Shown in pieces: positions 1 to 27,914 of a stretch of 27,914 nt of DNA. The translations under genes and the position numbers were made by a program. Positions within the stretch are counted from its first letter, which is position 1. Each line of letters starts with the position of its first letter. The notes beneath the pieces were generated by a model. That model did no database searches. It had not been told where the DNA came from and saw only the letters and a program-made list of their open reading frames with translations. This DNA comes from a virus. Lineage: Duplodnaviria > Heunggongvirae > Uroviricota > Caudoviricetes. The stretch lies in IMG/VR virus record IMGVR_UViG_2913118216_000009. The stretch is one strand, 5' to 3'.

Positions 1-597
1 ATGAGTAACAACAAAAAGTCGCATTATGAGGATATGAAGAAGTTGTTGTGCGCGGACATACTGCACAGTAGTAAAAAATTCTCCTGGAGGAGAATCATAC
101 TACGTTGCTGGAGACAACCCGGACACAGATTCATGTGTTGGTGGAGGATAGCGAATTGCCTTTACTGTCAGGGAGGGAAATCAAGTATTAAGTGGGCACG
201 AAGAATCCACCGGAGACTTGTTTCAAAATACAATACTGATATTGGATTGGGGGCACAGATCGGGGAAAAATTCAAAATTTATCACTTCGTTGGAATAGTC
301 ATTTGTCCCCAGGCTGTGATTGGCAAAAATGTTCGTATCCGACAAAACACAACGATTGGATTAAAAACAGTTGAAGGAATCAAAGCCATCAGGATCGGAG
401 ACAATGTCGAGATTGGTGCAAATTCATGCATCATCGGTGATGATCTGACCATTGGTGATAACGTGACAATTGGTGCTATGTCATTCGTTAACCGAAACAT
501 TCCTGCTAATAGTGTCTTTATAACCCGCAGAGCCGCACAACTACTACCGCTTGATACGCACTCCACCTCTAACTATTCTGAACAACACAACAAGTGA
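1..597 (+). CDS. Hexapeptide-repeat (left-handed beta-helix) O-acetyltransferase, CysE/WbbJ-like; probable moron or flanking host gene
   Basis: 198-aa ORF starting at window position 1; repeated [LIV]-G-x-x-x-x hexapeptides (IGDNVEIGANSCIIGDDLTIGDNVTIGAMSFV) and an N-terminal region resembling serine acetyltransferases; markedly AT-rich codon usage compared with neighbouring phage genes; convergent with the tail operon. Confidence 0.7.
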   Translation: MSNNKKSHYEDMKKLLCADILHSSKKFSWRRIILRCWRQPGHRFMCWWRIANCLYCQGGKSSIKWARRIHRRLVSKYNTDIGLGAQIGEKFKIYHFVGIVICPQAVIGKNVRIRQNTTIGLKTVEGIKAIRIGDNVEIGANSCIIGDDLTIGDNVTIGAMSFVNRNIPANSVFITRRAAQLLPLDTHSTSNYSEQHNK

Positions 598-651
598 AAT
601 ACTGCTATCAGTAAGTCCCGAACGTTTCAACTTATCATGTGAGTGTCAGCA

Positions 652-2355
652 TTAGGCAATAATCCCCTGATATTTTTCCCGGGTCTGCCCGGCTTTCGTC
701 CCTGTCTGGGTGAACGCGGCGGCATTGGTTGGCGTCCCAACGGAGGGGTGCGAATGGCTCGCGCATTGCTGCGCCAGCTCTTCCAGTAAATCAATGGTGT
801 CCAGCATCATGGTTAGGGCGTTGATACTCTCACTGCCAATATGGACAGTTGCCCCCATGACCTGCTGACCTCCAGCGGCCACTGATTTACGCAATGCGGC
901 AATCTTCTCTGTCAGGCTTTCGCCAACCTCCACGGCTACAGCACCACCCACTTTAGTAGACTGCCGTCCTGTTATGTCCGTTTCTTCGTTTCCTTCAATA
1001 CTGGACAACCTGTTACCTTTCACCGCCTGGCTATAATCACCGGTGCTGACCTGCTGGATGGCTCCAGCCAGCAATATGGCGGTTCCCAGTACCGTAGTTT
1101 TATCCGTAGCTTTCACCGTGGTTTCACGGCTTACCAGTTCGCGCTGTTCCGTATCGGCTTTTACGGTTCGCGCCATTGATGTTTCGCTGATGGTGTGATC
1201 GGTCTGCCTTACCCAGTCTCCAGCCTGAGTCACCCTCTGCGATACTTCTTCCCGCTGCTGCTGCAATTGCTCACCGGGTTTAACGTCCGGCAGGCTGGTA
1301 CCATCCGGCAGCGTCTGCCTGATAAAGGGTTTATCCGGTCTGCCTCCCGTGAATGCAACCTCAACCAGCGTCCCTTCTGGCGGAAACTGGAACATGCCTG
1401 AATCATTCCCGGCCATCGGTACCGGCAACGGCACCGCTGAATAAACAGGCGTCTGATTGTCCGGGTTTCCGTCTGCGTCAAGCAACTGCACGTCCACGGC
1501 ATAACGTGGCCGGAAAGGATCGGCAAAGTTACCGCTTTTTACCGGCTCTGAATACGCCACGACTCTGGCCATCTTTGGCAAATGAAGCCCGGATGCCAGT
1601 TCAGGGTAATGGCTTTCAATCTGCCTTTGTGCTGGTGTTTTCTGCAAAGGTTTACCCGTTACGCGGTTTCTCGGCATCCATGTGATCGCCATCGTGTCAT
1701 TCGTCAGATGAACCTTAGTCACGCGCTCACCGTTCATCTCCACCCCTGGCCGCATAGTCTGGATCACTGGTAATGTTACAGAGTTACCGCCAGCAGCCCC
1801 CTGGCTGAACTCTGATGGGATTTCTACGGGACGACCGGCAAACAATGACTTTTCTGCGCCACCGACGTAAAGCGAACCATCAGGAAACTGGTACCAGATG
1901 TAATCCTGGATACTGAACGCCCTTCCCAGATTGTTCAGCAACTGATAACCAGTACCGTTATGGGTAAAATGTGGGATAGGGGTATCGCTGTACTGTGCGT
2001 CAGGCACACTGACCGTGATCCCGCTGTGTTCTTCCAACCAGACCGCAATTTCACGCAAAGTCGGGTGTTGAAACGAACATGGCCACATCCTTTCAAACAC
2101 ACCTGCCAACTCACGAATGAACAGACGCTGAAAACCGTTTTCAGCAGGCTGCGATCGCTCCACGTACCCCGTAAACCAGCGCAAAAGCAGATCAGTATAC
2201 CCCACATCCAGCCGCACCAGTTTTCCGGTGTAATCTGTTGTTGTCTCTGCGGTGATGAAGCCCCGGCCGCAGCTGTTCAGCTCCAGTACCAGGCTGGCAT
2301 CCACCAGGTGAACTTCATCCGTTGAAAGGTATAGGCGTTTTACTGGTTTCATCAT
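652..2355 (-). CDS. Baseplate hub / central spike protein (gp27/gpD/VgrG-like N-terminal region with a long C-terminal extension)
   Basis: 567-aa ORF ending the tail operon; N-terminal segment (LLRWFTGYVERSQP...LFIRELAGVFERMW...TLREIAVWLEEHSGITV) resembles the pattern I recall for the gp27/GPD/VgrG hub fold; start overlaps the stop of the upstream gene. Confidence 0.45.
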   Translation of the reverse strand: MMKPVKRLYLSTDEVHLVDASLVLELNSCGRGFITAETTTDYTGKLVRLDVGYTDLLLRWFTGYVERSQPAENGFQRLFIRELAGVFERMWPCSFQHPTLREIAVWLEEHSGITVSVPDAQYSDTPIPHFTHNGTGYQLLNNLGRAFSIQDYIWYQFPDGSLYVGGAEKSLFAGRPVEIPSEFSQGAAGGNSVTLPVIQTMRPGVEMNGERVTKVHLTNDTMAITWMPRNRVTGKPLQKTPAQRQIESHYPELASGLHLPKMARVVAYSEPVKSGNFADPFRPRYAVDVQLLDADGNPDNQTPVYSAVPLPVPMAGNDSGMFQFPPEGTLVEVAFTGGRPDKPFIRQTLPDGTSLPDVKPGEQLQQQREEVSQRVTQAGDWVRQTDHTISETSMARTVKADTEQRELVSRETTVKATDKTTVLGTAILLAGAIQQVSTGDYSQAVKGNRLSSIEGNEETDITGRQSTKVGGAVAVEVGESLTEKIAALRKSVAAGGQQVMGATVHIGSESINALTMMLDTIDLLEELAQQCASHSHPSVGTPTNAAAFTQTGTKAGQTREKYQGIIA

Positions 2356-2900
2356 TAACCCAAAGCATCATTGACGGGCTTCAGTACCTTGCGTTCAAAC
2401 CACGTCAGTTTTTCTTCATCTTCTCCGGCAGACTGGCCACCGGACTGTCCCGCACTAACGGCAGTCTGTTTTTTTGCGGTCGTCTTACCTGTTGCCCTGG
2501 CCTCTTGCTTTTCCTGCACGCTGATATGTTCCGCCAGTGTGAATGTCACCAGCCAGGACATTTTCCCATCTTGCTGGGGGGCATCCACCGTTCCGCTGAA
2601 CGTTGCTTCACGAAAATTAACAGCACGGGCAACTTCATGCACCACGCGGTATTTCTGGCGATTACCACTGGCATCGGTAGTACTGGCCAGCTCAAAAATA
2701 CGCTTTAGTATTCCAGGCTGTTTAAAAGGTATTTCACCGCTGATCCGCAGTTCCTTTCCCTTTGCTCCCTGCTCTGATTTTGTTGTGGCGCTGGTCTGGC
2801 CGGACTGATCTTTATCCTGAAATTGCTGTGAAACAGTCACCCGCATGTTTTTCAGCTGGATGGCCTCGCCATTAAGCGCCAGTGTCGGGATCGAAGTCAT
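2355..2900 (-). CDS. Phage tail-associated protein, function unknown
   Basis: 181-aa ORF translationally coupled between the 253-aa ORF and the hub gene; typical GC content; no recognisable motif. Confidence 0.35.
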   Translation of the reverse strand: MTSIPTLALNGEAIQLKNMRVTVSQQFQDKDQSGQTSATTKSEQGAKGKELRISGEIPFKQPGILKRIFELASTTDASGNRQKYRVVHEVARAVNFREATFSGTVDAPQQDGKMSWLVTFTLAEHISVQEKQEARATGKTTAKKQTAVSAGQSGGQSAGEDEEKLTWFERKVLKPVNDALG

Positions 2901-3633
2901 GAATCATTCCCTTTATTCCATCAAGATTATCACCAACCAGCATCATGGCAGCGGTGTAAACGGCAGGCTGCTGCGGAATGTCCTTCATCAGTTCCAGTAA
3001 CGTGGTGCCGGTGTCTCCGCTGGCAGTAAAAACCCACGCTCTGGCACTTTTTCCCTGTAAATCATTCAGGCCGCTGGCCACATCACTGATAAGCTGGTCA
3101 CGCAACTGCGTGAACTCGCCCAGCTGTTTTTTCAGCCCTTCGATATCAAACCCGGCACCCGCCACCTTTTGTGCCTGACTGATTGCAGCAGCAGATAAAG
3201 CTGCCCTGCTGGTTGGTACAGACAGTGGAATGGACGCAGGTAACGCTGCGGCGGCTTTCGCCGGGATTTGCATCTTTTCAATAGCCAGCGCTGCGGCGGA
3301 TTGTGCCAGCCGTTTGACCTGCGTGAATGCCGGAGCGGGGAAAATCCCGACCAGGTTATTCAGGCTGGTCATAAAGTTTTCCTGCGTCTGTCCGGTGACC
3401 ATCATAATCACCACGTCCGCATTCCCCCCTGTTCCGGCCAGGCGTTCAGCAAGATAGCGAACAGCATTAACCGGGCTGAGATATGCCCCGTTCGCTGTCT
3501 GCTGTCCCAGCCCATAAATCCACGGATGCGCAGGGACGATCGAACAGTTCAGCGCAGCAACAGAATCTGTGAAGGCCAGACATGCTTCACGCCACATTTC
3601 CAGGCACCTCCGGCCACACAATTTCCGGAGCAT
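2872..3633 (-). CDS. Phage tail-associated protein, function unknown (likely start near 3597)
   Basis: 253-aa ORF immediately downstream of the tail fiber assembly gene, overlapping it by a few codons; Ala-rich central region; no recognisable catalytic motif. Confidence 0.35.
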   Translation of the reverse strand: MLRKLCGRRCLEMWREACLAFTDSVAALNCSIVPAHPWIYGLGQQTANGAYLSPVNAVRYLAERLAGTGGNADVVIMMVTGQTQENFMTSLNNLVGIFPAPAFTQVKRLAQSAAALAIEKMQIPAKAAAALPASIPLSVPTSRAALSAAAISQAQKVAGAGFDIEGLKKQLGEFTQLRDQLISDVASGLNDLQGKSARAWVFTASGDTGTTLLELMKDIPQQPAVYTAAMMLVGDNLDGIKGMIHDFDPDTGA

Positions 3634-4174
3634 CTTCCGGTTGAATACGGTTCAATAAAACCCGGAATTTTTTCCATGCAGTAAGTAGAAGTACTTCTTC
3701 TTCAGTCGCCATGTCTAAATCAACGGCATCCTGCAACGTGGCAATGGCGTCATTGGCCTGTTTAAGCAGGCTTTTCTTTTCGGCGTCTGCCTCGCTGACT
3801 AATGCAATTCGCATGGCCTCCGCATCATCCACCCACGCCTTACCATTCCATTTTTGCCAGGCATTAGCTGGTGCTAACGTGGTTGTCCTTTCCGGATAAG
3901 CGCCTGGCTCGGTGATCACCAGTTCATTACCGTTTTCTGTATCAAACACAACCTCACCACGGTGATCCTCACGGGAAATCCATCTTTGCTTCTCTGAATC
4001 AAAAATCGCCACAAACCCCGCTTTGATTGCCGGTGGCTTTATCGTGGTGCAGTTAGCTGGCAGTCCGGTATGCGCAGGAATAAAAGCATCACCCAAACCA
4101 ATAAATTCATTCGTGTCAGAGCGCAGGTTATAAACGGTAACTGTTTGATCCGTTTCACTCATTTTAAAAGTCAT
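3587..4174 (-). CDS. Tail fiber assembly chaperone (Tfa / P2 gpG-like)
   Basis: 195-aa ORF directly downstream of the tail fiber gene; size, position and C-terminal sequence (EEEVLLLTAWKKFRVLLNRI) are typical of the Tfa family. Confidence 0.7.
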   Translation of the reverse strand: MTFKMSETDQTVTVYNLRSDTNEFIGLGDAFIPAHTGLPANCTTIKPPAIKAGFVAIFDSEKQRWISREDHRGEVVFDTENGNELVITEPGAYPERTTTLAPANAWQKWNGKAWVDDAEAMRIALVSEADAEKKSLLKQANDAIATLQDAVDLDMATEEEVLLLTAWKKFRVLLNRIQPEDAPEIVWPEVPGNVA

Positions 4175-5748
4175 TATGCGAGTCTCACTATGTAGTTAAA
4201 TACGATGTTTTTAACGGTCGTTTCTTCATTGCCCGACGCGGCGACGGTAATGGTGTGACTATGTGCGCCTATTGCTACGGTATGAGAGTGAGCTCCAATT
4301 CCTACAGAATGGCTATGTGCGCCAATCCCTACAATATGAGCATGGTTGCCAGCCAAATCCGTATTACCTGTTGTTACGTTATCGCCGCCCTGACCTCTAT
4401 TGATATCTCCGTTTTGAGTGGCCTGCCCCTTAACATATGTATGAGTATGTGCACCAGTTGTATCGGTTGTTTTGGTTCCGTAATCAAATGTGCTCACAGC
4501 TCTAGTGCCGTAGTCAAAGGATGATGTTGACTTCGTCCCCAGATCGGTACTGAATGCACTAGCAGTGTGGGCATGGGATTTATTGCCATCATCTTCATAG
4601 GACAAAACTGCACGGCCATCAGGTTTTCCTTTGATCGTCTGGCGGCGCATATCAGGAAGAACACCCGATGGGTATACAATAGCCAGTCGCTGGTAAGCCA
4701 CTGGATCAAACACCTGCCCCTGCATGATTGCGTGACCCGCTGGTGGAATATCAGTCGGCCAAGGAAGTGGTACTCCAACCGGCACAACATCGCTAATGCT
4801 TAAGACCGCCAGCTCACCCAGCCCAAGATTTTTTCTGGCTTCCGCCTTGTCATTGATATCGGCAAGGTTTGCATCCTTACGCAAAAAATCGCTGCTGGCC
4901 TGTTGATCGCTCAGACTGCCTTTTGGCCTTAAATCCGTGATGTTGCCATCCACATCAATGCTGGCCACCGCAAATACAAAATGCTGAATACCGTTCTGAA
5001 CATAATCAGTCAGATTTTCTACAACCGTGACTTTACTCTGTACACTCCAGACACTGCTCAGAATCCCTGTCCAGCACACATCCAGCCAGACTTTTACCGA
5101 CATTGTCGTCACTGTAATATCCTGATTCGCATCCAGTGACACACGCAGTCCAGCCACATACCCTGTGCCTTTCGTGACATAAAACTGATTGCCGGTTTTG
5201 GCTACCAGATACCCGTTACCAAAAAACGCCGCCGCGCCATAAATATCTGTATTTTCCAGACGCTGGCGCTCATCAATTCCGGCCAAACGTGCAGTAAAAT
5301 CAATCTGCCAGGTTTCAGCGGGCGTATTAATCCCAGTTTCTGTTTGTGCACCGTTGTACTCCATCAGAAACGAGCGGGTCAGCACGTTCCCCTGTTGCCC
5401 TTCTTTTGTTTTCAGTTTCTGCTGTGCTGGTGCATGGACAATCATTGCCAGCGTACCGCTAGCCTTATTGAGCAGACCAATCCAGTTAAAACTGAAATCC
5501 CCCACATCTGCGCCCAGCACTACGGAATAGACCACCCTATTTTCATCCACCACACCGGTACGGGTAACAGCTTGCCGGTGAACAATCTGTGCTGTCGGGG
5601 GCAACCCTTCATTGCGATCAACAGGGATATCCGCGTTTAAATCCGGCACACTGGCAAAAACAAATTCGTCCAGTAGTACCGGTTCACCTGTTGCGCCCTG
5701 CTGTGCTTTCCAGTTTTCAAACGCCAGTGTGATGGCTGTCTGTGACAT
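4174..5748 (-). CDS. Tail fiber protein (receptor-binding; P2 gpH / Mu S-like N-terminal domain, repeat-rich C-terminal tip)
   Basis: 524-aa ORF; conserved-looking N-terminal fiber domain; C-terminal part has tandem peptide repeats (SxFDYGT x2 and GIGAHSH[ST]V x3-4, i.e. HxH motifs); followed by a Tfa chaperone. Confidence 0.8.
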
Positions 5749-5758
5749 AAAAATCTCC

Positions 5759-6352
5759 TTACAAACTCGCGCTGAATGTTGCGCTGCGGGCTTCCGTCCC
5801 TGCTAACGTCGCCGGGTAAACCACATATTCCCCATGATCCCACCCAGCCCGGATTACCAGGTTTTCAGACGTGATCACCTCAAACTGATAACGGCGGCAT
5901 GTTCGCCCGTACTGGCGGATTATCTGGATCAGCAGCTGCGTGTTGTCTGCAATTTGGCTGTCTGTAACCCGAACCAGAATCACATCCCAGTCGATATTCG
6001 GTTGCCGTTCTAACAGTTCCACATAACCGATGCCCAACCGGTCAAAGATATTGATAAACCCCTGTACTGAACCAGCATCCCGCGCATTCACGAAGGCAAA
6101 AGCCACGCGTTTGCGAAACAGGCTCAACGGTTCACCATCAAAGCGGGTAATATCCCGGTCATAAGCCAGCAGGTTCAGTAATGCCGGTGTACACGTCAGC
6201 GGATCAAACTGATTTATTGGCCAGGTAACCCAGTTGTAAACCTCAGCCCAAAAACGCTGCGCCGTTTTCAGCAATTTCCCCGGTTCGCCTTTATTCATCC
6301 AGGAAGGCAAGACCATCCCGGCCAGCTTTTCCATAAACTCATTCATTATCAA
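5759..6352 (-). CDS. Baseplate wedge / tail protein I-like
   Basis: 197-aa ORF between the baseplate J-like gene and the tail fiber gene, the canonical position of P2 gpI / Mu gp48. Confidence 0.5.
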
Positions 6353-7577
6353 TATTCACCGTCAGTGATTTCAGACGCGGCACGTCCAGTTCACTGGTAA
6401 TGTCTCCGAGCGAAAATGTCAGTGATTCCGTCTGTGCAAAGGTTTTATGAATTTCCCGCCCCAGTTGTGAAAATGAAAACCGTGAATATGGCCACGTCTT
6501 TCTGACGTCAAAATCAGCATTTTCACGAAAAGCGCAGCGGATAATGTTTTCAACGCCATCCTTCAGGCTTTTTCTTTCCTCATCGCTGAAATTATTCAGA
6601 TTCTCGACATAAACCGTAACGGCCAGATCGTGAAACGTTTCCGGCATGGGATAACAATGCATATCATCACCATGCCCGTGATGCCCCTGGGTGTTGATAT
6701 AGTCATTCACTGCATCCAAGAACGGTGCCGATGTCACCCCACTATCCAGCAATAGAAATGCGTTTGCTGTTCCAGGTCCCCTCGGTGCTTCATGCTCAAA
6801 GAAAATCCTATCGATACTCAACCCAGCAACGCTGGCGATCATTGAGCGATAAACCGCATCAGTGTGGTAATTCCCCACCAGATTGAACTGATTGCGACAA
6901 CGCTCGCGCAGTTCATCATCGCTCTCCTCGTCAGCTCCCGGCACGGTCAGCCAGTTTTCCTCACTGGCCACATGGCTGATACCACTGACCGCCACCGGCA
7001 GAATGCGGTAGTATCCAGGCGCAAGGTTATATGCGCCCCCGGTACCAGTGGCTTGCACCGGCAGTAATGCGCTGGCTGCACTGGAAGCGATCACCACATC
7101 TTCAGTGGTAGCCAGCTCATAAACTCGCCCGTTAATGCGTTCTGTCTGGATAACCGTCCCAGCTCTGACCGTCACAACAGCCTTTGTGTCTTCTTTGAAG
7201 AACCGAATTACCCCCTGTGCAGCGCTCGCCGGTTTTGCCGTGACGTTCACAGCCCAGGCCAGCAGACGCAACATGCTCCCGCTGGCCGTGGCCACAAACA
7301 TATTGGCCAGCACGGTTAACACCAGAACATCTTTAAGCCACATCACCGGGGCGGTCACAATGGCGGTGATTAATCGCCAGAACGGTGACATTCGGGATGT
7401 ATTGGTGATAATTCCCTCATCTGCTGCAATCGCATTAAAGCGTTCCCGCACTTCGGCTTCCGTTACCGGCATACCGCTGTCTTTCACCACGTCTTCAAAA
7501 TCAACCTGCGGTTTTTCCGTCATAAATCCACCTGCGCAGAGATCCCGCCAAAATCGTATGTGCTCGCGGTTACCCAC
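6339..7577 (-). CDS. Baseplate J-like protein (gp6 family); probable true start near 7523
   Basis: 412-aa ORF; size and position match Baseplate_J proteins; an internal Met (MTEKPQVDF) would give an ATGA-type overlap with the stop of the upstream gene. Confidence 0.65.
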   Translation of the reverse strand: MGNREHIRFWRDLCAGGFMTEKPQVDFEDVVKDSGMPVTEAEVRERFNAIAADEGIITNTSRMSPFWRLITAIVTAPVMWLKDVLVLTVLANMFVATASGSMLRLLAWAVNVTAKPASAAQGVIRFFKEDTKAVVTVRAGTVIQTERINGRVYELATTEDVVIASSAASALLPVQATGTGGAYNLAPGYYRILPVAVSGISHVASEENWLTVPGADEESDDELRERCRNQFNLVGNYHTDAVYRSMIASVAGLSIDRIFFEHEAPRGPGTANAFLLLDSGVTSAPFLDAVNDYINTQGHHGHGDDMHCYPMPETFHDLAVTVYVENLNNFSDEERKSLKDGVENIIRCAFRENADFDVRKTWPYSRFSFSQLGREIHKTFAQTESLTFSLGDITSELDVPRLKSLTVNIDNE

Positions 7578-7867
7578 AACCGCTTCTGACTTTCTTCACT
7601 GATTTCCACCGAACCCGGCACAATACGTTCATCATCTTCAATCAGTAATTCCATGCGGGTAAAAATATCCGCTCTCATTGTCGGGCTACGTTCGGCTATT
7701 AATTCCGTAGCCAACCCACTTTCAATAATGGAATGAATAATGTCCTGTCCGATACTTTGTCGGTTATTACATAATTCAGGTTCATTACCGACATTCAGAA
7801 CAAAATCGCCGCCCTGAATCAGCAAATCAATATAAAGAACATTACTCATGCACCAAGCTCCTGCCAT
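7520..7867 (-). CDS. Small baseplate protein (gp25/GPW-like); probable true start near 7849
   Basis: About 110 aa, immediately after the tape measure gene with an ATGA start/stop overlap, and immediately before the J-like gene. Confidence 0.45.
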   Translation of the reverse strand: MAGAWCMSNVLYIDLLIQGGDFVLNVGNEPELCNNRQSIGQDIIHSIIESGLATELIAERSPTMRADIFTRMELLIEDDERIVPGSVEISEESQKRLWVTASTYDFGGISAQVDL

Positions 7868-9813
7868 TCCATAAGCTGGAGTGGAGAAAATGCTTCTTTG
7901 GTATGGAAATGCACTTCGCCAATTTTCCGGCTGTTATCGATTACGGATGTTGTGTTTCTGCTGATTGTTTTACTGATACCACCATTATCCACACCTTTTA
8001 AATCGCCCCCCGTAGACAGCGTATTACCAGTTAATGGCTGTAAGGTTTCACTGGCCAGAGAAATATCCACGCCGGGAATTTCATTCAGTTTCTGAACAAT
8101 CCAGTTCCACGACTTAAGAAATCCCTCTTTGATTGAGTTCCAGACAATATCAAACAGCGACATAATACCGGTGGCCATTCCCTTTAATGCCTCAGATGGT
8201 GAAAATCCTGTCAGCATAGAAATAAAACTGCTCCATCCATCACTGACATATTGCCAGGCTAAAACAAAGATCCCCGCTAGCCATTTCACTACGGCAGCAC
8301 ATGCCTGGAAGGCTTCGGTATTCATCACCGATGCTTTTATCGTGTTCCAGTGCTTAACCAGCAGATAACAACCAGCAACAAGCAGCGCAATGGCACCAAT
8401 CACAAGCAGGATTGGCCAGCTCATCAAATTGATACCAATTCCGGTCATCATTGCGGCCATGCGTACCGCCAGTAACGCGCCGCGTAAAAACTTCAGCGTG
8501 GTATTCCAGGCGATTACCGCCATTTGCGCCAGCCAGACAGTGGCCGTGTAGATTTTCGTAATCGCCGTTAGCGCCACCCAGATCCCGCGCAATCCCATCA
8601 TGATGAATCTGGATACCCCCATCACGATATTGACCACCGCACCCACGGCGGCAAAGCTCAGGAGTGCCATCGACGCATAACCAATCACACGGGCAATGTT
8701 AGGAAATAGCTGCATCCAGCGGGCAAAGGTCTGCCCCATATCAGCCAGGCGATTCAGAACCGGATACAGCACAGGGATCAGCGTCAGCCCGATCACGGTC
8801 TGAATGGCTTTCAGGATTTGCACAAAGCGATCCCACGGCTTAACCATTTTTTGTGCCATTTCCTGGGTACGCTTCAGACCGTCCGCACCGCCCAGTTCGG
8901 TGATGTTCCGCTGAAGTAACGCGACATTGCCGTAAAGCTGTTTAACCACTGCCGAACTGTCACCAAAGGCTGCATCCAGTTCCGCCTGGGCTTTCAGGTT
9001 CCCTTCAAGGCTTTTGCCATATTTGCCCTGCAACTTGATCAGCATTTCAGGCATGGACAGCATTTTGCCGGTGGAGTCAGTAAAGGACAGCCCCAGCTTT
9101 TTAGCGCCATCAATCGCACCGGTCATAAACCCTTCATAGGCGCTGCTGGCTTCCGTTCCCAGTGTCCGCTGAAGTTGCCCCAGCACGGCCAGTTGTTCAT
9201 CCAGCCCTACGCCGTAGTTAGTCCCGACACCGCGCGCGCCTTCCATCAAATCCTTGATAGTGGCCATTTCTGTGCCAAAGGTTTTGCGCATATAAACCAT
9301 CTTGCCTGCCAGTTGCTCGGCAAATTCAACCTTGCCCAGTCTGGTGGCATCGGCGGAAAAGTTACCGAACATCTGCCCCATAAATTCCGCCGTGTCCGCC
9401 GCTGTGGACTTGAGCGCAAAAGCCAGGGTATTGGCGACTTTCGTCACCTTCGGCAGTTCATTACCCGTCAGTCCGGCAATGGAAGTGTTAATATTTTCCG
9501 TGGATTTAACAAACTCCACCGCACTGGCACCATAGGTTGTACTAAAGCGCAGGGCATCACGCTGAACTGTCTTAAGTGCTGAATCATCAATACCTTTTGC
9601 GGCGGCATTATTCAGCGCGTCATACATTTCAATTGCCGGTGATAAAGCACTTTTGATCTCCATCCCGATACCTGCCAGCGCCAGAACGCCACCACCGATC
9701 TGCATAAAGGCTGCTTTTGATTTTTCCGCAAAGCTGGTGACGTTACCCTGCACCTGTTTTAACGGGCGGGATAATTTATCAATCAGGCTTAATGTAAAAT
9801 CTAATTGTTTCAT
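7846..9813 (-). CDS. Tail tape measure protein
   Basis: 655-aa ORF; Ala/Gly-rich with coiled-coil-like N-terminal half and several long hydrophobic segments in the C-terminal half; directly downstream of the chaperone gene. Confidence 0.75.
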   Translation of the reverse strand: MKQLDFTLSLIDKLSRPLKQVQGNVTSFAEKSKAAFMQIGGGVLALAGIGMEIKSALSPAIEMYDALNNAAAKGIDDSALKTVQRDALRFSTTYGASAVEFVKSTENINTSIAGLTGNELPKVTKVANTLAFALKSTAADTAEFMGQMFGNFSADATRLGKVEFAEQLAGKMVYMRKTFGTEMATIKDLMEGARGVGTNYGVGLDEQLAVLGQLQRTLGTEASSAYEGFMTGAIDGAKKLGLSFTDSTGKMLSMPEMLIKLQGKYGKSLEGNLKAQAELDAAFGDSSAVVKQLYGNVALLQRNITELGGADGLKRTQEMAQKMVKPWDRFVQILKAIQTVIGLTLIPVLYPVLNRLADMGQTFARWMQLFPNIARVIGYASMALLSFAAVGAVVNIVMGVSRFIMMGLRGIWVALTAITKIYTATVWLAQMAVIAWNTTLKFLRGALLAVRMAAMMTGIGINLMSWPILLVIGAIALLVAGCYLLVKHWNTIKASVMNTEAFQACAAVVKWLAGIFVLAWQYVSDGWSSFISMLTGFSPSEALKGMATGIMSLFDIVWNSIKEGFLKSWNWIVQKLNEIPGVDISLASETLQPLTGNTLSTGGDLKGVDNGGISKTISRNTTSVIDNSRKIGEVHFHTKEAFSPLQLMEWQELGA

Positions 9814-10261
9814 TCATTGCCTTTAAATGCTTTTGCCACACCATTGGCCACGGCTATTCCCGTATATTCCCAGTGACGATTGTCCAGCCAGATAGCGGCG
9901 GCGATATCATCAACGGAATCCTGACCATGTGGTAAATAATGACGGCGTAGAATTAAATATTGTTCGAGTCCATTTATTTCAATTTCATGGACTCGACTTG
10001 TCAGTTTTTTACTTCAATTTCCAGTTCAGGCGCATAAATATCATTTACTTTGCCAACCAGTTGAAGTGCAGCACCCGGACGTTTTAATACTTCACAAAGT
10101 GAGGCTTTACTTTCAATCGCAACAATTCGTGTCAGATAGTTATGCGCAGGAGCAACCTTATTGTCCATTGCCATTTCATTAATAAATTTATTGTAGGCAG
10201 TCTGGTTTGGTTCAAAAATAATTTCAACGCCACAAACACACAGTTTAATTTGTTCCATCAA
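9779..10261 (-). other. Predicted -1 frameshift fusion product of the tail assembly chaperone (gpE+E'-like)
   Basis: By my reading the -1 frame is open for about 77 codons from the slippery heptamer, ending about 35 nt inside the tape measure ORF; a 10-bp stem hairpin (TCGAGTCCAT...ATGGACTCGA) begins 7 nt after the heptamer. Confidence 0.45.
10001..10261 (-). CDS. Tail assembly chaperone (P2 gpE analogue), short form
   Basis: 86-aa ORF immediately upstream of the tape measure gene; ends ...GAA GTA AAA AAC TGA, placing an A_AAA_AAC slippery heptamer at the stop codon; TTG start in the track with an ATG as the second codon. Confidence 0.55.
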   Translation of the reverse strand: MMEQIKLCVCGVEIIFEPNQTAYNKFINEMAMDNKVAPAHNYLTRIVAIESKASLCEVLKRPGAALQLVGKVNDIYAPELEIEVKN

Positions 10262-10544
10262 TAACTCTCTCTCTTAAAATAATTTCACCCACTAACTGAT
10301 TATGACGAGCAGCACACTGACCATATAAATCAAGATAAATCGTCAGTAATTCCGCTGAGTCTTTTCCTGTCGCACCATTGAGGCGCGGCAACTGCGTGGC
10401 ACATTTAGTTTTCAGATTTTCCTGATAACGCACGTTCGGTACCGGCTGCGGCGCTGTTGTACATGCTGACAAACTCATCAGACAGGCAACGATTAGTAAA
10501 AACGGGCTTAAGTATTTCCGTGCGTATCTCTCGCGGTGCCACAT
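10245..10544 (-). CDS. Outer-membrane spanin lipoprotein (Rz1/LysC-like); probable true start near 10478
   Basis: Signal-peptide-like hydrophobic segment followed by a lipobox (LSAC) and a Pro-rich mature region; overlaps the 3' end of the i-spanin gene in another frame. Confidence 0.55.
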   Translation of the reverse strand: MWHRERYARKYLSPFLLIVACLMSLSACTTAPQPVPNVRYQENLKTKCATQLPRLNGATGKDSAELLTIYLDLYGQCAARHNQLVGEIILRERVIDGTN

Positions 10545-10743
10545 TTTTTAACGCCTCCAGTTTATCTTCCAGCGCTCTGGCCGAATCACTGGCAATACCC
10601 TGCATTGCTTTTCGCGATTCATTACCGGCCACCTGCGCCGCTGTATTGATTGCCAACTCTAAGCTATCACGCCGCCAGTCAGCGGTTAGCCAGCCCCAGA
10701 CAAACGCCAGCGCCACCACAACCAACCACTGCCCGCTGCTCAT
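10405..10743 (-). CDS. Inner-membrane spanin (Rz/LysB-like)
   Basis: 112-aa ORF with one N-terminal transmembrane segment (WLVVVALAFVWGWL) and a charged, coiled-coil-like periplasmic part; directly downstream of the endolysin gene; overlapped by the o-spanin gene. Confidence 0.55.
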   Translation of the reverse strand: MSSGQWLVVVALAFVWGWLTADWRRDSLELAINTAAQVAGNESRKAMQGIASDSARALEDKLEALKNVAPREIRTEILKPVFTNRCLSDEFVSMYNSAAAGTERALSGKSEN

Positions 10744-11201
10744 CAGCGCACCCCGTTATGTTCCAGGCTGAAATGATTGCCATCCGGCCTGGATTTGAAG
10801 CGCCCGCCCCAGACTCCACCTAGAGATTCCCAGAACTCCCCCAGCGGCAGATAATCTTCTGTGCGAGTTTTGTACTGATCATTCACGAACAAATTAAAAT
10901 CTACAGCCAACCGCTGGGTGTGCAGACTGTTAGAAGTACCACTGCCTTTCTTCTCATTCAGCGCAGCCTGTTCTGGTGTACGGTAAGCCTCACCAAATGT
11001 CAGTCGGTAGCCATGTTCTTCTGCCCAGTGGATCAGACTGGCCACCATGACTGTGAATAATTGCTGTTTTTCACTCAGGGTCATTTGTCTTGCTCCCGTT
11101 CTGCTTTCCCGCTGCACGTCTGCGCAGCCACACTTCCACCGCCTGATAACCGGCAATCCCCAGCGCCGCCCCCAGCCCCTGAATGGCCAGCGGGCTGGCA
11201 T
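10743..11201 (-). CDS. Endolysin, peptidase M15 family (L-alanyl-D-glutamate peptidase-like); probable true start near 11084
   Basis: Contains HWAEEHGY...LHTQRLAVDFNLF...DGNHFSLEH, matching the zinc-binding H..D..H arrangement of M15/VanY-type peptidases; sits between holin and spanins. Confidence 0.7.
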   Translation of the reverse strand: MPARWPFRGWGRRWGLPVIRRWKCGCADVQRESRTGARQMTLSEKQQLFTVMVASLIHWAEEHGYRLTFGEAYRTPEQAALNEKKGSGTSNSLHTQRLAVDFNLFVNDQYKTRTEDYLPLGEFWESLGGVWGGRFKSRPDGNHFSLEHNGVR

Positions 11202-11373
11202 CCGGGATCTGAATCAGCACCGCCCCGGCCACTACTGAAACCAGACTGCCCAGGATCACGCGACCAGCAAACAGGCGCGGCGTGATGGGGTCATTACTGG
11301 TCAGCACATTGCCGATGGCAATCAATGCGCCAATGATCAGCAGTGAATAAAGGCTCTTTTCATGCTCCTGCAT
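11071..11373 (-). CDS. Holin (three predicted transmembrane segments)
   Basis: 100-aa ORF with three hydrophobic stretches and a basic C-terminal tail (RRRAAGKQNGSK); immediately upstream of the endolysin gene. Confidence 0.55.
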   Translation of the reverse strand: MQEHEKSLYSLLIIGALIAIGNVLTSNDPITPRLFAGRVILGSLVSVVAGAVLIQIPDASPLAIQGLGAALGIAGYQAVEVWLRRRAAGKQNGSKTNDPE

Positions 11374-11382
11374 CCCTGCCCC

Positions 11383-11838
11383 TTATCCGATCAGGTTTTC
11401 TGTGGCTTCCGCTTCCAGATACGGCACACCGTTGATGTTGACGAATTTCGGACTGGTCACGAAATATTTGATTTTGTGCGTGGTCACACCGCCACCTTTC
11501 GGATCAATATCCAGCAGGTTGCTGACCTGCAATTTATTGCCGAACGTCTCCACCTTCATTTCTTCGCTACTGGCTTTGGCATAGAAAAGAAAATCAAGTG
11601 GTGGAAGCCCACGCCATGAACCCGCTGCACGGGCTTTGGCTGTCAGCACCTGAAGTGTTTTTGAACTGACTTCAATTTCCCCCTCAGCGGCAACATCGCC
11701 ATCCACATACCCATCAGGGACGCCACGCGTCTGGGCGACAGCGCTGTTATCCGTAATATCGAGCGTGATTTTCTCGATATGGATCAGATCGCCGTCCATA
11801 TAGGTGTCAAACGACATACCCGAAATACGTTTGGTCAT
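11383..11838 (-). CDS. Tail tube protein
   Basis: 151-aa ORF directly downstream of the putative sheath gene with overlapping stop/start; size typical of myovirus tube proteins. Confidence 0.5.
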   Translation of the reverse strand: MTKRISGMSFDTYMDGDLIHIEKITLDITDNSAVAQTRGVPDGYVDGDVAAEGEIEVSSKTLQVLTAKARAAGSWRGLPPLDFLFYAKASSEEMKVETFGNKLQVSNLLDIDPKGGGVTTHKIKYFVTSPKFVNINGVPYLEAEATENLIG

Positions 11839-12962
11839 GCTATAGCCTCCAGACTGGCATCCAGTAACAGGCTGATGGTGATTTGCAGTGGCACTTCCCA
11901 GGTACGTACCACAATGTAAATATCAACTGCCTTTTTGTTCTTCCAGACAATGGATACATCACCATCCTGCGGCGGCTTCACTTCTCCGGGAAATGACACC
12001 CCATTAATGCTGGCCGCAGTAGACATTTCGCGCAGTGGACTGGCGAACAGTGTCTGATGTGCGGCGATACTTCCTGGCGTGCTATTCAGCGAACGATCAG
12101 CGATTTTACTGATAGCCAGCAAACGAACACGGCGGGCAGCTTTATCCGCGACGCGCAAAGTTTCAATCGACTGATAATCGCCGCCCTCAACGTCCAACGT
12201 GCGGCCATCTGACCAGTAAAAACCGTCATAATCCGGGTACCACATTGGCACACTGAAACGCTGTGCTTCCAGCGCCTGAAGTGTGGCCAACTCAAGAACT
12301 TCTCCGGTACCATCAACCGGCATTTCGTCACTGCCCAGATTCATCAGCGCACCGGTTTTAACCCTCGCCGGACTATCTGCAATAGTCACCATACAGCTAC
12401 ACAGACGACCAGCCAGCACACCCGGTTCATTTCCCCACAGCCGGGGAACCAACTGAACCGACTTTTCTGCAATCCCATCCTGAAGAGTGGCCAAGCGAAC
12501 CAAGTAATCCGCCTGGGCTTCTTCGTCCTGCACTCCCTGTGCGGCCAGAATGAACCACACCCAGCGGCCATACTTTGAAATCAGGGTGGTTCGTAACGTC
12601 ACTGCCTGATTTACTTGCGCTTTAGCAGTGACATCGTCAGACAGCACCACGCCTTCCACAGAGCACACCACCTGCGCGGCTAAAACCGCTTTCACCCAGG
12701 CGTCCGCCTCCGCGTCAGCTGGCAGGACGTGAATGACCCCCCACCAGTTCTGGCCAGCGTTCGCCAGCGCAGCCAGAACATCATTTTTCAGCGGGCTGGC
12801 TTCCTCGCCCAGCAGTGAATCAACATCACTCTGGGCATTCACCGCCAGTGTTTTCCCCACATTTTTGGTACCCGTGCCGATAAACAGCAGTGTGCGTTCC
12901 ACCTCATTGGTTTCACCCATCAGCTGATTTACCTGGTTTACGGTCACAATTGGCCAGGTCAT
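11835..12962 (-). CDS. Tail sheath protein
   Basis: 375-aa ORF immediately preceding the tube gene and coupled to the upstream morphogenesis gene; size close to P2 FI-type sheath proteins. Confidence 0.5.
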   Translation of the reverse strand: MTWPIVTVNQVNQLMGETNEVERTLLFIGTGTKNVGKTLAVNAQSDVDSLLGEEASPLKNDVLAALANAGQNWWGVIHVLPADAEADAWVKAVLAAQVVCSVEGVVLSDDVTAKAQVNQAVTLRTTLISKYGRWVWFILAAQGVQDEEAQADYLVRLATLQDGIAEKSVQLVPRLWGNEPGVLAGRLCSCMVTIADSPARVKTGALMNLGSDEMPVDGTGEVLELATLQALEAQRFSVPMWYPDYDGFYWSDGRTLDVEGGDYQSIETLRVADKAARRVRLLAISKIADRSLNSTPGSIAAHQTLFASPLREMSTAASINGVSFPGEVKPPQDGDVSIVWKNKKAVDIYIVVRTWEVPLQITISLLLDASLEAIA

Positions 12963-13663
12963 GCTTTCCCCTTAATATCCTGCGCCTTAACGTCCCAGCC
13001 AAAGCCGATGGCCTGAAGCTGACGCGCCAGCGCCTTGTCAAATTCATCATCATTCATGCCCAGAAACACACGAGCAGGAAGATCCACTGTCCAGCTGGTT
13101 TTCACGGCTTTACTACTGAGTTTTCGAATCAGCAGCCCCGCCTGGCTGTATGGCATCGTTTTGGTGATTTCGCCCAGTGTGGGCTTTTTCCATCTCTTAC
13201 CGGTTTTCACCCGGTACCCCAGCGCCCGTAATTTTTTGGCCTGGGCAGGCGTCGCCATTTTCCCGGCCTCTGCCTTCCGTGGCTGATTACTGCGGCTGGC
13301 CTTTACGCGCATTCCGTTTTGTTGCGCGTACCCCACCGTTCCGGCTGGTACCGGCGCTTCCCCGTTCCGGTATCCACCACCCTGTAAATAGATCCGCACA
13401 GCCTGAATTTCTGGCATTTCACGGATATGCAGCAGCTTTGGCAGGTTGCGCAGCATCTTCCCTTTGCGTTTTGTCTTACGTCCCGGCCACTTGCCATCCG
13501 GGGATTCCTGATTGCGCACATGCCGTTTTGCCGCAGCAATCACGCCATATTTGGCCAGACGCCAGATCAGACGCTGCCGTTTTCTCGGCGGCAGCTCCAT
13601 GCTGGCCAGTGCCTTGCACAATTCGGCCAGCTGTTTTTTATTCAGCTCGCCACCAGCAATCAT
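12959..13663 (-). CDS. Virion morphogenesis / tail completion protein (gpS-like)
   Basis: 234-aa highly basic ORF in the position of P2 gpS between head-completion genes and the sheath gene. Confidence 0.4.
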   Translation of the reverse strand: MIAGGELNKKQLAELCKALASMELPPRKRQRLIWRLAKYGVIAAAKRHVRNQESPDGKWPGRKTKRKGKMLRNLPKLLHIREMPEIQAVRIYLQGGGYRNGEAPVPAGTVGYAQQNGMRVKASRSNQPRKAEAGKMATPAQAKKLRALGYRVKTGKRWKKPTLGEITKTMPYSQAGLLIRKLSSKAVKTSWTVDLPARVFLGMNDDEFDKALARQLQAIGFGWDVKAQDIKGKA

Positions 13664-14166
13664 TCGCTATCCCCCACCGGCGCACCGGCCTCATCCACGC
13701 TGTAAATACTGGCGGTCAGTGCCGTCCAGATTTCAGGCTCAACCAGTGACCAGCGCTCACCCCGCCACGGAATAGCCCCGTTTTCGTCCTGCCTGATCAC
13801 CAGTTCTTCTACCATCGGAACAGTCAGCACCACAGTGGCCACTTCCTCATCCTCCACCGACACATCCCAGTCAGGTTCAGCTTCACTCAGCCCCACTTCA
13901 TCCAATAGTTCCCTGTCAGCATCATCCAGCCACGCAGCCAGTAAGGACATAAGCAACTGCGGCGGGCAAAGGCGATACGGGAAACGCTCCCAGCTCAGAA
14001 CCGCGTCATATCGGATAACCGCCTGGCGATATTGTCCCAGCCCGTAATCCTTCGCCGCAGGGATGAACTTCATCTCATCCAGCACACTGTCAAATGACTG
14101 CATCGCACGGGGCGGGACGTTATCTTTAAAAAATGTGGTCAGGCTTTGGATCTGCGTCTGGCTCAT
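13660..14166 (-). CDS. Tail completion protein (gpR-like)
   Basis: 168-aa acidic ORF between the head completion gene and the gpS-like gene; assignment by position and size only. Confidence 0.35.
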   Translation of the reverse strand: MSQTQIQSLTTFFKDNVPPRAMQSFDSVLDEMKFIPAAKDYGLGQYRQAVIRYDAVLSWERFPYRLCPPQLLMSLLAAWLDDADRELLDEVGLSEAEPDWDVSVEDEEVATVVLTVPMVEELVIRQDENGAIPWRGERWSLVEPEIWTALTASIYSVDEAGAPVGDSE

Positions 14167-14666
14167 ACTTTTTTCACCGTTGCCCGTTTCAGCCCTTTCA
14201 TACGGCGGATCACCACCGATGCTTCAGCCAGTAACCCCGCTCGGGTTTCCATACTTTCCTGTCCCGGATGAGTATCGCGCCGCCCGATAGTGGCGAACTC
14301 CCCCAGCAGATCCGCTTTTGCCCTGGCAAAAACGGCCTTCATATACTGGGCGCACAGGCTGTTCAGTCCGCCCATTTTTACACCTGGTACCTCTGCCGCC
14401 AGCGTGTAGCCTTTCGCTATCCAACTGGACTCCACGTTTTCCAGCTCCGCATTCACCTCCGCCACCGCTGCAAGCAACGCCTGGCTGATGGTGTCAGCGT
14501 CAATATCTGGCGGTAGTGACCGCTGCGCTTGAAAATCCTTCAGATTCAGATCTGGCCAGAATCCGTTATTGGTCAGCGGTTCATCCTGATAATCCAGCGG
14601 CTTTCCGCTAAACATAAATCCCCCGAAAAAGGCGGACTGGCCGGTTTCCACGGCGCAGTTACACAC
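14163..14666 (-). CDS. Head completion / stabilization protein (P2 gpL-like)
   Basis: 167-aa ORF directly downstream of the small terminase gene, same order and size as P2 gpL. Confidence 0.55.
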   Translation of the reverse strand: MCNCAVETGQSAFFGGFMFSGKPLDYQDEPLTNNGFWPDLNLKDFQAQRSLPPDIDADTISQALLAAVAEVNAELENVESSWIAKGYTLAAEVPGVKMGGLNSLCAQYMKAVFARAKADLLGEFATIGRRDTHPGQESMETRAGLLAEASVVIRRMKGLKRATVKKV

Positions 14667-14711
14667 AAGGTGTTCTGCCCTCCACCGCGTCCGCCTGGCT
14701 TGCGGTAGTCT

Positions 14712-15413
14712 TTACCCTTGAGTCAGTTTTCGGATACGGGCGGCAATTGTCTGCCGCGCCGTTCTGACGCCAATTTTTGAGTAGTGTTTTTCTGCAATAG
14801 CCAGCAGCTGATCGGCTTTTTCCAGCGTTTCAATATCATCCACGCCCGCCGCCGTTTTCTGGCCATCGTCATTGCGTAGCAACTCCTGACCGGCAAACTT
14901 GAACCATTTGGCCGTCACCTGCTCATGCAGTCGCCAGGTGTTTGCCACCCGCTCAAACGTGTGGGTGAAATAAGGCTCCACACTTTCCCCGCGCCCTGCG
15001 GTTTCCTGCGCCCATGCCAGCATCGTATCCGCCACGAAAGTGGGAAAATTGCTGCGTAACCGATCCGGGGTTGCCTGCTGCTGGCTGATAGCAATGTCAG
15101 CCCAGTCCAGCGCCTTATCCAGATCGCCCACGTCAAACAGCCAGATAACACACCAGGCGAAAACCGGATTTGCATACTCCTGGCCACTCTCCAGATAGGC
15201 TTCCACAGTGGGAACCCAGCGCGGCAACAGCACATTGCGTTTGTACTCGACGCGATCGGCGATGGTAGGCAGACTTCGAATATATTCCACATCAGTTTCC
15301 AGCGCCCTGACCAGCAGGTGCATACTTTCCGTGGTTTCCAGTGCCTGGCTGCGCTTCAGCTTTTGTTCCATCGCAATACGCTGGCTGTGACGCTGCGCGG
15401 GGGAAAGTGCCAT
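14712..15413 (-). CDS. Terminase small (endonuclease) subunit, P2 gpM-like
   Basis: 233-aa ORF immediately downstream of the major capsid gene, matching the P2 O-N-M-L order. Confidence 0.65.
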   Translation of the reverse strand: MALSPAQRHSQRIAMEQKLKRSQALETTESMHLLVRALETDVEYIRSLPTIADRVEYKRNVLLPRWVPTVEAYLESGQEYANPVFAWCVIWLFDVGDLDKALDWADIAISQQQATPDRLRSNFPTFVADTMLAWAQETAGRGESVEPYFTHTFERVANTWRLHEQVTAKWFKFAGQELLRNDDGQKTAAGVDDIETLEKADQLLAIAEKHYSKIGVRTARQTIAARIRKLTQG

Positions 15414-15416
15414 TTA

Positions 15417-16454
15417 TCAACCCTCCACCGGTTCGGAGACTTTGCCGATTGTCACAGCGGATTCATCAATAGCCGCATACAGCTCCGGCACTTCCACCGC
15501 GTAACCTTCATTGCGCAGGTATTTGTTTTCGAACTGCTTACGATCTTCAACAAACTCCGCCTTACGCATACGGGTATTGCGCTGGGTGTAGATGTGCAGG
15601 TTAGAAAGCGGCGTAACCACCATGCGTTTACCCGGCATAAACGGCGGGATAATAGCCGGACGGCCAGCAATGGTGCTTCCCAGCATCTGCGCCGCGATTT
15701 TTTCAGTCGGACGGTCTGCTGCCTGATACAGTCGGTATTGTTCAGCTGCGACCAGATCGGCACCAACCAGAACAACCAGACGCGGGTCATTGCGGAACTG
15801 TGCCGGGATTTTGGCGTTAATCAGATCGGACGCCATTGCATCCAGTGATTTGTAATCCCCGGCCTCATCAAGCACCACGGCATCCGTCATAATCTGATTG
15901 CCGCCCAGCAGCGTTTTCATACGCTCATGCCAGCCAACGTTCACATCCTCGCCGTTCGGGTTAGTTTCCGGATCAGTGGTTTTCGCGCGACTTTTACCGT
16001 TAAAACCAATGCGCAACATATCCAGCGCAAAAGCCTGCGTGGTGAATGCCTGTACCAGGTTGTAAAACTCGTTTTCGTCCTTACCGGCGTTTGCCCAGAC
16101 AGAAAGCAGATCCCAGCGCAACGCGGCACAGCTGTCTGTTTCAACCAGGGAATAGTCATTACCGTCAACGCCTACCTGACGAATGAAACGGCCATTTTCG
16201 CTGCGGCCGGTATGCAGCACAGAGGAACCGACAGAGATCACCTGGCCACTCAGCTGGTCAACATCCAGACAGGTGATCATGTTCAGGAACTCGACGGACT
16301 CCAGCAACGCAAGACGCAGCGCATTTTCCTGTGGGTCATTCAGGGAAAAATATCGACTGGTATCACGCGCACCAAACTGCTGCGCCATCCCCGCCGAATA
16401 TTTATCCAGTAAATCCCGCGCACGATTATTAAGGTGCATAAAACTCCCTCGCAA
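15417..16454 (-). CDS. Major capsid protein, P2 gpN family
   Basis: 345-aa ORF between scaffold and small terminase genes; size and order as in P2; the N-terminus may start a few codons into the ORF. Confidence 0.8.
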   Translation of the reverse strand: MRGSFMHLNNRARDLLDKYSAGMAQQFGARDTSRYFSLNDPQENALRLALLESVEFLNMITCLDVDQLSGQVISVGSSVLHTGRSENGRFIRQVGVDGNDYSLVETDSCAALRWDLLSVWANAGKDENEFYNLVQAFTTQAFALDMLRIGFNGKSRAKTTDPETNPNGEDVNVGWHERMKTLLGGNQIMTDAVVLDEAGDYKSLDAMASDLINAKIPAQFRNDPRLVVLVGADLVAAEQYRLYQAADRPTEKIAAQMLGSTIAGRPAIIPPFMPGKRMVVTPLSNLHIYTQRNTRMRKAEFVEDRKQFENKYLRNEGYAVEVPELYAAIDESAVTIGKVSEPVEG

Positions 16455-16501
16455 TTAAGCGATTTAAAAATATATTCTGGGCTAATTAGCAATAAAGCGA
16501 A

Positions 16502-17341
16502 TTACAGGAAATTAAATTTCCCGGCTTTATCTTTTATAGTACGCCCCGGTGTACGGGTGTTTTTATTACCCAGTTCGTTAAAGCGGGTTACGATTTCTTT
16601 TGCTTTATCGCGAATTGCCGCAAATTCCTGCGTATCCACCACTTCAGCAATTGTGTCAACATCACCCTGAACCTCATTCAGTTGAGTTTCAATTTTCGCC
16701 ACTCGCGCTTCCAGATCGTTCACCACATTGGCAAGCGCCTGTAATTTATCTTCATCCGGAGCAAGATTATCCTGCGGCGTTTCATCTTCAAACTTTGGCT
16801 TAATACCAAACAGTTTCTGCCAGTTCTTCATTCTTGCTTCCTGTTTAATTTTTCCGTCGCGGGAAATTACACAGCTGTAATATCCCTGCTTTGTTAATTT
16901 ATTGCGCCGACTACTAAAGCGCAGCCGTGTGGTGCCAACGCTGGCAGGTGTATCTGTTACCGCCAGCCCTTTCAGGTAAGTACGCCCGCTACCGCGCCAG
17001 TTATCTTCCGGCTCAATGGAGAAGAACAAAAGCTGATCTTCATGATTTGCGAAAATCAGACGCATATTCGGGCAAAGGCTGACATATAACCGTGCCAGTC
17101 CATCTTCACCATCATTCCAGGTGGCTTCCAGCACTTCACCAAAATTCCCGCAATCATCCTCATGTTCTGGCCAGATTAAAGCGACATAGTGGCTATAGTC
17201 ATAGGTTTCCCCCATATCAATGATCCACTGCCGTTTAATTACCCTGCCATCAACGGTATCCCCTTCAGTAGCAACACACAGCCAGTCAGTTTTTAAATGT
17301 GACATATCCCCCCTGTTCCACTCCCTGACGCTGCAAATCAA
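16502..17341 (-). CDS. Capsid scaffolding protein, P2 gpO family (probable true start near 17305)
   Basis: Contains ATEGDTVDGR near the N-terminus and GLAVTDTPASVGT, motifs I recall from P2 gpO; the internal Met has a G-rich Shine-Dalgarno; divergent from the terminase gene. Confidence 0.8.
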   Translation of the reverse strand: MICSVREWNRGDMSHLKTDWLCVATEGDTVDGRVIKRQWIIDMGETYDYSHYVALIWPEHEDDCGNFGEVLEATWNDGEDGLARLYVSLCPNMRLIFANHEDQLLFFSIEPEDNWRGSGRTYLKGLAVTDTPASVGTTRLRFSSRRNKLTKQGYYSCVISRDGKIKQEARMKNWQKLFGIKPKFEDETPQDNLAPDEDKLQALANVVNDLEARVAKIETQLNEVQGDVDTIAEVVDTQEFAAIRDKAKEIVTRFNELGNKNTRTPGRTIKDKAGKFNFL

Positions 17342-17466
17342 TTATTGCCAAATAAAACCGCCACCGCATTACGCTTTATTCTGAACAGTTCGGTTATAAC
17401 GCTTTACCGAACAGACACGAATTAACACCACCGTTTTTTCATCACAGCCACGGCATAATTATCCGC
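17306..17466. promoter_or_regulatory. Divergent late-promoter region between scaffold and terminase operons, with a candidate activator dyad
   Basis: Intergenic region between divergent head operons; imperfect dyad GTTCGGT-N11-ACCGAAC near 17385-17411 about 55-70 bp upstream of the terminase start. Confidence 0.4.
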
Positions 17467-19242
17467 ATGGCTAAATACTCTGAAGAATTAAAAGGCGTTG
17501 TTCGCGCACTTTATCTGCGCCGCTATACGCCAAAGGAAATCGCATCTGAATTAAATCTGCCGAATGCGCGGATCGTTTACTACTGGGCGGAGAAATACAG
17601 CTGGGCGGATTTGCTCAGTTTTGAAAGCACAGAGGAAGCAATTGAACGCCGTTACCAGCTGCTGGCCAGCCGCGATAACAAAACCGATCTCGACCTGAAA
17701 GAAATGGACATGCTCATTGCTCATGCCACGAAACTGCGTGCGCAGAGTAATAAACACAAAGAGAAAATGGCCAGCGGTCAGAGTTCCGGGCAAGCAGCTG
17801 CGCGGGACAACAATGACAACGAACCACGCAGCAAACGGAAATACAAGAAAAACGATATTACGTCGCTGACGCAGGAGGACTTTGACGCATGGGCTGAAGA
17901 ACATCTTTTTGAATATCAGAAACACCTGCGCAATAACATTGGCCAGCTTGTCAGGAACATCCTGAAAAGCCGCCAGATCGGTGCGACCTGGTATTTTGCG
18001 TTTGAAGCGTTTGAAAACGCGGTGATGACCGGCGATCCGCAAATCTTTCTGTCAGCGTCAAAGGCACAGGCTGAAGTGTTCCGGTCTTACATCGTGAATA
18101 TTGCAGAGCAGTATTTCGGTATTACGCTAACCGGCAACCCGATCCGCTTAAGCAACGGCGCAGAACTGCGTTTTCTCTCCACCAACAAAAACACTGCCCA
18201 GTCCTACAGTGGCCACCTGTACTGTGACGAATATTTCTGGGTGCCAAACTTTGCAAAACTTAACGAAGTGGCCAGCGCAATGGCCACACATGACAAGTGG
18301 CGCACCACCTATTTTTCAACGCCATCGGCAAAAACGCACCAGGCTTACCCGTTCTGGACGGGCGATGAGTGGAAACAGGGCAGTAAAAAACGTGCGGCCA
18401 TTAAGTTTCCGTCCTTTAACGAAATGCGTGACGGCGGGCGACTCTGCCCGGATGGGCAATGGCGCTACGTCATTACGATGGGAGATGCCATTGCGGGCGG
18501 TTTCAACCTGGCGAACATCGAGAAACTTCGCAACCGCTACAACGACGCCACTTTTAACATGCTCTATATGTGCGTGTTCGTTGACAGCAAAGATTCCGTT
18601 TTCAGCTTTTCCGATCTGGAAGCCTGCGGTGTTGAAATCGACACCTGGCAGGATCACAACCCTGATGCAGCGCGGCCATTTGGTGACAGGCCGGTATGGG
18701 GTGGCTTTGACCCGGCTCGCAGCGGTGATTTGTCCTGTTTTGTCATCATCGCACCGCCGATACTCGCCGTGGAGAAATTCCGCGTTCTGAAGGTGATTTA
18801 CTGGAAAGGCATGAACTTCCGGTACCAGGCAAAACAGATCGAGCAATTGTTTAAAAAATACAACTTCACTTATCTGGGTGTGGACGTTACCGGCATTGGC
18901 CAGGGTGTTTTTGACAACATTCAGCATTTTGCCATGCGCGTGGCCGTCCCTATTCGTTACGACCTTAACACCAAAAATCAACTGGTGCTGAAAGCGGTGG
19001 ACGTGGTGGAAAGCCAACGTATTGAGTGGGATAAAAACCTGAAAGAGATCGCTGCCAGCTTTATGTCTGTGCGCCGAACCACCACACAAAGCGGCAACGC
19101 CATGACGTTTGTCGCTGACCGCAGCCAGGATACTGGCCACGCGGAGGCGTTCTGGGCGATTACCCACGGTCTGCATAACGAACCCCTTAACTATGAAAAC
19201 AAACCTAAATCCCGCTGGGGTGTAAGGAAAGAGGCTGCATGA
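17467..19242 (+). CDS. Terminase large (ATPase) subunit, P2 gpP-like
   Basis: 591-aa ORF, size of P2 gpP; directly followed by the portal gene with an ATGA overlap; divergent from the O-N-M-L operon as in P2. Confidence 0.8.
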   Translation: MAKYSEELKGVVRALYLRRYTPKEIASELNLPNARIVYYWAEKYSWADLLSFESTEEAIERRYQLLASRDNKTDLDLKEMDMLIAHATKLRAQSNKHKEKMASGQSSGQAAARDNNDNEPRSKRKYKKNDITSLTQEDFDAWAEEHLFEYQKHLRNNIGQLVRNILKSRQIGATWYFAFEAFENAVMTGDPQIFLSASKAQAEVFRSYIVNIAEQYFGITLTGNPIRLSNGAELRFLSTNKNTAQSYSGHLYCDEYFWVPNFAKLNEVASAMATHDKWRTTYFSTPSAKTHQAYPFWTGDEWKQGSKKRAAIKFPSFNEMRDGGRLCPDGQWRYVITMGDAIAGGFNLANIEKLRNRYNDATFNMLYMCVFVDSKDSVFSFSDLEACGVEIDTWQDHNPDAARPFGDRPVWGGFDPARSGDLSCFVIIAPPILAVEKFRVLKVIYWKGMNFRYQAKQIEQLFKKYNFTYLGVDVTGIGQGVFDNIQHFAMRVAVPIRYDLNTKNQLVLKAVDVVESQRIEWDKNLKEIAASFMSVRRTTTQSGNAMTFVADRSQDTGHAEAFWAITHGLHNEPLNYENKPKSRWGVRKEAA

Positions 19243-20300
19243 GTAAAAAGAAACGCTTTGTTAAGCGCGACCAGCGCGGCGACAAATCAAAAAAGATGAG
19301 CATTATCACATTCGGCAAACCTGAACCGGTTCTGACTACCGGCACAGATTACCGTGATATCTGGTACGACAATGCCGCCGATCACTTCACCCAGCCGATT
19401 GACCGGCTGGCACTCGCACAGCTGATTAATCTTAACGGTCAGCACGGCGGCATCATTCACGCCCGCAAAAACATGATTGTTTCAGATTACTTGGGTGGCG
19501 GACTTATTCACGACCAGCTGGAAGCGGCAGCGTATGACTATATAACCTTTGGGGATATTGCGATTGCCAAAATTCGTAACGGCTGGGGAGACGTGATCGC
19601 ACTTGAACCCTTACCCGGTCTGTATATACGCCGCCGCAAAGTCAGAGATAACGCCCTGGATAAGCCCGGTGACTACGTAGTGTTACAGGAAGGGGAACCG
19701 CAGATATGGCCAGAAGAAGATATTATCTTTATCAAAATGTATGACCCGCAACAGCATATCTACGGACTGCCGGACTACATCGGCGGTGTGCATTCCGCGT
19801 TACTTAACAGTGAAGCGGTCATTTTCCGACGCCGCTACTACCACAACGGTGCACACACAGGCGGAATTCTTTATACCCGCGATCCCAGCATGACGGACGA
19901 AATGGAGGAAGAAATTGAACAGCAGCTGCGTGACAGCAAAGGGATCGGGAACTTCTCCACCATCCTTGTAAACATTCCCGGCGGAGACGGCGACGCCATC
20001 AAGTTCATTGAAATGGGTGATATTTCTGCTAAGGATGAATTTGCCAACATCAAGAACATCAGCGCACAGGACATTCTGAACGCGCACCGTTTCCCTGCCG
20101 GCCTCGCCGGTATTGTCCCGCAGAATACTGCCGGACTGGGGGATGTTGAAAAGGCTGAACGCATTTATAAGAAAAGCGAAATTGCGCCCATCCAGCGCCG
20201 TTTCATGCTGGCCGTTAACAACGATCCCGAAATACCGGAAAGGTTGCACCTAAACTTTGATTTAAGTTACATAGAATCAATAGATAAAGGTGCGGCATGA
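19239..20300 (+). CDS. Portal protein, P2 gpQ-like
   Basis: 353-aa ORF coupled to the terminase large subunit gene; size and order as in P2. Confidence 0.8.
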   Translation: MSKKKRFVKRDQRGDKSKKMSIITFGKPEPVLTTGTDYRDIWYDNAADHFTQPIDRLALAQLINLNGQHGGIIHARKNMIVSDYLGGGLIHDQLEAAAYDYITFGDIAIAKIRNGWGDVIALEPLPGLYIRRRKVRDNALDKPGDYVVLQEGEPQIWPEEDIIFIKMYDPQQHIYGLPDYIGGVHSALLNSEAVIFRRRYYHNGAHTGGILYTRDPSMTDEMEEEIEQQLRDSKGIGNFSTILVNIPGGDGDAIKFIEMGDISAKDEFANIKNISAQDILNAHRFPAGLAGIVPQNTAGLGDVEKAERIYKKSEIAPIQRRFMLAVNNDPEIPERLHLNFDLSYIESIDKGAA

Positions 20301-20620
20301 TGCGAAACTGGCTAAAATCCATGCTTCATTTAACAGCTGGAGCATGGAATATGCGAGTTCTGAAAATCGAATGCCCGGAATGCGGCTCAAAGGCTGTTAT
20401 TCGTAAAACGAACAGGAAGCATCGGCAAATTGCAGATATTTACTGCGCCTGTTCAGATGTTGAATGTGGCCACACATTTGTTATGAATCTGACATTTTCC
20501 CACACTCTCAGCCCCAGCGCTAAAACGGGTGATGCGGTGGTGCAAAAAATACTGAGTGCACTTTCTCCCGCTCAGCGCCAGGTAGCATTAGATTTACTGA
20601 AAGTGACTCCCGCTGCCTAA
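20297..20620 (+). CDS. Ogr/Delta-family zinc-finger late transcription activator (start may be the internal Met near 20351)
   Basis: CPECGSKAVIRKTNRKHRQIADIYCACSDVECGHTF has the same cysteine spacing and Y..C....C..TF pattern as P2 Ogr as I recall it. Confidence 0.65.
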   Translation: MMRNWLKSMLHLTAGAWNMRVLKIECPECGSKAVIRKTNRKHRQIADIYCACSDVECGHTFVMNLTFSHTLSPSAKTGDAVVQKILSALSPAQRQVALDLLKVTPAA

Positions 20621-20800
20621 AAAGCCCCCAGAATGAGGGCTTTTCCCTTCCTTTCTAACCATTTTGTGAACCTCTTCCGCAAGTTCTCCAATCCAGGCCA
20701 AAGCGATTGTTTTTTCTCTCTGGTTACTTTCGTAATCATGGGCAATTTTAGCTAATAACTCAATGCGTTCCAGCTGTGCCGACGCCTCCAAAAGATCCAT
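20594..20800 (-). CDS. Small hypothetical protein downstream of gene A, possibly SOS-regulated (antirepressor-like role is speculative)
   Basis: 68-aa ORF with a GGGGG Shine-Dalgarno before the ATG; preceded by a LexA-box-like palindrome; its 3' end runs through the terminator hairpin, so the true extent is uncertain. Confidence 0.3.
   Translation of the reverse strand: MDLLEASAQLERIELLAKIAHDYESNQREKTIALAWIGELAEEVHKMVRKEGKSPHSGGFLGSGSHFQ
20621..20650. terminator. Rho-independent terminator (possibly bidirectional)
   Basis: Stem AAAGCCC / GGGCTTT with a 9-nt loop directly after the stop codon of the Ogr-like gene, followed by a T-rich tract; the complementary strand also ends in a T-run. Confidence 0.5.
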
Positions 20801-20822
20801 TTAGCCCCCACAAGCAATAGTG

Positions 20823-20840
20823 ACTGGATAAGTATCCAGT
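20823..20840. promoter_or_regulatory. LexA-box-like palindrome (CTG-N10-CAG)
   Basis: ACTGGATAAGTATCCAGT: 8-bp inverted arms with an AT-rich centre, overlapping a TATACT -10-like hexamer on the minus strand about 25 bp upstream of the small ORF. Confidence 0.35.
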
Positions 20841-20925
20841 ATACCGTACACCGTAAAGCACGAATAGTGAAATTTAATTTCCTTCCATCTACTGAGAAAT
20901 GCATGCATTTCACATATTTACCCTG

Positions 20926-22947
20926 CTAGACCCACCCCGGCCATAACTCGTTTAATGGCTCGTTTTGAATCTCTTTAAGCCACCCATTACGGTAAACCAG
21001 TCCCCCTTGGCCAAACATCAAACCACTACCCCGTAGGAGAATGGCTATTTCTTCATTAGAACCGTTAAAACCCCGACTGCATAATTCCAGTTTTAACCGT
21101 CTGAGGATTCCCCCCTCCGTACAGTTATTGACAGAACTCCAAGGGGCGGCGTTGCCGCCAGAAACCCCCGCCTCCGCTGGCGCTTCGGCCAACTTCGCAA
21201 CCTTTTGCCACTTAACCAGACGGGTGCAAACTTCCGAATCAGGAACCAAAGGAGAATAAACCCCCTGTACGCGCTGCACGTCCTCTGCGTACTCGTTGCC
21301 CTGTTCCGTAATTTCATAGGCCAGACGAACAACCAGATCACGGCGGGCAATCAGTGCGCCACCCTGTGCTTGGGTGTATGCAGCCCAATCGCCAACATCA
21401 GCAGCGGCCAGAACCGCATCCATTCTGCGATCTGTCAGCACCAGATCCCGCAACCGACGCAGCTCACGCCAGACGGTTACCGGCGCACCACCAATCTGCT
21501 GAAACTGACGAATGCGCCAGCGTGAAGCCCATGCAGAAACGGACTTAGCCATATCACGCAGGTTTTCGCCGGTTTCTTCGTCCTGCTCACCATCCAACGC
21601 AAAACCATCAATATTTTTTGAAATGTATTTCGCGATGTAGCCCGTGGCTGAACCTTTGTCGGGATCGATAGCTTCAACGTGAAAACGTGCCTTAAGCGCC
21701 TTTTCAGATTGCAGTTCCTCAGAATCGGTAATTCTGGCGTGATAGCAAAGAATATCGCGTACCGTGTCCACGTCCTGCAGACGCATAAAAAGCAACATAT
21801 GCCAGTGCGGTGTCCCGTCATGGTGTGGCTCAACAACCCGAAACCCAAATACATGAATACCCGCACGCGAGATCGCTGCGCGTGCTTTTGCCCATACGCC
21901 GCATAAATAGCGCTGGGTATCCTGCGGTGTACATCCATCCCATTGCGATACAAAGCCACCTTTGCTGTGCACTGCGTGGAAACGTGATGGCGCGGTGATG
22001 GTGTAAAACTCACCGGCCAGCCCTTCTTCATTGGCCATATCTTCAAACCCTCGCATTCTTACCATTAGTTCACATCGACGGATCGCCGGATTTGCAACGC
22101 TGCGGTGCACCATGCTGTCCAGTGCAATGCGCAGCCCCTCATCATTCAGCAGATCAAACTTTTTAAAGAACTCCAGATTCCGCTTTTTCTGGTCTATCCA
22201 TTCGTCCAGTGTTTTGCGGGATACATAAGCGCTGGCCGCTTTTTGTACCTGTCCCACCGCGATGGCCATATGTTCGCGCTGCATATCACGCGCACGTTTA
22301 AGACGTAGGTACCACCATTCCGGCGCCATCATGCGCAGTATCCCGGATTCCGCCTTACGCATTTCCAGTTGACCTTCATTGGCCTCATGTTCAGCCCAGT
22401 ACGGCGGCTGGTTATTCAGCATCAGGCAACCCGCGCAAAGATGGCGGTATGATTCCAAGGTGCGGCGATGCAGCTCTCTGGCGTCGTCAGTGCCGGAGTC
22501 AAACTGTTCGGTGAAGTCATAAAGTGACTGGGAAATCCAACCAGATACCTGGCCAGCCAGTTTTTTAAGATCAGGACGGTCTAGTGACGGCAAGCGCTCC
22601 AGCGACTTACCAAAAGGAAGATCGGCAGCGTCAGCGGCCAGCGAGTAACGCGCAGCCACTTTGCGCAGACGTGGCAATACACTCCCGCCGATAGTCTGGC
22701 GCAGGAATGTATTGGCACAGCGACGCCCGTCACGACCAGCAAACAGCTTTTCGTAACGACGGCCAAAATACCCGGCTAACCAGTCGGGTATCTCATGAAG
22801 GTACCGGGCTCTCCATTCATAATCCTGCGGATTTACAGCCCACAAACGGCGTTCTGTGATTGTCGCGTCTGCCGGTATGCAAGATGCGAAAGTTTCACGC
22901 CGCCACGTATCGACAGCATAGAAGTGTTCCTTTATAGCCAACATCAT
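20926..22947 (-). CDS. Replication initiation endonuclease, P2/186 gpA family (rolling-circle initiator)
   Basis: 673-aa ORF; contains ...HVEAIDPDKGSATGYIAKYISKNIDG... resembling the active-site tyrosine region of GPA-type proteins; last large gene of the early operon. Confidence 0.8.
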   Translation of the reverse strand: MMLAIKEHFYAVDTWRRETFASCIPADATITERRLWAVNPQDYEWRARYLHEIPDWLAGYFGRRYEKLFAGRDGRRCANTFLRQTIGGSVLPRLRKVAARYSLAADAADLPFGKSLERLPSLDRPDLKKLAGQVSGWISQSLYDFTEQFDSGTDDARELHRRTLESYRHLCAGCLMLNNQPPYWAEHEANEGQLEMRKAESGILRMMAPEWWYLRLKRARDMQREHMAIAVGQVQKAASAYVSRKTLDEWIDQKKRNLEFFKKFDLLNDEGLRIALDSMVHRSVANPAIRRCELMVRMRGFEDMANEEGLAGEFYTITAPSRFHAVHSKGGFVSQWDGCTPQDTQRYLCGVWAKARAAISRAGIHVFGFRVVEPHHDGTPHWHMLLFMRLQDVDTVRDILCYHARITDSEELQSEKALKARFHVEAIDPDKGSATGYIAKYISKNIDGFALDGEQDEETGENLRDMAKSVSAWASRWRIRQFQQIGGAPVTVWRELRRLRDLVLTDRRMDAVLAAADVGDWAAYTQAQGGALIARRDLVVRLAYEITEQGNEYAEDVQRVQGVYSPLVPDSEVCTRLVKWQKVAKLAEAPAEAGVSGGNAAPWSSVNNCTEGGILRRLKLELCSRGFNGSNEEIAILLRGSGLMFGQGGLVYRNGWLKEIQNEPLNELWPGWV

Positions 22948-22993
22948 ATGCTGGCCTCAAGAAGCGATGGCGAAGGACATTTTAGTGGTGTTT

Positions 22994-23278
22994 TTATTGC
23001 CATGCCGCACCGCCTTTGCTGCAAATAGCCTCGGCCTCTTCTCGGATCAACTCAACGATTTCCGCTGCGCTTAAACCTTCATTTGCTGCATGAGTGGCCA
23101 GCTTATCCAGGCGGATGGAACACAGGTCAGCAACTGCGGCTTTACCTTCCTGCGTGGCTTTAGCAAGCATGTCCAGTAGATCAGTACCAAGCTTTGTTGC
23201 GGGTAAATCCTGATGTGTCATATACATTTTGGGTTCCCTTAAGGCAAAAGAATCCCCGGCCACTTGAACTGTGACCAA
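22994..23278 (-). CDS. Early-operon hypothetical protein (probable start at internal Met near 23227)
   Basis: ORF immediately upstream of gene A on the same strand; acidic, helical-looking; no recognisable motif. Confidence 0.4.
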   Translation of the reverse strand: MVTVQVAGDSFALREPKMYMTHQDLPATKLGTDLLDMLAKATQEGKAAVADLCSIRLDKLATHAANEGLSAAEIVELIREEAEAICSKGGAAWQ

Positions 23279-23294
23279 AAATTCAGACAGTTAA

Positions 23295-23696
23295 TTAGTG
23301 AAAATGGGTTAGTACTGTGGCGGCTGAATAGTTCGGTGCCGGAATCAGATGCAGCTCATAGGTTGTCTGCCACCACTCCTGGATTATTGATTTTATCTCG
23401 CCAACACCCAGCGCCCCGGCTGTATAGAAAATCGCGCGAATCCCTGCCAGCGCTTCGATCTGCGCATCTTTGCTCTGTGCTTCGCGGTACACGCAGCACC
23501 AGAAAGCGGCATTAATAGCTAACCAGTGGCGCAGATTCATCATGTGTTCGGCGTCATTGAAAAAGAAAGGATGCAAAGCGATGCGACCATTTTCACTGGT
23601 GTTTTTCGCTGCAAACGATACAACATAGATATGAGGGACGCCCCATACAGCGAGTTCTTCCCGCAACGATTTACCCTCAACGGAAATAATGGTCAT
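23295..23696 (-). CDS. Early-operon hypothetical protein
   Basis: 133-aa ORF packed between neighbouring early genes on the same strand. Confidence 0.45.
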   Translation of the reverse strand: MTIISVEGKSLREELAVWGVPHIYVVSFAAKNTSENGRIALHPFFFNDAEHMMNLRHWLAINAAFWCCVYREAQSKDAQIEALAGIRAIFYTAGALGVGEIKSIIQEWWQTTYELHLIPAPNYSAATVLTHFH

Positions 23697-23707
23697 TAGT
23701 GATTCCT

Positions 23708-24124
23708 CTATTGCTGGAACTTATGGACGATATGAGGCGCGATCACCATCTGCACCCCACTATTACTACAAATTGGATGTGCTTTTTTTATTGGCCGATT
23801 CGCGGTACGTTTCGAAAAATCGCTGTCACGTAAACTGCCAAAACCGTCAAATGTTAATCGCGCCCGTGATATCCCCTGACGCAGTTGAATCATGTACCGA
23901 TAGCCCAGGCGTTCATAAATCTCCCGCCAGCAGCATTTGCATAAATGAGCTTTAAATACTCTGGAACCTGAAGTAATCGCAGCAGCATGAAGAACCACAC
24001 CGCGCCATTCTGGTGTTAAGTCGTCCCACCATTCAGCGGCCTTACTGCTTTCGCTGAAATATTTACGGCGGATCTGTTTTAATTGCTCAAGTCCACGCTT
24101 TTGCTGTTCCTGACTAATCGCCAT
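23708..24124 (-). CDS. Early-operon hypothetical protein
   Basis: 138-aa ORF, same strand, 12-nt spacing from the next gene; Cys/His-containing segment HLCKCCW. Confidence 0.45.
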   Translation of the reverse strand: MAISQEQQKRGLEQLKQIRRKYFSESSKAAEWWDDLTPEWRGVVLHAAAITSGSRVFKAHLCKCCWREIYERLGYRYMIQLRQGISRARLTFDGFGSLRDSDFSKRTANRPIKKAHPICSNSGVQMVIAPHIVHKFQQ

Positions 24125-24153
24125 AGCGCCCTCTTCCCACCGTGCTGTGATAG

Positions 24154-24336
24154 TTAACGATCAAAGTTGAAAGACAGACGACGGACAAGACGTGGCGCGC
24201 GACAAAACGGAACGTCCAAACAAGAGTGATTGTGAAACCACACGCGCCCGCGTTCATCTCCCTGGCGGCTACTTTCTAGATGGCGCTTTATGGTGAAATA
24301 CACTATCGTGCCGCTGGTTTTTTTAGGCTTGCGCAT
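24154..24336 (-). CDS. Small early protein (60 aa) of unknown function
   Basis: Internal ATG of the 101-aa track ORF preceded by a strong Shine-Dalgarno (AAAGGGGAATAAT-ATG); the upstream part of the track ORF overlaps another small ORF in a different frame. Confidence 0.35.
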   Translation of the reverse strand: MRKPKKTSGTIVYFTIKRHLESSRQGDERGRVWFHNHSCLDVPFCRAPRLVRRLSFNFDR

Positions 24337-24353
24337 ATTATTCCCCTTTAGAT

Positions 24354-24527
24354 TTATAACCCCATCAAACGCCACCACCACGGGCGGCGCTGTTGCTGGC
24401 CATTGAATTTGTACATGTGACCGGGGTTCCAACGCTGCCCGTTGGGCAGTTCTATCCAACCCGTTGATCCACTTGGCAACTGCATTGCTGGTGATTCATT
24501 TTTCAGGTAGGTGGCAAACGCTTTCAT
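24354..24527 (-). CDS. Small early protein (57 aa) of unknown function
   Basis: Not in the ORF track (below 60 aa); ATG preceded by a GAGAG Shine-Dalgarno a few nt after the CII-like stop; Trp-rich C-terminus (RRPWWWRLMGL). Confidence 0.3.
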   Translation of the reverse strand: MKAFATYLKNESPAMQLPSGSTGWIELPNGQRWNPGHMYKFNGQQQRRPWWWRLMGL

Positions 24528-24536
24528 AGTGCTCTC

Positions 24537-25040
24537 TCATATCAGGCCGGTGGCATTGATTGTGACCAGCGCTACCGCAGCGGCCAGGACGGGCGTAGAG
24601 TGAAAACGACTTTCCACGGTATAAGCCAGCACGGATAAGCTACGAATTGCATCGCGGGCGCGATCCAGAATTTGAGTACGACGAGCGGCAGTCATATGGC
24701 AAGTTGATACGGCTTCCCCAGCAATCGCCCCCACGCACGCAGTGGCGCTAAGAGCACACAGTTGCATGTTGCCTTCAGTGGCATTATTCACAGGCACGGA
24801 TGGCAGGCAGTTAATTTGGCTTAACATCCCATCCAGTAAACGTGCATCTTCGGTGTAATCCGTAATGGATATAAGCTCATCGCACGTTAAACGGTGCGGT
24901 TGCGCTGGATTTAGTTTGTTGCGCAGGATCTGCGGCCTTATACCAACGGCAACAGCCACATCTTCAAGATTGTGCTCAATTGCAAATGCTCGGCAAGCCG
25001 CATCAAATCGCGCATGTTTAGAGATCTGGTAATCAAACAT
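24537..25040 (-). CDS. CII-like lysogeny establishment regulator (phage 186 CII type)
   Basis: 167-aa ORF, second gene of the leftward operon diverging from the repressor gene; size and position match 186 CII. Confidence 0.55.
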   Translation of the reverse strand: MFDYQISKHARFDAACRAFAIEHNLEDVAVAVGIRPQILRNKLNPAQPHRLTCDELISITDYTEDARLLDGMLSQINCLPSVPVNNATEGNMQLCALSATACVGAIAGEAVSTCHMTAARRTQILDRARDAIRSLSVLAYTVESRFHSTPVLAAAVALVTINATGLI

Positions 25041-25070
25041 TGTTTGCCTCTCGCTAATCCGTAGGATGAA

Positions 25071-25352
25071 TTACGCGTTAAGTGAAATATCACATTCACT
25101 TAAAGCCTGAATGGTTAGCGCGGCCATGTTGACCTCAACCAGGCCTTTCTTCTGCTTACCCTTAGGTTTAATGGGCAATTTCCCGTATTCGATCAGATTT
25201 CTGGCAGTTTCTTTGTTTGTACCAGTACGACGGCAATATTCGTCTAAAGGCAGGTAAGGTTCCGGTATGATGATTGTAATGCTCGGACGCATAAGGCAAA
25301 CTCCATTAGTCAACCTGTACGGTAATACAGGGCTGTAACTGTCAATATTCAC
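25071..25352 (-). CDS. Apl/Cox-like small DNA-binding protein (excisionase / switch regulator); probable start at internal ATG near 25292
   Basis: First gene of the operon divergent from the repressor; about 73 aa from the internal Met; basic helix-turn-helix-like segment (TGTNKETARNLIEYGKL). Confidence 0.5.
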   Translation of the reverse strand: MNIDSYSPVLPYRLTNGVCLMRPSITIIIPEPYLPLDEYCRRTGTNKETARNLIEYGKLPIKPKGKQKKGLVEVNMAALTIQALSECDISLNA

Positions 25353-25411
25353 TTAAACCTACAAAGCAGAGTTTAAACTCGCTTTGAGAAAGATTTCAAG
25401 GAAAAATTTTC
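25293..25411. promoter_or_regulatory. Lysis-lysogeny switch region (divergent promoters and candidate operators)
   Basis: About 120-bp region between divergent Apl-like and CI-like genes; contains inverted repeat CCTGTAC-N5-GTACAGG-like and duplicated TTTAAAC motifs. Confidence 0.45.
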
Positions 25412-25990
25412 GTGAAGCTACAAATTGAATTTTCTCATGGCGGATCAGAAGTCTTGGACAGAGTCATCCAGGCGTATGGTTTCAACACAAAATTAGCCCT
25501 GGCCGAACATCTTGATATAGCAAGTAGCAGCCTGGCTAATCGCTACAAGAGGGATTTTTTTCCAGCAGATATCGTTGTTAGATGCATGGCTGAAACGGGA
25601 GCAACTCTGGAATGGCTTGCGACTGGGCAAGGAAGAAAGTTTAACGATGACGAATTAGACATCATGAAACTGCCGCGTAAGAAGATTGTGGACGGAAAAC
25701 TCTATGATTCCGGTTTGCTAATGCTCGATAAGGTTACTTTTTTACCTGGTAAGCCTTTACCACAGAATCCAATCTGTGTGATTGACAACGCAATGCAGTA
25801 CATTGTTGATCAACACTTTCCCGAAGTTTACGACGATGATTGGTTAGTTGAAATTGAAGGAAAAACAAGTGTGAGAACCCTTACGCGCATCCCCGTAGGC
25901 AAAGTTCGAGTGAGTGGCGTTGGGATGGCATTTGATTGCGCTATCGAAGATATAAAAATTTTAGGTCGTATTATCTTAACTATAAAATAA
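25412..25990 (+). CDS. Immunity repressor, phage 186 CI type
   Basis: 192-aa ORF (GTG start with AAGGAAAAA Shine-Dalgarno), same length as 186 CI as I recall it; transcribed towards the integrase gene and divergent from the Apl/CII operon; no LexA/S24-type cleavage motif seen. Confidence 0.6.
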   Translation: MKLQIEFSHGGSEVLDRVIQAYGFNTKLALAEHLDIASSSLANRYKRDFFPADIVVRCMAETGATLEWLATGQGRKFNDDELDIMKLPRKKIVDGKLYDSGLLMLDKVTFLPGKPLPQNPICVIDNAMQYIVDQHFPEVYDDDWLVEIEGKTSVRTLTRIPVGKVRVSGVGMAFDCAIEDIKILGRIILTIK

Positions 25991-26004
25991 TAAGGAAAAT
26001 TATA

Positions 26005-26574
26005 ATGATAGATTACAAGACTGCATCTAAAGACCAATTAAAAGTAGAAATGAAACGATTGTCTGCCGCTGTTTCAGATACGCCATTTGGTACAAAAAAA
26101 GAATTTTTTCATCTTCCCGAAGTTTTAAACACCGGCGAGGAACCGCTTGGCATAGTAAGCGGTATGATGGATGGCAACACCTGGTTAATAACTTTAACTA
26201 ACCAACGCGTTATCTTCCTCGATAAAGGGATGATATTTGGTGTTAAGCAGGTCGATATTAGCCTTCGTAACATTGTAAGCGTTGGCGGAAAGACTGGACT
26301 GATATTTGGTGAGATAATGATTTCAACAAGCGGACAGAATTACACCATAAAAAACGTTATAAAATCCTCCGTAATTCCTTTTACCAACCTTGTTAATGAG
26401 ACAAGGAATAGTCTGGACAAGCCACAAGTTATCACCGCTCCTACAAGCTCCAACGAAAAATCTTCATTTGATGATGTCATGGATAAAATTGAACGTTTGG
26501 CTGAAATGAAAGCAGAAGGCATTCTTACTGAAGAAGAATTTCAGCAGCAAAAACAACGCATTTTAAACAGCTAA
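26005..26574 (+). CDS. PH-domain plus SHOCT-domain protein (moron between repressor and integrase)
   Basis: ATG at about 26005 with AAGGAAAA Shine-Dalgarno; central region resembles bacterial PH (YdbS/YokE-like) domains; C-terminus IERLAEMKAEGILTEEEFQQQKQRIL matches the SHOCT motif; strongly AT-rich. Confidence 0.6.
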   Translation: MIDYKTASKDQLKVEMKRLSAAVSDTPFGTKKEFFHLPEVLNTGEEPLGIVSGMMDGNTWLITLTNQRVIFLDKGMIFGVKQVDISLRNIVSVGGKTGLIFGEIMISTSGQNYTIKNVIKSSVIPFTNLVNETRNSLDKPQVITAPTSSNEKSSFDDVMDKIERLAEMKAEGILTEEEFQQQKQRILNS

Positions 26575-26577
26575 GCT

Positions 26578-27618
26578 ATGTCTGTAAGAAAATTAACAAA
26601 TGGCCAGTGGATTGCCGATTTCTACACGGTGGATCGAAGCAATGGTAAAGCCGGTAAGCGTATTCGTAAAAAATTCGCTACAAAAGGCGAAGCCCTGGCC
26701 TACGAGAACTATACGCTTCAGCAAGTGGAGAACTCCCCCTGGCTTGGCGAGGGTAAAGACCTCCGTACTCTAAGCGACCTAATCAACATGTGGTACGAAC
26801 GCCACGGCGTAGCTTTGCGCAACGGTCAAAAGCGTAAAGACGCAATGACATGGGCGGCGGAGTGTATGGGATTCCCGCTGGCCACAGAGTTTAATGCTCA
26901 ACTGTTTACAGCATACCGCGCAAAAAGGCTTGATGGGCATTATGCCCGCACTAACAGAGTATCCAAGGTTTCCCCGAAAACAATGAACCTTGAACATGCT
27001 TACTTTCTGGCTATGTTCAATGAGCTTAAACGGATTGGAGAATGGTCAGCCCCTAACCCACTGGAAAACGTCAGACAGTATCGCACTGATGAAACCGAAA
27101 TGGCTTTCCTCACTGCTGAAGAAATTGATCGGCTTTTGCTGGAATGCAAACGCAGTAAAGTAAGTTACTTAGAGTTAGTAGTAAAAATTTGCCTGGCGAC
27201 CGGCGCAAGGTGGAATGAAGCGGCGACACTCAAAAGCTCCCAGATTGCTGGCGGAAAAGTCACCTTCATAAAAACAAAAGGGAAAAGGAACCGTACCATT
27301 CCCTTAGATGATGAACTTCTGGCTGAAATTTCGGAAACAAAAGGCGCTCTGTTTCCGAAGCCCTGCTATAACGCTTTTCGTTCCGCCCTGGAACGTGCAG
27401 GTATTGAATTGCCTTCTGGTCAGCTAACCCACGTATTACGCCATACATTTGCCAGCCACTTTATGATGAATGGCGGGAACATTCTGGTTCTGCAAAAAAT
27501 TCTCGGCCACGCTGACATCACTATGACAATGCGTTATGCCCATTTCGCCCCAAGCCACCTTGAAGATGCTATGCGACTTAACCCCTTAAAATGTCGCAAA
27601 AATGTCGCTGCAGCTTAG
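26578..27618 (+). CDS. int: Tyrosine integrase (P2/186 family site-specific recombinase)
   Basis: 346-aa ORF; C-terminal catalytic region HVLRHTFASHFMMNGGNILVLQKILGHADITMTMRYAHF with the conserved R...H-x-x-R...Y arrangement; located at the prophage end. Confidence 0.9.
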   Translation: MSVRKLTNGQWIADFYTVDRSNGKAGKRIRKKFATKGEALAYENYTLQQVENSPWLGEGKDLRTLSDLINMWYERHGVALRNGQKRKDAMTWAAECMGFPLATEFNAQLFTAYRAKRLDGHYARTNRVSKVSPKTMNLEHAYFLAMFNELKRIGEWSAPNPLENVRQYRTDETEMAFLTAEEIDRLLLECKRSKVSYLELVVKICLATGARWNEAATLKSSQIAGGKVTFIKTKGKRNRTIPLDDELLAEISETKGALFPKPCYNAFRSALERAGIELPSGQLTHVLRHTFASHFMMNGGNILVLQKILGHADITMTMRYAHFAPSHLEDAMRLNPLKCRKNVAAA

Positions 27619-27785
27619 AAATACTGCCGAATACTCACAGATATTAACTAACGTAACTTATTGATAACACTGTAAGTTATTGTTTTTCGTAGATAGTTGA
27701 TGCTTTATAATATAGCCTGTGCTATATCTGTATGTAATGCAATCATCCCTCATGGAACGACGGGATTAGCAAGTCAGGAGGTCTT
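27619..27785. other. Putative attP / prophage-host junction region
   Basis: AT-rich non-coding stretch directly downstream of int; direct repeats AACTTATTG / AAGTTATTG; an IHF-consensus match (TATCAATAAGTTA on the minus strand, about 27655-27667); small palindrome ATATAG..CTATAT. Confidence 0.35.
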
Positions 27786-27914
27786 ATGAATGAGTTCAAG
27801 AGGTGTATGCGCGTGTTTAGTCACTCTCCCTTTAAAGTACGCTTAATGCTGCTCTCGATGTTGTGCGATATGGTCAACAACAAACCGCAGCAAGATAAAC
27901 CTTCCGATAAATAG
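27786..27914 (+). CDS. Small ORF (about 42 aa) with strong ribosome-binding site; prophage moron or host flank
   Basis: AGGAGG about 6 nt upstream of the ATG; translation MNEFKRCMRVFSHSPFKVRLMLLSMLCDMVNNKPQQDKPSDK ends at the window edge; below the ORF-track length cutoff. Confidence 0.35.
   Translation: MNEFKRCMRVFSHSPFKVRLMLLSMLCDMVNNKPQQDKPSDK

Follow-up and report, generated by a model that had tools for sequence, protein, structure and literature searches.

We analyzed a stretch of viral DNA of 27,914 nucleotides (here, the window) that opens with a coding sequence on the plus strand at positions 1 to 597, which has an ATG start and encodes a protein of 198 residues. The initial annotation had described this as a hexapeptide-repeat acetyltransferase gene, and the protein indeed matches Pfam family PF00132 (Hexapep) in two stretches, with a score of 46.8 bits that exceeds the gathering cutoff of 27 (E = 1.8e-12), and has a six-residue register over residues 78 to 176, as in a left-handed beta-helix. 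The layout comprises a four-helix N-terminal region (residues ~3 to 77) followed by the hexapeptide coils (residues ~78 to 176). At the DNA level, Tandem Repeats Finder detected an 18-nt (six-codon) tandem repeat at 432 to 475 on the plus strand (period 18, 2.4 copies), which corresponds to the hexapeptide periodicity of the beta-helix coils. The protein resembles CysE, WcaB, and EpsC. It has a full-length profile match (E = 3e-58, 197 bits, residues 5 to 182 on profile positions 2 to 179 of 185) to phrog_2154, a family that is annotated as "serine acetyltransferase" and has its function listed as unknown.

The gene was also said to have low GC. Its GC content is 42.4% (GC3 44.7%), whereas the remainder of the prophage has 50.4% and the flanking host DNA has 50.6%. 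The drop is real but moderate: the integrase and tail-fibre genes have similar GC3 values, and elsewhere the window dips to 38 to 42%, which makes other parts of it equally AT rich. The encoded protein is basic, with a pI of 10. Its Kyte-Doolittle score over 19 residues never exceeds 1.27, which leaves no transmembrane segment; because it has no hydrophobic segment, it is predicted to be soluble. It is probably trimeric. In an AF2 monomer model, the four-helix N-terminal region was confidently predicted, and pLDDT was <50 over most of residues 120 to 198. Foldseek searches with this weak model returned serine acetyltransferases only (TM 0.33 to 0.48), and the model is too weak over the beta-helix to extend the evidence from sequence. 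No convincing sigma-70 consensus promoter was found upstream of the gene on the plus strand, and an Rfam scan of the cargo region returned no match.

Downstream of the acetyltransferase gene lies a convergent gene at 652 to 2355 on the minus strand, which encodes a baseplate/spike protein of 567 residues (phrog_2258, E = 1.6e-273) with weak, sub-threshold matches to Phage_base_V (gp5/VgrG OB domain) and Gp5_C (C-terminal repeats). As the last gene of the tail/baseplate operon, it is context for the acetyltransferase gene rather than cargo itself. The intergenic spacer between the two convergent genes, at 598 to 651, measures 54 bp, close to the 55 bp first estimated; it contains no terminator-like hairpin, and its predicted folding is no better than that of shuffled sequence. 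The window further encodes an HP1 ORF34-like baseplate protein, a tail fibre and its assembly protein, a tape measure protein, a sheath protein, a P2-type capsid protein, a terminase, a portal protein, replication proteins, and an integrase (26578 to 27618). From base ~647 to 679 onward, ESSI2 coliphages are 93 to 95% identical to the window at the DNA level. Judged by sequence, the prophage belongs to the P2 family (Peduoviridae) and is ESSI2/Quadragintavirus-like. The host gene mntS occupies positions 27788 to 27914, and the window ends with the mntS stop codon.

To place the acetyltransferase gene relative to the prophage ends, we used the source contig (GCA_005781225.1, VATT01000011.1; here, locus L002, in which each coordinate equals the window coordinate plus 10000) in a three-way alignment of both prophage junctions with the empty mntS-mntR site of E. 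coli K-12. The host flank is 91.5% identical to K-12. The match of the empty K-12 site to the left junction extends as far as ...GCTATATAATATAG, and that to the right junction starts at TATAATATAGCCTGTGC..., and therefore the att core is TATAATATAG. The attR core, which forms the right prophage boundary, lies at 27706 to 27715 on the plus strand. An upstream search for the second attachment-site copy, as the initial annotation had proposed, located the attL core at window positions -2768 to -2759 (L002 7232 to 7241), 2.76 kb upstream of window base 1 and directly beside mntR. The K-12 attB sequence equals the left arm of attL plus the right arm of attR, and in related E. coli prophages at the same site, homology to the host flank ends exactly at the att core. 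Within the window, TATAATATAG occurs only at 27706 to 27715; the initial annotation had considered a copy of the core between the acetyltransferase and the tail genes, and none is present there. The attP of the coliphage ESSI2_ev040 was also considered for confirmation of the core and was rejected: this phage integrates elsewhere, so that it has a different core, and similarity in the integrase-proximal arm is only partial. The empty K-12 site was taken instead.

The prophage thus delimited sits between mntR and mntS and is ~30.5 kb long, compared to 29.2 to 30.9 kb for ESSI2 genomes. Proceeding upstream from the acetyltransferase gene, the sequence contains ~660 bp of non-coding DNA (with one mechanically called open reading frame of 67 codons inside), a three-gene cassette that in the source strain encodes HATPase, STAS-like, and PIN proteins, and then the host genes mntR, ybiR, ldtB, and ybiT. 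Given the att mapping, the acetyltransferase gene lies 2.76 kb inside the prophage, separated from attL by the three-gene cassette, and therefore it is neither a host gene nor the prophage boundary; it is phage-borne cargo. Accordingly, window base 1 is not the tail end of the prophage, as had been supposed, and with host neighbors such as mntR, ybiR, and ldtB, the suggestion that the gene belongs to a polysaccharide locus or a conserved host operon does not hold at this site.

Comparison with related prophages delimited the cargo precisely. The prophage of E. coli JNE25-001, which is near-isogenic and shares both the upstream cargo and the baseplate gene, lacks the acetyltransferase: homology to it ends at window position -218 and restarts at window position 651, and in this prophage 108 bp replaces exactly the 868 bp found here. 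The acetyltransferase gene is therefore a discrete cassette of ~870 bp, with a left edge ~218 bp upstream of base 1 and a right edge formed by the spacer at 598 to 651. The temperate coliphage ESSI2_ev040, which was cultivated from an E. coli strain of faecal origin (PMC6969025), carries a 90%-identical protein in the same place, directly before its baseplate gene, and is collinear at 82.7% identity over a block that runs from 490 bp upstream of the acetyltransferase gene into the baseplate gene. The reading of the gene as horizontally acquired cargo rather than phage core is upheld by these comparisons.

We detected a related prophage at mntS in 29 complete E. coli genomes. In these mntS prophages, the region from attL to the baseplate gene contains two variable slots (here, A and B) around a conserved non-coding segment of ~250 bp (L002 9494 to 9739). 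The source strain carries the HATPase/STAS-like/PIN cassette in slot A and the acetyltransferase gene in slot B; JNE25-001 shares the slot A content of the source strain and has the 108 bp in slot B; 1919D3 and at least eight others carry a different member of the phrog_2154 family (43% identity) in slot A and a small open reading frame in slot B; and the remaining mntS prophages have unrelated hypothetical genes in the variable slots. We also examined 80 IMG/VR relatives of the adjacent baseplate gene, and just one of them is accompanied by any member of the acetyltransferase family. Given the variation of the slots and this single occurrence, the acetyltransferase is sporadic, modular cargo, and the phage lineage has acquired members of the family more than once. 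The empty K-12 site contains no such gene, and a DNA search with the acetyltransferase gene against complete E. coli genomes returned no match, even in distant mode. Overall, this is a stand-alone accessory ("moron") gene in a variable cargo region between attL and the distal tail/baseplate operon.

We then asked which reaction the protein might catalyze. In an alignment with E. coli CysE and WcaB, the active-site stretch is TDIGLGAQIGEKFKIYH, which corresponds to codons 80 to 95 (238 to 285, plus strand). Asp80 and His95 align with the catalytic pair Asp143/His158 of CysE, also in HMMER alignments to solved serine acetyltransferases; across 30 family members, His95 is invariant and position 80 is either Asp or Glu. 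In CysE, the residues that bind serine and cysteine are Asp157, Arg192, and His193, together with Asp92 in the N-terminal helical SATase domain. Here, Asp157 is replaced by Tyr94, and Arg192/His193 are replaced by Lys128/Ala129, within a loop that is variable across the family. Asp92 is absent, there is no SATase_N match, and the N-terminus is ~75 residues shorter than that of CysE. Given that the catalytic pair is kept and the serine-binding residues are gone, this would be a soluble acetyltransferase of the CysE fold without serine-binding features.

Family-level scores point in the same direction. Among curated NCBIfam families, EpsC, CysE, and WcaB come closest, but every score misses its cutoff by a wide margin: EpsC (NF041874) scored 84.5 against 150, the CysE equivalogs TIGR01172 and NF008349 scored 70.3 against 210.65 and 46.1 against 397, and WcaB (TIGR04016) scored 67.8 against 194.65. 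Identity to the E. coli proteins is 31% for WcaB and 27% for CysE, which makes WcaB, a sugar acetyltransferase, slightly closer, and the best matches among solved structures in the PDB are serine acetyltransferases of the CysE type. There was no match to PF01757, the AT3 family of membrane acyltransferases. We therefore predict that the protein is an acetyl-coenzyme A-dependent O-acetyltransferase of the CysE/WcaB branch and not a true serine acetyltransferase.

The C-terminal end of the protein (residues 177 to 198, encoded at 529 to 597 on the plus strand) is derived. A DNA alignment with ESSI2_ev040, together with the translations, identified a deletion of 1 nt between bases 528 and 529, at codon 177, that shifts the frame and replaces an ancestral tail of eight residues, KSHTITTA, with 22 unrelated residues. 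The family consensus tail "YTxK" is present in ESSI2_ev040 and lost in the 198-residue allele. The altered tail begins only after the conserved positions of the family have ended, and the protein retains each of the 27 residues that are invariant in the family. Dozens of contigs attributed to Escherichia marmotae or related strains carry the 198-residue form, with one member found on 26 contigs, so it constitutes a stable allele. Given this naming and the 91.5% identity of the host flank to K-12, the source strain is probably an Escherichia of a cryptic clade. The frameshifted tail could nevertheless impair activity.

We examined the wider family for contexts that might be informative on function. 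Searches returned 847 homologues at E of 1e-5 or lower, and those with an organism name were mostly from Enterobacterales. Among the matches listed, homologues are typically 45 to 60% identical and 180 to 200 residues long, and the named ones are called "serine acetyltransferase." For viral contigs, we obtained 309 matches, from which 80 loci representing 33 clusters at 80% identity were kept. The downstream neighbor is convergent in 56 of 70 of these loci and is a tail-fibre assembly protein in 33 of 70; other downstream neighbors are tail fibres or tail-collar proteins, and convergent tail-fibre and assembly genes lie 4 to 90 bp from the family member. At eight loci, identified with a P2-type sheath protein from locus L056 as the query, the family member is flanked by the P2-type sheath gene on one side and by the assembly/fibre genes on the other, which is the classical P2 moron site 2; tblastn with the sheath protein of the window itself gave no match in the P2-type loci. 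Part of the S-U tail-fibre region of a P1-like phage-plasmid is replaced by a family member and a tfa gene (PMC9603915). Published accounts of phage copies describe the role of the gene as unknown (PMC9603915) or list it simply under "fitness" (PMC6456863). We found no conserved partner gene; co-directional upstream neighbors are heterogeneous and form no conserved operon, the commonest being a 136-residue protein that by eye is HicB-type antitoxin-like and others being host genes.

Chromosomal copies of the family fall into two kinds of context. In species-representative genomes (171 matches, with the loci returned mostly from Enterobacterales), copies lie mostly between unrelated host genes, for example those for a POT transporter, a GGDEF protein, or a TonB receptor, and these flanks are uninformative on function. 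Outside Enterobacterales, all seven loci examined sit in lipopolysaccharide (LPS) or glycan loci. A Pseudomonas locus comprises genes for a carbamoyltransferase, GT1, Capsule_synth, and WaaL and then the acetyltransferase; in Ca. Pelagadaptatus, GT1, WaaL, MsbA, and HldE precede the acetyltransferase, which is followed by an OafA-like protein. The gene adjoins a GT9 heptosyltransferase gene in an Orbaceae locus, and in the others of these seven loci its neighbors encode HldE, MsbA, GT1, or GT2. A homologue in Pseudocitrobacter adjoins a GT2 gene. These LPS- and glycan-locus homologues are 43 to 51% identical to the present protein and occur in other genera, so substrate specificity may differ. 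The Pseudomonas arrangement is a known gene cluster for the core oligosaccharide, for which O-acetylation is described but the responsible enzymes are yet to be named (PMC8005017). In 98% of 160 loci, the family gene has a GC content ~10 points lower than that of its flanks, and such low GC relative to the flanks is the signature of a "nomadic" gene.

Our favored interpretation, which we hold with a little better than even confidence, is that the gene encodes a lysogenic-conversion O-acetyltransferase that acts on LPS or another surface glycan and is carried as a moron by a P2-family temperate phage. [quoted passage not shown] Tail fibres that use assembly proteins of this kind commonly bind the LPS core, as in P2, P1, and Mu. 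Because of this and because chromosomal homologues lie in LPS loci, we regard the LPS core as the most likely target. Expression in the lysogen would change the cell surface and so bring about lysogenic conversion. The likely benefit would be altered recognition by phages that use the glycan, including the type to which the carrier phage belongs, and plausibly the receptor would be masked. If a glycan is indeed acetylated, lysogens and non-lysogens would differ in antigenicity and phage susceptibility, a difference relevant to serotyping, to the selection of therapeutic phages, and to the question why temperate phages retain such genes beside their receptor-binding genes.

Among the other explanations that we weighed, a role in anti-phage defence or counter-defence, in which the enzyme acetylates a non-glycan target (a protein, a nucleotide, or a small molecule), seems to us unlikely. 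An abortive-infection gene occupies the same region in ESSI2_ev040, the source strain has the HATPase/STAS-like/PIN cassette there, and the family is nearly always found as a solitary gene with unusually low GC. P2-like phages also gather their defence systems at hotspots, among them the region near the att site and positions within the tail genes; however, the two papers on these hotspots mention no acetyltransferase (PMC9122126, PMC13586616). A search of PADLOC-DB 2.0 returned no defence-system match for the acetyltransferase at E of 0.01 or lower, and the upstream cassette likewise had no PADLOC match except for a marginal DrmA-like HATPase. Moreover, the sole informative conserved contexts of the family are LPS/glycan loci and tail-fibre genes. 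The two readings overlap, because receptor masking by glycan acetylation is itself a form of defence. We judged it distinctly improbable that the frameshifted gene is non-functional and represents decaying cargo in the course of being lost. The deletion that swaps the conserved short tail for unrelated residues and the absence of the cassette from most relatives would fit such decay, but the frame is open over all conserved positions, the change affects only the region beyond them, all 27 invariant residues are kept, and the recurrence of the 198-residue form in E. marmotae and related strains is that of a stable allele.

Even less probable, in our assessment, is a genuine serine O-acetyltransferase that serves as an auxiliary metabolic gene and boosts cysteine synthesis, either in lysogens or in the lytic cycle. 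The databases use this name, the catalytic Asp/His pair is conserved, and the best matches by solved structure and by fold are all of the CysE type. Nevertheless, the CysE scores fall far short of the cutoffs, the SATase N-terminal domain is missing, the serine-binding positions have changed to Tyr and Lys/Ala in a variable loop, and the homologues with informative neighbors lie in LPS loci rather than in sulfur-metabolism loci. The remaining alternative places the gene on the host chromosome just outside the prophage, by itself or within a polysaccharide locus, where it would mark the prophage boundary. This alternative is of negligible probability. It might have been entertained given the GC below that of the phage genes, the opposite orientation, and the host-gene flanks of many family members in other species. 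It is refuted by the att mapping, which places the attL core further upstream, beside mntR, and no core between the acetyltransferase and the tail genes; in addition, the gene is absent from the empty K-12 site, its DNA is not found at this locus in any complete E. coli genome, and it is present in the cultivated phage ESSI2_ev040.

Returning to the favored reading of a surface-glycan O-acetyltransferase, a broader version of it concerns phrog_2154 as a whole. It is conceivable, though we consider it doubtful, that the family consists of unrecognised soluble, phage-borne O-acetyltransferases of LPS (core or O-unit), which travel with tail-fibre and assembly genes in temperate phages of P2-like, P1-like, and other types and mask the receptor of the linked fibre, forming a module that serves to recognise and then hide the receptor, and that the same family includes the LPS core O-acetyltransferases of Pseudomonas. 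If a glycan is the substrate, a name and a function would become available for a widespread family that is mislabelled "serine acetyltransferase," and the homologues in LPS core clusters would be candidate enzymes for O-acetylation of the Pseudomonas core. The gene itself is an ordinary moron of a known kind, and phrog_2154 has been catalogued already.

We compared the protein with several known systems. CysE is the best structural and sequence match among solved proteins and shares the Asp143/His158 pair; in contrast to CysE, the present protein lacks the SATase N-terminal domain as well as Asp92, Asp157, Arg192, and His193. WcaB of colanic acid synthesis and EpsC, both CysE-like sugar O-acetyltransferases from exopolysaccharide pathways, are of similar size and likewise have a short helical N-terminus followed by a beta-helix of the CysE type, and both are among the four best NCBIfam matches. 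WcaB, like the present protein, keeps the catalytic His and is without the Arg-His serine-binding pair of CysE. The present gene differs from both in being carried by a phage rather than residing in a polysaccharide operon, and its scores are below the family cutoffs. Among phage morons, NeaT of the P2-like prophage b0847 in strain CFT073 is encoded at P2 moron site 2, between G and FI (PMC3573123), where eight members of the present family are also found. NeaT and the phage O-antigen acetyltransferases of the Oac/GtrC type resemble the present gene in being low-GC, sporadic morons of temperate enterobacterial phages that are transcribed against adjacent tail-fibre genes; however, they are integral-membrane proteins of the AT3 family (PF01757) with activity outside the cytoplasm, whereas the present protein appears to be a soluble hexapeptide-repeat enzyme.

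By analogy, the closest functional precedent would be NeuO of prophage CUS-3 in E. coli K1, a soluble hexapeptide polysialic acid O-acetyltransferase that acetylates the K1 capsule and protects against a K1 phage (PMC3046976, PMC13001214). NeuO differs in that its phage is P22-like rather than P2-family and in that it has a 5' heptanucleotide phase-variation repeat, which the present gene lacks; in addition, no specific sequence relationship between the two is detectable, and no polysialate acetyltransferase is among the 49 solved-structure matches of the present protein. Both are prophage cargo encoding soluble hexapeptide-repeat proteins, and NeuO modifies its surface polysaccharide from the cytoplasmic side. 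Like the lysogenic-conversion genes of this class (NeuO, Oac, and GtrC), the acetyltransferase gene is non-essential cargo of a temperate phage: it lies between attL and attR, is present in the cultivated phage ESSI2_ev040, and is absent from near-isogenic prophages.

Between attL and the baseplate gene, the prophage carries two cargo slots, the second of which is occupied by the 198-aa hexapeptide-repeat acetyltransferase. The first slot holds a three-gene cassette that lies immediately inside attL, outside the window, at positions 7467-9341 of the source contig locus L002 (window -2533..-659, negative positions being upstream of window base 1). This cassette is very AT-rich (28-39% GC) and encodes a HATPase_c-like ATP-binding protein of 302 aa, a STAS-like DUF4325 protein of 116 aa, and a PIN-domain protein of 203 aa. 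The trio is reminiscent of a partner-switching kinase and antagonist coupled to a nuclease, and by its appearance the cassette is a candidate for a defence or toxin-antitoxin system. A PADLOC search of the cassette returned nothing beyond one marginal DrmA-like match. The prophages of E. coli JNE25-001 and JNE12-007 also carry the cassette, at 88% identity. The two slots are divided by a conserved non-coding segment of approximately 250 bp (L002 9494-9739, window -506..-261), which is common to prophages whose cargo differs on either side, closes with a + strand hairpin that resembles a terminator (L002 9695-9712), and has no match in Rfam.

Another low-GC stretch (38-42% GC) is found within the window at 25001-26500, just upstream of the integrase gene. 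It contains + strand open reading frames at 25412-25990 and 25936-26574 and is probably the repressor region or additional cargo. The prophage has inserted between the divergent genes mntR and mntS, in their short intergenic region (window 27619-27790 and L002 7127-7241), at a point 72 bp ahead of the start codon of mntS, and integration cuts mntS off from the sequence upstream of the core, substituting phage DNA there. Integration may affect the manganese-responsive regulation of mntS or mntR. We found a related prophage at this site in 29 complete E. coli genomes. Compared to E. coli K-12, the ybiR-mntR host flank (L002 1-7126) is only 91.5% identical and the mntS side (window 27720-27914) is 97.4% identical. 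The names that databases give to the 198-aa form of the protein point to a source from a cryptic clade of Escherichia, for example E. marmotae, despite its E. coli label.

In Pseudomonas species and in a related marine gammaproteobacterium, members of the acetyltransferase family also occur within LPS core-oligosaccharide clusters, where they adjoin waaL, hldE, and msbA (loci L045 6778-8546, L039 5403-8531, L070 6786-8552, and L053 6586-8540). Core O-acetyltransferases are described in the literature as unidentified (PMC8005017), and these LPS-cluster members are candidates for that role.

One set of 12 viral contigs (loci L089-L091, L105-L115, and L120) has a gene for a 136-aa protein ahead of the acetyltransferase on the same strand, 25-82 bp upstream. 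Judged by eye, the protein looks like a HicB-type antitoxin, and its gene is apparently an additional, unrelated moron that has been stacked at this position. In classical P2-type prophages (loci L056, L062, L144, L148-L151, and L154), the family is found at the Z/fun moron site, flanked by the genes for the tail sheath and tail-fibre assembly and transcribed in opposition to both. In E. coli CFT073, the Z/fun site is occupied by NeaT, a membrane acyltransferase unrelated to this family (PMC3573123).

Follow-up and report, generated by a model that had tools for sequence, protein, structure and literature searches.

The systems closest to the locus described here are the P2-like phages of the HP1 subgroup (Peduoviridae), whose order of tail genes was already recorded with the deposition of the HP1 genome. 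No baseplate from this subgroup has been solved, and the fusion of gpD and gpV in HP1 was already stated in a supplement in 2023 (PMC10612066). In P2 itself, the U and D genes end the tail gene set. P2 shares a functional set with the proteins described below: a tube-fold initiator that has a C-terminal helix, a putative hub module, and a spike with a probable OB domain and an apex of HxH type. P2 also has a LysM "glue" protein, gpX. In type VI secretion system (T6SS) VgrG and in T4 gp27-gp5, hub, OB domain and beta-helix are combined in one trimeric unit, as is proposed below for the 567-aa protein.

The whole stretch of DNA analysed here (the window; 27,914 nucleotides, Caudoviricetes) is a Peduoviridae prophage of the ESSI-2/HP1 type within the HP1 subgroup of P2-like phages. 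Its nearest phage is Escherichia phage ESSI2_ev015 (genus Quadragintavirus), with approximately 93% nucleotide identity to the window. Membership in the subgroup is shown by head and replication genes of the P2 type, which the genome also carries: Pfam matches were found to the P2-type families Phage_GPL, P2_Phage_GpR, Phage_GPA and Ogr_Delta, and the HP1 Orf24 tube and DUF2586 sheath were also matched. The tail genes considered here are listed below; the six from the tape measure to Tfa were assigned by Pfam and the ESSI2_ev015 annotation.

7846-9813, minus strand: tape measure
7520-7867, minus strand: DUF2590, W-like sheath initiator
6339-7577, minus strand: J
5759-6352, minus strand: I
4174-5748, minus strand: tail fibre
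3587-4174, minus strand: Tfa
3587-9813, minus strand: upstream context, tape measure through Tfa, same gene block
2872-3597, minus strand: orf33-like gene, 241 aa, corrected start (first called as 253 aa, 2872-3633)
2355-2900, minus strand: orf34-like gene, 181 aa, baseplate protein of tail-tube fold
652-2355, minus strand: orf35-like gene, 567 aa (566 aa if the second ATG, at 2352, is the start), predicted fused hub module and central spike

The earlier note had read this arrangement, with the W-like, J and I genes directly after the tape measure and three ORFs after the fibre and Tfa genes, as an unusual tail architecture. The arrangement itself was confirmed. The same order in characterised phages, which the earlier note had named, alongside confident structural matches of the two smaller proteins, as pointing to merely a known lineage, is what the comparison with relatives returned: it occurs in HP1 (orf27-35), K139, phiO18P, phi3, YenM_324 and SI7, with HP1 orf31-35 and K139 orf35-39 matching it exactly, and 73 out of 78 IMG/VR loci carry the orf33/34/35-like triad contiguously and in this order. 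Compared with Haemophilus phage HP1, the order is identical from the tape measure to the last gene, and all three ORFs are homologous to orf33, orf34 and orf35, respectively (24%–46% identity). The same homologous trio is present in HP2, Vibrio K139 (orf37-39), Aeromonas phiO18P (gp44-46), Cronobacter ESSI-2 and ESSI2_ev015 (gp03-gp01), with 95%–97% identity in the last. We found no substantive difference from HP1-type relatives, among which mosaicism affects the fibre C-terminus and Tfa. The layout is ordinary for the lineage because the tail gene set of HP1-type P2-like phages usually ends with these three genes; it is canonical for the HP1 subgroup, not novel. Relative to P2, the W-J-I-H-G block and the orf33-like gene are placed between the T equivalent and the U and D equivalents, which end the set in both, and D and V form one chain.

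The three genes are the last of the minus-strand tail-gene block, and a search directly downstream of the 567-aa gene turned up no convincing intrinsic terminator. They are coupled: TAATG at 2355 joins the 181-aa and 567-aa genes, the ORF first called as 253 aa overlaps the 181-aa gene by 29 nt (2872-2900), and Tfa overlaps the orf33-like gene by 11 nt. Their GC (0.51–0.54) is typical of the window. The three ORFs were as previously described, except for the length of one. The true start of the "253-aa" ORF is almost certainly 3597, because the ATG there has GGAGG 9 nt upstream, the resulting 241 aa is the length of almost all homologues among the matches listed, and 241 aa is also the annotated length of ESSI2_ev015 gp03.

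One reading of the 241-aa and 181-aa ORFs is that they are accessory cargo (morons), not virion parts, since they sit downstream of Tfa, where P2 carries Z/fun after G. The names given to orf34 homologues in several phage records ("adenine glycosylase" or "DNA-binding protein") fit this reading, as does the failure to detect the homologue of the 181-aa protein in ACA1 virions (PMC10612066). However, both ORFs lie on the tail-gene strand with overlapping stop and start codons and typical GC, they are conserved with unchanged order across at least eight genera as well as in the IMG/VR loci above, and their identity tracks that of the baseplate genes. A tube fold is present in the 181-aa protein, the proteins detected in ACA1 virions include the orf33 homologue, and these proteins had no PADLOC or enzyme-family matches. 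With conservation this strict and PADLOC silent, we rejected a cargo or defence role, which we regard as highly improbable. The parallel with Z/fun drawn in the earlier note holds for position and goes no further; its preference for structural roles agrees with two ORFs that are conserved, coupled and co-varying with baseplate genes, one of them with a tube fold.

The 181-aa protein is a baseplate protein of the tube initiator (gpU, "ripcord") class. It matches PF25759 (2.3e-53) and has a tail-tube (Hcp-like) fold; a disordered linker follows, and then a helix, conserved, at the C-terminus. We note that K139 orf38, as annotated, lacks this helix. Sequence comparisons reach little further: hmmscan gave no match to Phage_P2_GpU (PF06995), single-sequence and profile searches of the family against the PDB gave chance matches only, and the HHpred link of the ACA1 homologue to gpU was described as "uncertain" (PMC10612066). 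Identity to the tube initiators or "ripcords" of solved baseplates (Pa193 gp38, Pam3 gp17, pyocin R2 PA0626, Bas63 gp018, XM1 gp11 and Mu gp43) is only 6%–13%. In contrast to these solved proteins, the 181-aa protein has no LysM domain, and it extends at the C-terminus through a disordered linker and one helix instead of a long ripcord.

The 567-aa protein matches phrog_2258 ("baseplate protein", 1.6e-273) along with phrog_4011, the latter only over residues 243–565, and aligns with HP1 orf35 (41% identity), K139 orf39 and phiO18P gp46. Judged by its sequence, it is a hub-spike fusion, as the earlier note had proposed, with the following parts.

1621-2355, minus strand: N-module, residues ~1–245, putative gp44/gpD-like hub ("spike-mounting") domain (hhalign)
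1288-1593, minus strand: probable OB-fold region of gp5/gpV/VgrG type, residues ~255–356 (PF04717, VgrG alignments)
832-1116, minus strand: triple-stranded beta-helix of T4 gp5 C-terminal type, residues 414–508 (phmmer against the PDB)
748-756, minus strand: HxH motif (H534-S-H536) near the C-terminus, candidate metal-binding spike apex

Evidence for the spike part comes from several sources. Phage_base_V (PF04717) scored 22.8 bits at residues 309–345, just under its 23.8 cut-off; it matched four out of six family members at the same site and also the phi3 spike. VgrG chains align to the same region (6sjl to residues 293–355, 4mtk to residues 311–463). The trimeric beta-helix of gp5, gpV and VgrG spikes is present: phmmer found the gp5 beta-helix fragments 4jiw, 4jiv and 1k28 (E 3e-7 to 5e-7), and Gp5_C and Gp5_trimer_C gave weak matches. 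The VgrG OB region and the T4 gp5 beta-helix match the protein directly, if weakly, while NCBIfam VgrG models scored far under their cut-offs. H534 and H536 are unchanged in an alignment across seven phage genera, the Pfam Apex model (GpV apex motif) matches the aligned site in K139 orf39 (E 0.006), and the corresponding P2 gpV sequence is HTHKH. An H-T-H motif was noted in the Smhb1 homologue (PMC8537503). The HxH apex of spikes in the gp5/gpV class binds iron, and the tip here would probably bind a metal ion. Consistent with a fused spike, and with the earlier remark that no separate spike gene could be recognised, a Pfam scan of the late genes of the window found neither a gpV-type spike encoded on its own nor a gpX/LysM gene.

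The hub identity of the N-module has moderate support from a profile-profile match. Against a 12-sequence Mu gp44/P2 gpD alignment, hhalign gave a probability of 67%–79% (P 1.6e-5 to 5.3e-5, ~150 columns), compared with P 0.2–0.3 for reversed controls. The pairing joins residues 7–171 to gp44 residues 7–181, so that only about the first 170 residues are covered. This profile was the only one among the hub comparisons to give a match; a P2 gpD homologue search returned only copies 98%–100% identical, unusable for a profile, and a deep N-module profile found nothing significant against single gpD or gp44 sequences. More broadly, hhalign of small family profiles against single P2 sequences (gpU, gpD, gpV and gpX) detected no similarity; these comparisons included the 181-aa family with gpU and the 567-aa family with gpD. 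The hub and spike halves are separate genes in many relatives, and a stand-alone N-module protein of 225–245 aa is present in most 50%-identity clusters and also in phi3.

The N-module could instead be an extension unrelated to hubs, making the 567-aa protein a long gpV/gp5-like spike, with the hub formed elsewhere, such as by the 241-aa protein or the 181-aa ring alone. The partial reach into gp44 and the null comparison with single gpD would fit this, as would the lack of a Phage_GPD match at threshold in Pfam. The ~245 residues that precede the OB domain are also ~130 fewer than in gpD/gp44 (379–387 aa), so that the N-module does not amount to a full multi-domain hub with two tube-like barrels per chain (~380 aa). 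Yet the profile match is far from its reversed controls, relatives show weak STN and Gp44-like_2nd matches (one also matches Phage_GPD, E 0.17), and independent HHpred analysis assigned the homologous ACA1 gp48 to gpD (PMC10612066). The 241-aa family has no similarity to hubs. A spike with no hub module is therefore unlikely in our assessment, and we retain the hub-spike fusion.

The 241-aa protein is probably a conserved, baseplate-associated virion component, judging from sequence comparisons and its homologue. It matches phrog_1677 (1.7e-75) and has no match in Pfam or NCBIfam; it aligns with HP1 orf33, K139 orf37 and phiO18P gp44, and tblastn with it recovered HP2 orf33 (E 1e-10). Its AF2 model has a low confidence score (pLDDT 58) and, at that confidence, gave no meaningful fold match in the PDB or BFVD and none among many solved myophage baseplate proteins. 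Single-sequence and profile searches of the family against the PDB gave chance matches only, and we saw no LysM fold. In ACA1 virions, the orf33 homologue was detected at an abundance similar to gpW, gpJ and gpV, on the evidence of two spectra in a distant relative (PMC10612066).

Since the 241-aa gene directly follows and overlaps Tfa, its product could be part of the fibre system, acting either as another fibre chaperone or as an adaptor between fibre and baseplate, outside the hub and wedge core. It also diverges faster than its neighbours (median identity across loci 74%, versus 83% and 78%), which fits this reading. However, its identity tracks that of J, I and the 181-aa protein (rho 0.93–0.94) and is uncoupled from Tfa swaps (rho 0.35), with many loci having unrelated Tfa and 241-aa proteins that are 81%–86% identical, which we interpret as a recombination boundary between the two genes. 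Virion detection of the homologue speaks against a pure chaperone, and there is no similarity to the Caudo_TAP family. Membership in the fibre system thus seems rather unlikely, if a little less so than a hubless spike, and we favour a place in the baseplate.

Taken together, the region very probably encodes the inner baseplate core of this HP1-subgroup P2-like (Peduoviridae) prophage. Three copies of the 567-aa protein would form the central hub and membrane-piercing spike in one chain, running from the gp44/gpD-like mounting module through the OB domain and gp5-like beta-helix to the tip, where HxH would probably hold a metal ion. Six copies of the 181-aa protein would form a ring atop the hub and start tube polymerisation around the tape measure; its flexible linker and C-terminal helix probably reach the J/I wedges, in the manner of the C-terminal helix of P2 gpU. 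The 241-aa protein, probably present at low copy, most likely ties hub and initiator to the wedges, a role suggested by its position, its conservation and the absence of gpX, which does this job in P2. Compared with P2, the window has this protein, which has no P2 counterpart, in place of gpX/LysM; its hub module is ~130 aa shorter, and its spike carries a gp5-like beta-helix. Compared with VgrG and gp27-gp5, the protein has a much shorter hub part and lacks a lysozyme domain, and its tip motif lies within the chain, not in a separate PAAR/gp5.4 cap.

As the window is one more prophage of a known type, the value of these results for discovery is small, and their practical value lies in annotation. 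Tube initiator is the name that the 181-aa family should carry. The 567-aa family can be annotated as a hub-spike fusion; many relatives encode its two halves as separate genes, and annotation of the one for the N-module is sometimes missing (phi3, C5a). This leaves the orf33 family as the sole conserved HP1-type tail protein without a structural or functional assignment. Tentatively, and leaning also on the absence of a Pfam family for orf33, we raise the possibility that this family is a baseplate component of new fold that replaces the LysM glue protein throughout the HP1 subgroup; in combination with the shortened hub module, the family may build a junction between hub and wedge that differs from those in all solved contractile tails.

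Tail genes run without a break along part of the minus strand of the window:

7846-9813, minus strand: tape measure
7520-7867, minus strand: DUF2590 protein
6339-7577, minus strand: Baseplate_J
5759-6352, minus strand: Tail_P2_I
4174-5748, minus strand: tail fibre
3587-4174, minus strand: Caudo_TAP fibre chaperone (Tfa)
2872-3633, minus strand: first ORF under study, orf33-like (241-aa protein with the start at 3597)
2355-2900, minus strand: second ORF, orf34-like (181-aa protein)
652-2355, minus strand: third ORF, orf35-like (567-aa protein)

The last three ORFs, named after genes of Haemophilus phage HP1, are tightly coupled. Tfa and the first ORF overlap by 11 nt, the first and second ORFs by 29 nt, and the second and third meet at TAATG; their GC content (0.51-0.54) is the same as that of the remaining late region. 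The earlier note located all three correctly except for the start of the first. This start is most probably the ATG at 3597, not 3633, since GGAGG lies 9 nt 5' of it, homologues are 241 aa in almost all matches listed from a collection of 5.8 billion proteins, and the gene is also annotated as 241 aa in the closest phage, ESSI2_ev015.

The tail order of the window is standard for the HP1 subgroup, since characterised phages and most related loci agree on it. All six annotated genomes checked have the order tape measure, DUF2590, J, I, fibre, Tfa, orf33-like, orf34-like, orf35-like: HP1 (orf27 to orf35), K139 (orf31 to orf39), phiO18P (gp38 to gp46), YenM_324 (gp27 to gp35), SI7 (gp16 to gp24), and Pseudomonas phage phi3. 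At least 515 IMG/VR loci code for a relative of the 567-aa protein; among the best 80, 78 had sufficient upstream DNA, and 73 of these contained the three genes contiguously. The other five (loci L022, L043, L045, L050, and L059) keep the hub-spike gene with orf33/orf34 truncated or missing upstream, and probably reflect prophage decay, prophage rearrangement, or breaks in the assembly. By tblastn, homologues of the 181-aa protein occur in 73 phage records, spanning Vibrio, Haemophilus, Pasteurella, Aeromonas, Pseudomonas, Pseudoalteromonas, Yersinia, and Salmonella phages, among others, and those of the 241-aa protein in 21, including HP2 orf33. The first 8 kb of the window are 90-93% identical in DNA to Escherichia phages ESSI2_ev015, ev040, ev129, and ev239 (Peduoviridae, genus Quadragintavirus), with Cronobacter phage ESSI-2 more distant, and the annotated tail order of ESSI2_ev015 is identical. 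Compared with P2, the HP1 subgroup has the W-J-I-H-G block, then orf33, between the T and U/D equivalents. The earlier note had called this architecture unusual but took the same gene order in characterised phages as grounds to drop that view, and such phages exist. What it saw is real, yet it is the normal tail layout of a lineage already known.

The 181-aa protein matched Pfam PF25759, "Bacteriophage HP1 ORF34 baseplate complex protein" (E 2.3e-53). An AlphaFold2 model based on 102 homologues is confident for the core (residues 7-125, pLDDT about 90) and shows a disordered loop (26-48), a disordered linker (136-160), and a C-terminal helix (167-180). Its comparison table lists Pa193 gp38 "ripcord-1" (10.3), Milano gp25 centerpiece (9.5), Pam3 tube initiator gp17 (9.0), pyocin R2 ripcord PA0626 (9.0), Bas63 tube initiator (8.7), XM1 gp11 (8.2), Mu gp43 (7.8), and T4 gp54 (6.3). 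In P2, the tube initiator is gpU, with six copies atop the gpD trimer and a C-terminal helix touching the J/I triplex, and PA0626 is taken as its pyocin counterpart (cryo-EM preprint 10.64898/2026.09.14.750843). In the 181-aa family, the C-terminal helix, FERKVLKPVNDALG, is likewise shared across Escherichia, Aeromonas, and Pseudomonas, and by analogy it may have the same role. We note that several phage records (NC_070917, NC_048066, NC_047775, NC_030940, OR762784, and MT662115) label homologues "adenine glycosylase", "nucleoid DNA-binding protein", or "DNA-binding protein". No result in this analysis supports these labels, which look like annotation errors because the family has a tube-initiator fold.

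The 567-aa protein appears to combine a spike with a hub module. Its C-terminal half is a spike: residues 414-508 matched T4 gp5 beta-helix structures (E 3e-7), VgrG chains align at the OB region, and the PF04717 OB-domain model scored 22.8 bits at residues 309-345, just below its 23.8 cut-off, and recognised that position also in the phi3 spike and four of six family members. Across seven genera, H534 and H536 do not vary, and they coincide with the site of the Pfam GpV "Apex" motif in K139 orf39 (E 0.006). The apex of P2 gpV reads HTHKH, and the H-T-H motif of the homologous Smhb1 "tail spike" is on record (PMC8537503). No gpV-like spike or gpX/LysM gene was found among the other late genes of the window, in line with the earlier note, which recognised no separate spike gene.

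The N-terminal 245 residues form a separable module. PHROG 4011 spans only residues 243-565, and an exhaustive phmmer search with residues 1-250 against 1.84 billion cluster representatives returned 256 relatives, most of them stand-alone proteins (225-245 aa) and a smaller number fused (520-610 aa). In phi3, the module is encoded apart from the spike gene by its own 232-aa ORF (37% identical). The phi3 record (NC_030940) omits this gene and the orf33-like gene (8087-9001 and 9537-10235 for the orf33-like gene and the hub module, respectively); in phage C5a, the gpD homologue is likewise missing from the annotation (PMC10612066). Using hhalign against a 12-sequence alignment of Mu gp44, P2 gpD, and relatives, a profile of 87 stand-alone modules matched over 152 columns (probability 67%, P 5.3e-5; residues 7-171 to gp44 7-181), and six fused proteins also matched (79%, P 1.6e-5), compared with P 0.2-0.3 for reversed-sequence controls. 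Weak STN (9 of 87), Gp44-like_2nd, and Phage_GPD matches among the relatives point the same way. These matches support a hub identity, short of full family membership because P2 gpD and Mu gp44 are longer by about 130 residues and the module matches only the first half of the hub. The same hub-spike fusion was read independently by HHpred (PMC10612066, supplement). The earlier note had guessed well, both in proposing a fusion and in taking the two small ORFs as structural, not accessory; both points were already published for HP1-type phages. The PDB and literature searched yielded no HP1-subgroup baseplate structure.

About 190 nt separate the Phage_TAC_10 tail assembly chaperone (10001-10261, minus strand) from the tape measure that follows it; P2-like phages produce an E+E' frameshift product at this site. 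As in HP1, the lysis cassette (10245-11373, minus strand) separates the tube gene from the tail chaperone:

11071-11373, minus strand: holin
within 10743-11201, minus strand: Peptidase_M15 endolysin, in place of the gpK type of P2
10405-10743, minus strand: possible spanin, no Pfam match, named only from the syntenic ESSI2_ev015 annotation
10245-10544, minus strand: LysC-like ORF

A hexapeptide-repeat acetyltransferase ORF (1-597, plus strand; Pfam Hexapep 1.8e-12) converges on the tail operon end in a lower-GC stretch. This prophage-end gene probably serves lysogenic conversion (a moron); ESSI2_ev015 has a "serine acetyltransferase" annotated past its integrase. Where GC content is lowest in the window (about 0.40), the CI-type repressor (25412-25990) and the integrase (26578-27618) flank an ORF of 212 aa (25936-26574, plus strand) that carries bacterial PH (bPH_3) and SHOCT domains. 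This ORF had no PADLOC match and may be an accessory or exclusion gene; ESSI2_ev015 has no annotated gene separating repressor from integrase.

Sequence searches with the 241-aa protein gave no match in Pfam, NCBIfam, or the PDB. The protein falls in PHROG 1677, listed as of unknown function, and aligns with HP1 orf33, K139 orf37, phiO18P gp44, and the unannotated phi3 ORF. When 57 IMG/VR relatives were compared with the window, the identity of this protein followed the identities of J, I, and the 181-aa protein (Spearman 0.93-0.94) and did not track that of Tfa (0.35). Many loci have an unrelated Tfa beside an orf33-like gene still 81-86% identical. The exchangeable fibre cassette therefore has its recombination boundary upstream of this gene, which is part of the conserved core block. 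Since the HP1-type gene set is without the LysM glue protein that P2 requires, we consider a hub-to-wedge linker the most likely role, at roughly even odds, with a fibre-related role as the main alternative. In ACA1 virions, mass spectrometry recovered the orf33 homologue with 2 spectra (0.09 spectra per kDa), in the range of gpW (0.08), gpJ (0.05), and gpV (0.06) (PMC10612066). The orf33 family is a conserved virion protein.

Follow-up and report, generated by a model that had tools for sequence, protein, structure and literature searches.

Probable T4 gp37-like receptor-binding tip, with a conserved histidine scaffold and a variable head, in the tail fibre of a P2/HP1-like prophage

In the solved tip of the T4 long fibre protein gp37 (PDB 2XGF), a collar (domain D10, residues 811-881 and 1010-1026; PMC6957217) is joined to a needle and head (D11), and the chain turns back on itself at the head (PMC12609058). 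Seven iron sites are present; the iron-binding pair H929/H931, which borders the T4 tip, is essential, and tip residues 933-959 contact LPS/OmpC (PMC6957217). Magaziner and Salmond (2022) described a "T4- and lambda-based RBP family" with homology only in the last ~215 amino acids, placed its divergence in the receptor-specificity region, and gave LPS Glc-II, an LPS core glucose, as the receptor of Citrobacter rodentium phage phiNP (PMC9659904). Cryo-EM of the long and short fibres of the Felixounavirus Bas63 likewise shows a tip of collar, needle, and head, with six or seven di-histidine motifs, and the authors suggest that longer needles carry more of these motifs (PMC12609058). Here, we analyzed a tail fibre gene and its neighbors in a window of 27,914 nucleotides (IMG/VR record IMGVR_UViG_2913118216_000009). 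Our findings support, with a probability of roughly 0.88, a model where the end of this gene specifies the distal, receptor-binding part of a fibre from a P2/HP1-like (Peduoviridae) prophage, a tip that belongs with T4 gp37, lambda Stf, and phiNP ORF6 in one family and combines a conserved HxH scaffold with a variable head.

The gene order is baseplate J, tail protein, fibre, and tfa (table 1), with Baseplate_J recognized at E=2.1e-28 and the Tail_P2_I neighbor marginal in Pfam (20.3 bits against a cutoff of 20.6). Fibre residues 3-159 form an N-terminal domain matching PF12571 (Phage_tail_fib, E=8.9e-31), PHROG tail-fibre families match the protein as well, and the N-terminal part is, judged by its sequence, of the P2/HP1-like (Peduoviridae) baseplate-attachment type. 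Full-length orthologues, at 82-88% amino acid identity (84-88% for proteins annotated as tail fibres), occur in Escherichia phages ESSI2_ev015, ev040, ev129, and ev239 (Peduoviridae: Quadragintavirus, Evevirus) and in E. coli prophages; they keep the gene order of the window and carry four different head cassettes among them. The nearest DNA to the fibre region is that of E. coli prophages (84-91% identity), and full-length fibre relatives among 185,579 species-representative genomes are at best 54-76% identical. A module junction with a conserved linker separates a baseplate-proximal part upstream from an exchangeable tip downstream: across 78 related genome loci most matches to the fibre end at residues 274-328, whereas two (L067 and L076) match only residues 281/319-524. 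The linker motif also resembles repeats in the short tail fibre gp92 (PDB 9zd7; phmmer against the PDB). Most related fibres of other genera have only residues 1 to ~282/320 in common with this one, so the whole tip is a swappable module; to that extent the proposal of a preliminary description, that the tip determines host range, holds good, but the repeats are not its variable site. Two plus-strand open reading frames across the repeats (4255..4524 and 4567..4803) are unsupported and were discarded as by-products of repeat composition. A fibre switch of the Mu G / P1 C invertible type was likewise rejected, as neither an invertase gene nor an alternative fibre C-terminus adjoins the fibre.

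Table 1. Features of the fibre locus (positions in the window; residues are those of the fibre protein)
Feature	Positions	Strand	Basis
Tfa, tail fibre assembly chaperone	3587..4174	minus	Pfam PF02413 Caudo_TAP, E=2.1e-35
Tail fibre gene, 524 aa	4174..5748	minus	ORF list; stop codon 4174-4176
Module junction, residues ~282-320, with conserved 28-residue linker	4789..4905	minus	related-locus matches end here
Probable receptor-binding tip (collar + needle + head), residues 317-524	4177..4800	minus	homologous to T4 gp37 ~808-1026
Collar domain core, residues 325-372	4633..4776	minus	Pfam PF07484 Collar
HxH site 1 (H392, H394), predicted descending, adjoins collar	4567..4575	minus	aligned with T4 H883/H885; invariant in 116-homologue alignment
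Three predicted descending 10-residue units, residues 401-430	4459..4548	minus	codon-register comparison
HxH site 2 (H434, H436), predicted last descending, borders head	4441..4449	minus	equivalent in position to T4 H929/H931
Hypervariable segment (putative head), residues 437-466	4351..4440	minus	between last descending and first ascending HxH
Predicted ascending HxH array, residues 467-500, sites 3-6 at 9-residue spacing	4249..4350	minus	27-nt TRF period; invariant His columns; aligned with T4 966-1000
C-terminal strand, predicted to return to collar, residues 501-524	4177..4248	minus	conservation, T4 D10 comparison

The likeness of the HxH repeats to the T4 gp37 tip, suggested in the preliminary description, proves to be true homology rather than mere analogy. 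In a phmmer search of the PDB, fibre residues 317-524 match chain residues 24-242 of 2xgf_A (E=3.8e-66, ~54-56% identity) with the HxH and FDYGT motifs in register, the six sites of the window aligning with T4 HxH at 883, 929, 966, 980, 989, and 998. By tblastn the identity to T4 gp37 is 54%, and 577 phage records are matched, including T4, lambda Stf, and phiNP; the tip family also matches >1,400 representative proteins. Segment by segment, identity to T4 amounts to 46/73 residues in the collar, 28/47 in the descending part, 25/34 in the ascending part, 18/24 at the C-terminus, and 9/30 in the head. The two proteins have in common the collar, the FDYGT units, HxH on both strands, a tail of 29 residues beyond the final HxH, and the same terminal 15 residues. 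They differ in HxH number (six in the window, seven in T4) and in layers: T4 belongs to class (2,1,1,2), with two 10/9 layers and one 14/14 layer bearing HxH on both strands, whereas the window belongs to class (3,0,0,3), which has three 10/9 layers but lacks the 14/14 type. The head segments, of 30 and 34 residues, respectively, are essentially unrelated. The T4 tip is mounted on a ~800-residue shaft and depends on gp38 and gp57A as chaperones; that of the window follows a 316-residue P2/HP1-type N-terminal part and is accompanied by a lambda-type Tfa. Lambda (Ur-lambda) Stf, at 47% identity (tblastn), is of the same tip family, and its stf and tfa genes show a one-base stop/start overlap as in the window; yet it is a side fibre carried by a siphovirus, has eight HxH, belongs to class (3,1,1,3), and spans more residues (48) in the head gap. 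The closest characterized relative of the tip is phiNP ORF6, a tail collar fibre protein (66% identity), which is likewise of (3,0,0,3) architecture and directly followed by a Tfa but measures just 282 amino acids, with a shorter, different N-terminal part and another head cassette. The two phages have, in addition, related hexapeptide acetyltransferases that are 51% identical to each other. Felix-like phages are much more distant, matching only tip residues ~68-194 at 34-47% identity.

The stretch singled out in the preliminary description (4174-4600) comprises fibre residues ~384-524 and the stop codon, and the peptide repeats reported there are present. The motif SxFDYGT(R/K) occurs twice, with FDYGT at residues 411 and 421, within the three 10-residue units of TDLGTK/FDYGTK type; (V/A)(G/A)IGAHSH(S/T), given as three to four copies, is found as three near-identical 9-residue units (GIGAHSHSV 474-482, GIGAHSHTV 483-491, and AIGAHSHTI 492-500) preceded by one degenerate unit (LAGNHAHIV 465-473). 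HxH occurs six times, beginning at residues 392, 434, 469, 478, 487, and 496, twice on the descending strand and four times on the ascending one, and these motifs take up 12 of the 16 histidines of the protein; shuffled versions of the protein (n = 20,000) contained 0.45 HxH on average and never more than 4. None of the HxH histidines varies among nine close relatives or across an alignment of 116 homologues. The needle is preceded by PF07484 Collar (E=1.1e-6, 29.0 bits against a gathering cutoff of 24), and the tail past the last HxH is always 29 residues long in the homologues parsed. A monomer model (AF2, 116-sequence alignment) was mediocre (pLDDT 73, pTM 0.40), with a collar core at pLDDT of about 88-93; its top Foldseek match is 2xgf_A (E=5.4e-14), but at TM 0.36 and rmsd 11.9 A, so that the clustering of the histidines, which we infer for this fibre, rests on homology. 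By homology with the solved T4 tip, three chains would build the collar, and each would descend a thin needle, turn in a small head, and climb back to the collar, so that the needle would have six strands. One layer would consist of a 10-residue TDLGTK/FDYGTK unit on the way down and a 9-residue GxGAHxHxV spacing on the way up, three layers in all. The T4 chain reverses its direction at the head, so that the most C-terminal repeats do not lie at the spatial tip, as had been supposed, but on the ascending strand running back to the collar (PMC12609058; PMC6957217).

Within such a needle, one HxH per chain from three chains would place six histidines around one axial metal ion, iron in T4, and the six motifs predict six metal sites per fibre. 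Alternatively, the sites might hold another metal, such as zinc, the metal of the T4 short fibre gp12, or none, the histidines then forming a packed polar core. The metal is indeed not specified by sequence, Foldseek with the monomer model also finds the collar of gp12 (1ocy/5iv5), a fold common to both fibres, and one homologue (P0099) tolerates the loss of a histidine from one site (YNH), which suggests that individual HxH sites may be dispensable. We nevertheless consider this option unlikely: at ~55% identity to gp37 and with motifs in register, the octahedral six-histidine geometry should have been retained, T4 gp37 carries seven Fe with essential iron-binding histidines (PMC6957217), and iron is discussed for R-pyocin fibres too (PMC6116203). 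A bolder proposal, the "Ferrojan" or Trojan horse hypothesis, takes the tip iron itself as the ligand for a host siderophore or TonB-dependent receptor, and has been published for HxH-bearing fibres (PMC11705849, citing Bonnain et al. 2016). It appears hardly credible here, given that the T4 irons are buried on the needle axis while receptor contacts map to head-loop residues (PMC6957217), that the close homologue phiNP binds LPS core glucose (PMC9659904), and that in this fibre the HxH sites are invariant, with specificity-like variation in the head.

The repeats had also been viewed as prone to slippage and recombination, hence as a contingency site at which changes in repeat number would alter host range. 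DNA near-repeats do match the peptide repeats, but only weakly so. At 4256-4333, Tandem Repeats Finder detects 2.9 copies of a 27-nt period (68% matches, score 79), and a separate repeat search gave 65-81% identity between DNA copies; in codon register the three full 27-nt units are 63-67% identical, different codons are used for 14 of the 21 residues identical among them, and no exact direct repeat exceeds 11 nt, a length close to chance that 7 of 300 shuffles also reached. Units so divergent make a poor substrate for slippage. Nor are the repeats a variable site: the nine close relatives, at 82-88% amino acid identity, all have the same repeat number. Of the marks of a contingency locus, long, near-identical DNA units and copy-number differences among close relatives, neither is found here. 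The repeats are, on the contrary, the most conserved part of the needle, and it is the nonrepeat head that varies. Variability does appear among distant homologues, with 5 to 9 HxH per tip, and fibres of other genera with a window-type N-terminus carry 2, 3, or 4 layers. Tetart et al. 1996, cited in PMC6957217 and PMC3157838, reportedly saw T4 host range widen when a small domain of the fibre adhesin was duplicated. Still, a slip in one array would unbalance the strands, and no unbalanced form was seen among 237 homologues; overall, a contingency role seems quite improbable.

Where copy number changes, it does so in a coupled manner, each added 10-residue FDYGT-type descending unit being accompanied by one added 9-residue ascending HxH unit. 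Descending and ascending numbers are never unequal in the parsed homologues, and no exception was found among the 237 of them and seven further genome loci. These homologues are phylogenetically related and not independent cases, so that the test rests on about seven architecture classes. The classes are (3,0,0,3) in 130 homologues, (2,1,1,2) in 47, (2,0,0,2) in 36, and (4,0,0,4) in 10, with (3,1,1,3) in six, (6,0,0,6) in two, and (5,0,0,5) in one being rarer. The equal counts indicate that each repeat family contributes one half of every such needle layer. It is tempting, if tentative, to extend this to a strict rule for the whole gp37/Stf family, with as many descending 10-mers as ascending 9-residue HxH spacings (2 to 6) and as many descending as ascending 14-residue HxH units (0 or 1). 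Under such a rule, which we regard as possible but doubtful, the needle would be a modular ruler of whole layers that lengthens or shortens only when two sites, one on either side of the head cassette, gain or lose units in concert. It raises the question of how two separated indels become fixed together; one possibility is that the whole inner hairpin is replaced via a double crossover in the conserved repeats. If unreported, the rule would offer a design principle for engineering fibre reach.

With the repeats acting as conserved scaffold, specificity would reside in the ~30-residue head, whose loops probably contact the receptor, judging from the sequence: the segment corresponds to T4 932-965, where mutagenesis mapped receptor-binding residues (PMC6957217). 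Four unrelated cassettes, of the window/ev015, ev239, EH09, and 2018-18.25PC types, occupy it in the nine close relatives, its DNA being 24-44% identical to nonmatching cassettes against 73-98% in the flanks. Among 136 homologues with the architecture of the window, mean pairwise identity is 0.34 in the head, which ranges from 30 to 46 amino acids in length, but averages 72-73% in the repeat segments and reaches 0.82 in the C-terminal strand. Among the nine relatives only ev015 and ev040 have the cassette of the window (98% nucleotide identity at residues 449-463), and an exact 59-nt match to it was absent from the 185,579 species-representative genomes. The last HxH unit, in turn, is closer to ev239/ev129 (93% vs. 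73% at residues 494-508), which puts a recombination breakpoint inside the HxH array, a placement that depends on few informative sites; a second mosaic patch occurs in the collar (residues 346-360). The head is exchanged as a cassette among related prophages, with the conserved HxH-coding flanks probably acting as recombination homology between alleles. As anticipated in the preliminary description, a Tfa chaperone gene of the Caudo_TAP family lies directly downstream, its start overlapping the fibre stop codon (TAATG). From end to end, this Tfa shares 55% identity with both lambda Tfa and phiNP Tfa, and its C-terminal domain matches Mu Tfa (PDB 5yvq_B, E=7.6e-7). It would be translationally coupled to the fibre gene and fold the trimer. 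Among relatives it is 95-97% identical whatever the head cassette, and so does not co-vary with it.

The tip of the window is an ordinary member of a well-known family, and our results confirm rather than change existing understanding; their practical value lies in a precise annotation of a prophage fibre. Host specificity is to be sought, and engineered, at residues 437-466 (4351-4440) and not in the histidine repeats. The pairing of layers, the bracketed exchangeable head, and the constant Tfa may be useful for retargeting phages or tailocins.

The tail fibre tip encoded in this prophage adds one more, quite ordinary, member to a family that is already well described; within it, the peptide repeats form a conserved scaffold and the segment between them, the head (residues 437-466), is the variable site. 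Over residues 317-524 the fibre aligns with the crystal structure of the T4 gp37 tip (2XGF, E=3.8e-66), and collar, FDYGT units, HxH motifs and C-terminal strand all fall in register; the likeness to gp37 drawn in the preliminary description was apt and reflects true homology, not mere analogy. Pfam places a P2-type fibre N-terminal domain at residues 3-159 and a tail-collar domain at 325-372. By tblastn, 577 phage records contain the tip, T4, lambda Stf and the Citrobacter rodentium phage phiNP among them, and by HMMER 1,416 representative proteins match it. The family was set out explicitly by Magaziner and Salmond 2022, with homology limited to the last ~215 residues and divergence in the receptor-specificity region (PMC9659904); phiNP, the nearest studied member (66% identity to the tip), uses LPS core glucose as receptor (PMC9659904). 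A lambda-like origin of the T4 g37 C-terminus and g38 is long established (PMC3157838).

The T4 collar, D10, is made up of residues 811-881 and 1010-1026. The needle, D11, spans residues 882-1009 and has seven irons on its axis, bound through HxH motifs; next to the pair H929/H931 lies the tip, where loop residues 933-959 contact LPS and OmpC (PMC6957217). The chain turns back at the head, giving a six-stranded needle (PMC12609058). T4 has HxH motifs at 883, 915 and 929 (descending) and at 966, 980, 989 and 998 (ascending), whereas those of the window fibre start at 392 and 434 (descending) and at 469, 478, 487 and 496 (ascending), and thus two plus four, or six, metal sites are predicted. Because the chain doubles back, the C-terminal-most nonamers would lie on the ascending strand back to the collar rather than at the spatial tip, which would be residues 437-466. 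A trimeric fold and metal binding are predicted on the basis of ~55% identity to the solved structure; a monomer model of the tip (pLDDT 73) has 2xgf_A as its top PDB match (E=5.4e-14), yet with a TM of only 0.36.

The repeats themselves are confirmed. FDYGT occurs at residues 411 and 421, and three near-identical nonamers (474-500, the last AIGAHSHTI) follow a degenerate LAGNHAHIV; against the six HxH motifs of the real protein, 20,000 shuffles gave a mean of 0.45 and never more than 4. The near-repeats reported in the DNA are also present (TRF: period 27 nt x 2.9 copies, 4256-4333), but with only 68% matches; aligned codon by codon, the units share 63-67% of their bases, the codon differs at 14 of the 21 residues that are identical, and no exact repeat is longer than 11 nt, which is near chance level. 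Therefore, the peptide repeats are real and strongly non-random, and the DNA repeats old and diverged.

The view of these repeats as a slippage-prone, host-range variable site was not sustained. Variability does reside in the tip, but in the head: nine full-length relatives have identical repeat numbers and invariant HxH histidines, while at residues 437-466 they carry between them four unrelated cassettes (alternative sequence versions), with DNA identity of 24-44% in the head versus 73-98% in the flanks. Mean pairwise identity, taken over 136 homologues that have this architecture, is 0.62 in the collar, 0.72 and 0.73 in the descending and ascending strands, 0.82 in the C-terminal strand and 0.34 in the head, which is 30 to 46 residues long. 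The window has the head cassette of Escherichia phages ev015/ev040, but its last HxH unit is closer to ev239/ev129, which suggests, from few informative sites, a recombination breakpoint inside the HxH array, in keeping with the published idea, as relayed in PMC3157838 (citing Tetart 1996/1998), of adhesin exchanges in or near conserved motifs. A collar patch (residues 346-360) has 56-58% nucleotide identity to most relatives and 87% to the E. coli EH09-18-41 prophage, against 76-93% in its flanks; the collar too has therefore recombined piecewise. The tip in its entirety is also an exchangeable module: with most related fibres of other genera, the similarity covers only the part from residue 1 to ~282-320, and at two loci the tip is joined to a different N-terminus.

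Features of the fibre region and its surroundings
Feature	Coordinates	Strand	Remarks
Hexapeptide-repeat acetyltransferase (Pfam Hexapep)	1..597	+	left window edge, convergent with tail genes
Baseplate spike protein	652..2355	-	OB domain; T4 gp5-like beta-helix at residues 414-508
ORF, 241-253 aa, phrog_1677	2872..3633	-	no Pfam match; directly downstream of tfa, overlapping it
Fibre stop/tfa start overlap, TAATG	4172..4176	-	
Tail fibre gene, 524 aa	4174..5748	-	
Second mosaic patch, collar domain, residues 346-360	4669..4713	-	
Integrase	26578..27618		

Taken as a whole, the window is a prophage, complete and P2/HP1-like (Peduoviridae-type). Besides the integrase it has a CI repressor, CII-like regulator, GPA replication protein, Ogr/Delta, head and tail genes, and genes for baseplate J, a P2-I-like tail protein, the fibre, Tfa, a baseplate protein like HP1 ORF34 and a spike. 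In DNA sequence, the fibre/tfa pair is closest to Escherichia phages ESSI2_ev015/040/129/239 (Quadragintavirus, Evevirus) and to 36 E. coli prophages (84-91% identity); no copy identical to it was found. Every relative keeps the phrog_1677 ORF, with tfa on one side and the ORF34-like gene on the other. The gene after the fibre encodes a Caudo_TAP chaperone, 55% identical to lambda Tfa, with a C-terminal domain matching Mu Tfa (PDB 5YVQ); a one-base stop/start overlap, also annotated in lambda stf/tfa and phiNP, suggests conserved translational coupling. Tfa is 95-97% identical among relatives irrespective of cassette, and therefore presumably recognises the conserved scaffold. The acetyltransferase, 51% identical to a 'serine acetyltransferase' adjoining tfa in phiNP and without a megablast match in 5,426 complete E. 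coli genomes, may be an LPS-modifying cargo gene (lysogenic conversion or superinfection exclusion). The spike has one HxH of its own near the C-terminus (..QQCASHSHPSVG..), resembling the iron-binding HxH described in P2 gpV/Mu gp45-type spikes (PMC11821841), and the virion may thus hold putative HxH metal sites in two different organelles.

The variation in repeat number anticipated by the preliminary description, although absent from the nine full-length relatives, is seen among 237 parsed homologues (5 to 9 HxH, seven architecture classes). In all classes the number of descending 10-residue units equals that of ascending 9-residue spacings (2-6), and there are as many descending as ascending 14-residue HxH units (0 or 1); a decayed His or a one-residue indel accounts for the few that look irregular. 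Written as 10-residue descending, 14-residue descending, 14-residue ascending and 9-residue ascending units, the window falls in the most frequent class, (3,0,0,3), T4 being (2,1,1,2) and lambda (3,1,1,3). Seven further genome loci (Siccibacter, Enterobacter, Kluyvera, Salmonella, others) also follow this rule; there, an N-terminus of the same type carries 2, 3 or 4 layers. Given such strict pairing, the FDYGT and HxH repeats make up two halves of a single structural layer. The rule is a modest refinement, possibly already published, of the suggestion from Bas63 cryo-EM that di-histidine number scales with needle length (PMC12609058). In a naturally occurring homologue, an E. coli prophage tail protein (P0099), one ascending HxH has turned into YNH with spacing otherwise kept, a candidate for asking if single metal sites are dispensable. 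Finally, related fibres at five loci (matches from position 3001; Yersinia, Providencia, Arsenophonus, Leminorella) retain collar and returning C-terminal strand (..RNIAFLYIVRAA) around a short His-poor insert without an HxH needle, and look like minimal tip versions. Such needle-less fibres (..NIAFLYIVRAA, no HxH), which keep collar and C-terminal strand, show the needle to be an elaboration of a collar loop.

Follow-up and report, generated by a model that had tools for sequence, protein, structure and literature searches.

Genes at the locus

The window analysed here is a stretch of 27,914 nucleotides from a virus of the Caudoviricetes (IMG/VR record IMGVR_UViG_2913118216_000009). On its minus strand, between positions 10245 and 11373, it carries four tightly coupled open reading frames, each of which matches a lysis family far above chance: a holin, an M15 endolysin, an i-spanin and an o-spanin. 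An HP1-type tail tube gene lies on one side of them, and the genes for the tail assembly chaperone and the tape measure lie on the other. The genes and signals that matter for what follows are these:

11835-12962, minus strand: sheath
11383-11838, minus strand: tail tube of the HP1 Orf24 type, the upstream neighbour (PF10772, E 3e-64; 60% identity to HP1 orf24)
11071-11373, minus strand: holin, 100 aa, P2 gpY-type (class I-like), by PF04550 and PHROG 175
10743-11084, minus strand: endolysin, 113 aa, single-domain M15 (LAS-type) zinc peptidase, by Peptidase_M15_4 and PHROG endolysin families
10405-10743, minus strand: i-spanin, 112 aa (PHROG 1152 'Rz-like spanin', E 8e-35)
10245-10544, minus strand: o-spanin, 99-aa precursor of a predicted outer-membrane lipoprotein, by Pfam LysC and PHROG 2425
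10554-10558, minus strand: Shine-Dalgarno sequence GGAGG of the o-spanin, 9 nt upstream of its ATG and within the i-spanin coding sequence
10461-10472, minus strand: codons of the o-spanin lipobox L25-S26-A27-C28
10001-10258, minus strand: tail assembly chaperone, the downstream neighbour (PF10963, E 5e-34; 40% identity to HP1 orf26)
9810-10010, minus strand: -1 frame extension of the chaperone, 64 codons, with the slippery heptamer A_AAA_AAC (10010-10004)
7846-9813, minus strand: tape measure

An initial annotation of this DNA had placed a complete lysis cassette inside the tail gene cluster, and both the family matches of the four frames and their flanking genes bear this out. The chaperone ATG lies 14 nt within the end of the o-spanin gene, and the -1 extension of the chaperone overlaps the start codon of the tape measure gene through ATGA. 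The heptamer and the extension peptide are both kept in HP1, SW5, YenM_324, ev015 and ev239. Judged by homology and sequence signals, from which all functions given here are predicted, the region is an ordinary four-gene phage lysis cassette in the usual HP1/ESSI-2-type slot of P2-family prophages.

Relatives and intactness

With the Escherichia phages ESSI2_ev015, ev040 and ev129 (Quadragintavirus) the window shares about 93% identity. These three, together with Cronobacter ESSI-2, Escherichia ESSI2_ev239, Salmonella SW5 and Yersinia vB_YenM_324, have a gene order identical to that of the window: sheath, tube, holin, M15 endolysin, i-spanin, overlapped o-spanin, chaperone, tape measure. The differences between the window and its ESSI-2-type relatives are allelic only; the ev015 proteins, for instance, are 100% (holin), 98% (i-spanin), 90% (o-spanin) and 83% (endolysin) identical to those of the window. 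The cassette of YenM_324 is explicitly annotated as holin, metallopeptidase, I-spanin and O-spanin.

The initial annotation regarded the location of the cassette as a different, mosaic arrangement. This is right only with respect to P2, where, as it stated, the lysis genes lie between head and tail-completion genes (order L-X-Y-K-lysA-lysB-lysC-R-S). The P2-type order is absent from the window, in which the adaptor, terminator and completion genes (14666-12959) abut the sheath gene without lysis genes, and no lysA homologue is present. What is indeed mosaic is the content of the cassette. The position, however, is standard for the HP1/ESSI-2 branch: the lysis genes lie between an Orf24-type tube gene and a PF10963 chaperone gene, and a scan of species-representative genomes for HP1-type tail loci found an insert of at least 1 kb in this tube/chaperone slot in 68 of 72 loci. 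An open reading frame that passes the lipoprotein rule is present in the slot in 59 of the 72 loci, versus none of the 72 in a control region. Tube, lysis cassette, chaperone and tape measure is the standard, long-published order of HP1-like/ESSI-2-like Peduoviridae (PMC7312051; PMC10612066).

It might be argued that the prophage is a decaying remnant whose cassette is intact in sequence but unused, given that a search of complete E. coli genomes and species representatives gave no exact match to the window and at best 95% identity. In our opinion this is quite unlikely. All 22 late genes, as well as the terminase, portal, replication, cII-like, cox, CI and integrase genes, have full-length open reading frames, and over 95-97% of the 25,000 bases compared the window runs collinear with phages that were obtained as plaque-forming particles. 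Infectious virions of close relatives have been isolated (Mathieu et al. 2020, PMC6969025).

Holin

The holin call of the initial annotation stands. The protein covers the whole of PF04550 (Phage_holin_3_2; profile positions 1-86 of 86) with an E-value of 6e-39 and 132.7 bits against a cut-off of 25, while P2 Y scores 143.6 bits on the same model, and it matches PHROG 175 'holin' at E 2e-39. It is 54% identical to P2 gpY over 90 aa (E 4e-34). Three uncharged hydrophobic segments (7-27, 39-57, 59-79) are found in the same places as in P2 Y, with closely parallel hydropathy, and the C-terminus, RRRAAGKQNGSKTNDPE, is basic/charged. The third segment is weak and only moderately hydrophobic (KD19 1.16), so that a topology with two transmembrane domains is possible. 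The ATG follows an AAGGGG Shine-Dalgarno sequence and lies 9 nt past the stop of the tube gene.

The spanin pair and the start of the o-spanin

The ATG of the i-spanin gene has one base in common with the endolysin stop codon. Its transmembrane domain would be N-terminal, at about residues 6-21; the sole uncharged stretch is 1-21, with a KD17 of up to 1.71. The rest of the protein is charged, and probably forms a helical periplasmic domain with one conserved cysteine (C86). The N-terminus, MSSGQ, has no basic residue ahead of the transmembrane domain (relatives have MSR or MDR), and therefore the N-in topology is assumed here and not predicted by the positive-inside rule.

The o-spanin gene starts at the ATG at 10544, 199 nt downstream of the i-spanin ATG, which puts it in the +1 frame with respect to its partner. 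The overlap of the two genes amounts to 140 nt, and their stop codons end at 10405 (i-spanin) and 10245 (o-spanin). This is the overlapped architecture of spanin genes (Summer 2007; Kongari 2018), as in lysB/lysC of P2, and it agrees with the earlier description of an o-spanin with lipobox LSAC whose gene begins, in a different frame, within the 3' end of that for the i-spanin. In the dual-coding part, 10400-10499, nucleotide identity to ESSI-2 and ev239 reaches its maximum of 84-86%, which is what selection on both frames would be expected to produce.

The o-spanin matches Pfam LysC over the gathering score (E 9e-7) and PHROG 2425 at E 7.5e-31. Membrane and lipoprotein signals were judged by hydropathy and the PROSITE rule, and the o-spanin passes PS51257 at Cys28, with Thr and not Asp at position +2, which points to sorting to the outer membrane. 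The mature protein is predicted to be 72 aa long, starting from Cys28. The lipobox cysteine is kept in all eight o-spanin relatives compared. In the homologues from ESSI-2, ev239, SW5, Sasha, Paul and HP1, the Cys28-equivalent lipobox is accompanied by two more conserved cysteines, and the lipobox and the two periplasmic cysteines are conserved across o-spanin relatives at 37-90% identity, including those of ordinary curated lysis cassettes. Comparison with annotated spanin pairs is likewise favourable, as the i-spanin aligns with the curated i-spanins of Sasha, Paul and YenM_324, and the Sasha and Paul o-spanins, which keep the lipobox, have curated SPII/LipoP predictions. Cys21 (IVAC) was considered as a second candidate. 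It fits the lipobox rule but is not conserved (ISVC in ev239, AAVC in ESSI-2), and Cys28 is the predicted lipidation site, chosen over Cys21 by conservation alone.

Public records of this phage group point to a shorter product. The gene is a 'FIG01049434 hypothetical protein' with a short start in NC_049395, a 'hypothetical protein' with a short start in NZ_CP087564 and a 189-nt 'O-spanin' in OM095401; if these were correct, the o-spanin would be a small soluble protein of 62 aa starting at an internal GTG (V38), and not a lipoprotein. We consider this very improbable. The frame is open from the ATG at 10544, which has its GGAGG at 9-nt spacing, and the Pfam LysC match starts at residue 23, ahead of V38. 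The additional 37 residues constitute a textbook SPII signal; every relative keeps it, even distant ones for which curated LipoP calls exist. We therefore reject the internal GTG in favour of the upstream ATG; because the public annotations start 37 codons late, the signal peptide is lost in them. Gene callers routinely truncate overlapped o-spanins, and Kongari et al. 2018 counted 64 wrong starts and 196 missed genes (PMC6139136). The same authors described the ESSI-2 spanins as an overlapped pair and grouped the ESSI-2 o-spanin in the 9NA family.

Endolysin

The endolysin matches Pfam Peptidase_M15_4 at E 1e-10 (42.5 bits, cut-off 25) and also PHROG endolysin families. When the single sequence was compared with PDB using phmmer, two NRPS carrier-domain chains came out on top (E 0.006-0.008), a chance match to the N-terminal helix. 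For this reason a profile of 12 endolysin homologues was used instead, and it gave clean M15 matches: the L-Ala-D-Glu peptidases 8q2g (E 4e-9) and 2vo9 (Ply500, E 4e-8), together with ChiX and LysB4.

In the alignment of the 12 homologues S53, H55, D62, D101 and H104 are invariant, and the last four align with H, D, D and H of Ply500 and 8q2g. In Ply500 the metal ligands are H80, D87 and H133. Thus the H-x6-D zinc ligands, the distal His and the catalytic Asp of D-x2-H are all present in the window enzyme. The M15 assignment of the initial annotation is confirmed at its zinc-binding residues, with H55, D62 and H104 corresponding to the metal-site H, D and H of the structures. The enzyme has H-x6-D...D-x2-H and SxHxxxxAxD in common with M15 L-Ala-D-Glu endolysins (the Listeria A500 Ply500 domain 2vo9, 8q2g, the T5 endolysin and Serratia ChiX), although this likeness is detectable at the profile level only (E 4e-9). 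It is about the size of single-domain M15 enzymes and has no cell-wall-binding domain. For the PaMx43 homologue, the database record itself notes an HHpred link to the T5 endolysin. By analogy, the enzyme probably cleaves the L-Ala-D-Glu bond.

Neither a signal peptide nor a SAR domain was found in the endolysin; by hydropathy no 17-residue segment reaches KD 1.4, and the N-terminal stretch, QQLFTVMVASLIHWA, has charged residues in homologues. The protein is accordingly predicted to be cytoplasmic and dependent on the holin.

The initial annotation saw that the holin and endolysin frames overlap and that the starts needed refinement. The frame it displayed, the longest in this reading frame, encodes 152 aa from the ATG at 11201; this start would overlap the holin gene by 131 nt, over its last third, and would add an Arg/Trp-rich N-terminal extension to the endolysin. 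We give this version hardly any credence. There is no Shine-Dalgarno sequence ahead of 11201, and the Pfam and PDB matches fall entirely inside the 113-aa version. All 12 homologues, including those of Pseudomonas, Vibrio and Aeromonas phages, start at the Met equivalent to 11084 and none upstream of it, and the holin and endolysin genes of ev239 and YenM_324 have just 4 nt in common. The start is thus the ATG at 11084, with GGGAG as Shine-Dalgarno sequence 8 nt upstream and a 14-nt overlap with the holin gene.

The location between tail genes, and the fact that some P2-like tails carry lytic activities, might suggest that the peptidase is a virion-associated wall-degrading enzyme for infection and not an endolysin, but there is next to no chance of this: its gene is adjoined by, and translationally coupled to, the holin on one side and the spanin pair on the other, the protein is a bare 113-aa catalytic domain with nothing for tail attachment, its homologues sit in holin-endolysin-Rz-Rz1 cassettes of unrelated non-P2-like phages (PaMx43, PCCM_PaP002), and in sister lineages the same slot holds lysozymes experimentally shown to be endolysins (HP1, PMC7312051).

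Recombination has left a patch in the 5' half of the endolysin gene: nucleotide identity to ev015 is 70% at 11000-11099, versus 97-100% on either side. As a protein, the endolysin is closer to the versions of ESSI-2, ev239 and Enterobacter and Buttiauxella prophages than to that of ev015. An exact 40-mer from the patch had no match among 185,579 species representatives.

Expression

The cassette sits mid-way in a run of 22 close-packed late genes that extends over about 16.7 kb with gaps of at most 47 nt. Sigma-70 and terminator scans revealed no promoter-like or terminator-like site on the minus strand within 9800-11900; the overall counts of the scans were not above shuffled-sequence expectation, being below it for promoter-like sites and about equal to it for terminator-like ones. 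For the P2 late-activator motif TGT-N12-ACA, 5 occurrences were counted where about 6.7 are expected, none of them near the cassette. The four lysis genes have neither a promoter nor a terminator to themselves, lie in the middle of the late-gene run and are coupled in translation to the genes beside them, so that joint production with the tail proteins is probable. This suggestion of co-expression is based on gene packing and a simple consensus scan.

Comparison with known systems

An experimentally studied counterpart is HP1, whose gene order and lysis have been investigated (PMC7312051). Its cassette consists of hol, lys, orf25 and an unannotated overlapped lipoprotein frame (Esposito 1996; Adamczyk-Poplawska 2020, PMC7312051), and it occupies the same slot as in the window, with the tube gene (orf24) immediately ahead of it and the genes for the chaperone (orf26) and the tape measure (orf27) behind. 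In HP1, sheath, tube and chaperone are 51%, 60% and 40% identical to their window homologues. HP1 also has an overlapped i-/o-spanin pair, with lipobox LLAC, and the same chaperone frameshift site. The difference lies in the first two genes: HP1 has a pinholin (PF16080) and a Sec-exported SAR muramidase (PF00959), whereas the window has a gpY-type holin (PF04550) and a soluble M15 peptidase. Thus, from its sequence, the window system is of the canonical type, holin and soluble endolysin, unlike the pinholin and SAR-endolysin in the same slot of HP1.

The likeness to P2 consists in the gpY homologue, the membership of the o-spanin in the Pfam LysC family and the manner of spanin overlap. In P2 the cassette belongs to the head and tail-completion operon, where it lies between X and R and not after the tube, K is unrelated to M15 peptidases, and the P2 sheath, tube and chaperone (FI, FII, E) have no detectable similarity to those of the window. 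P2 further has lysA, a putative antiholin, while the window is without a counterpart; no antiholin (lysA-like) gene was found in the cassette, and the four genes leave no space for one.

O-spanins of the 9NA/Sasha/phiEco32 type (the Kongari 2018 family comprises 9NA, ESSI-2, FSL_SP-062 and FSL_SP-069) are 37-46% identical to that of the window over about 85 residues, with the lipobox Cys and the two periplasmic Cys conserved. Their i-spanin partners are just distantly similar to that of the window (23-29% identity), and the 9NA-type phages are siphoviruses or podoviruses with lysis cassettes outside any tail operon, unlike the window. The slot is conserved, and mosaicism shows in what fills it: a holin of the P2 type, a non-P2 endolysin and o-spanins of the 9NA type.

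Proposed course of lysis

We regard it as very probable, on sequence grounds, that an intact ESSI-2-like (HP1-branch, P2-family) temperate myophage has its lysis cassette in this region and that lysis proceeds in three steps. By analogy with its homologue, P2 Y, the gpY-type holin would build up harmlessly in the inner membrane, trigger at a time set by itself and form large holes. The cytoplasmic 113-aa M15 zinc peptidase would then escape and cut the peptide stems of peptidoglycan, probably at the L-Ala-D-Glu bond; the sequence itself shows the fold family as well as the metal-site and catalytic residues, and the bond specificity is presumed. Finally, the i-spanin, held in the inner membrane by its N-terminal transmembrane domain, and the o-spanin, held in the outer membrane by a lipid on Cys28, would constitute a periplasm-spanning complex. 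With the wall gone, this complex may disrupt or fuse the outer membrane and so complete lysis, as lambda Rz/Rz1 and the spanin literature suggest; the membrane signals and the gene architecture for this step are seen directly, the mechanism by analogy.

Implications

The cassette and its position are already known: descriptions exist for HP1 and ESSI-2, and both features are typical of this well-sampled lineage of phages. Beyond the quality of annotation, the finding has little significance. One practical gain is the corrected o-spanin start. In RefSeq/PGAP records of these phages the frameshifted extension of the chaperone is, in addition, listed as a small open reading frame of its own, and both annotations are easily corrected. 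The 113-aa M15 peptidase, as a compact holin-dependent endolysin, is of possible interest as an enzyme; close homologues are already public.

A wider reading can be put forward as speculation that we ourselves think unlikely to hold. The HP1-type tube/chaperone junction may be a fixed 'socket' across at least four Gammaproteobacteria orders, into which unrelated whole or partial lysis modules are swapped by recombination, the window then representing a fresh exchange of the endolysin only. The modules seen in the socket comprise a gpY-type holin with an M15 peptidase, a pinholin with a SAR lysozyme, a P2 K-type endolysin and other endolysin types. The qualitative point about the socket is already in the literature. 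If the wider reading were true and the boundaries of exchange were systematically mapped, the socket could serve as a model of how lysis timing is re-tuned without disturbing the expression of tail genes.

Lysis genes and their neighbours

Four consecutive minus-strand ORFs fill positions 10245-11373, and the match of each to a lysis family is well beyond what chance would give. The initial annotation had read them as a holin, an M15 endolysin and an i-spanin/o-spanin pair, placed between the tube gene and the chaperone and tape measure genes. Pfam and PHROG matches of the four ORFs and of the flanking genes agree with this; the observation is correct and its interpretation sound.

Cassette genes and flanking tail genes
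11835-12962, minus strand: sheath (DUF2586 / PHROG 907), upstream of the cassette
11383-11838, minus strand: tail tube, HP1-Orf24-type (E 3e-64), upstream of the cassette
11071-11373, minus strand: holin, 100 aa; Pfam PF04550 'Phage holin family 2' (E 6e-39, whole profile), PHROG 175 'holin'
10743-11084 (refined), minus strand: endolysin, 113 aa; Peptidase_M15_4 (E 1e-10), several PHROG endolysin families
10405-10743, minus strand: i-spanin, 112 aa; PHROG 1152 'Rz-like spanin' (E 8e-35)
10245-10544, minus strand: o-spanin, 99 aa; Pfam LysC 'Rz1-like lysis system protein' (E 9e-7, above gathering), PHROG 2425 (E 7.5e-31)
10001-10258, minus strand: tail assembly chaperone (PF10963), downstream of the cassette
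7846-9813, minus strand: tape measure, downstream of the cassette

The Peptidase_M15_4 match reaches 42.5 bits, where the cut-off is 25. Proper alignment of the zinc-binding residues had been proposed as a test of the M15 assignment: in an alignment of 12 endolysin sequences H55, D62, D101 and H104 are invariant, and they fall in the same columns as the H, D, D and H of solved L-alanyl-D-glutamate peptidases. The profile built from this alignment matches several such peptidases: 8q2g (E 4e-9), Ply500 (2vo9, E 4e-8), ChiX and LysB4. Because the endolysin sequence has no hydrophobic N-terminus, it should be a soluble, holin-dependent enzyme.

Membrane and lipoprotein signals, likewise proposed as a test, are present. 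In the holin, hydrophobic stretches free of charged residues span 7-27, 39-57 and 59-79 (the third being the weakest) and the C-terminal tail is basic; the hydrophobicity profile of the protein runs closely parallel to that of P2 gpY. The i-spanin has a single N-terminal hydrophobic stretch (residues 1-21). Its N-terminus, MSSGQ, carries no basic residue before the TMD, where relatives have MSR or MDR, and two Arg follow the TMD, an arrangement slightly unusual in an N-in anchor. The o-spanin N-terminus, MWHRERYARKYLSPFLLIVACLMSLSAC, satisfies the PROSITE PS51257 lipoprotein rule at Cys28. The +2 sorting rule is an established guide to lipoprotein destination; as the +2 residue is Thr, it implies that the o-spanin would be sorted to the outer membrane. 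Cys21 (IVAC) also satisfies PS51257 and was rejected; the lipobox Cys is conserved only at the equivalent of Cys28, where it occurs in all relatives compared (ESSI2_ev015, ev239, ESSI-2, SW5, Sasha, Paul and HP1). The Sasha and Paul records hold curated SPII/LipoP calls on the homologous genes. Two further periplasmic cysteines, C48 and C77, are conserved.

Gene order in related phages

The initial annotation called the arrangement different from that of P2 and mosaic. The P2 record does show the order L-X-Y-K-lysA-lysB-lysC-R-S, as had been stated, and the content is mosaic; the position, however, is usual among HP1/ESSI-2-type relatives and unusual only beside P2. ESSI2_ev015, ESSI-2, ev239 and SW5 are annotated, like the window, as sheath-tube-holin-endolysin-spanin(s)-chaperone-tape measure. 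Yersinia phage vB_YenM_324 has the same order, with its genes labelled outright as holin, metallopeptidase, I-spanin and O-spanin; HP1 is annotated in this order too. In HP1, the ORF24 tube gene is immediately followed by hol and lys, whose products have been shown by experiment to be a pinholin and a SAR endolysin (Adamczyk-Poplawska et al. 2020, PMC7312051); that study identified no spanin pair. In the HP1 genome (L002, NC_001697) we observe an unannotated overlapped ORF after orf25, at 20937-21160, which begins MQKIKIGLMAACLTMLLAC with lipobox LLAC and is likely the o-spanin partner of orf25. The ESSI-2 spanins have been catalogued as an overlapped pair, with the o-spanin in a family with 9NA (Kongari et al. 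2018, PMC6139136); our tblastn matches of the window o-spanin (9NA, Sasha and phiEco32-like phages) are consistent with that grouping.

A scan with the tube-protein alignment against one genome per bacterial species gave 80 loci, in Enterobacterales, Aeromonas, Pasteurellaceae and Pseudomonas. The chaperone gene lies downstream in 72 of them, at an interval of at least 1 kb in 68 of the 72 (median 1437 nt). An ORF satisfying the lipoprotein rule occurs in this interval at 59/72 loci, versus 0/72 in an equal-sized upstream control; a few first-listed matches are not o-spanins (the endolysin N-terminus in loci L044 and L048, for example), and genuine o-spanins are present in the loci inspected by eye. 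Enterobacterales carry a gpY-type holin, M15 peptidase and window-type spanins; Aeromonas a P2 K-type endolysin; Pasteurellaceae an HP1-type holin and lysozyme; Pseudomonas a SAR-like lysozyme or other hydrolases with Rz/Rz1-like pairs. An interval filled in 68/72 loci, with content depending on lineage, argues from sequence comparison that the lysis position is ancestral to the HP1 branch and its content exchangeable.

Four loci are exceptions to the filled interval. In Citrobacter sp. FP75 (L066, 4454-5015) a gpY-type holin stands alone there, and both endolysin and spanins are missing. The others are Pseudomonas loci: L057 (461 nt; sole content by eye, an 83-aa membrane protein), L058 (461 nt) and L061 (357 nt). 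These four may have lysis genes elsewhere, or may be tailocin-like elements. Three inspected Aeromonas/Pseudomonas loci (L032, L048 and L070, ~4447-4675) carry, between tube and holin, an ORF of 69 aa that encodes a zinc finger (paired C-x2-C motif); it is absent from the window and its enterobacterial relatives.

Phage identity and mosaicism

Escherichia phages ESSI2_ev040, ev129 and ev015 (genus Quadragintavirus, Peduoviridae) align to 95-97% of the window's first 25,000 bases at ~93% nucleotide identity; Cronobacter phage ESSI-2 is a more distant relative. The ESSI2_ev phages were isolated from infant viromes as infectious particles, with an E. albertii or Citrobacter origin suggested (Mathieu et al. 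2020, PMC6969025). The window's gene set is complete (baseplate, fibre, tail, head, terminase, portal, replication, cII-like, cox, CI and integrase), and a relative is found in ~40/5426 complete E. coli genomes, the best 95% identical. A 20-kb contig labelled 'MAG: Bacillota bacterium' (L017, JAEWTL010000126.1), with tube 99% and holin 100% identical to the window's, almost certainly comes from an enterobacterial prophage and was binned wrongly.

P2 gpY is 54% identical to the window holin, whereas P2 FI, FII and E have no detectable similarity to the HP1-type tail genes around it, and P2 K and HP1 Lys are both unrelated to the window endolysin. Against ESSI2_ev015 the holin is 100%, the i-spanin 98% and the o-spanin 90% identical, the endolysin only 83%; at nucleotide level 11000-11099 is just 70% identical, with 97-100% on either side. 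In other prophages the endolysins are 85-92% identical to the window's and the holins only 51-58%. This unevenness indicates recombination within the cassette, which is ordinary phage mosaicism. The recombinant patch within the endolysin gene extends over 10800-11099 (70-88% nucleotide identity to ESSI2_ev015, versus 97-100% in the holin and tube flanks), and the endolysin it encodes is closer to those of the prophages with 51-58% identical holins.

Expression and lysis

From 17341 to 652 the minus strand carries 22 genes with no gap above 47 nt other than the 187-nt chaperone frameshift extension, and no promoter-like or terminator-like site was found on this strand at 9800-11900. Hence the lysis genes most likely share transcription and translation with the tail genes, which would leave lysis timing to holin triggering. 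By analogy with the literature on P2, lambda, T5/Ply500 and HP1, lysis would then take the canonical three-step course: the holin would perforate the inner membrane, the soluble M15 peptidase would break down the wall, and the i-spanin/o-spanin complex would finally disrupt the outer membrane.

The apparent 187-nt gap between chaperone and tape measure (9810-10010, minus strand) is a -1 frameshift extension of the chaperone, with a slippery heptamer A_AAA_AAC at 10010-10004 and 64 codons, whose TGA overlaps the tape-measure ATG (ATGA). Heptamer and extension peptide (LT.R...IE.N.[LI][ES]Q...LR..YLPH) are conserved in HP1, SW5, YenM_324, ev015 and ev239; in public records, parts of the extension appear as small ORFs in their own right, under the names 'DUF6890 family protein' and 'hypothetical protein'. 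G+C is low at 9700-10450 (0.36-0.42, versus 0.52-0.58 on either side), spanning the chaperone, its extension and the 3' half of the o-spanin gene; a second low-GC stretch lies at 7600-8200.

Start sites

Nine nucleotides separate the tube stop from the holin ATG, which AAGGGG precedes. The overlap of the holin and endolysin ORFs had been flagged as needing refined starts, and we moved the endolysin start to ATG 11084: GGGAG lies 8 nt upstream, 12/12 aligned homologues (from enterobacterial, Pseudomonas, Vibrio and Aeromonas phages) start at the matching Met, and the 152-aa ORF from 11201, which lacks a ribosome-binding site, was rejected. The endolysin is thus 113 aa long and overlaps the holin stop by 14 nt, and its own stop shares one base with the i-spanin ATG. 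The o-spanin, as first described, starts inside the 3' end of the i-spanin gene in another frame: its ATG (10544, with GGAGG at 9-nt spacing) is 199 nt downstream of the i-spanin ATG, hence in the +1 frame, and the two genes share 140 nt. The chaperone ATG (10258) lies 14 nt within the o-spanin 3' end.

RefSeq, PGAP and one GenBank record begin the o-spanin at an internal GTG (loci L001, 6446-6634; L016, 646-834; L008, 3143-3331), giving a 62-aa product without the entire signal peptide and lipobox. The full 99-aa ORF is present in ESSI-2 (NC_047854) as a 'hypothetical protein' and is unannotated in the ev239 record.

The corrected gene starts are the sole value added by our analysis; the cassette itself is a textbook example, already known, in a known position of a known phage lineage.

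Follow-up and report, generated by a model that had tools for sequence, protein, structure and literature searches.

An Ogr/Delta-family gene as the probable last cistron of the terminase-portal operon of a prophage with P2-type genes, facing a Tum-like gene

Proteins of the Ogr/Delta family activate late promoters through contact with the alpha subunit of RNA polymerase. In P2, the late promoters carry a TGT-N12-ACA dyad about 55 bp upstream, and both P2 Ogr and 186 B reinforce their own synthesis from the end of the tail operons. The P2 record places ogr between D and int, as an earlier sequence-only reading of the DNA studied here had stated. In other phages ogr follows the portal gene, an order stated for K139 and Smhb1 (PMC8537503), and the portal gene followed by ogr, with the replication gene convergent, is the known and published layout of K139/HP1/ESSI-2-type Peduoviridae. 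The cos site of HP1-type phages adjoins attP (PMC2771037). A literature search, whose coverage did not include the K139 and HP1 genome papers, found no experiment on the K139/HP1-type Ogr subtype.

The window, i.e. the whole stretch of 27,914 nucleotides that was analysed, belongs to a prophage in which P2-type O, P, Q and A genes are combined with 186-type cI/cII. The operon considered here contains the following features.

17467..19242, plus strand: terminase large subunit gene (P2 P homologue), opening the operon; Pfam Terminase_6N, Terminase_6C and Terminase_5
19239..20300, plus strand: portal gene (P2 Q homologue); Pfam Phage_portal, with relatives annotated portal
20297..20350, plus strand: in-frame upstream ORF extension, probably untranslated spacer, as judged from codon differences, the Shine-Dalgarno sequence and the extents of homologues
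20351..20620, plus strand: ogr, Ogr/Delta-family zinc-finger gene of the K139 orf13 type, 89 aa, probable final cistron of the P-Q operon
20619..20657, plus strand: predicted intrinsic terminator of the P-Q-ogr operon, with a stem-loop at 20624-20640 and a T-rich tail from 20641

The gene at 20351-20620 is the sole Ogr/Delta-family zinc-finger gene in the prophage. Its open reading frame (20297-20620, plus strand) begins in overlap with the portal stop codon (ATGA, 20297-20300), and residues 25-71 of the translation match the Pfam profile Ogr_Delta (PF04606) over its full length (profile positions 1-47) with 70.7 bits and an E-value of 9.7e-20, far above chance level; the curated gathering cut-off is 26.3 bits. 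The family phrog_603, 'transcriptional regulator', matches the protein with an E-value of 2e-38, spanning residues 1-86. In the alignment with P2 Ogr and 186 B, C8, C11, C34 and C39 (89-aa numbering) are invariant columns, and the spacing C-X2-C-X22-C-X4-C is identical in the three proteins. A regular-expression search of the six frames of the window returned this motif once, leaving a single Ogr-type ORF, and a size of 89 aa (107 aa with the upstream ATG) fits the small single-domain Ogr/Delta proteins of about 70-90 aa. The sequence-only reading had called an Ogr/Delta-type zinc-finger gene here and named alignment with P2 Ogr and 186 B as the check; the profile score, the aligned cysteines with family spacing and the single copy in the prophage all uphold that call. 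The NCBIfam equivalog model NF007241 (PRK09678) scores the protein at 16.3 bits, its cut-off being 116. As classified by these profiles, it is a member of the PF04606 family and not an Ogr equivalog.

As had been proposed, the terminase-portal unit ends with this gene. It follows P and Q, and between P and ogr neither a terminator nor a sigma-70-like promoter was found by scanning the window, ev015, ESSI-2 and Yen324, with a promoter consensus scan that is crude and could be escaped by weak or activator-dependent promoters. The claim that ogr comes after the portal gene and adjoins the end of A holds in its first part only, since 305 bp with another gene in between separate ogr from the end of A. 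The order portal to ogr is common to ESSI-2, ev015, ev239, Yersinia YenM_324, Salmonella SW3/SI7 and K139, and HP1 carries a split ogr copy at the corresponding place. Gene and position are kept across at least six Peduoviridae genera; those with orf13 homologues after the portal gene are Longwoodvirus, Seongnamvirus, Quadragintavirus, Tresduoquattuorvirus, Irrigatiovirus and Evevirus. The locus is present in 29 complete E. coli genomes, the best at ~94-95% identity (the prophage of E. coli 1919D3 being 94% identical), and among the E. coli genomes listed the gene is annotated 'ogr/Delta-like zinc finger family protein'. The importance of the locus beyond correct annotation is small. A search of the window with Rfam gave no match, and one IMG/VR provirus begins exactly at window position 598.

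The true start of ogr is probably the ATG at 20351, which lies 50 nt past the portal stop and gives 89 aa, and not the one at 20297, so that 18 codons at the head of the ORF would be untranslated. Synonymous and non-synonymous differences stand at 0:4, 0:6 and 2:7 in the extension (20297-20350) and at 9:2, 17:2 and 29:3 in the ogr core. The Shine-Dalgarno sequence GGAG (20339-20342), located 8 nt upstream of ATG 20351, is invariant in five relatives. Distant homologues (ev239 and Vibrio phages) align only from residues 15-21 of the 107-aa ORF, and those of SW3/SI7 from residue 9. RefSeq annotations of the relatives are divided between the long and the short form. The correction is useful; database records disagree on the ogr start. 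Pairing of an inverted repeat at 20318-20348 would mask the Shine-Dalgarno sequence that serves ATG 20351; the repeat was rejected as a conserved element, has three mismatches in ev015 and is treated as lineage-specific or due to chance.

Where might the product of ogr act? Two features of the spacer between scaffold gene O (minus strand) and terminase gene P (plus strand) bear on this question.

17389..17411, no strand assigned: dyad TTCGGTTATAACGCTTTACCGAA, an exact inverted repeat in the O-P spacer; candidate activator site for both divergent late promoters
17454..17459, plus strand: conserved -10-like hexamer CATAAT, separated by 7 nt from the start codon of P; possible core of an activator-dependent P promoter

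A search of the late promoter regions for binding dyads, as suggested earlier, gave a mixed outcome. No P2-type dyad (searched as TGT-N11-14-ACA) occurs in the O-P spacer, but a different and conserved one, TTCGG-N13-CCGAA, does. In each of the complete genomes of ev015, Yen324 and ESSI-2, TTCGG-N12-15-CCGAA is present once, always in the O-P spacer; it is also found in K139 and is absent from P2 and 186. Measured from the centre of the dyad, the start codon of P is 66-67 nt away in six of the seven phages, K139 included. The clade probably uses an activator-binding dyad other than that of P2. The hexamer CATAAT is kept in the window, ev015, ESSI-2, Yen324 and SW3, with TATGAT standing at this offset in K139. 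No good -35 element was found near CATAAT, as expected of an activated promoter, and the hexamer is possibly the core of such a promoter for P, with a geometry made uncertain by its location just 7 nt before the start codon. CI-operator-like repeats shared with the cI/apl switch were detected neither near ogr nor in the O-P spacer.

It could be asked whether a zinc-ribbon relative of Ogr has another job at this place, such as that of a packaging accessory, a restriction alleviation protein or a non-late regulator, with late control located elsewhere. The gene adjoins the packaging genes, its product is only 23-26% identical to P2 Ogr and 186 B, and the C-terminal 35 residues are unlike those of P2 Ogr; the low identity and the lack of a P2-type dyad in the O-P spacer fit such a role and likewise count against a late activator, as does the equivalog score below its cut-off. 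The protein also matches other zinc ribbons, namely Lar and the topoisomerase zinc finger, but these matches are weak and below their own cut-offs, whereas Ogr_Delta scores nearly three times its cut-off. Moreover, the gene content of the prophage offers no other candidate for a late activator, and the conserved dyad is positioned at a fixed distance from a late gene start. A different job is highly improbable in our judgement.

The reading that we prefer, and consider likely, is that ogr is the last cistron of the P-Q operon, that its product activates both late operons via the dyad and so reinforces itself, and that 20650-20925 holds a Tum-like gene and not cos. The Ogr-type protein would bind TTCGG-N13-CCGAA (17389-17411) within the 160 bp that separate the divergent late operons and activate both of them, P-Q-ogr rightward and O-to-tail leftward, the latter block extending over 16.7 kb without sizeable gaps. 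Activation and binding at this site are both deduced from homology and position. Located inside the activated operon, ogr would boost its own synthesis; such positive feedback is plausible by analogy and not new, as it already occurs in P2 and 186. The dyad thus offers a simple, testable one-site model of a late switch. A feedback loop alone needs a starter, which counts against this reading, as does the lack of CI-operator-like repeats near ogr and the O-P spacer. Basal activity of the P promoter might supply the first Ogr-type molecules, or else a weak promoter within the portal gene that escaped recognition.

The need for a starter is also an argument for a different account, in which ogr is transcribed chiefly from a dedicated early or middle promoter located in the 3′-terminal part of the portal gene; the location behind Q would then be without significance for regulation, and feedback would play a marginal role. 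Dedicated promoters exist in P2 (Pogr) and 186 (pB), in the 66-80 bp before ogr or B. The K139 record annotates a putative promoter, P13, before orf13, in a 70-nt spacer that also has a CTGT-N8-ACAG box; this counts against the proposed mechanism, and an independent ogr promoter may therefore exist here too, where ogr is preceded by a Shine-Dalgarno sequence of its own and by 50 nt of untranslated spacer. The same crude scan, however, showed no sigma-70-like plus-strand match upstream of ogr in the window, ev015, ESSI-2 or Yen324, the hexamer TAGAAT (20272-20277) reads CAGAAT in ev015 and S.Kent, and the absence of nearby CI-operator-like repeats likewise speaks against a promoter of this kind. 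We regard an expression of ogr mainly from its own promoter as rather unlikely.

Under the preferred reading, the P-Q-ogr operon ends at a hairpin directly after ogr. Its GC core (20624-20640) is enclosed by A5 (20619-20623) and T4 (20641-20644); on the plus strand the stem is followed by TTTTCCCTTCCTTTC, and on the minus strand the same stem is followed by TTTTTA, A5 being T5 on that strand. The hairpin and T-tract, as well as the T-run on the opposite strand, are thus present as described before. Folding energies of -10.9 to -13.3 kcal/mol for the plus strand and about -17.5 to -20 kcal/mol for the minus strand were obtained, values that alone are unremarkable relative to shuffled sequences (z -1.4 and -1.0), and a simple terminator consensus scan missed the hairpin because of a C.A mismatch in the plus-strand stem. 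Its significance comes not from energy but from a position that is conserved despite different stems: in eight of nine relatives a hairpin with a T-run is found 2-12 nt past the ogr stop, the stems in ev239 and SW3/SI7 being unrelated. On this comparison, the predicted plus-strand intrinsic terminator is conserved and closes the P-Q-ogr operon. The suggestion of a bidirectional terminator fares less well. There are T-runs on both strands here, but that of the minus strand is limited to the window and ev239 (absent in ev015, S.Kent, ESSI-2, Yen324 and SW3), and a converging reading frame crosses the hairpin. A separation of convergent late and early transcription is right as to convergence; the partner, however, is a Tum-like gene downstream of A that is preceded by a LexA box, and not simply early transcription.

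20594..20800, minus strand: Tum-like small gene, 68 aa, putative SOS-induced antirepressor; conserved ORF with phrog_698 and 186 Tum similarity
20822..20841, no strand assigned: LexA (SOS) box GACTGGATAAGTATCCAGTA, a CTG-N10-CAG palindrome in front of the Tum-like gene

The Tum-like frame shares 27 nt with the 3′ end of the ogr ORF, counting the stop codon, and is kept in ev015, S.Kent, ESSI-2 and Yen324. Its product is matched by phrog_698 (E 9.5e-22) and shows 34% identity to Tum of 186 over residues 11-42 of the latter (E 2e-6 in a pairwise comparison); a tblastn search with the ORF reached S.Kent only, and the phrog_698 profile was needed for wider detection. The LexA palindrome is kept in all five relatives, the others reading ACTGTATATAAACACAGTA or similar, and in ESSI-2 a promoter-like TTTACA-16-TATACT overlaps it. 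As in the p95-tum arrangement of 186, the Tum-like gene is situated right downstream of gene A and on the strand of A, with the LexA box ~30 nt before its start codon. Unlike the 146-aa Tum of 186, the protein here lacks the DinI-like C-terminal half, orf97 is missing, and the gene converges on ogr, whereas tum in 186 faces cos. In K139 the converging gene belongs to phrog_5581 instead of phrog_698.

The cos site had been expected within 20650-20925. This stretch is filled by the Tum-like gene and its LexA box, a useful point for annotation, and the cos of the lineage, GCGGGTGCGGTGTAG, lies ~300 bp left of window base 1 in the source contig (L086 5513-5784). It is defined by the ends of two records, that of ESSI-2 having the 15-nt GCGGGTGCGGTGTAG at both ends and that of ev015 breaking within the same 15-mer. 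The cos region is conserved in four relatives; its place on the attP side, past the last tail gene, matches the published HP1-type position (PMC2771037). No copy was found within the window with the ESSI-2-type cos profile, and the P2 and 186 cos junctions gave only chance 9-14-mers. In this prophage, cargo genes are situated on both sides of cos. A loss of cos from the prophage had been suspected from the 54 bp between an acetyltransferase gene and the last tail gene and was discarded when the source contig showed the site.

One could still take 20650-20925 as non-coding DNA with cos, and the hairpin as a two-way terminator that parts late from early transcription as in P2 and 186. In those phages cos is 160-190 bp past the portal gene, after the terminator tQ/tW, the length of the interval between ogr and A (~300 bp) is conserved in ESSI-2, ev015 and Yen324, and T-runs flank the stem on both sides in the window. 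Yet the stretch has no similarity to P2 or 186 cos and carries the phrog_698/Tum-like gene with its LexA-box promoter; a methylase gene begins 27 bp past ogr in SW3; and the ESSI-2 ends, the ev015 break and the contig all put GCGGGTGCGGTGTAG outside the window, on the side where HP1-type cos adjoins attP. A cos site beside ogr has hardly any probability left.

We tentatively extend the preferred reading to the HP1/K139/ESSI-2 subtype, which may possess a dyad of its own, TTCGG-N13/14-CCGAA, with one control region, two operons and a promoterless last-cistron activator in its enterobacterial members. If this were true, the minimal late regulon of the enterobacterial members would be a self-latching switch, which converging SOS-induced transcription of the Tum gene across the shared hairpin might modulate.

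Among the described systems, the K139 orf13 clade is the closest (56-94% identity; K139 orf13 itself 56%, enterobacterial phages 59-94%). The similarity runs through the whole protein, including the part past the zinc finger, with the invariant YCAC-x3-ECGHTFV...SHT(L/I)SPS, and in both cases the gene follows P and Q, converges with the replication module and is accompanied by the same O-P spacer dyad. K139 differs in an extra small orf14 and in its promoter-annotated spacer, which has an SOS-like box, while ogr here follows the portal stop with no recognisable promoter. The position of cos past the last tail gene, and not past the portal gene, is shared with HP1 and phiCTX; the cohesive end deposited for ESSI-2 has 15 nt, is partly similar to the P2 19-mer GGCGAGGCGGGGAAAGCAC and contrasts with the 9-nt cosL feature of the HP1 record. 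With P2 Ogr and 186 B, which together with P4 Delta founded PF04606, the protein shares the small C4 zinc finger. As here, ogr or B is at the 3′ end of a late operon, with an annotated terminator that also ends this operon, and in 186 two divergent head-gene promoters share one B site, as is proposed for the dyad here. Different from P2 and 186, in which the gene is located between tail gene D and att/int and encodes 72 aa, ogr here follows the portal gene and encodes 89 aa with another C-terminal part, no dedicated promoter was found for it, its product stays below the equivalog cut-off, and its candidate site is TTCGG-N13-CCGAA instead of the TGT-N12-ACA of P2.

The window is an almost complete P2-family (Peduoviridae) prophage. 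Its final 127 bases belong to the host gene mntS, and the integration site, between mntR and mntS, is the same in 23 complete E. coli genomes. The closest phage records are Escherichia phages ESSI2_ev040/ev015, with 95% identity across P-Q-ogr-A; Cronobacter phage ESSI-2 is 79% identical. The layout is as follows.

652-2355, minus: baseplate/tail gene, last of the late gene block that starts at O
16502-17341, minus: scaffold gene O
17467-19242, plus: terminase gene P
19239-20300, plus: portal gene Q
20297-20620, plus: open reading frame of the late-activator-type zinc-finger gene (ogr)
20624-20640: stem-loop, terminator, flanked by A5 and T4
20594-20800, minus: Tum-like small gene, 68 aa
20822-20841: LexA box
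20926-22947, minus: replication gene A, grouped with a minus-strand DUF2732 gene, a Cox/Apl-like gene and cII
24537-25040, minus: cII
25412-25990, plus: 186-type cI
25936-26574, plus: gene for a bacterial PH-domain (bPH_3) and SHOCT protein, between cI and int
26578-27618, plus: integrase

The bPH_3/SHOCT frame shares 55 nt with the end of cI and may be a lysogenic-conversion or defence gene; ev015 has no gene at that spot. The sequence ATTCACTTAAA is repeated at 25092-25104 and 25345-25357, on either side of the Cox/Apl-like gene; like the flanking sites of 186, it may serve as an operator for CI or Apl.

The assignment of ogr to the Ogr/Delta family, made in the sequence-only reading, was borne out. 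The product scores 70.7 bits against Pfam Ogr_Delta (PF04606; cut-off 26.3). When it is aligned with the Ogr and B sequences of the P2 and 186 records, its four cysteines occupy invariant columns and keep the same C-X2-C-X22-C-X4-C spacing, so the mismatched spacing that would have spoken against the assignment is not seen. Identity to these two proteins is only 23-26%, and the product falls far under the cut-off of the NCBIfam equivalog model for Ogr. Identity is 56% to K139 orf13 and 59-94% to the homologues of ESSI-2, ev015, ev239, YenM_324 (a Yersinia phage) and SW3 (a Salmonella phage), and the product matches phrog_603 ('transcriptional regulator'). It is a member of the family, yet of a separate subtype. 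A search of the whole window with a profile of these subtype proteins and a motif regular expression gave no second ogr copy.

The first ATG, at 20297, shares bases with the portal stop (ATGA), and five relatives also keep this frame open. However, the 18 codons preceding ATG 20351 change between relatives almost entirely non-synonymously (synonymous:non-synonymous 0:4, 0:6 and 2:7), whereas the core codons change mostly synonymously (9:2, 17:2 and 29:3). An invariant GGAG lies 8 nt 5' of ATG 20351, and matches to distant homologues (ev239, Vibrio phages) start at residue 15-21 of the 107-aa frame, or at residue 9 for SW3/SI7. These three observations disfavour 20297 as the start, and the gene is probably 20351-20620, encoding 89 aa; both long and short forms are in use in RefSeq records. 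An inverted repeat, TCCATGCTTCA/TGGAGCATGGA at 20318-20348, would pair the Shine-Dalgarno GGAG of ATG 20351; the repeat arises from window-specific substitutions, is not kept in ev015, S.Kent or ESSI-2, and was regarded as lineage-specific or a chance feature.

The position of ogr after the portal gene, convergent with the replication module, holds likewise in ESSI-2, ev015, ev239, YenM_324, SW3/SI7 and K139. HP1 (NC_001697.1) has an unannotated copy at the equivalent place (10417-10709, minus strand). As deposited, this copy is divided between two frames, with the CTVC half in one and YCACKNPLCGHRFVMN in the other; the cause is a frameshift or else an old sequencing error. The locus is carried by 29 complete E. 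coli genomes (best about 94-95% identical), and among the E. coli matches listed the gene is annotated 'ogr/Delta-like zinc finger family protein'. A homologue between the portal and replication endonuclease genes was described for K139 and Smhb1 in 2021 (PMC8537503), and further P2-like phages carry ogr at yet other places (PMC3091744, PMC5694545). Given the shared order and the published layout, the arrangement was already known; the feature is of a known kind at a known place and adds little to existing knowledge. In K139, the spacer before orf13 holds AACTGTACAAAAACACAGCT (3936-3955), a CTGT-N8-ACAG SOS-box-like palindrome overlapping the annotated putative promoter P13, which hints at direct LexA control of that homologue; the window has no box of this kind ahead of ogr.

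The hairpin after ogr had been read as a possible bidirectional terminator, and only the plus-strand half of this claim is well supported. A hairpin with a T-run lies 2-12 nt 3' of the ogr stop in eight of nine relatives, even with unrelated stems (GGCACC.../...GGTGCC in ev239, AGCCCGC.../...GCGGGCT in SW3/SI7). Terminator function is argued from this conserved position, since the folding energies are not unusual against shuffles. The plus-strand stem has one C.A mismatch, which becomes a G.U pair in the stronger minus-strand fold. The minus-strand T-run is confined to the window and ev239, and the converging gene's reading frame crosses the hairpin in all five close relatives, so termination in that direction is doubtful while that gene is translated.

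Between ogr and A, where cos had been expected (20650-20925), lies a gene. Its 68-aa Tum-like frame is retained, along with the motif IAL-x-W(I/L)-x-E(L/M), by ev015, S.Kent, ESSI-2 and YenM_324; it matches phrog_698 (E 9.5e-22) and is 34% identical to residues 11-42 of the 186 antirepressor Tum (pairwise E 2e-6). It is probably an SOS-inducible antirepressor of the 186-type immunity system. About 30 nt 5' of it lies the LexA box, the palindrome GACTGGATAAGTATCCAGTA with core CTG-N10-CAG; relatives have ACTGTATATAAACACAGTA or similar, CTGT...ACAG against CTGG...CCAG in the window, and ESSI-2 has a promoter-like TTTACA-16-TATACT overlapping its box. Just upstream of the box, a 7-bp insertion in the window (about 20845-20851) could change promoter spacing. 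The arrangement matches that of 186 (A, then p95 with its LexA site, then tum), although, unlike 186 Tum, the Tum-like gene converges on ogr.

The window holds no copy of an ESSI-2-type cos. The ESSI-2 record carries the same 15 bases, GCGGGTGCGGTGTAG, at its start and end, as is also the case for the 19-base cohesive end in the P2 record, and the ev015 record breaks within the same 15-mer. ESSI-2, ev015, YenM_324 and the E. coli 1919D3 prophage all keep about 270 bp around it, with invariant CAGGCGGGTGCGGTGTAG(T/C)GCCGTTT; this stretch lies on the attP side, past the last tail gene. The 15-mer partly resembles the P2 19-mer and is flanked by repeated CTGAAAAA/TTTTCAG motifs. The source contig (L086; GCA_005781225.1 VATT01000011.1), found by an exact-protein look-up with the window's first gene, is identical to window 1-6597 and matches a cos-region profile at 226 bits.

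L086 5513-5784; L013 5251-5591; L014 27795-27938; ends of L015 and of the ev015 record (L010): cos region of the ESSI-2 lineage, between cargo genes and the last tail gene
L086 3482-5822, together with window 1-597: attL-side cargo (left of cos: a 297-aa protein, a DUF4325 protein, a PIN-like protein)

Thus the cos region lies about 220-490 bp to the left of window base 1, its core about 300 bp left, and not at the place expected between ogr and A; this also rules out a cos-less prophage. Cargo at this spot varies among relatives. A hexapeptide-repeat acetyltransferase gene (window 1-597, plus) forms an insertion that separates cos from the last tail gene; none of 5,426 complete E. coli genomes matches it at the DNA level, and the most similar protein (49% identity) is from Edwardsiella. 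At its start (bases 14-47), the ev015 record (NC_049395.1) has TCGTCGGCAGCGTCAGATGTGTATAAGAGACAG, which we take to be a Nextera transposase adapter, together with 13 stray bases; assembly seems to have left this artefact at the physical cos end.

No sizeable gaps separate the genes of the minus-strand late block, so the late regulon appears to consist of two divergent operons. The search for activator dyads suggested by the sequence-only reading gave a conserved TTCGG-N13-CCGAA in the O-P spacer, but no P2-type TGT-N12-ACA. The spacer is 160 bp long and contains a single perfect dyad, TTCGGTTATAACGCTTTACCGAA (17389-17411). Each of the complete genomes covered (ev015, YenM_324, ESSI-2) has exactly one TTCGG-N12-15-CCGAA, in every case in this spacer; K139 has the dyad too, HP1 has a degenerate form, and P2 and 186 lack it. 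The dyad centre is 66-67 nt from the P start codon (ATG) in six of seven phages, and the much-diverged K139 is one of the six. We infer that the dyad is the predicted binding site of this Ogr subtype, one site serving both promoters. A conserved CATAAT (17454-17459) ends only 7 nt before the terminase ATG, with no Shine-Dalgarno sequence between the two (17454-17469); were it the -10 element, the terminase mRNA would have little or no leader.

Between P and ogr, neither a sigma-70-like promoter nor a terminator was found in the window or three relatives, so the simplest reading is that ogr closes the P operon as its last cistron. Its product would activate both divergent late operons from the single dyad and so boost its own transcription. 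The positive feedback proposed earlier is a reasonable hypothesis with precedent in related phages. A single B site serves p12 and pV in 186, and the same layout is proposed here. Nor is the feedback principle new, being already present in the P2 and 186 records, where the terminators after ogr/B are annotated as also ending the late tail operon. Compared with P2 and 186, it is a different late operon that carries ogr here, and a dedicated promoter is apparently lacking.

Follow-up and report, generated by a model that had tools for sequence, protein, structure and literature searches.

The SOS operon of phage 186 is composed of the promoter p95, a LexA box and tum, which encodes a protein of 146 aa. 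In the 186 record, p95 has TTCACA as -35 and TACTGT as -10 element, with a LexA site overlapping the -10, and is located 19 nt before tum, downstream of the replication gene A. Tum is a LexA-controlled antirepressor that binds CI and keeps it from its operators, and its second half is DinI-like (PMC3121763). A P2-like E. coli prophage can no longer be induced by mitomycin C when tum is deleted or lexA is made non-cleavable (PMC12055606). The tum gene of prophage DuoHS (E. coli HS) has been tested experimentally. Lemire et al. described Tum as a fusion between an antirepressor and DinI whose parts are split in PSP3 and Fels-2, where the upstream gene carries the antirepressor activity (PMC3121763). 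In the PSP3 record, tumA encodes a 60 aa protein annotated as 'UV induction of prophage' and tumB is DinI-like. A combination of a non-cleavable repressor, a small trans-acting antirepressor and a LexA-repressed promoter is also found with GfoA, GftA and GfhA of the Gifsy prophages and with AntC of N15 (PMC3121763).

The DNA analysed here, a stretch of 27,914 nucleotides (IMG/VR record IMGVR_UViG_2913118216_000009, hereafter the window), is a P2/186-like (Peduoviridae) prophage. Its closest sequenced relatives are E. coli prophages with 82-88% identity, present in 21 of 5,426 complete genomes. Further close relatives are a Salmonella phage contig and the Quadragintavirus phages ESSI2_ev040, ev015 and ev129. 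The early operon is carried by the minus strand. It starts with an Apl/Cox-like gene (25071-25352) followed by a CII gene (CP76, 24537-25040), several small genes and the 673 aa replication gene A (20926-22947), which is annotated as a replication endonuclease and matches the Pfam profile Phage_GPA. The operon ends with an ORF of 68 aa (20594-20800) separated by 125 nt from the end of gene A, which lies upstream. Two groups of genes occupy the plus strand. The first includes a 186-type CI gene (25412-25990), a bPH/SHOCT gene and the integrase, and the second (17467-20620) the terminase, the portal and an Ogr/Delta zinc-finger gene, converging on the 68-aa ORF. Both this ORF and the prophage are intact. 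A preliminary description made from the sequence alone had noted that the ORF occupies the place of the antirepressor gene tum beyond the replication gene. The 186 map agrees, since tum also follows gene A directly. The window differs from 186 in that there is no orf97-like second gene and in that the ORF is placed tail-to-tail with the ogr-like gene.

Several features of this organization vary among relatives. A gene with bPH_3 and SHOCT domains (25936-26574) is located on the lysogenic strand between CI and the integrase. It is present in two relatives (L080 and L081), missing from two others (L079 and L082), and phage 186 has no gene at this place; it is a candidate accessory or lysogenic-conversion gene. 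Some carriers of an identical 68-aa protein (L079 and L082) include a D12-class DNA methyltransferase gene before gene A, which the window does not carry. The set of small early genes between the DUF2732 gene and gene A also differs between these two loci and the window. The early region is mosaic. The Ogr/Delta zinc-finger gene (20297-20620) comes after the portal gene, within the terminase-portal operon, and this gene order leaves no intergenic room at the position of cos in P2 and 186. A search of the whole window for the 186 cos junction and for the cos 19-mers of P2 and 186 gave no credible match. Depending on the record, the ogr-like ORF is 107 or 89 aa long.

The 68-aa ORF on the minus strand (20800-20594) is preceded by a G-rich Shine-Dalgarno sequence, as first reported from the sequence. 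It reads GGGGG (20809-20805, minus strand) and is located 4 nt before the ATG; relatives carry GGGAGG or GTGGGG. Forty-two distinct alleles of 68 codons were compared over the 58 codons outside the overlap with the ogr-like gene. The first, second and third codon positions are variable at 38, 31 and 54 of these 58 codons, respectively, and the median dN/dS relative to the window allele is 0.21. The ORF is therefore a real gene under purifying selection. No Pfam or NCBIfam model matches the protein, and the 63 database clusters are all named 'hypothetical'.

Sequence comparison relates this protein to the N-terminal half of 186 Tum. It matches three PHROG families, phrog_698 (E 9.5e-22), phrog_8554 and phrog_1993, which are also those matched by the first 70 residues of Tum. 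A direct BLASTP comparison shows 34% identity over 32 aa (Tum residues 11-42, E 2e-6). With hhalign the score is 86.6% using a narrow profile and rises to 97.3% (E 2.3e-11, Tum residues 4-45) with a profile of 59 sequences. A profile search of 1.8 billion representatives returned 78 relatives, all of them short (36-123 aa). The 146-aa Tum was not among the sequences retrieved from the whole library up to an E value of 0.001. The link to Tum was consequently made through the PHROG cross-matches, hhalign and a bridging sequence, P0137, which is retrieved by the family profile and is 65% identical to Tum residues 1-57. In addition, an unannotated ORF of Yersinia phage vB_YenM_324 is matched by both the 68-aa protein and the Tum N-terminal half. 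The homology covers the N-terminal ~45 residues of Tum, and the similarity is limited to about 40 residues at ~30% identity. The 68-aa protein stands alone and is a homologue of Tum's N-terminal (antirepressor) half.

The parallel with tum drawn in the preliminary description thus holds for the N-terminal half, and not for the DinI-like part, a situation like that of PSP3 TumA. The C-terminal half of Tum is identified as DinI-like by an NCBIfam match. When it was used together with DinI in tblastn searches, the window and about 80 related loci contained no DinI-like sequence, the sole match being 186 itself. The window protein therefore differs from Tum by the absence of this half as well as of internal-start products. 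PSP3 TumA, like the window protein, is a short stand-alone protein corresponding to the 5' half of tum; its gene lies after gene A, with a LexA box in front. PSP3 differs in that a separate DinI-like tumB gene is located just downstream. At the sequence level TumA and the window protein have marginal similarity (no BLASTP match, hhalign 78.5%), and the latter resembles the 186 Tum N-terminal half more closely. In the Gifsy operons, unlike in the window, a dinI homologue comes before the antirepressor gene. The Gifsy and N15 antirepressors share the regulatory logic proposed here; the phage groups and the repressor families differ. On these comparisons the protein would be a TumA-type stand-alone antirepressor devoid of a DinI partner. 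The AlphaFold2 model (mean pLDDT 84.5) predicts a two-helix hairpin across residues 3-52, with helices at residues 3-20 and 27-52 (pLDDT > 90) and a disordered tail. A PDB sequence search and a Foldseek search with this model returned generic helical hairpins alone (E >= 0.57).

The repressor of the prophage is consistent with such a role. The CI gene (25412-25990, plus strand) encodes 192 aa and includes the Pfam domains Phage_CI_repr (2.1e-25) and Phage_CI_C (1.2e-30). The same search revealed neither Peptidase_S24 nor any other family, in agreement with the initial observation of a CI-like repressor without a self-cleavage motif. The partner repressors of 186 and of the window are thus members of the same two-domain family without a peptidase domain, at only 40% identity (over 178 aa). 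Since CI has no S24 peptidase domain, RecA-stimulated self-cleavage is not expected and an antirepressor would be needed for SOS induction. Prophages with a CI of just 76% identity can carry the identical 68-aa protein, and the differences between these CI variants are concentrated in the N-terminal DNA-binding part. It is tempting to speculate that the 68-aa protein contacts a conserved surface of CI, its presumed target.

Another possible reading is that the 68-aa protein is SOS-controlled without being an antirepressor, and acts in the modulation of RecA or of the SOS response, in phage exclusion or on the host. Its function is deduced from a homology of about 40 residues, the three PHROG families that it matches are all labelled 'unknown function', and the structural neighbours of its predicted fold, a generic helical hairpin, are uninformative. 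However, the half of Tum that it matches is the half with antirepressor activity in PSP3 (PMC3121763), and the DinI-like half is the one that is absent. Moreover, a repressor without a self-cleavage domain needs an antirepressor for SOS induction, and the matrix scan described below identified no other good LexA site in the window. This alternative thus appears very improbable, and an antirepressor remains the preferred assignment.

The promoter region of the gene includes a putative LexA (SOS) box (20822-20841, minus strand), which reads TACTGGATACTTATCCAGTC. Its core ACTGGATAAGTATCCAGT (20823-20840) was noted from the sequence as a near-perfect palindrome of the form CTG-N10-CAG with an AT-rich centre. 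The palindrome is in fact exact, with two fully complementary arms of 8 nt and a 2-nt centre. It has the form of LexA operators of Gammaproteobacteria, which are palindromes of 16-20 bp (consensus TACTGTATATATATACAGTA). The deviation from this consensus that had been pointed out, CTGG in place of CTGT, occurs in both half-sites, CTGG and CCAG replacing CTGT and ACAG, so that the fourth position of each half is G/C and not T/A. The bare CTG-N10-CAG pattern is uninformative, with 24 matches in the window, and the site was therefore scored with a LexA weight matrix, as the preliminary description had proposed. The matrix is symmetric and relies on 27 E. coli boxes known from the literature, with no database source; these training sites score from 12.3 to 26.9 bits with a median of 20.3. 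With 19.6 bits, close to this median, GACTGGATAAGTATCCAGTA (20822-20841) is the best site of the window, the next one reaching 14.5 bits. Two hundred shuffled versions of the window gave best sites with a mean of 11.1 and a maximum of 17.9 bits, all below the window box. Functional E. coli SOS boxes with CTGG and CCAG half-sites exist at ruvAB and cho (ydjQ). Their sequences, also known from the literature, have the same A/T-rich centre and similar scores with this matrix (20.1 and 20.3 bits). They differ from the window site in that they control chromosomal repair genes, whereas the window site, derived from a canonical CTGT...ACAG box, belongs to a gene of a prophage.

The second best site of the matrix scan (16392-16411, 14.5 bits) was rejected as it lies inside a coding region and one of its halves has no CTG. 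The third (25313-25332, 11.9 bits) is a palindrome, CCTGTATTACCGTACAGG, with a CTGT-N8-ACAG core that has a TTGACA hexamer on one side and the apl-like start on the other. L079 and L082 have conserved it. Matrix scores of 10-11.5 bits were also obtained for this palindrome, below that of the weakest training site (12.3 bits). It is probably not the CI operator, because these two relatives differ from the window in the remainder of the operator region and their CI is no more than 76% identical. A weak LexA site, an Apl site and a 5'-UTR hairpin are all conceivable.

Conservation of the box was examined in related loci. A further 71 loci encoding a relative of the 68-aa protein were collected, and sufficient upstream sequence was available for 75 loci. 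They come from Escherichia, Salmonella, Citrobacter, Enterobacter, Kluyvera, Buttiauxella, Pectobacterium, Erwinia and viral contigs. For 74 of these 75 loci, the highest-scoring matrix site within 200 nt upstream of the start codon is a box (18-29 bits) whose end is located 14-27 nt from the ATG, and this position is kept even where the small protein is just 35-55% identical. Six aligned relatives carry canonical boxes at the position of the window box, for example TACTGTATGTATATCCAGTT, TACTGTATACATATACAGTA and TACTGTATGTTTATACAGTT. The 58 distinct upstream sequences share the arrangement TTTCACA, 17 nt, TACTGT...ACAGT, followed by the Shine-Dalgarno sequence and the ATG, with TTTCAC(A) conserved in nearly all of them. 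This is the layout of 186 p95, with TTCACA, a spacing of 17-18 nt and TACTGT within a LexA box some 20 nt upstream of the start codon, and a p95-type arrangement also precedes tumA in PSP3. As this layout and its box are shared by the relatives, 186 and PSP3, the window site qualifies as a predicted LexA operator by descent as well as by score. The sole relative without a LexA box is L020 (IMGVR_UViG_2791354791_000011), where the left half is lost. Its sequence upstream of ...CATGTATATCCAGTT is unrelated to that of the other loci, which indicates that the left half-box and the promoter were replaced by a rearrangement or an insertion.

These data bear on the possibility that the palindrome is a chance match, the site of another protein or the terminator hairpin of gene A, with nothing to do with LexA. 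The frequency of CTG-N10-CAG in the window would be compatible with chance, as would the centre and the fourth half-site positions, which are off consensus. Against this, the 20-mer scores above every shuffle, and many genera have orthologous canonical boxes at a constant distance from the ORF. Nor is the palindrome a terminator, as its hairpin would have a loop of just 2 nt and lacks a T-run, and a search of Rfam with the region 20300-21200 gave no match. An origin unrelated to LexA is therefore extremely improbable, and the site is considered below as a predicted LexA operator.

The promoter of the window differs from that of most relatives. The -35-like hexamer is TTCACT (20866-20871, minus strand), where the relatives and 186 p95 have TTCACA. 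Between this hexamer and the box there is a 7-bp tandem duplication (CGGTGTA followed by CGGTATA, 20840-20853, minus strand), which moves the LexA box 7 bp further from the -35 than in 186. The duplication is present only in the window and its identical copies (viral contig L015 and the four independent assemblies L079-L082), and the CTGG left half-site is likewise restricted to this lineage. At the position of TACTGT, the left half-box of the relatives, the window has TACGGT (20848-20843, minus strand), a TAnnnT hexamer recreated by the duplication. It is located 17 nt after TTCACT by alignment and counted spacing, and the box starts 1 nt after it. A consensus promoter and terminator scan of 20500-21000 found nothing, and the assignment of the promoter relies on comparison with 186 p95 and the relatives. 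This comparison suggests a promoter composed of TTCACT, 17 nt and TACGGT, closely followed by the box, which would cover the expected start site. The preliminary description had pointed to another -10-like hexamer, TATACT (20838-20843, minus strand). Its overlap with the box is real (3 nt), and it is a better hexamer match than TACGGT. Its role as a -10 is nevertheless less likely, because the conserved -35 is 22 nt away and no usable alternative exists, the best -35 at a spacing of 16-18 nt having 2 of 6 matches when checked by hand. Between the end of gene A and this promoter there is also a perfect 16-nt palindrome, GAAATGCATGCATTTC (20896-20911). It is probably fortuitous, since the relatives have the non-palindromic GAAAGGCATTCATTTG.

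Such changes raise the question of whether the module has decayed or been re-tuned, the box and the Tum-like gene being real by descent and the promoter uncoupled from LexA or inactive, in a prophage that would be non-inducible or leaky. The restriction of the 7-bp insertion and of the left-half CTGG to one lineage would fit this explanation. The box of this lineage scores 19.2-19.6 bits, near the bottom of the family range (18.3-28.7 bits), which suggests weaker LexA binding, and TTCACT has one match fewer to the -35 consensus than TTCACA. As the duplication also breaks the ancestral overlap between the box and the -10, and as no promoter was found in the consensus scan, regulation in the window lineage could be leaky or impaired. 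However, TACGGT, recreated by the duplication, has a spacing of exactly 17 nt from the -35, the box continues to cover the expected start, and the ruvAB and cho boxes are functional with the same half-sites and comparable scores. Furthermore, several independent assemblies carry this promoter and ORF unchanged, and the pair is found beside two different immunity regions. This distribution, together with the intact ORF and prophage, argues for a maintained, working element. Decay or uncoupling is accordingly regarded as unlikely, and a functional LexA-controlled promoter is retained.

The 3' end of the gene presents a second particularity. A GC-rich hairpin, GCCCCCA-GAA-TGAGGGC (core 20624-20640), is detected by sequence and fold within 20619-20645, where it is flanked by an A-run and a T-run. 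It follows directly the ogr-like stop codon and lies inside codons 53-60 of the 68-aa ORF, and it looks like a bidirectional terminator. Of 37 distinct related contexts, 36 have a hairpin of the CCCCC-N5-GGGGG type before the stop of the ORF. Most relatives show the T-run on the ogr strand only, whereas in the window runs are present on both sides. The stop codon of the ORF (20594-20596) is about 20 nt beyond the T-run, and with runs on both sides of the hairpin, transcripts of the small gene may stop there without a stop codon. The 3' ends of the ogr-like gene and of the 68-aa ORF overlap by 27 nt (20594-20620), an overlap that is highly conserved among relatives.

The weakened CTGG/CCAG half-sites, the 7-bp displacement of the operator from the -10 to the start region and the hairpin, followed by UUUUU about 20 nt before the stop, might together mean that the SOS module has been re-tuned in the window lineage. 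If so, non-stop transcripts would lead to tmRNA tagging and degradation of the antirepressor, and induction would require sustained rather than transient SOS signalling. We consider this proposal to be quite improbable.

The preferred reading is that the locus is the SOS induction module of a 186-like (Peduoviridae) prophage, which we hold to be probable with good confidence. This had been suggested at the outset, and is now supported by a box orthologous to the LexA box of 186 p95, by the homology with the N-terminal half of Tum and by the type of CI. We infer LexA binding in vivo, the hexamer that serves as -10, antirepressor activity and its target. In the lysogen, host LexA would occupy the box at 20822-20841, which overlies or closely follows the core of a weak p95-homologous sigma-70 promoter, and silence the 68-aa gene. 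Following DNA damage, activated RecA would trigger LexA self-cleavage and the promoter would fire. The small two-helix protein would then be made and bind the presumably non-cleavable 186-type CI, which would no longer hold the lytic promoter. Transcription of the operon running from apl and cII (both genes being present in the window) to gene A would lead to prophage excision and growth.

The mechanism is already textbook knowledge for phage 186, and the gain is thus in annotation and comparative detail rather than in a new principle. What is new here is a previously unannotated gene similar to the N-terminal half of tum together with a lineage-specific rearrangement of its operator and promoter. 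The locus is very likely an ordinary DNA-damage switch that wakes a 186-like prophage. These results provide a probable function, that of an SOS-triggered antirepressor, for a family of 'hypothetical' prophage proteins of about 60-70 aa distributed across enterobacterial genera. They predict that this prophage and its relatives would be inducible by DNA damage via LexA and not by repressor cleavage. Inducibility of the LexA type would in turn bear on prophage mobilisation by antibiotics that trigger the SOS response.

Follow-up and report, generated by a model that had tools for sequence, protein, structure and literature searches.

A variant of the P2/186 early lytic operon with a Fil-family protein, a probable P2 gpB-like protein and a small mobile gene

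Introduction

The best described relatives of the locus considered here are the early lytic operons of phages 186 and P2. The pR operon of 186 runs apl-cII-fil-dhr-tR1-orf80(DUF2732)-orf81-84-A. Two of its products, Fil and Dhr, are directed at the host. According to the 186 GenBank record, Fil is a cell-division inhibitor whose overexpression blocks host division, dhr "inhibits host DNA replication", and orf80 is of "unknown function; not essential". In P2, gene B is essential and is needed for lagging-strand synthesis (P2 GenBank record). The interaction of P2 B with Escherichia coli DnaB is the topic of Odegrip et al. 2000, as cited in the reference list of PMC11087808. The published work retrieved on Fil/Dhr, DUF2732 and gpB consisted of the 186 CII paper and that citation.

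The window, meaning the whole 27,914-nt stretch of DNA that was analysed, is a 186/ESSI-2-type (Peduoviridae) prophage. Five small genes, denoted g1 to g5 in the order of transcription, form the middle of its pR-driven early lytic operon. The identical 1,534-nt block that holds them is present in public Escherichia sp. assemblies as 100% identical copies. The attribution of the source organism rests on these copies, as a scan of genome contigs for an exact 41-mer of the window gave no match.

Organization of the early operon

The features of the operon are as follows, in the order of transcription.

25370..25399, minus strand: pR-like sigma-70 promoter of the early lytic operon, putative, between cI and apl/cox (TTGAAA-18-TAAACT; consensus match)
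25071..25292, minus strand: apl/cox-like excisionase/repressor, 73 aa from an internal ATG start
24537..25040, minus strand: cII (186-type CII, CP76 family; PF06892, E 1.3e-43), the upstream boundary
24354..24527, minus strand: g1, Fil-family protein of 57 aa (PF10893, Phage_186_Fil; formerly DUF2724)
24154..24336, minus strand: g2, basic 60-aa protein, carried on an optional 212-nt insertion that separates fil from g3 (phrog_17199)
23708..24124, minus strand: g3, helical 138-aa protein, probable divergent member of the P2 gpB family (phrog_33841)
23295..23696, minus strand: g4, 133-aa protein, always immediately 3' of g3 (phrog_3935)
23240..23284, minus strand: tR1-like intrinsic terminator hairpin in the g4/g5 gap, found by a terminator scan and followed by GGGGATTCTTTTGCC
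22994..23227, minus strand: g5, DUF2732 protein of 77 aa (PF10809), homologue of 186 orf80 and P2 orf80
20926..22947, minus strand: gene A, rolling-circle replication endonuclease (PF05840, E 3.6e-104), the downstream boundary

The gene order is therefore apl, cII, fil (g1), g2, g3, g4, the tR1-like terminator, DUF2732 (g5) and A, and strong Pfam matches were obtained for all four of cI, cII, the integrase and A. The five minus-strand open reading frames between cII and A (57, 60, 138, 133 and 77 aa) are each preceded, 5-10 nt upstream, by a purine-rich Shine–Dalgarno-like sequence, and proteins homologous to all five are conserved elsewhere. These observations bear out the initial annotation, which had proposed five real genes in an early operon at this position. 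It had also credited the 57- and 60-aa frames with strong Shine–Dalgarno sequences; Shine–Dalgarno-like sites lie before both, and that of g2 (AAAGGGGAATAATATG) is the strongest among the five.

A promoter scan of positions 20800-25600 returned the site at 25370..25399 alone. Lying between cI and apl, it corresponds in position to the pR of 186 and is taken to be the putative pR. The apl/cox-like gene that follows was called mechanically as a 93-aa frame from a GTG at 25352; the product of relatives at this position has 73 aa. It carries a Cox-like annotation in phage ev040 and has a weak Pfam match (HTH_17).

Scans of g1-g5 against Pfam, NCBIfam, PHROGs and PADLOC gave functional names for g1 and g5 alone, and at a threshold of E ≤ 0.1 none of the five proteins matched a defence HMM of PADLOC-DB. 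Profiles of g2, g3, g4 and g5 likewise found nothing significant among PDB sequences. The earlier statement that none of the proteins has an assignable motif does not hold, since g1 belongs to PF10893 and g5 to PF10809, and g3 is most likely P2 gpB-like. Clear homology to characterised replication proteins, which the initial annotation had named as evidence against its view if found for all five, does not extend to all of them.

The operon is a variant of a backbone common to P2 and 186, made up of a Fil protein, a "slot" gene or gene pair, a terminator hairpin, DUF2732, optional cargo and A. Fil, the B-like protein, the terminator and DUF2732 are the common backbone here, and the only additions are g2, an optional insert, and g4, which is lineage-specific. 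Taken as a whole, an early-operon variant with Fil as g1, a P2-B-like g3, a tR1-like terminator and a mobile g2 is the best explanation of the locus and is held to be reasonably probable.

The Fil and DUF2732 genes and the putative terminator between them

A gap of 9 nt separates the stop codon of cII from the first gene of the block, which lies directly 3' of cII as in 186 and all relatives. Its product matches PF10893 with 42.6 bits (gathering cutoff 25, E 4.8e-11), a match confined to the N-terminus in which residues 1-37 cover profile positions 1-34 of 56. Among PHROGs it matches phrog_7623 (6e-28) and phrog_816, "cell division inhibitor" (8e-9), and its homologue in RefSeq bears the name "phage filamentation protein Fil family". 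Identity to 186 Fil is 39% over residues 3-35; the last 20 residues of g1 are different. Given its family and what is annotated for 186, g1 would be expected to block host cell division after induction or infection. A Fil homologue was also sought in P2 orf78, and the comparison gave no support.

At the other end of the block, g5 matches PF10809 with 45.7 bits (gathering cutoff 25, E 6.7e-12) as well as phrog_128, and is 40% identical to 186 orf80. Translation could begin at an ATG, giving 77 aa, or at an upstream TTG, giving 94 aa. The shorter form is the correct one, because relatives have 77 aa and the 94-aa version would cross the conserved terminator hairpin.

That hairpin folds at -18 kcal/mol and is kept in relatives. 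The window shares the hairpin and the motif GGGxxTTCTTTTGCC with 186, where the element is annotated as tR1, and with P2, where a putative terminator separates B from orf80. The hairpin lies directly 5' of the DUF2732 gene in the window, 186, P2, EtG, SEN8 and Yersinia phages. The element at 23240..23284 is homologous to 186 tR1 and is a putative terminator, its function being judged from this likeness. Read-through of it would be the step that allows expression of DUF2732 (g5) and A.

A probable gpB-family protein and its constant partner

The homologues of g3 fall into 104 clusters and those of g4 into 77, and both families have protein-like conservation patterns. The two genes are present together in all the ESSI-2-type relatives that were compared, and also in Yersinia phage 324, which has an otherwise minimal early operon.

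Several profile comparisons point to g3 being a divergent P2 gpB-family protein, and most likely a replication accessory protein instead of a takeover gene. With the g3-family HMM, P2 B reaches 13.0 bits, and 11.6 bits are obtained for the GpB of Yersinia phage 06.16, a clear P2 B homologue (BLASTP 1e-10). Its scores on 15 control early proteins are at most 2.8 bits, 186 Dhr scores -2.1 bits, and none of 5000 shuffles reaches 13 bits. In the reverse search, the proteins that the B-family HMM finds next are those of the g3 family; P0213 has an E of 3.9e-4 in a set of 2268 sequences. Profile–profile alignment of the two families with hhalign gives 77% probability (E 2e-5, 93 columns), against 0.9% for the g4 control, and the g3 family aligns to the "GpB" of Yersinia phage 324 (gp07) with 98% probability. 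The intermediate PHROGs 14551, 5349 and 602 are matched both by P2 B and by distant members of the g3 family; the g3 of the window itself matches only phrog_33841 among PHROGs. The relation is invisible to Pfam and NCBIfam, and single-sequence comparison of g3 with P2 B by BLASTP and hhalign was negative or weak. All P2 B hits in the phage collection were at least 85% identical, so no diverse P2 B alignment could be drawn from there. The PDB holds no P2 B structure, and a search of it with a P2 B profile found nothing significant. Homology of g3 and P2 B has moderate support.

The architecture of g3 differs from that of P2 B and speaks against the relation. P2 B (phrog_235) has about 166 aa and contains two tandem copies of the core domain, as each of the segments 44-80 and 106-158 can be aligned to Yersinia GpB. 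In g3 a single copy is joined to an unrelated C-terminal tail with a conserved MVIAP motif; GpB of the Yersinia phages, with 103 aa, likewise has one copy. Gene position agrees with the relation: P2 B, 186 dhr, DUF5347, Yersinia GpB and g3-g4 each lie directly 5' of the homologous hairpin and DUF2732.

For g4 the structure model is confident, yet it has no informative fold or sequence match. The ideas that g4 corresponds to the second, C-terminal part of P2 B, or is related to another P2/186 early protein, were rejected on comparison. By analogy with P2, g3, probably with its constant neighbour g4, would bind the host DnaB helicase and bring it to the A-nicked DNA, a role in lagging-strand synthesis that has been proposed for P2 B.

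A small gene shared with lambdoid phages

The mechanical frame of g2 has 101 aa from an upstream TTG, and 60 aa from the ATG. Residues 1-59 of the 60-aa protein match phrog_17199 (E 1.2e-29), which is also matched by members from Erwinia phage 59 (~1e-17) and Morganella phage vB_Mm5 (~1e-16). There is no match in Pfam, NCBIfam, PADLOC or the PDB. The gene is rare, with few homologues, and is missing from related prophages, against which a clean 212-nt indel could be mapped; a scan of genome contigs returned no relatives.

The relatives that do exist lie in distant phages. A 60-aa frame between nutL and gene 24 (N) of the P22-like phages L, ST64T, ST160 and PM43 is 68% identical to g2 in amino acids. 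In Erwinia phage vB_EhrS_59 the homologue is gp49, which adjoins N and is 49% identical. Further relatives are found in Morganella vB_Mm5 and, more distantly, in ST231. Comparison of g2 with the P22-like copy shows saturation at synonymous sites (32.8 of 40.5) and a dN of 0.22; close copies have dN/dS of 0.4-0.5, and the reading frame is unbroken in every copy. By these substitution patterns g2 is a real, translated gene under purifying selection. The initial annotation had warned that such short frames are easily missed, and it was correct: g2 is annotated in one of five public copies of the identical prophage, and its homologue is unannotated in phages L, ST64T and ST160.

Two identities proposed for g2 were rejected. 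BLASTP produced no alignment to 186 Dhr, and a zinc-binding protein is not indicated since the Cys residues vary between homologues. The product is best seen as a small early protein of basic character, whose gene is mobile on its own and has been inserted in the gap that follows fil, ahead of g3. Because g2 also occurs in lambdoid, P22-like and T4-like phages, its target is most likely a conserved host component.

Alternative explanations

The initial annotation had regarded this stretch as a host-takeover region. That is true of 186, with fil and dhr; in the window, g3 is more likely a replication accessory protein and the block is not free cargo. The stronger form of the idea is that g2, g3 and g4 are host-takeover or anti-defence cargo, non-essential, replacing 186 dhr functionally by shutting down or redirecting host replication, division or defence, and standing outside the replication machinery. 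These genes do fill the exact dhr slot, after fil and before tR1, the content of the slot varies by lineage, g2 is optional and horizontally shared, and neither g4 nor g2 resembles anything known. However, the profile similarity of g3 to the essential P2 B is reciprocal, PADLOC gave no hits for g1-g5, similarity to Dhr is absent by BLASTP for g2 and by the family HMM for g3, and the fixation of g3 and g4 in the ESSI-2-type relatives examined and in Yersinia phage 324 is the behaviour of core genes. Cargo of this kind is considered unlikely. A chance or fold-level likeness of g3 to P2 B as small helical proteins, with g3-g4 an unrelated module such as a regulator pair or a superinfection exclusion system, is quite improbable given that the signal is reciprocal, specific to the B family among the controls and unmatched in the 5000 shuffles. 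The conserved motif RxxxxxHAxL...W/F.E...E is also in the same register, synteny agrees, and the bridging through PHROGs is independent of the alignments built here.

For g2, the position of the P22-like copy within the pL leader, between nutL and gene 24, together with its general lack of annotation, might point to a conserved element that works as RNA or as regulatory DNA, such as a leader, nut-like or modulating termination, in common with the pL leaders of lambdoid phages. The dN/dS values and the lack of any Rfam match led to the rejection of an RNA element. The frame is intact in all copies with a dN of only 0.22 against saturated synonymous sites, the Shine–Dalgarno sequence is strong, and protein homologues of 40-49% identity occur in distant phages, which leaves this explanation a very slight chance.

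Implications

The main value of these results is in annotation. A link to P2 B could be made for several hundred "hypothetical protein" clusters in P2/186-like prophages of Enterobacteriaceae, those of the g3 family and perhaps of DUF5347, and a 60-aa early gene skipped by gene callers proves to be a genuine gene under selection that phages share horizontally. The results leave the overall view of P2/186 early operons as it was; this is a known operon in an ordinary variant.

Two further readings can be put forward, and that at least one of them is true is a tentative and somewhat doubtful proposition. The g3 and g4 proteins may be a split, divergent version of P2 B helicase recruitment. If so, the phage, in contrast to 186, would not depend on DnaC, the loader of the host, and the fil-tR1 slot in P2/186 phages generally would hold DnaB-directed proteins (B, DUF5347, perhaps Dhr). 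Recruitment of DnaB by g3-g4 would be another non-homologous or highly divergent helicase-loader replacement in phages, and would explain the differing host replication needs among 186-type phages. The other reading is that g2, which travels among 186-like, P22-like, phi80-like and T4-like phages, could act on the host transcription elongation/termination machinery, because it lies beside N in lambdoid phages and upstream of a putative antiterminated terminator here.

Comparison with known systems

The window and 186 have the order apl, cII, fil, terminator hairpin, DUF2732 and A in common. CII, Fil and DUF2732 are homologous between them, as are the hairpin and its motif, GGGxATTCTTTTGCC. They differ in that 186 dhr is replaced in the window by g2, g3 and g4, and in that the window is without 186 orf81-84 (Zn-finger, exonuclease, DUF5405, PAPS-reductase-like), its A gene coming directly after DUF2732.

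In P2 the order B, terminator, orf80 has the same placement as g3-g4, hairpin, g5 in the window. By profile methods, P2 B, the Yersinia "GpB" proteins and g3 appear to have a common core of ~65-90 residues, RxxxxxHAxL...[W/F]xE...E..L..I..LR, although identity between P2 B and g3 is ~16-17% over aligned columns. P2 is without a g4 counterpart, and the constant partner g4 is a feature of the window and the g3 lineage.

The closest relatives are the ESSI-2-type Peduoviridae, with 86-88% nucleotide identity over g3-g5 and the same order of Fil, g3, g4, hairpin and DUF2732. They include Cronobacter phage ESSI-2, Escherichia phages ESSI2_ev015, ev040 and ev129 (genus Quadragintavirus), and prophages in Citrobacter, Salmonella, Enterobacter and E. 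coli. Most of them are without g2 and have additional cargo between DUF2732 and A (RNase T-like exonuclease, DUF3850, Dam methylase, PAPS reductase), which is absent from the window. Slot and cargo content differ among the compared phages and prophages, in agreement with the earlier suggestion that the interval varies between relatives.

The P22-like phages and Erwinia phage 59 resemble the window in g2, a short early-transcribed gene of a temperate phage in each case. The P22-like homologue belongs to another phage family and another operon, pL, where it lies directly 5' of the N antiterminator gene.

The early operon and its boundaries

At its right end, the window carries the immunity and early region of a 186-type Peduoviridae prophage. 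Minus-strand genes follow a pR-like promoter in the order apl/cox, cII, five small open reading frames (g1 to g5), and gene A. The initial annotation had proposed a packed block of five such genes between cII and A, and all five are present there, each with an SD-like purine run upstream and a product whose homologues show protein-like conservation.

Features of the window
26578-27618, plus, integrase (int)
25999-26574, plus, bPH_3 + SHOCT domain protein (about 190 aa), lysogenic operon
25412-25990, plus, cI, 186-type
25399..25370, minus, pR-like promoter
between this promoter and cII, minus, apl/cox gene (73 aa)
24537-25040, minus, cII (PF06892, E 1e-43), one boundary of the block
24354-24527, minus, g1 (57 aa)
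24154-24336, minus, g2 (60 aa)
23708-24124, minus, g3 (138 aa)
23295-23696, minus, g4 (133 aa)
23284-23240, minus, hairpin, then GGGGATTCTTTTGCC, between g4 and g5
22994-23227, minus, g5 (77 aa)
20926-22947, minus, gene A (PF05840, E 4e-104), the other boundary
20297-20620, plus, Ogr/Delta zinc-finger late activator gene, converging on A
19239-20300, portal gene, with the Ogr/Delta gene directly downstream and overlapping

The operon is of a known kind, and copies 100% identical to the 1,534-nt block are already public in several Escherichia sp. assemblies, including GCA_004745305.1. The nearest sequenced phages, the ESSI-2 group (Quadragintavirus ev015, ev040, and ev129), share 86-88% nucleotide identity over g3-g5 only, and the best match among E. 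coli genomes is about 88%. Two modest leads emerge: a link between g3 and P2 B, possibly extending to DUF5347, and an overlooked mobile 60-aa gene, g2.

The outer members of the block belong to established families. g1 matches the Pfam family Phage_186_Fil (42.6 bits; gathering score 25) and a PHROG annotated as a cell-division inhibitor, and is 39% identical to 186 Fil across the N-terminal 33 residues. g5 matches DUF2732 (45.7 bits; threshold 25), a family shared with P2 orf80 and with 186 orf80 (40% identity), which the 186 record describes as non-essential and of unknown function. A 94-aa TTG extension of g5 would overlap the terminator hairpin, which identifies the 77-aa form as the correct one.

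Variable slots within a conserved backbone

The initial annotation also held that the interval varies between relatives. This is correct: content differs by lineage. However, only one slot of an otherwise conserved backbone is affected, the one that separates fil from the terminator.

What lies between fil and the terminator in each lineage
186: dhr (66 aa)
EtG, Cartapus, SEN8, and Klebsiella phages: DUF5347 protein (about 112 aa)
Three Yersinia phages: 103-aa protein annotated GpB
P2: B (166 aa; L030, 1959-2459)
ESSI-2 group and Yersinia phage 324: g3 + g4
Window and a few Citrobacter and metagenome prophages: g2 + g3 + g4

The DUF5347 protein fills the slot in many 186-like phages, as at 4682-5020 of L033 (EtG gp38), 4182-4523 of L037 (SEN8_41), and 4182-4520 of L036. 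The gap between the DUF2732 gene and A is a second variable slot of the operon. It lacks cargo in the window (22948-22993); close relatives (L001, L004, L006-L011) carry an RNase T-like exonuclease, DUF3850, a Dam methylase, a PAPS reductase, or a 70-aa ORF.

g3 and the P2 B family

No match to g3 was found in Pfam or NCBIfam. Its 104 homologue clusters are all "hypothetical". In a set of 1.8 billion proteins, clusters at 50% identity number only 39. AF2 predicts an all-helical structure (pLDDT 74), and fold comparison gave no specific match. Yersinia phage 324 gp07, annotated "replication protein GpB", matches the g3 family profile (hhalign probability 98%), and further tests addressed whether that name is justified.

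g3 is statistically similar to B-family proteins. P2 B matches phrog_14551 (1e-11), phrog_602 (1e-9), and phrog_5349 (2e-5); distant g3-family members match 5349 (about 1e-8) and 14551 (about 1e-5) as well as g3's own PHROG, 33841. With an HMM built from the extended g3 family, P2 B reaches 13.0 bits (E 4e-6, single comparison) and Yersinia 06.16 GpB, a clear P2 B homologue (BLASTP 1e-10), reaches 11.6 bits. The scores of 15 other early proteins (Dhr, Fil, g2, g4, and g5 among them) do not exceed 2.8 bits, and none of 5,000 shuffled P2 B sequences reached 13 bits. In the reverse direction, the next matches of an HMM of P2 B and the Yersinia GpB proteins among 2,268 ORFs and proteins are only g3-family (best E 3.9e-4) and DUF5347 members. 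Profile-profile hhalign pairs g3 residues 1-104 with P2 B 1-98 (77% probability, E 2e-5, 93 columns), with the g4 profile at 0.9% as control. Single-sequence tests between g3 and P2 B were weak or negative. Together with synteny, the profile comparisons make g3 a likely divergent, single-domain member of a P2-B superfamily.

Yersinia GpB aligns to P2 B twice, at residues 44-80 (E 1e-10) and 106-158 (E 6e-4), indicating an internal repeat; P2 B appears to contain two tandem copies of one domain. DUF5347 is weakly similar to the B family (hhalign E 1.7e-3; B-family HMM E 0.01-0.13) and may be B-like as well. g3 and nearly all of its close homologues share a conserved terminal motif, MVIAP (about residues 126-133 of g3), preceded by a linker modelled with low confidence. 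The motif might serve as a short peptide on which a partner protein docks.

In the relatives compared, g4 always directly follows g3; the g3 stop and g4 start codons overlap in most, and an 11-nt spacer separates them in the window. Its confident model (pLDDT 85, pTM 0.81) comprises helical hairpins preceded by a small alpha/beta unit at the N terminus, and comparison with P2 B and other early proteins found no relation. We infer that g4 may work together with g3.

g2, a mobile small gene

When aligned with the E. coli EH09-18-41 prophage, g2 is a 212-nt insertion that sits exactly between the stop codon of fil and the SD of g3. It was not found in ESSI2 phages, E. coli megablast matches stop short of it, and it is unrelated to 186 Dhr. 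Only five protein clusters in a large database contain it, and it is called as a gene in one of five copies of the identical prophage. The P22-like phages L, ST64T (L002, 2491-2673, minus), ST160, and PM43 carry a homologue (68% aa identity), located between nutL and gene 24 (N); record X94331 also contains it. Only PM43 annotates this 60-aa ORF; the GenBank/RefSeq records of L, ST64T, and ST160 omit it. More distant homologues occur in Morganella T4-like phage vB_Mm5, more weakly in ST231, and in Erwinia phage 59, directly upstream of N as in the P22-like phages. In that phage (vB_EhrS_59; L026, 2183-3032), the homologue gp49 is flanked by N-like genes: gp50, with a weak N_peptide match and an annotators' HHpred note to NusA/N, and gp48, a phi80-type N.

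Against the P22-like copy, dN is 0.22 with saturated synonymous sites, and dN/dS among close copies is 0.4-0.5; these values mark g2 as a gene that is translated and under selection. Its product is basic, with Cys residues that are not conserved, and Pfam, PADLOC, PDB, and Rfam gave no match. The protein would act on some conserved host target.

Comparison with phages 186 and P2

The hairpin and GGGxxTTCTTTTGCC also precede the DUF2732 gene in ESSI-2-type phages, Yersinia phages, EtG, and SEN8. The same element is annotated in 186 as tR1 ("anti-terminated during early lytic development") and, after B in P2, as a "putative rho-independent terminator". pR would drive apl-cII-fil-g2-g3-g4, and read-through at the tR1-like site would express g5 and A.

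Host dnaC is required by 186 and dispensable for P2. The P2 record lists B as essential and needed for lagging-strand synthesis, and P2 B reportedly interacts with DnaB (Odegrip et al. 2000, cited in PMC11087808). g3, probably with g4, would recruit DnaB to replication begun by A. Overexpressed Fil blocks cell division according to the 186 record, and g1 would likewise stop division.

In relatives, the spot between cI and int is occupied by a protein of 295 aa, a protein with a WYL domain, an ATPase plus a hypothetical protein, or, as in 186, nothing, and it appears to be a slot for variable cargo or lysogenic conversion; PADLOC gave no match for the bPH_3 + SHOCT protein encoded there in the window. 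Unlike 186, the window has no tum/orf97-type SOS module after A.

What the first reader, a model, noticed from the sequence alone, without database searches (positions are those of the whole stretch)
26005..26574. AT-rich PH-domain/SHOCT gene inserted between repressor and integrase
A 189-aa gene with its own strong ribosome-binding site sits between the CI-like repressor and int, a position that is usually gene-free in P2/186-type phages. It is far more AT-rich than surrounding phage genes, which is typical of a horizontally acquired moron. The protein combines a bacterial PH-like domain with a C-terminal SHOCT motif, an architecture with no established function. Because it is co-transcribed with the repressor, it would be expressed in the lysogen, making it a candidate superinfection-exclusion or anti-phage factor.
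Basis: partly seen in the sequence, partly recalled or inferred. Interest (0 to 1): 0.7.

Follow-up and report, generated by a model that had tools for sequence, protein, structure and literature searches.

The report
Prophage PH-SHOCT gene between repressor and integrase
A small AT-rich gene wedged between the repressor and integrase genes of a 186-type prophage encodes a soluble PH-like + SHOCT protein whose lactococcal phage relatives, paired with a protease-like protein, confer phage resistance, so it is a good but unproven candidate for a factor that protects the lysogen from other phages.

Summary
A 189-aa ORF (26005..26574, +) lies between a 186-type cI and int. It has its own AAGGA ribosome-binding site, 38% GC against 50% for the window, and Pfam bPH_3 plus SHOCT domains. 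A closely related E. coli prophage at the same mntS site has cI and int 1 nt apart, so this is a gene-sized insertion.

It is not core. Of the 80 nearest CI relatives in IMG/VR, 37 carry it, 37 have an empty junction and 5 carry other AT-rich cargo, one of them alongside the PH gene. It is under strong purifying selection (dN/dS about 0.05).

The same architecture sits in the lysogeny module of Lactococcus, Staphylococcus, Streptococcus and Blautia phages. TP901-1 ORF2 is reported 100% identical to SieF7/2A. With ORF3, a metalloprotease-like protein, it gives phage resistance. bIL285 orf2 is named sie285 but was not among the genes reported to confer resistance.

The protein has no TM helix. 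Fusions and a conserved 3-TM neighbour elsewhere place the module on the cytoplasmic face of the membrane.

Best reading: a lysogen-expressed phage-exclusion factor acting at the membrane. This is a new enterobacterial member of a known, mechanistically unsolved kind. Interest is moderate.

The parts
25412..25990 (+). 186-type CI repressor gene (192 aa), first gene of the lysogenic operon
   Evidence: Pfam Phage_CI_repr 2.1e-25 and Phage_CI_C 1.2e-30. It is 93% identical to the CI of E. coli 573.
25991..26004 (+). 14-nt spacer TAAGGAAAATTATA carrying the Shine-Dalgarno AAGGA (25992-25996), 8 nt before the ATG
   Evidence: Read from the sequence. The same layout, cI stop then 10-16 nt with AAGGA then ATG, is seen in most of the other PH-carrying prophages examined.
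26005..26574 (+). PH-SHOCT gene (189 aa, 21 kDa, pI 5.6, no TM helix)
   Evidence: ORF. Pfam bPH_3 + SHOCT. PHROG 2700, unknown function, 6e-72. GC 38.2%. dN/dS 0.049. The identical protein is on 13 public contigs.
26029..26124 (+). N-terminal helix (aa 9-22) and the conserved FGTKKE..LP motif (aa 28-38) preceding the PH domain
   Evidence: Secondary structure from the AF2 model. K31, E33, L37 and P38 are invariant from Lactococcus to Escherichia. K32, E33 and P38 are invariant in 71 proteobacterial homologues.
26125..26418 (+). PH-like domain: seven beta-strands (aa 47-119) capped by a C-terminal helix (aa 120-138)
26419..26466 (+). Variable, disordered linker (aa 139-154)
   Evidence: pLDDT below 50 at aa 143-150. 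This region has no conserved columns in the alignments.
26467..26568 (+). SHOCT helix-hairpin (aa 155-170 and 176-188)
   Evidence: Pfam SHOCT 3.1e-09. Helices in the AF2 model. G172, E178, F179, K183 and L187 are invariant across phyla.
26575..26577 (+). 3-nt spacer (GCT) between the PH-SHOCT stop and the int ATG, close enough for translational coupling
   Evidence: Read from the sequence. A 1-4 nt gap is seen in nearly all of the other PH-carrying prophages examined.
26578..27618 (+). Tyrosine integrase gene (346 aa), last gene of the operon
   Evidence: Pfam Int_N 5.8e-31 and Phage_integrase 3.7e-25.
27786..27914 (+). Host mntS, marking the chromosomal flank to the right of the prophage
   Evidence: About 97% identical to the mntS region of 5,392 E. 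coli genomes. Pfam MntS on the matching public contigs.

Best explanation
The gene is an accessory ('moron') gene that sits inside the cI-int lysogenic operon of a 186-type, P2-related prophage, so it is made in the lysogen.

Its product is a soluble cytoplasmic protein. It has a short N-terminal helical region with a conserved FGTKKE..LP motif, a PH/GRAM-like beta-sandwich, a flexible linker and a C-terminal SHOCT helix-hairpin.

I infer that SHOCT, possibly with the PH domain, holds the protein at the inner face of the cytoplasmic membrane. There it would bind a membrane component or an incoming phage component and interfere with an early step of infection by heterologous phages. That would be superinfection exclusion or a related membrane-level defence, which benefits both host and prophage.

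Shown here: the gene, its domains and fold, the insertion, its presence or absence among relatives, purifying selection, the recurrent lysogeny-module position across phyla, and homology to TP901-1 ORF2.

Taken from the literature: the phage-resistance phenotype of ORF2 + ORF3 (= SieF7/2AB), and detection of the bIL285 homologue in the lysogen proteome.

Inferred: expression from the lysogenic promoter, membrane-proximal location, and the anti-phage role in this host without the metalloprotease-like partner.
For: 1. Position and expression signals.
- The gene has its own SD, lies 14 nt after cI and 3 nt before int, and no promoter or terminator was detected between them.
- This junction layout recurs in most of the 37 other PH-carrying prophages.

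2. Accessory but selected.
- E. coli 573 has cI and int 1 nt apart at the same mntS site.
- Among the 80 nearest CI loci, 37 are empty, 37 carry the PH gene and 5 carry other AT-rich cargo, one of them together with PH.
- dN/dS is 0.049.

3. The same architecture sits in the repressor-integrase interval of unrelated temperate phages: TP901-1, phiMR25 and Blautia Montmirail.

4. Experimental precedent.
- TP901-1 orf2/3 are reported 100% identical to SieF7/2AB. When cloned they reduce EOP and plaque size of skunaviruses and give complete resistance to P087 and WRP3 (PMC7693887).
- The window protein aligns to ORF2 at 34% identity, E 3e-25.
- bIL285 orf2 is named sie285 and was detected in the proteome (PMC6127208).

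5. Membrane proximity.
- There is no TM helix.
- In fusion proteins a TM helix follows 25-110 residues after SHOCT.
- In 13 loci from other lineages a conserved 3-TM protein of about 90 aa is encoded immediately downstream.
- SHOCT-like domains were independently predicted to anchor domains to the inner leaflet (PMC11237479).

6. The slot itself. A cI-int defence hotspot is described for K139-like P2-related vibriophages (PMC9122126). The int-primase interval is a minor defence hotspot of P2-like prophages (PMC13586616).
Against: - No phenotype exists for any enterobacterial member.
- The lactococcal resistance was measured for ORF2 together with the metalloprotease-like ORF3, described as acting synergistically. 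That partner is absent here, because int follows directly.
- The review of IL1403 lists resistance only for sie309 and sie312, not for sie285.
- PADLOC has no model matching this protein or its Gram-positive homologues.
- Most family members in species-representative genomes are not next to a 186-type CI or an integrase. Only 6-7 of about 76 neighbours are. The family is therefore not phage-specific.
- bIL285 carriage changes lysozyme and nisin sensitivity and autolysis, which points to an envelope effect that need not be about phages.
- PH folds are generic binding modules, and the fold search gave no functional hint.
Confidence: 0.5

Rival explanations
1. Envelope or membrane-physiology conversion factor. 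The protein alters membrane or cell-envelope properties of the lysogen, such as stress tolerance, autolysis or sensitivity to antimicrobials. Any effect on phages would be secondary.
For: - bIL285, whose orf2 is a homologue, raises lysozyme and nisin sensitivity and delays autolysis. The authors propose orf2 as the mediator (PMC6127208).
- The TP901-1 lysogen is also more sensitive to these agents.
- SHOCT-like domains are associated with PSP envelope-stress systems.
- Many homologues lie in chromosomal, non-phage contexts. Examples are the six Sodalis, Acerihabitans and related enterobacterial loci next to a FAD monooxygenase and a MiaB-like gene.
- Others pair with a 3-TM protein.
Against: - The envelope phenotypes were measured for whole prophages, never for the gene itself.
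- Increased sensitivity to antimicrobials looks like a cost, not a selected benefit.
- The cloned orf2/3 pair does give phage resistance.
- The recurrent position in the lysogeny module, next to other exclusion-type cargo, fits defence.
Confidence: 0.25
2. Accessory regulator of lysogeny. The protein modulates repressor, integrase or prophage induction, for example by sensing a membrane or physiological signal and feeding it into the switch.
For: - The gene is always placed between the repressor (or the repressor plus ImmA-like protease pair) and the integrase in phages of very different lineages.
- It is separated from int by only 1-4 nt, which suggests coupled expression.
- In Firmicutes it is adjacent to the ImmA/IrrE-like protease that normally controls the repressor.
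Against: - About half of the closest relatives, with similar CI and Int, do without it.
- It accompanies unrelated repressor types (186 CI against HTH_3/ImmR-like regulators), and the TP901-1 integrase is far larger (485 aa) than the 346-aa tyrosine integrase here.
- Most homologues in genomes have no repressor or integrase neighbour.
- It has no DNA-binding or catalytic motif.
Confidence: 0.12
3. Abortive-infection-type sensor or effector rather than an entry block. The protein senses an infection cue at the membrane and triggers growth arrest or membrane damage, through a host partner or, in other lineages, through the 3-TM protein.
For: - There is a conserved small 3-TM neighbour in 13 loci.
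- SieF7/2AB and orf2/3 give reduced plaque size and partial EOP drops against some phages. Such phenotypes are, to my knowledge, also typical of abortive-infection systems.
- Related PHb domains form oligomeric rings and were proposed to cap membrane complexes (PMC2817789).
Against: - No 3-TM partner or effector domain is encoded with the gene here or in the other 186-type prophages. The exception is L144, which adds an unrelated multi-TM protein.
- There is no toxicity evidence.
- This is a sub-case of the anti-phage explanation, and sequence alone cannot separate the two.
Confidence: 0.1

Closest known systems
TP901-1 ORF2 / SieF7/2A of the lactococcal two-component SieF7/2AB system
   Same: - Same bPH_3 + SHOCT architecture and similar length (181 against 189 aa).
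- 34% identity, E 3e-25.
- Shared FGTKKE..LP motif.
- Located in the lysogeny module between repressor and integrase.
- No TM helix was found in the window protein.
   Different: - The lactococcal gene is followed by an ImmA/IrrE-like metalloprotease gene (ORF3, Peptidase_M78). Resistance was shown for the pair. Here there is no such partner.
- The host is Gram-negative.
- The repressor is 186-type and the integrase is a 346-aa tyrosine recombinase. TP901-1's annotated integrase is much larger, 485 aa.
bIL285 orf2 ('sie285') and Staphylococcus phage X2 ORF15 / phiMR25 orf3, the phage group of distant PF08000 (PHb) homologues noted by Xu et al. 2010
   Same: - Homologous over 86-91% of the query at 35-37% identity.
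- The phiMR25 homologue lies in the lysogeny module between repressor and integrase.
- PMC2817789 recognises bIL285 ORF2 and X2 ORF15 as PHb-domain proteins and notes PHb1 genes in phage lysogeny modules.
- The bIL285 product was detected in the proteome.
   Different: - The staphylococcal proteins carry an N-terminal extension of about 55 aa.
- The phiMR25 homologue lies beside a PemK/MazF-like gene and an annotated metallo-protease.
- No resistance phenotype is reported for sie285.
Sie2009-type lactococcal superinfection-exclusion proteins and P22 SieA
   Same: They are prophage-expressed. Sie2009 is encoded in the lysogeny module and is thought to impede phage DNA injection.
   Different: [quoted passage not shown] P22 SieA, from my own knowledge, is an inner-membrane protein. 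The window protein has no TM helix (maximum 19-residue hydropathy 1.21) and no sequence relationship to Sie2009 was seen in the searches run here.
cI-int defence hotspot of K139-like P2-related vibriophages (Rousset et al. 2022) and the P2/P4 hotspot concept
   Same: [quoted passage not shown]
   Different: - In 186-type enterobacterial prophages the slot is nearly binary. It is either empty or holds PH-SHOCT, with only 5 of 80 loci carrying other cargo.
- The cargo has no recognised defence domain.
- PH or SHOCT terms do not occur in the text-held supplementary tables of that paper.
PHb1/PHb2 (PF08000) bacterial PH domains with solved structures
   Same: PH-like beta-sandwich with a C-terminal helix. 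They are proposed to cap membrane-associated complexes and to bind proteins rather than lipids.
   Different: - A different Pfam family (bPH_3, not bPH_1).
- No sequence-level match to any PDB chain.
- The oligomeric state here is unknown.
- The extra SHOCT hairpin and N-terminal motif are absent from PHb1.

Membership tests
Pfam bPH_3 (PF14470, YokE-like bacterial PH domain) | Sequence match to the family HMM above the gathering score | tested here: met
   67.2 bits against a cut-off of 23, full-length match 1-95 of 95 at aa 41-132.
Pfam bPH_3 (PF14470, YokE-like bacterial PH domain) | PH fold: seven-stranded beta-sandwich capped by a C-terminal helix | tested here: met
Pfam SHOCT (PF09851) | HMM match above the gathering score, at the C-terminus, forming a two-helix hairpin | tested here: met
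   36.7 bits against a cut-off of 27, aa 160-187 of 189. Helices at 155-170 and 176-188.
SieF7/2AB-type two-component lactococcal exclusion system (TP901-1 ORF2 + ORF3) | Component A: a PH + SHOCT protein homologous to ORF2 | tested here: met
   BLASTP 34% identity over 167 aa, E 3e-25. Same Pfam architecture.
SieF7/2AB-type two-component lactococcal exclusion system (TP901-1 ORF2 + ORF3) | Component B: an adjacent zinc-metalloprotease-like (ImmA/IrrE, Peptidase_M78) gene | tested here: not met
   TP901-1 ORF3 matches Peptidase_M78. In the window the gene is flanked directly by cI and int, with no further ORF in the interval.
SieF7/2AB-type two-component lactococcal exclusion system (TP901-1 ORF2 + ORF3) | Location in the lysogeny module between repressor and integrase, on the repressor strand | tested here: met
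   Window order is cI-PH-int. TP901-1 order is cI-ORF3-ORF2-int.
SieF7/2AB-type two-component lactococcal exclusion system (TP901-1 ORF2 + ORF3) | Confers resistance to heterologous phages when expressed | not testable with these tools
   Known only for the lactococcal pair (PMC7693887). There are no data for any enterobacterial homologue.
Sie2009-type superinfection-exclusion proteins | [quoted passage not shown] | tested here: not met
   Maximum 19-residue Kyte-Doolittle hydropathy is 1.21, so no TM segment. The N-terminus is polar.
Prophage defence-hotspot cargo (P2/P4 hotspot concept) | Lies between two conserved phage genes at a site with turnover of unrelated cargo | tested here: met
   Among the 80 nearest CI loci, 37 are empty, 37 carry the PH gene and 5 carry other AT-rich genes, including a TM + WYL protein, multi-TM proteins and a protein with a hydrophobic, signal-peptide-like N-terminus. 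Turnover is limited, because one cargo dominates.
Prophage defence-hotspot cargo (P2/P4 hotspot concept) | Recognised defence protein or defence-associated domain | tested here: not met
   No PADLOC model matches this protein, TP901-1 ORF2 or phiMR25 orf3.

The most novel reading that the evidence does not exclude
PH-SHOCT proteins form a large, cross-phylum family of single-gene, TM-less anti-phage factors that work from the cytoplasmic face of the membrane. They would act on a conserved step of phage genome entry or early infection, and in some lineages they would use a dedicated 3-TM partner. The family has 654 clusters at 50% identity with E <= 1e-10. It has spread independently into the repressor-integrase slot of both Gram-positive siphophages and Gram-negative P2/186-type myophages. 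Under this reading, the metalloprotease-like 'partner' of the lactococcal system would be part of the repressor switch rather than of the exclusion function.
Probability: 0.3. Interest if true: 0.7.

Novelty: new member of a known kind. Interest (0 to 1): 0.5.

Why it matters
If the protein excludes phages, it would be one of the most common lysogen-expressed protection genes of 186-type prophages in Enterobacterales. About half of the nearest relatives carry it.

It would also link to a 20-year-old, mechanistically unsolved lactococcal system, in a host where genetics, phage panels and membrane biochemistry are easy.

It would give a first function to the bPH_3 + SHOCT architecture. That architecture has hundreds of clusters across bacterial phyla and no solved structure.

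It would add a defence type that is missing from the PADLOC release searched here (v2.0.0, 2023).

If it instead changes envelope properties, it would be a widespread lysogenic-conversion gene that affects sensitivity to membrane-active agents.

Tried and rejected
- PADLOC gave no match for the window protein, its Gram-positive homologues, the alternative cargo or the 3-TM partner, apart from a weak WYL hit in L090.
- Megablast of the cI-int region against phage genomes found only a 124-bp integrase match to Cronobacter phage ESSI-2.
- A profile search of PDB sequences found no credible relative.
- The BFVD fold search found only unannotated PH or SHOCT phage proteins.
- Literature searches for 'YokE' and 'bPH_3' returned irrelevant papers. 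A search for SHOCT + PH domain + prophage returned none.
- Mahony et al. 2008 (PMC2570291), which tested the IL1403 sie candidates, is not held. The status of sie285 therefore rests on a secondary description.
- The supplements of Rousset 2022 held as text contain no PH or SHOCT terms.
- I considered that the gene might be a core 186-lineage gene. This is rejected because 37 of 80 relatives have an empty junction.
- I considered that it might be a spurious ORF. This is rejected by dN/dS of 0.049, the Pfam matches and the homologues.
- I looked for a TM segment or signal peptide and found none.
- I looked for attL/attR repeats between the window ends and found none of 12 nt or more.
- The second low-GC patch of the window, near 9.9-10.3 kb, lies in the ORFs just upstream of the long 655-aa gene I read as the tape measure. 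It is next to a LysC/Rz1-like lysis gene, so it is not another moron.
Full report
**1. The observation**

The window carries most or all of a small P2-related prophage with a 186-type control region. It contains:
- a CII gene (24537..25040, -), an Apl-like gene (25071..25352, -), cI (25412..25990, +) and int (26578..27618, +);
- a 591-aa and a 353-aa ORF that I read as terminase and portal, an Ogr/Delta-like gene and a 673-aa ORF that I read as the replication gene, upstream of these;
- host mntS at the right end, about 97% identical to E. coli.

Between cI and int lies an ORF of 189 codons, 26005..26574.
- It starts 14 nt after the cI stop. The spacer is TAAGGAAAATTATA, with AAGGA 8 nt before the ATG.
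- It ends 3 nt before the int ATG.

Pfam gives bPH_3 (67.2 bits, cut-off 23) and SHOCT (36.7 bits, cut-off 27).

The gene is 38.2% GC against 50.1% for the window. Only 0.8% of 570-bp windows are as low.

No promoter-like or terminator-like site separates the three genes on the + strand.

The same 189-aa protein is called on 13 independent public contigs in the same CI-PH-Int-mntS context.

**2. It is an insertion into a polymorphic slot, not a core gene**

E. coli strain 573 has a related prophage at the same mntS site. Its CI is 93% identical, and its cI stop and int start are 1 nt apart. The window therefore differs by exactly one gene with its own ribosome-binding site.

Only one of 5,426 complete E. 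coli genomes carries the gene. That genome, EC22, has it in another 186-type prophage at a different attachment site, again in the order cI-PH-int.

I scanned IMG/VR with an alignment of 186-type CI proteins and kept the 80 best loci. I then located CI, PH and Int in each by tblastn.

| State of the cI-int junction | Loci (of 80) | Unique CI sequences (of 62) |
|---|---|---|
| Empty (0-20 nt) | 37 | 29 |
| PH gene present | 37 | 27 |
| Other cargo only | 4 | 4 |
| Undetermined | 2 | 2 |

One of the 37 PH-carrying loci (L144) carries a second gene as well.

The other cargo is also AT-rich, at 31-34% GC:
- a 304-aa TM + WYL protein;
- 238-aa and 251-aa multi-TM proteins;
- a 146-aa protein with a hydrophobic, signal-peptide-like N-terminus;
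- a pair of genes of 112 and 249 aa.

The four closest CI relatives at 93% identity have an empty junction. A fifth, at 92%, carries the TM + WYL gene instead. The state therefore changes over short evolutionary distances.

In most PH-carrying loci the layout is the same: cI stop, 10-16 nt with AAGGA, ATG, and then 1-4 nt between the PH stop and the int ATG.

Orthologues are under strong purifying selection. The median dN/dS is 0.049, and synonymous sites are saturated against the window copy.

**3. The protein**

The AlphaFold2 model has mean pLDDT 90 and pTM 0.71. It shows:
- an N-terminal helix (aa 9-22);
- two short helices around a conserved FGTKKE..LP motif;
- a seven-stranded sandwich (aa 47-119) capped by a helix (aa 120-138);
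- a disordered linker (aa 139-154);
- a two-helix SHOCT hairpin.

No PDB chain matches at the sequence level. BFVD gives only unannotated phage 'PH' or 'SHOCT' proteins.

There is no TM helix and no signal peptide. The maximum 19-residue hydropathy is 1.21, and the pI is 5.6.

No catalytic or DNA-binding motif was detected.

**4. The family**

The word-indexed search finds 356 relatives. All of those listed as named are called 'PH domain-containing protein' or hypothetical, and they sit at 50-85% identity across Enterobacterales.

The exhaustive search finds 654 clusters at 50% identity with E <= 1e-10, and 1,633 with E <= 1e-3.

One-genome-per-species loci span Proteobacteria, Firmicutes, Spirochaetes, Fusobacteria and candidate phyla. 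Only 6-7 of about 76 neighbours are a 186-type CI or an integrase, and all of those are in Enterobacterales. The remaining contexts are heterogeneous.

Two features bear on location.
- In 13 loci from other lineages, a conserved protein of about 90 aa is encoded immediately downstream on the same strand. It has about 70 residues of continuous hydrophobic sequence, roughly three TM helices, and no Pfam match.
- In longer relatives where the PH-SHOCT module is N-terminal, a TM helix follows 25-110 residues after SHOCT, and a large further region follows that (P0159, P0166, P0213).

With no N-terminal signal sequence, these features place PH-SHOCT in the cytoplasm next to the membrane.

This agrees with an independent comparative-genomics prediction that SHOCT-like domains anchor diverse domains to the inner leaflet (PMC11237479).

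Other fusions add N-terminal zinc ribbons, ankyrin repeats or a GYF-like domain. That pattern fits an adaptor or binding role.

**5. Relatives in other temperate phages, and what is known experimentally**

tblastn against 50,697 phage records finds 46 hits:
- one Salmonella phage at 81.5% identity;
- the rest at 32-44% identity in temperate phages, mainly of Staphylococcus (28), Lactococcus (6) and Streptococcus (4), plus Lactobacillus, Blautia, Anoxybacillus and Moraxella.

Where I looked at annotation, the gene lies in the lysogeny module.
- TP901-1: cI, ORF3 (Peptidase_M78-like), ORF2 (PH-SHOCT), int.
- phiMR25: regulator, metalloprotease, PH-SHOCT, PemK-like gene, int.
- Blautia Montmirail: regulator, small ORFs, PH-SHOCT, a 343-aa ORF, int.
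- Moraxella Mcat13: the gene sits among genes annotated as coat and tail proteins instead.

All have the bPH_3 + SHOCT architecture. The window protein aligns to TP901-1 ORF2 at 34% identity, E 3e-25.

PMC7693887 states that TP901-1 Orf2/3 are 100% identical to SieF7/2AB, a two-component system described in 2002. It also shows that cloned orf2/3 reduce EOP and plaque size of two skunaviruses and give complete resistance to P087 and WRP3.

PMC6127208 calls bIL285 orf2 'sie285' and says it was detected in the L. lactis proteome. It reports injection-blocking resistance only for sie309 and sie312. It also shows that bIL285 carriage increases lysozyme and nisin sensitivity and delays autolysis, and it proposes orf2 as a possible cause.

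Xu et al. [quoted passage not shown]

The architecture is therefore not without precedent. However, the activity of the PH-SHOCT protein on its own has, as far as the papers I could read show, not been demonstrated.

**6. The slot**

Rousset et al. 2022 describe a defence hotspot between cI and the integrase of K139-like P2-related vibriophages.

A 2026 census lists the integrase-primase interval as a minor defence hotspot of P2-like prophages, holding 8% of their systems.

Neither paper mentions PH or SHOCT in its main text, nor do the Rousset supplements that are held as text. No supplements are held for the 2026 census.

In this window the classic Q-A hotspot holds only an Ogr/Delta-like gene. 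The PH-SHOCT gene is therefore the main accessory cargo of the prophage. The only other candidate is a hexapeptide acetyltransferase gene at the left edge.

**7. Interpretation**

The best-supported account is a lysogen-expressed accessory protein that works at the cytoplasmic face of the inner membrane and protects the lysogen from other phages.

The position, compact operon structure, insertion, turnover, selection, fold and homology are shown here. The phage-resistance phenotype is borrowed from a 34%-identical homologue that was tested only together with a second protein absent here.

Expression from the lysogenic promoter, membrane proximity and the anti-phage role in Enterobacterales are inferences. 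I put this reading at 0.5.

Rivals:
- An envelope-physiology conversion factor (0.25). It is supported by the bIL285 phenotypes, the SHOCT-PSP links and the many non-phage contexts.
- A lysogeny-switch accessory (0.12). It is disfavoured because half of the close relatives lack the gene and because it accompanies unrelated repressor and integrase types.
- An abortive-infection variant of the anti-phage reading (0.1). Sequence alone cannot separate it from the main reading.

**8. Comparison, novelty and score**

By sequence and architecture, the protein belongs to the same family as TP901-1 ORF2, SieF7/2A and sie285.

It does not meet the two-component definition of that system, because no metalloprotease partner is present. 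It is also not a Sie2009-type membrane protein.

It is a new, enterobacterial, stand-alone member of a known but mechanistically unsolved kind.

Interest is moderate (0.5). Nothing here would astonish a specialist. Still, the gene is common and conserved across phyla at the same place in lysogeny modules. It is absent from the PADLOC release searched here, and it sits in a host where its function can be tested directly.

Noticed in passing
L028:3028-3297, L029:5563-5832, L034:5546-5815, L036:886-1152, L039:5555-5818, L041:1507-1779, L045:3978-4250, L048:5550-5822, L056:5550-5828, L057:5482-5763, L061:5570-5842, L063:1924-2193, L078:393-665: A conserved protein of about 90 aa with roughly three TM helices and no Pfam or PADLOC match is encoded immediately downstream of the PH-SHOCT gene, on the same strand, in 13 loci from non-enterobacterial lineages. 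It looks like a dedicated membrane partner. It is absent from the window and from the 186-type prophages.
   Followed up: partly
L090:4587-5501; L091:2397-3113; L113:4605-5045; L127:4610-5694; L144:5246-6001: Alternative AT-rich cargo (31-34% GC) occupies the same cI-int slot in related prophages. It comprises a 304-aa TM + WYL protein, homologous multi-TM proteins of 238 and 251 aa (one of them next to a PH-SHOCT gene), a 146-aa protein with a hydrophobic, signal-peptide-like N-terminus, and a gene pair of 112 and 249 aa whose first product contains an HPD tripeptide. None matches a known defence model beyond the weak WYL hit.
   Followed up: partly
window 1-597 (+): A 198-aa hexapeptide-repeat (LbH) acetyltransferase gene starts exactly at the window's first base. 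It lies next to a 567-aa protein with weak baseplate-spike (gp5/V-like) matches. It may be a second accessory or lysogenic-conversion gene at the other end of the prophage.
   Followed up: partly
window 20297-20620 (+): The interval between the 353-aa ORF I read as the portal and the 673-aa ORF I read as the replication gene is the classic P2 defence hotspot. Here it holds only a 107-aa Ogr/Delta-like zinc-finger gene and no defence cargo.
   Followed up: yes
P0121, P0122, P0148, P0157, P0158, P0173 (library proteins): Some relatives contain the PH-SHOCT unit in tandem, with 3 to 7 matched stretches in proteins of 460-1,090 aa. Others fuse it to N-terminal zinc ribbons, ankyrin repeats or a GYF-like domain, or to a C-terminal TM helix followed by a large further region.
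   Followed up: partly
L016, L017, L020, L021, L022, L024 (Sodalis, Acerihabitans and an unclassified Enterobacterales MAG): In these genomes the homologue lies next to a FAD-dependent monooxygenase gene and a gene with the UPF0004 + radical-SAM + TRAM domains I read as MiaB-like. I saw no adjacent integrase or CI. It therefore appears to be a stably chromosomal copy.
   Followed up: no
L002:3542-4222 (Staphylococcus phage phiMR25 orf2): Between the PH-SHOCT gene and int, the staphylococcal phage carries a 226-aa protein with a PemK/MazF-like toxin domain. This is another likely lysogeny-module moron.
   Followed up: no
window 25071-25352 (-): The Apl-like ORF is 93 aa from a GTG start in the mechanical ORF list, but it is called as 73 aa on the matching public contigs and in E. 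coli 573. The shorter form is probably the real one.
   Followed up: no
window 1-1500 versus 27601-27914: No direct repeat of 12 nt or more links the two ends of the window. The left attachment site of the prophage is therefore either outside the window or shorter than 12 nt.
   Followed up: partly

Follow-up and report, generated by a model that had tools for sequence, protein, structure and literature searches.

The right end of the 27,914-nucleotide stretch of DNA analysed here (the window) raises the question of where a prophage stops and its host begins. An integrase gene (int, 26578–27618, plus strand) is followed by AT-rich DNA with direct repeats and then by a small open reading frame that runs to the last base of the window, and the initial annotation took this region for a putative attP, with the reading frame as either host flank or phage cargo. 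Comparison of attL, attB and attR leads us to a different assignment: we consider, with a probability of roughly 90%, that window positions 27588–27914 are the attR of an integrated phage-186-type (Peduoviridae) prophage of approximately 30.5 kb, located between the divergent host genes mntR and mntS. The attR is a phage/host hybrid in which the phage attachment DNA is confined to positions 27588–27715. That this is an integrase attachment region was thus correctly recognised from the outset, and is borne out by a core repeat and by the layout of the arm sites. Neither outcome that had been named as refuting it was obtained: the core recurs at the opposite prophage end, and no phage genes follow 27914.

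Contig VATT01000011.1 of GCA_005781225.1, to which the window is identical, supplied both attL (in its left-end locus, L005) and the downstream flank. The identity block that forms the core, TATAATATAG, to which no strand is assigned, is present at both prophage ends of this contig, at window positions 27706–27715 and at L005 positions 1232–1241, the latter copy adjoining mntR; there is a single copy in the window itself, and attL lies 2.77 kb to the left of the window start. The empty K-12 site also contains the core once, and in a three-way comparison the partner sequence switches exactly at this block: attL reads …TTTTAGCAATAGCTA-TATAATATAG-TTTAGCCAAAA…, attB in K-12 reads …TTTTAGCAATAGCTA-TATAATATAG-CCTGTGCTATAT…, and attR in the window reads …GATAGTTGATGCTT-TATAATATAG-CCTGTGCTATAT…, so that attB is matched by attL on the left side of the core and by attR on the right side. 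We predict that a prophage-free isogenic strain has the junction sequence GCTATATAATATAGCC. Because the core is short (10 bp), the exact crossover within it is only predicted, as the 7-bp TATAATA at 27706–27712. The prophage measures about 30,474 bp from core to core on the source contig, and its boundary is now fixed to within 10 bp, with host DNA beginning at 27716; the position of the small reading frame does define this boundary, as had been proposed. The window is without the leftmost 2.8 kb of the prophage, and at the left end of the source contig mntR is followed by four cargo ORFs and then by the acetyltransferase gene that opens the window. ARAGORN finds no tRNA or tmRNA in the window, in agreement with the absence of a visible tRNA gene noted earlier, and the core does not overlap one as in a tRNA-gene attachment site of the 186 ileY type; no tRNA is involved. 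No Rfam family reaches its gathering threshold in the window, although RybA would in any case be cut by the window end.

The small reading frame is the host gene mntS, encoding a 42-residue manganese-homeostasis protein (27786–27914, plus strand). It is complete, with an ATG at 27786, 42 codons, and a stop codon that occupies the last three bases of the window (27912–27914), and its product is identical to K-12 MntS at all 42 residues. When positions 27500–27914 were searched against complete E. coli genomes, 5422 of the 5426 had a match, nearly all of them starting at 27702, and the feature annotated beneath these matches is mntS (plus rybA in K-12). From 27702 onward 207 of 213 bases are identical to K-12, and the leader is 97% identical. 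A Pfam scan of the 42-residue sequence itself gave no match; PF26599:MntS is among the precomputed Pfam assignments for the source contig. Downstream of mntS the contig continues with the host genes opgE, ompX, and rhtA, so that a K-12-identical protein is found in an mntR-mntS-opgE neighbourhood; in K-12 a 185-bp gap separates mntS from the divergent mntR. The flanking host genes are only 89.6% identical to E. coli, and judged by this level of identity the host appears to be an Escherichia other than E. coli.

The position of this reading frame directly after int at the window edge, with a strong ribosome-binding site, would also be that of a phage cargo gene (a moron) in a prophage running on past 27914. 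We attach next to no probability to this, and the cargo assignment is refuted by the empty-site comparison: the reading frame together with its 84 upstream bases is present in 5422 of the 5426 E. coli genomes searched, very few of which have the prophage, the protein is that of K-12, the genes that come next are those of the host and not of a phage, and a circular phage relative lacks the reading frame and has the other phage arm after the core. Of the two origins first entertained for it, host flank therefore stands and cargo does not, and mntS is thereby kept from annotation as phage cargo.

Identification of mntS as a host gene also places the core within its promoter. In the K-12 annotation rybA has its 5′ end at 853064, the equivalent of window position 27719, seven bases downstream of a TATAAT at 27706–27711 (plus strand); with the 5′ end taken from this K-12 annotation, TATAAT is the −10 hexamer of mntS/rybA, and it lies inside the core. 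Positions 27716–27785 (plus strand) match the E. coli genomes and comprise the mntS transcription start at 27719, the leader, and a Shine-Dalgarno sequence, AGGAGG, at 27776–27781, which the initial annotation had correctly noted. Overlapping the transcription start is a 7-4-7 palindrome, ATATAGC-ctgt-GCTATAT (27709–27726, no strand assigned), with the same layout as the MntR box of K-12 mntH, AACATAGC-aaag-GCTATGTT, and from this resemblance we infer that it is an MntR-type operator. In attB a second 7-4-7 box, TTTTAGC-aata-GCTATAT, is situated directly upstream. MntR represses mntS, and forced expression of MntS raises intracellular manganese and causes manganese sensitivity (PMC4361602, PMC9315381). 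The insertion target thus overlaps both the −10 box and a putative repressor operator of a gene that is toxic when overexpressed with abundant manganese, which makes it a candidate location at which an inserted prophage might affect host metal physiology by its position.

The integrase is a 346-residue tyrosine recombinase of the phage 186 type, with Int_N (5.8e-31) and Phage_integrase (3.7e-25) Pfam domains and 60.8% amino acid identity to the phage 186 integrase over 337 residues. The gene is intact, and the catalytic motifs HVLRH…GH…RY can be read in its translation, as is appropriate for an integrase with an arm-binding attachment site. Across its 30.5 kb the prophage has the complete gene set of a P2/186-type phage, including switch genes of the 186 type (CI, CII, and Fil). 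There are no near-identical phage records, the best being an 8% match to Cronobacter phage ESSI-2, and defence-system models run on the cargo genes identified no system.

The phage 186 record provides a guide to the organisation of the phage arm. After int it has arm-type Int sites, five Apl sites, a DNase I footprint of IHF, and a 7-bp predicted crossover, and past the crossover a second IHF footprint, the lysogenic-operon terminator, and two more arm sites. We transferred these sites by their distance from the crossover, with 186 position 2305 (L089) corresponding to window position 27706. The arm-type Int sites of 186 then fall at about 27590–27623, where the window has two repeats, AAAATGTCGC, at 11-bp spacing (27588–27608, plus strand) within the 3′ end of int, just to the left of 27619. 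The initial annotation missed this ATGTCGC pair, which is statistically far stronger than the repeats that it did report: the tandem TGTCKC-N5-TGTCKC occurs nowhere else in the window, for which 0.01 occurrences are expected. A counterpart pair, AAATGTCTCAA/AAGTGTCTCAA (AARTGTCTCAA twice, also at 11-bp spacing), is present in the far arm at L005 positions 1321–1342, and the far arms of E. coli relatives have TGTCGCA-ATAA-TGTCGCA or ATGTCGCAAAAATGTCGCA. The arm alignment, which is free of gaps, comprises the window and 13 relatives, and TGTCGC is invariant across all 14 arms. There are thus direct repeats on both sides of the core that are unlike the core itself, and such flanking pairs characterise the arm-type Int sites of P2/186 phages (PMC3448106). 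The pair at 27588–27608 is therefore a pair of predicted arm-type Int sites.

The direct repeats to which the initial annotation drew attention, AACTTATTG/AAGTTATTG, are indeed present in the AT-rich segment after int, as GTAACTTATTG at 27653–27663 and GTAAGTTATTG at 27672–27682 (both plus strand), the second 19 bp from the first. As direct repeats that lie in the arm and that relatives conserve, they (as GTAASTTATTG) could be argued to be the integrase arm-type sites, with the ATGTCGC repeats merely reflecting coding sequence. Several observations make this highly improbable. No copy of GTAASTTATTG was found in the far arm. Arm-type sites have to be present on both arms, and TGTC(G/T)C pairs are. 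The int gene of E. coli EC42405 is followed by an inserted cargo gene, and a second copy of its 3′ end, with the ATGTCGC pair, is retained beside the core; because this duplicate has been kept although it no longer encodes the end of the integrase, the repeats appear to be needed there as DNA and not as coding sequence. By crossover distance the GTAASTTATTG boxes lie on and beside the IHF footprint of 186, for which the window equivalent is 27649–27678, and the positions that they conserve are those of the IHF consensus, while its N positions vary.

We conclude from this pattern that the two repeats are putative IHF-type boxes rather than Int arm sites. The match to the IHF consensus on the minus strand reported earlier was a sensible call: TATCAATAAGTTA at 27654–27666 fits WATCAANNNNTTR exactly and is at the centre of the 186 footprint equivalent. 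On the minus strand box 2 consists of an A-tract followed by an IHF consensus with one mismatch, and the distance from the ATTG of this box to the crossover is 23 nt both in the window and in phage 186. By itself the match is not above chance, as 1.37 occurrences of WATCAANNNNTTR are expected in the window and two are present, a number at least equalled in 41 of 100 shuffles; the weight of the match comes instead from its position and conservation. Two TAAsTyATTGwTTTT boxes are conserved in the 14-arm alignment, and in this register box 1 has no mismatch to the IHF consensus in eight of the 14 arms and at most two in the others, while box 2 has zero to two mismatches in 13 arms and four in the remaining one; the consensus positions are held and the N positions are variable. 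A hairpin formed by the two repeats was also considered, and weak A-U pairing before a U-run is possible, but the complementarity is not kept in the relatives. The AT-rich attachment region seen earlier after int is likewise real in part: the 87 bases at 27619–27705 have 30% G+C, compared with 50% for the whole window, but the segment from 27716 to 27785 that had been included with it is host promoter, operator, and leader.

Between the predicted Int and IHF sites are three direct repeats, AATACT, AATACT, and GATATT, at 10-bp spacing (27620–27645, plus strand). The five Apl sites of 186, which extend from −92 to −46 relative to its crossover, have their window equivalent at 27614–27660, and by analogy of position the three repeats are candidate operators that are probably bound by an Apl-type excisionase; the relatives' arms have the same periodic ATAYTG repeats across the alignment of the window and 13 relatives. 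A k-mer comparison of the attachment arm with the cI-apl switch region (25290–25430) gave only TTAAA and AACCT as shared words, and no convincing matching array.

Phage 186 and all of the closest relatives whose downstream flanks were read (63–79% amino acid identity) target tRNA genes, and comparison with them offers an explanation for how a promoter might have become an attachment site. The host target, as seen in the empty K-12 site, is GCTATAT-A-ATATAGC, a perfect palindrome of 15 bp. The columns opposite 27706–27712 hold, without gaps, the tRNA-Ile2 anticodon loop CTCATAA of the 13 relatives (in one case that of another tRNA), and in the 186 annotation the crossover is this same anticodon loop, CTCATAA, of a truncated tRNA-Ile. 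The TAGCC that follows TATAATA in the window aligns with the 3′ anticodon stem TCGCT of the relatives, and read as GCTA / TATAATA / TAGC the target has the stem, seven-base loop, and stem geometry of an anticodon arm. The most economical reading of these correspondences is that a 186-type integrase that targeted tRNA-Ile2 has been retargeted to a look-alike promoter palindrome. The domain identities of the integrase fit a changed core specificity on a conserved arm-binding platform: the N-terminal domain is about as similar to the one group as to the other, being 78–81% identical to mntS-type relatives (E. coli 1919D3, L008) and 72–81% identical to tRNA-targeting relatives, whereas the corresponding values are 95–96% and 63–79% for the core-binding domain, and 92–96% and 56–74% for the catalytic domain. 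Among 80 loci with relatives of this integrase in species-representative genomes, none has mntS downstream, and mntS specificity thus seems confined to a small sublineage.

The likeness to an anticodon stem-loop could be coincidental, the integrase having had no tRNA-targeting ancestor. Counted by eye, AGCTA-TATAATA-TAGCC and GGCGA-CTCATAA-TCGCT agree at just eight of their 17 positions, and intergenic sites are often used by P2-type integrases (PMC3448106). We nonetheless regard coincidence as unlikely, while allowing it some weight, as the arms of the tRNA-targeting relatives are colinear with the window and have the crossover at an equal distance, and the first anticodon-loop base stands in the very column where the window's identity block begins. 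If retargeting is indeed what happened, the mntS site is a natural example in which the arm architecture was kept and the core moved, and it should be useful for the study or engineering of specificity in 186/P2-type integrases.

By analogy with phage 186 and lambda-type integrases, we envisage that the N-terminal domain of Int would bind the arm sites while its core-binding and catalytic domains occupy the core, that IHF would bend the DNA, and that Int would exchange strands within TATAATA. Integration gives mntS back its −10 box and the predicted operator next to its start, and everything upstream of −13 becomes phage DNA. With the predicted crossover in the −10 box and between the two MntR-type boxes, mntS in the lysogen loses the upstream box together with its native upstream DNA. 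It also lies directly downstream of the lysogenic cI-int operon, which is expected to be constitutively transcribed. A scan predicted no terminator between int and mntS, and the fold of this segment is no better than that of shuffles (z = +0.72); the phage 186 record places the terminator of this operon past the core.

This arrangement raises the tentative possibility, to which we give a minority share of the probability, that integration rewires manganese homeostasis by a position effect, with cI-int read-through giving MntS synthesis that is independent of MntR. If so, lysogens and non-lysogens would differ in their handling of manganese, because forced MntS expression raises intracellular manganese (PMC4361602). 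At the other end of the prophage, attL retains a copy of the mntS −10 box and the upstream box, pointing into the phage cargo genes; the idea that this promoter copy drives the cargo is weakened by an intervening terminator-like hairpin and a separate promoter-like site.

Related prophages are present at the mntS site in 30 complete E. coli genomes (approximately 0.6%); in strain 1919D3, the one of the 30 that was read, the core is 11 bp and int is 87% identical at the DNA level. Sixteen IMG/VR contigs have the same attR, with three distinct mntS-leader haplotypes, which suggests that several host lineages are occupied. One IMG/VR contig of 29,624 bp has identical 41-bp ends, TATAATATAGCTTTCGTTATCACACAAAAGACGCATAAACA, that span the int arm, the core, and the other arm; the int arm precedes the copy at its end, and a far arm with ATGTCGCAAAAATGTCGCA follows the copy at its start, this same far arm being found after the host mntR side in an attL (L099). 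With its joined attP, this circularly assembled contig is direct evidence that the attachment system has excised, in this close relative only.

The observation of a joined attP bears on whether the junction in the window is a dead relic, with the prophage fixed and no longer recombining. Activity is not proven by sequence features, and deleted remnants do occur at the mntS site, one of them (L099) being an element with 7.3 kb from attL to attR. However, in the window and its source contig the integrase and its catalytic motifs, both cores, and all four arm repeats are intact, the element has the complete gene set described above, and a close relative is found as a circular molecule; we therefore think it quite improbable that the site is a relic.

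A literature search found no description of a prophage at mntS/mntR, and the site is absent among those mentioned in the text of PMC3448106. The closest known system is that of phage 186 (Eganvirus), whose attB is in ileY, the gene for tRNA-Ile2. The two share the order of sites after int, two far-arm repeats, arm repeats at 11-bp spacing, candidate helically spaced repeats for the RDF (excisionase), a putative IHF site approximately 23 nt from a predicted 7-bp crossover, and a cI-int operon without a terminator before the core. They differ in that the 186 target is a tRNA gene and the target here is the mntS promoter, in the length of the identity block (36 bp in 186 and 10–11 bp here), and in the arm repeat, which is RTGGCGR in 186 and ATGTCGC here. 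The arm sites described here also overlap the coding end of int, with no orf69 between, and the candidate Apl operators are of a different sequence.

The P2-type intergenic attachment sites (P2 locI, WPhi, and PhiD145; Nilsson et al. 2011, PMC3448106) have in common with the mntS site a location in a gap between protein-coding genes, a short core, and paired arm repeats. The arm consensus given for P2-type integrases is tgTGGaCa, and that for 186-type integrases is tgccGCCActt (PMC3448106); set against these classes, the phage described here has an integrase and switch of the 186 type, yet an intergenic target and an arm motif of its own. Relative to the mntS (rybA) locus of E. coli, the lysogen has phage DNA upstream of −13, and mntR is 30.5 kb away.

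There is, finally, a class of tRNA attachment sites in which the crossover is in the seven-nucleotide anticodon loop, as for HP1 in tRNA-Leu and 186 in tRNA-Ile. The mntS site resembles this class in having a seven-base crossover between short inverted repeats, GCTA-TATAATA-TAGC, but here the palindrome is a promoter/operator element and not an anticodon stem-loop. The element itself is thus of the ordinary lambda/186-type attachment kind, and it is its target, the mntS promoter, for which we found no earlier description.

The prophage extends 2.77 kb further left than the start of the window, and this additional segment holds a cassette of cargo genes (positions 1482–3822 of L005, the left part of the source contig, equivalent to window coordinates of about -2518 to -178). 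Its four ORFs encode a GHKL-ATPase-like protein of 297 aa, a DUF4325/STAS-like protein of 116 aa, a PIN-domain protein of 203 aa and a 67-aa product, and they are followed by a hexapeptide acetyltransferase gene (1–597), with which the window begins. The cassette might serve in defence; comparison with known defence systems matched none.

A second candidate for cargo lies at the other end of the element, where a 189-aa ORF with bacterial PH (bPH_3) and SHOCT domains (26005–26574, plus strand) is positioned between cI and int, within the lysogenic operon. The E. coli relatives lack this ORF and have int directly after cI. It is probably a cargo gene that is expressed in the lysogen; a PADLOC search with it gave no match.

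Related elements show other arrangements. In E. coli EC42405 a variant prophage at the same mntR/mntS site (L002, the EC42405 locus, 3100–4260) has a 193-aa gene inserted downstream of int. A stretch of roughly 120 bp from the 3′ end of int, including the arm repeats, is duplicated and kept beside the core, and the functional int copy lacks the ATGTCGC pair, which it has lost. IMGVR_UViG_2651870313_000001 (29,624 bp) has a 41-bp direct terminal repeat starting with the att core, and is a related phage in circular assembly, in the attP configuration. IMGVR_UViG_3300029504_000022 (7,442 bp) is a deleted prophage remnant at the mntR/mntS site, with attL at 67 and attR at 7353; the only about 7.3 kb between them hold int, cI, cII and a handful of further genes.

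The host is apparently an Escherichia other than E. coli; the opgE-ompX-rhtA flank (L007 5338–9041, host sequence beyond mntS) has only 89.6% identity to any complete E. coli genome, whereas the identity to E. coli is 97% for mntS with its leader. Conservation of the mntS promoter and leader is unusually high. Around attR there is a 13-nt inverted repeat, TACTCACAGATAT / ATATCTGTATGTA (27632–27644 and 27724–27736; 85% complementary), with one half in the phage arm and the other in the host mntS leader. This is probably due to chance, and folding of the whole stretch that holds it was no better than that of shuffled sequence. A promoter-like match in the host part, ATTACA-18-TATATT (27738–27709, minus strand), is directed into the prophage, but it came from a simple scan alone, and the region has no more matches of this kind than shuffled sequence would be expected to give.

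The far arm, ahead of the left cargo genes, contains two signals within L005 1406–1451: a hairpin resembling a terminator, AGAGGTgaACCTCT with TTGTTTG after it, and, further on, the promoter-like site TTGAAA-16-TGnGATAGT. These signals could shield the cargo genes from the mntS -10 copy that remains at attL, and they may also correspond to the terminator of the 186 lysogenic operon.
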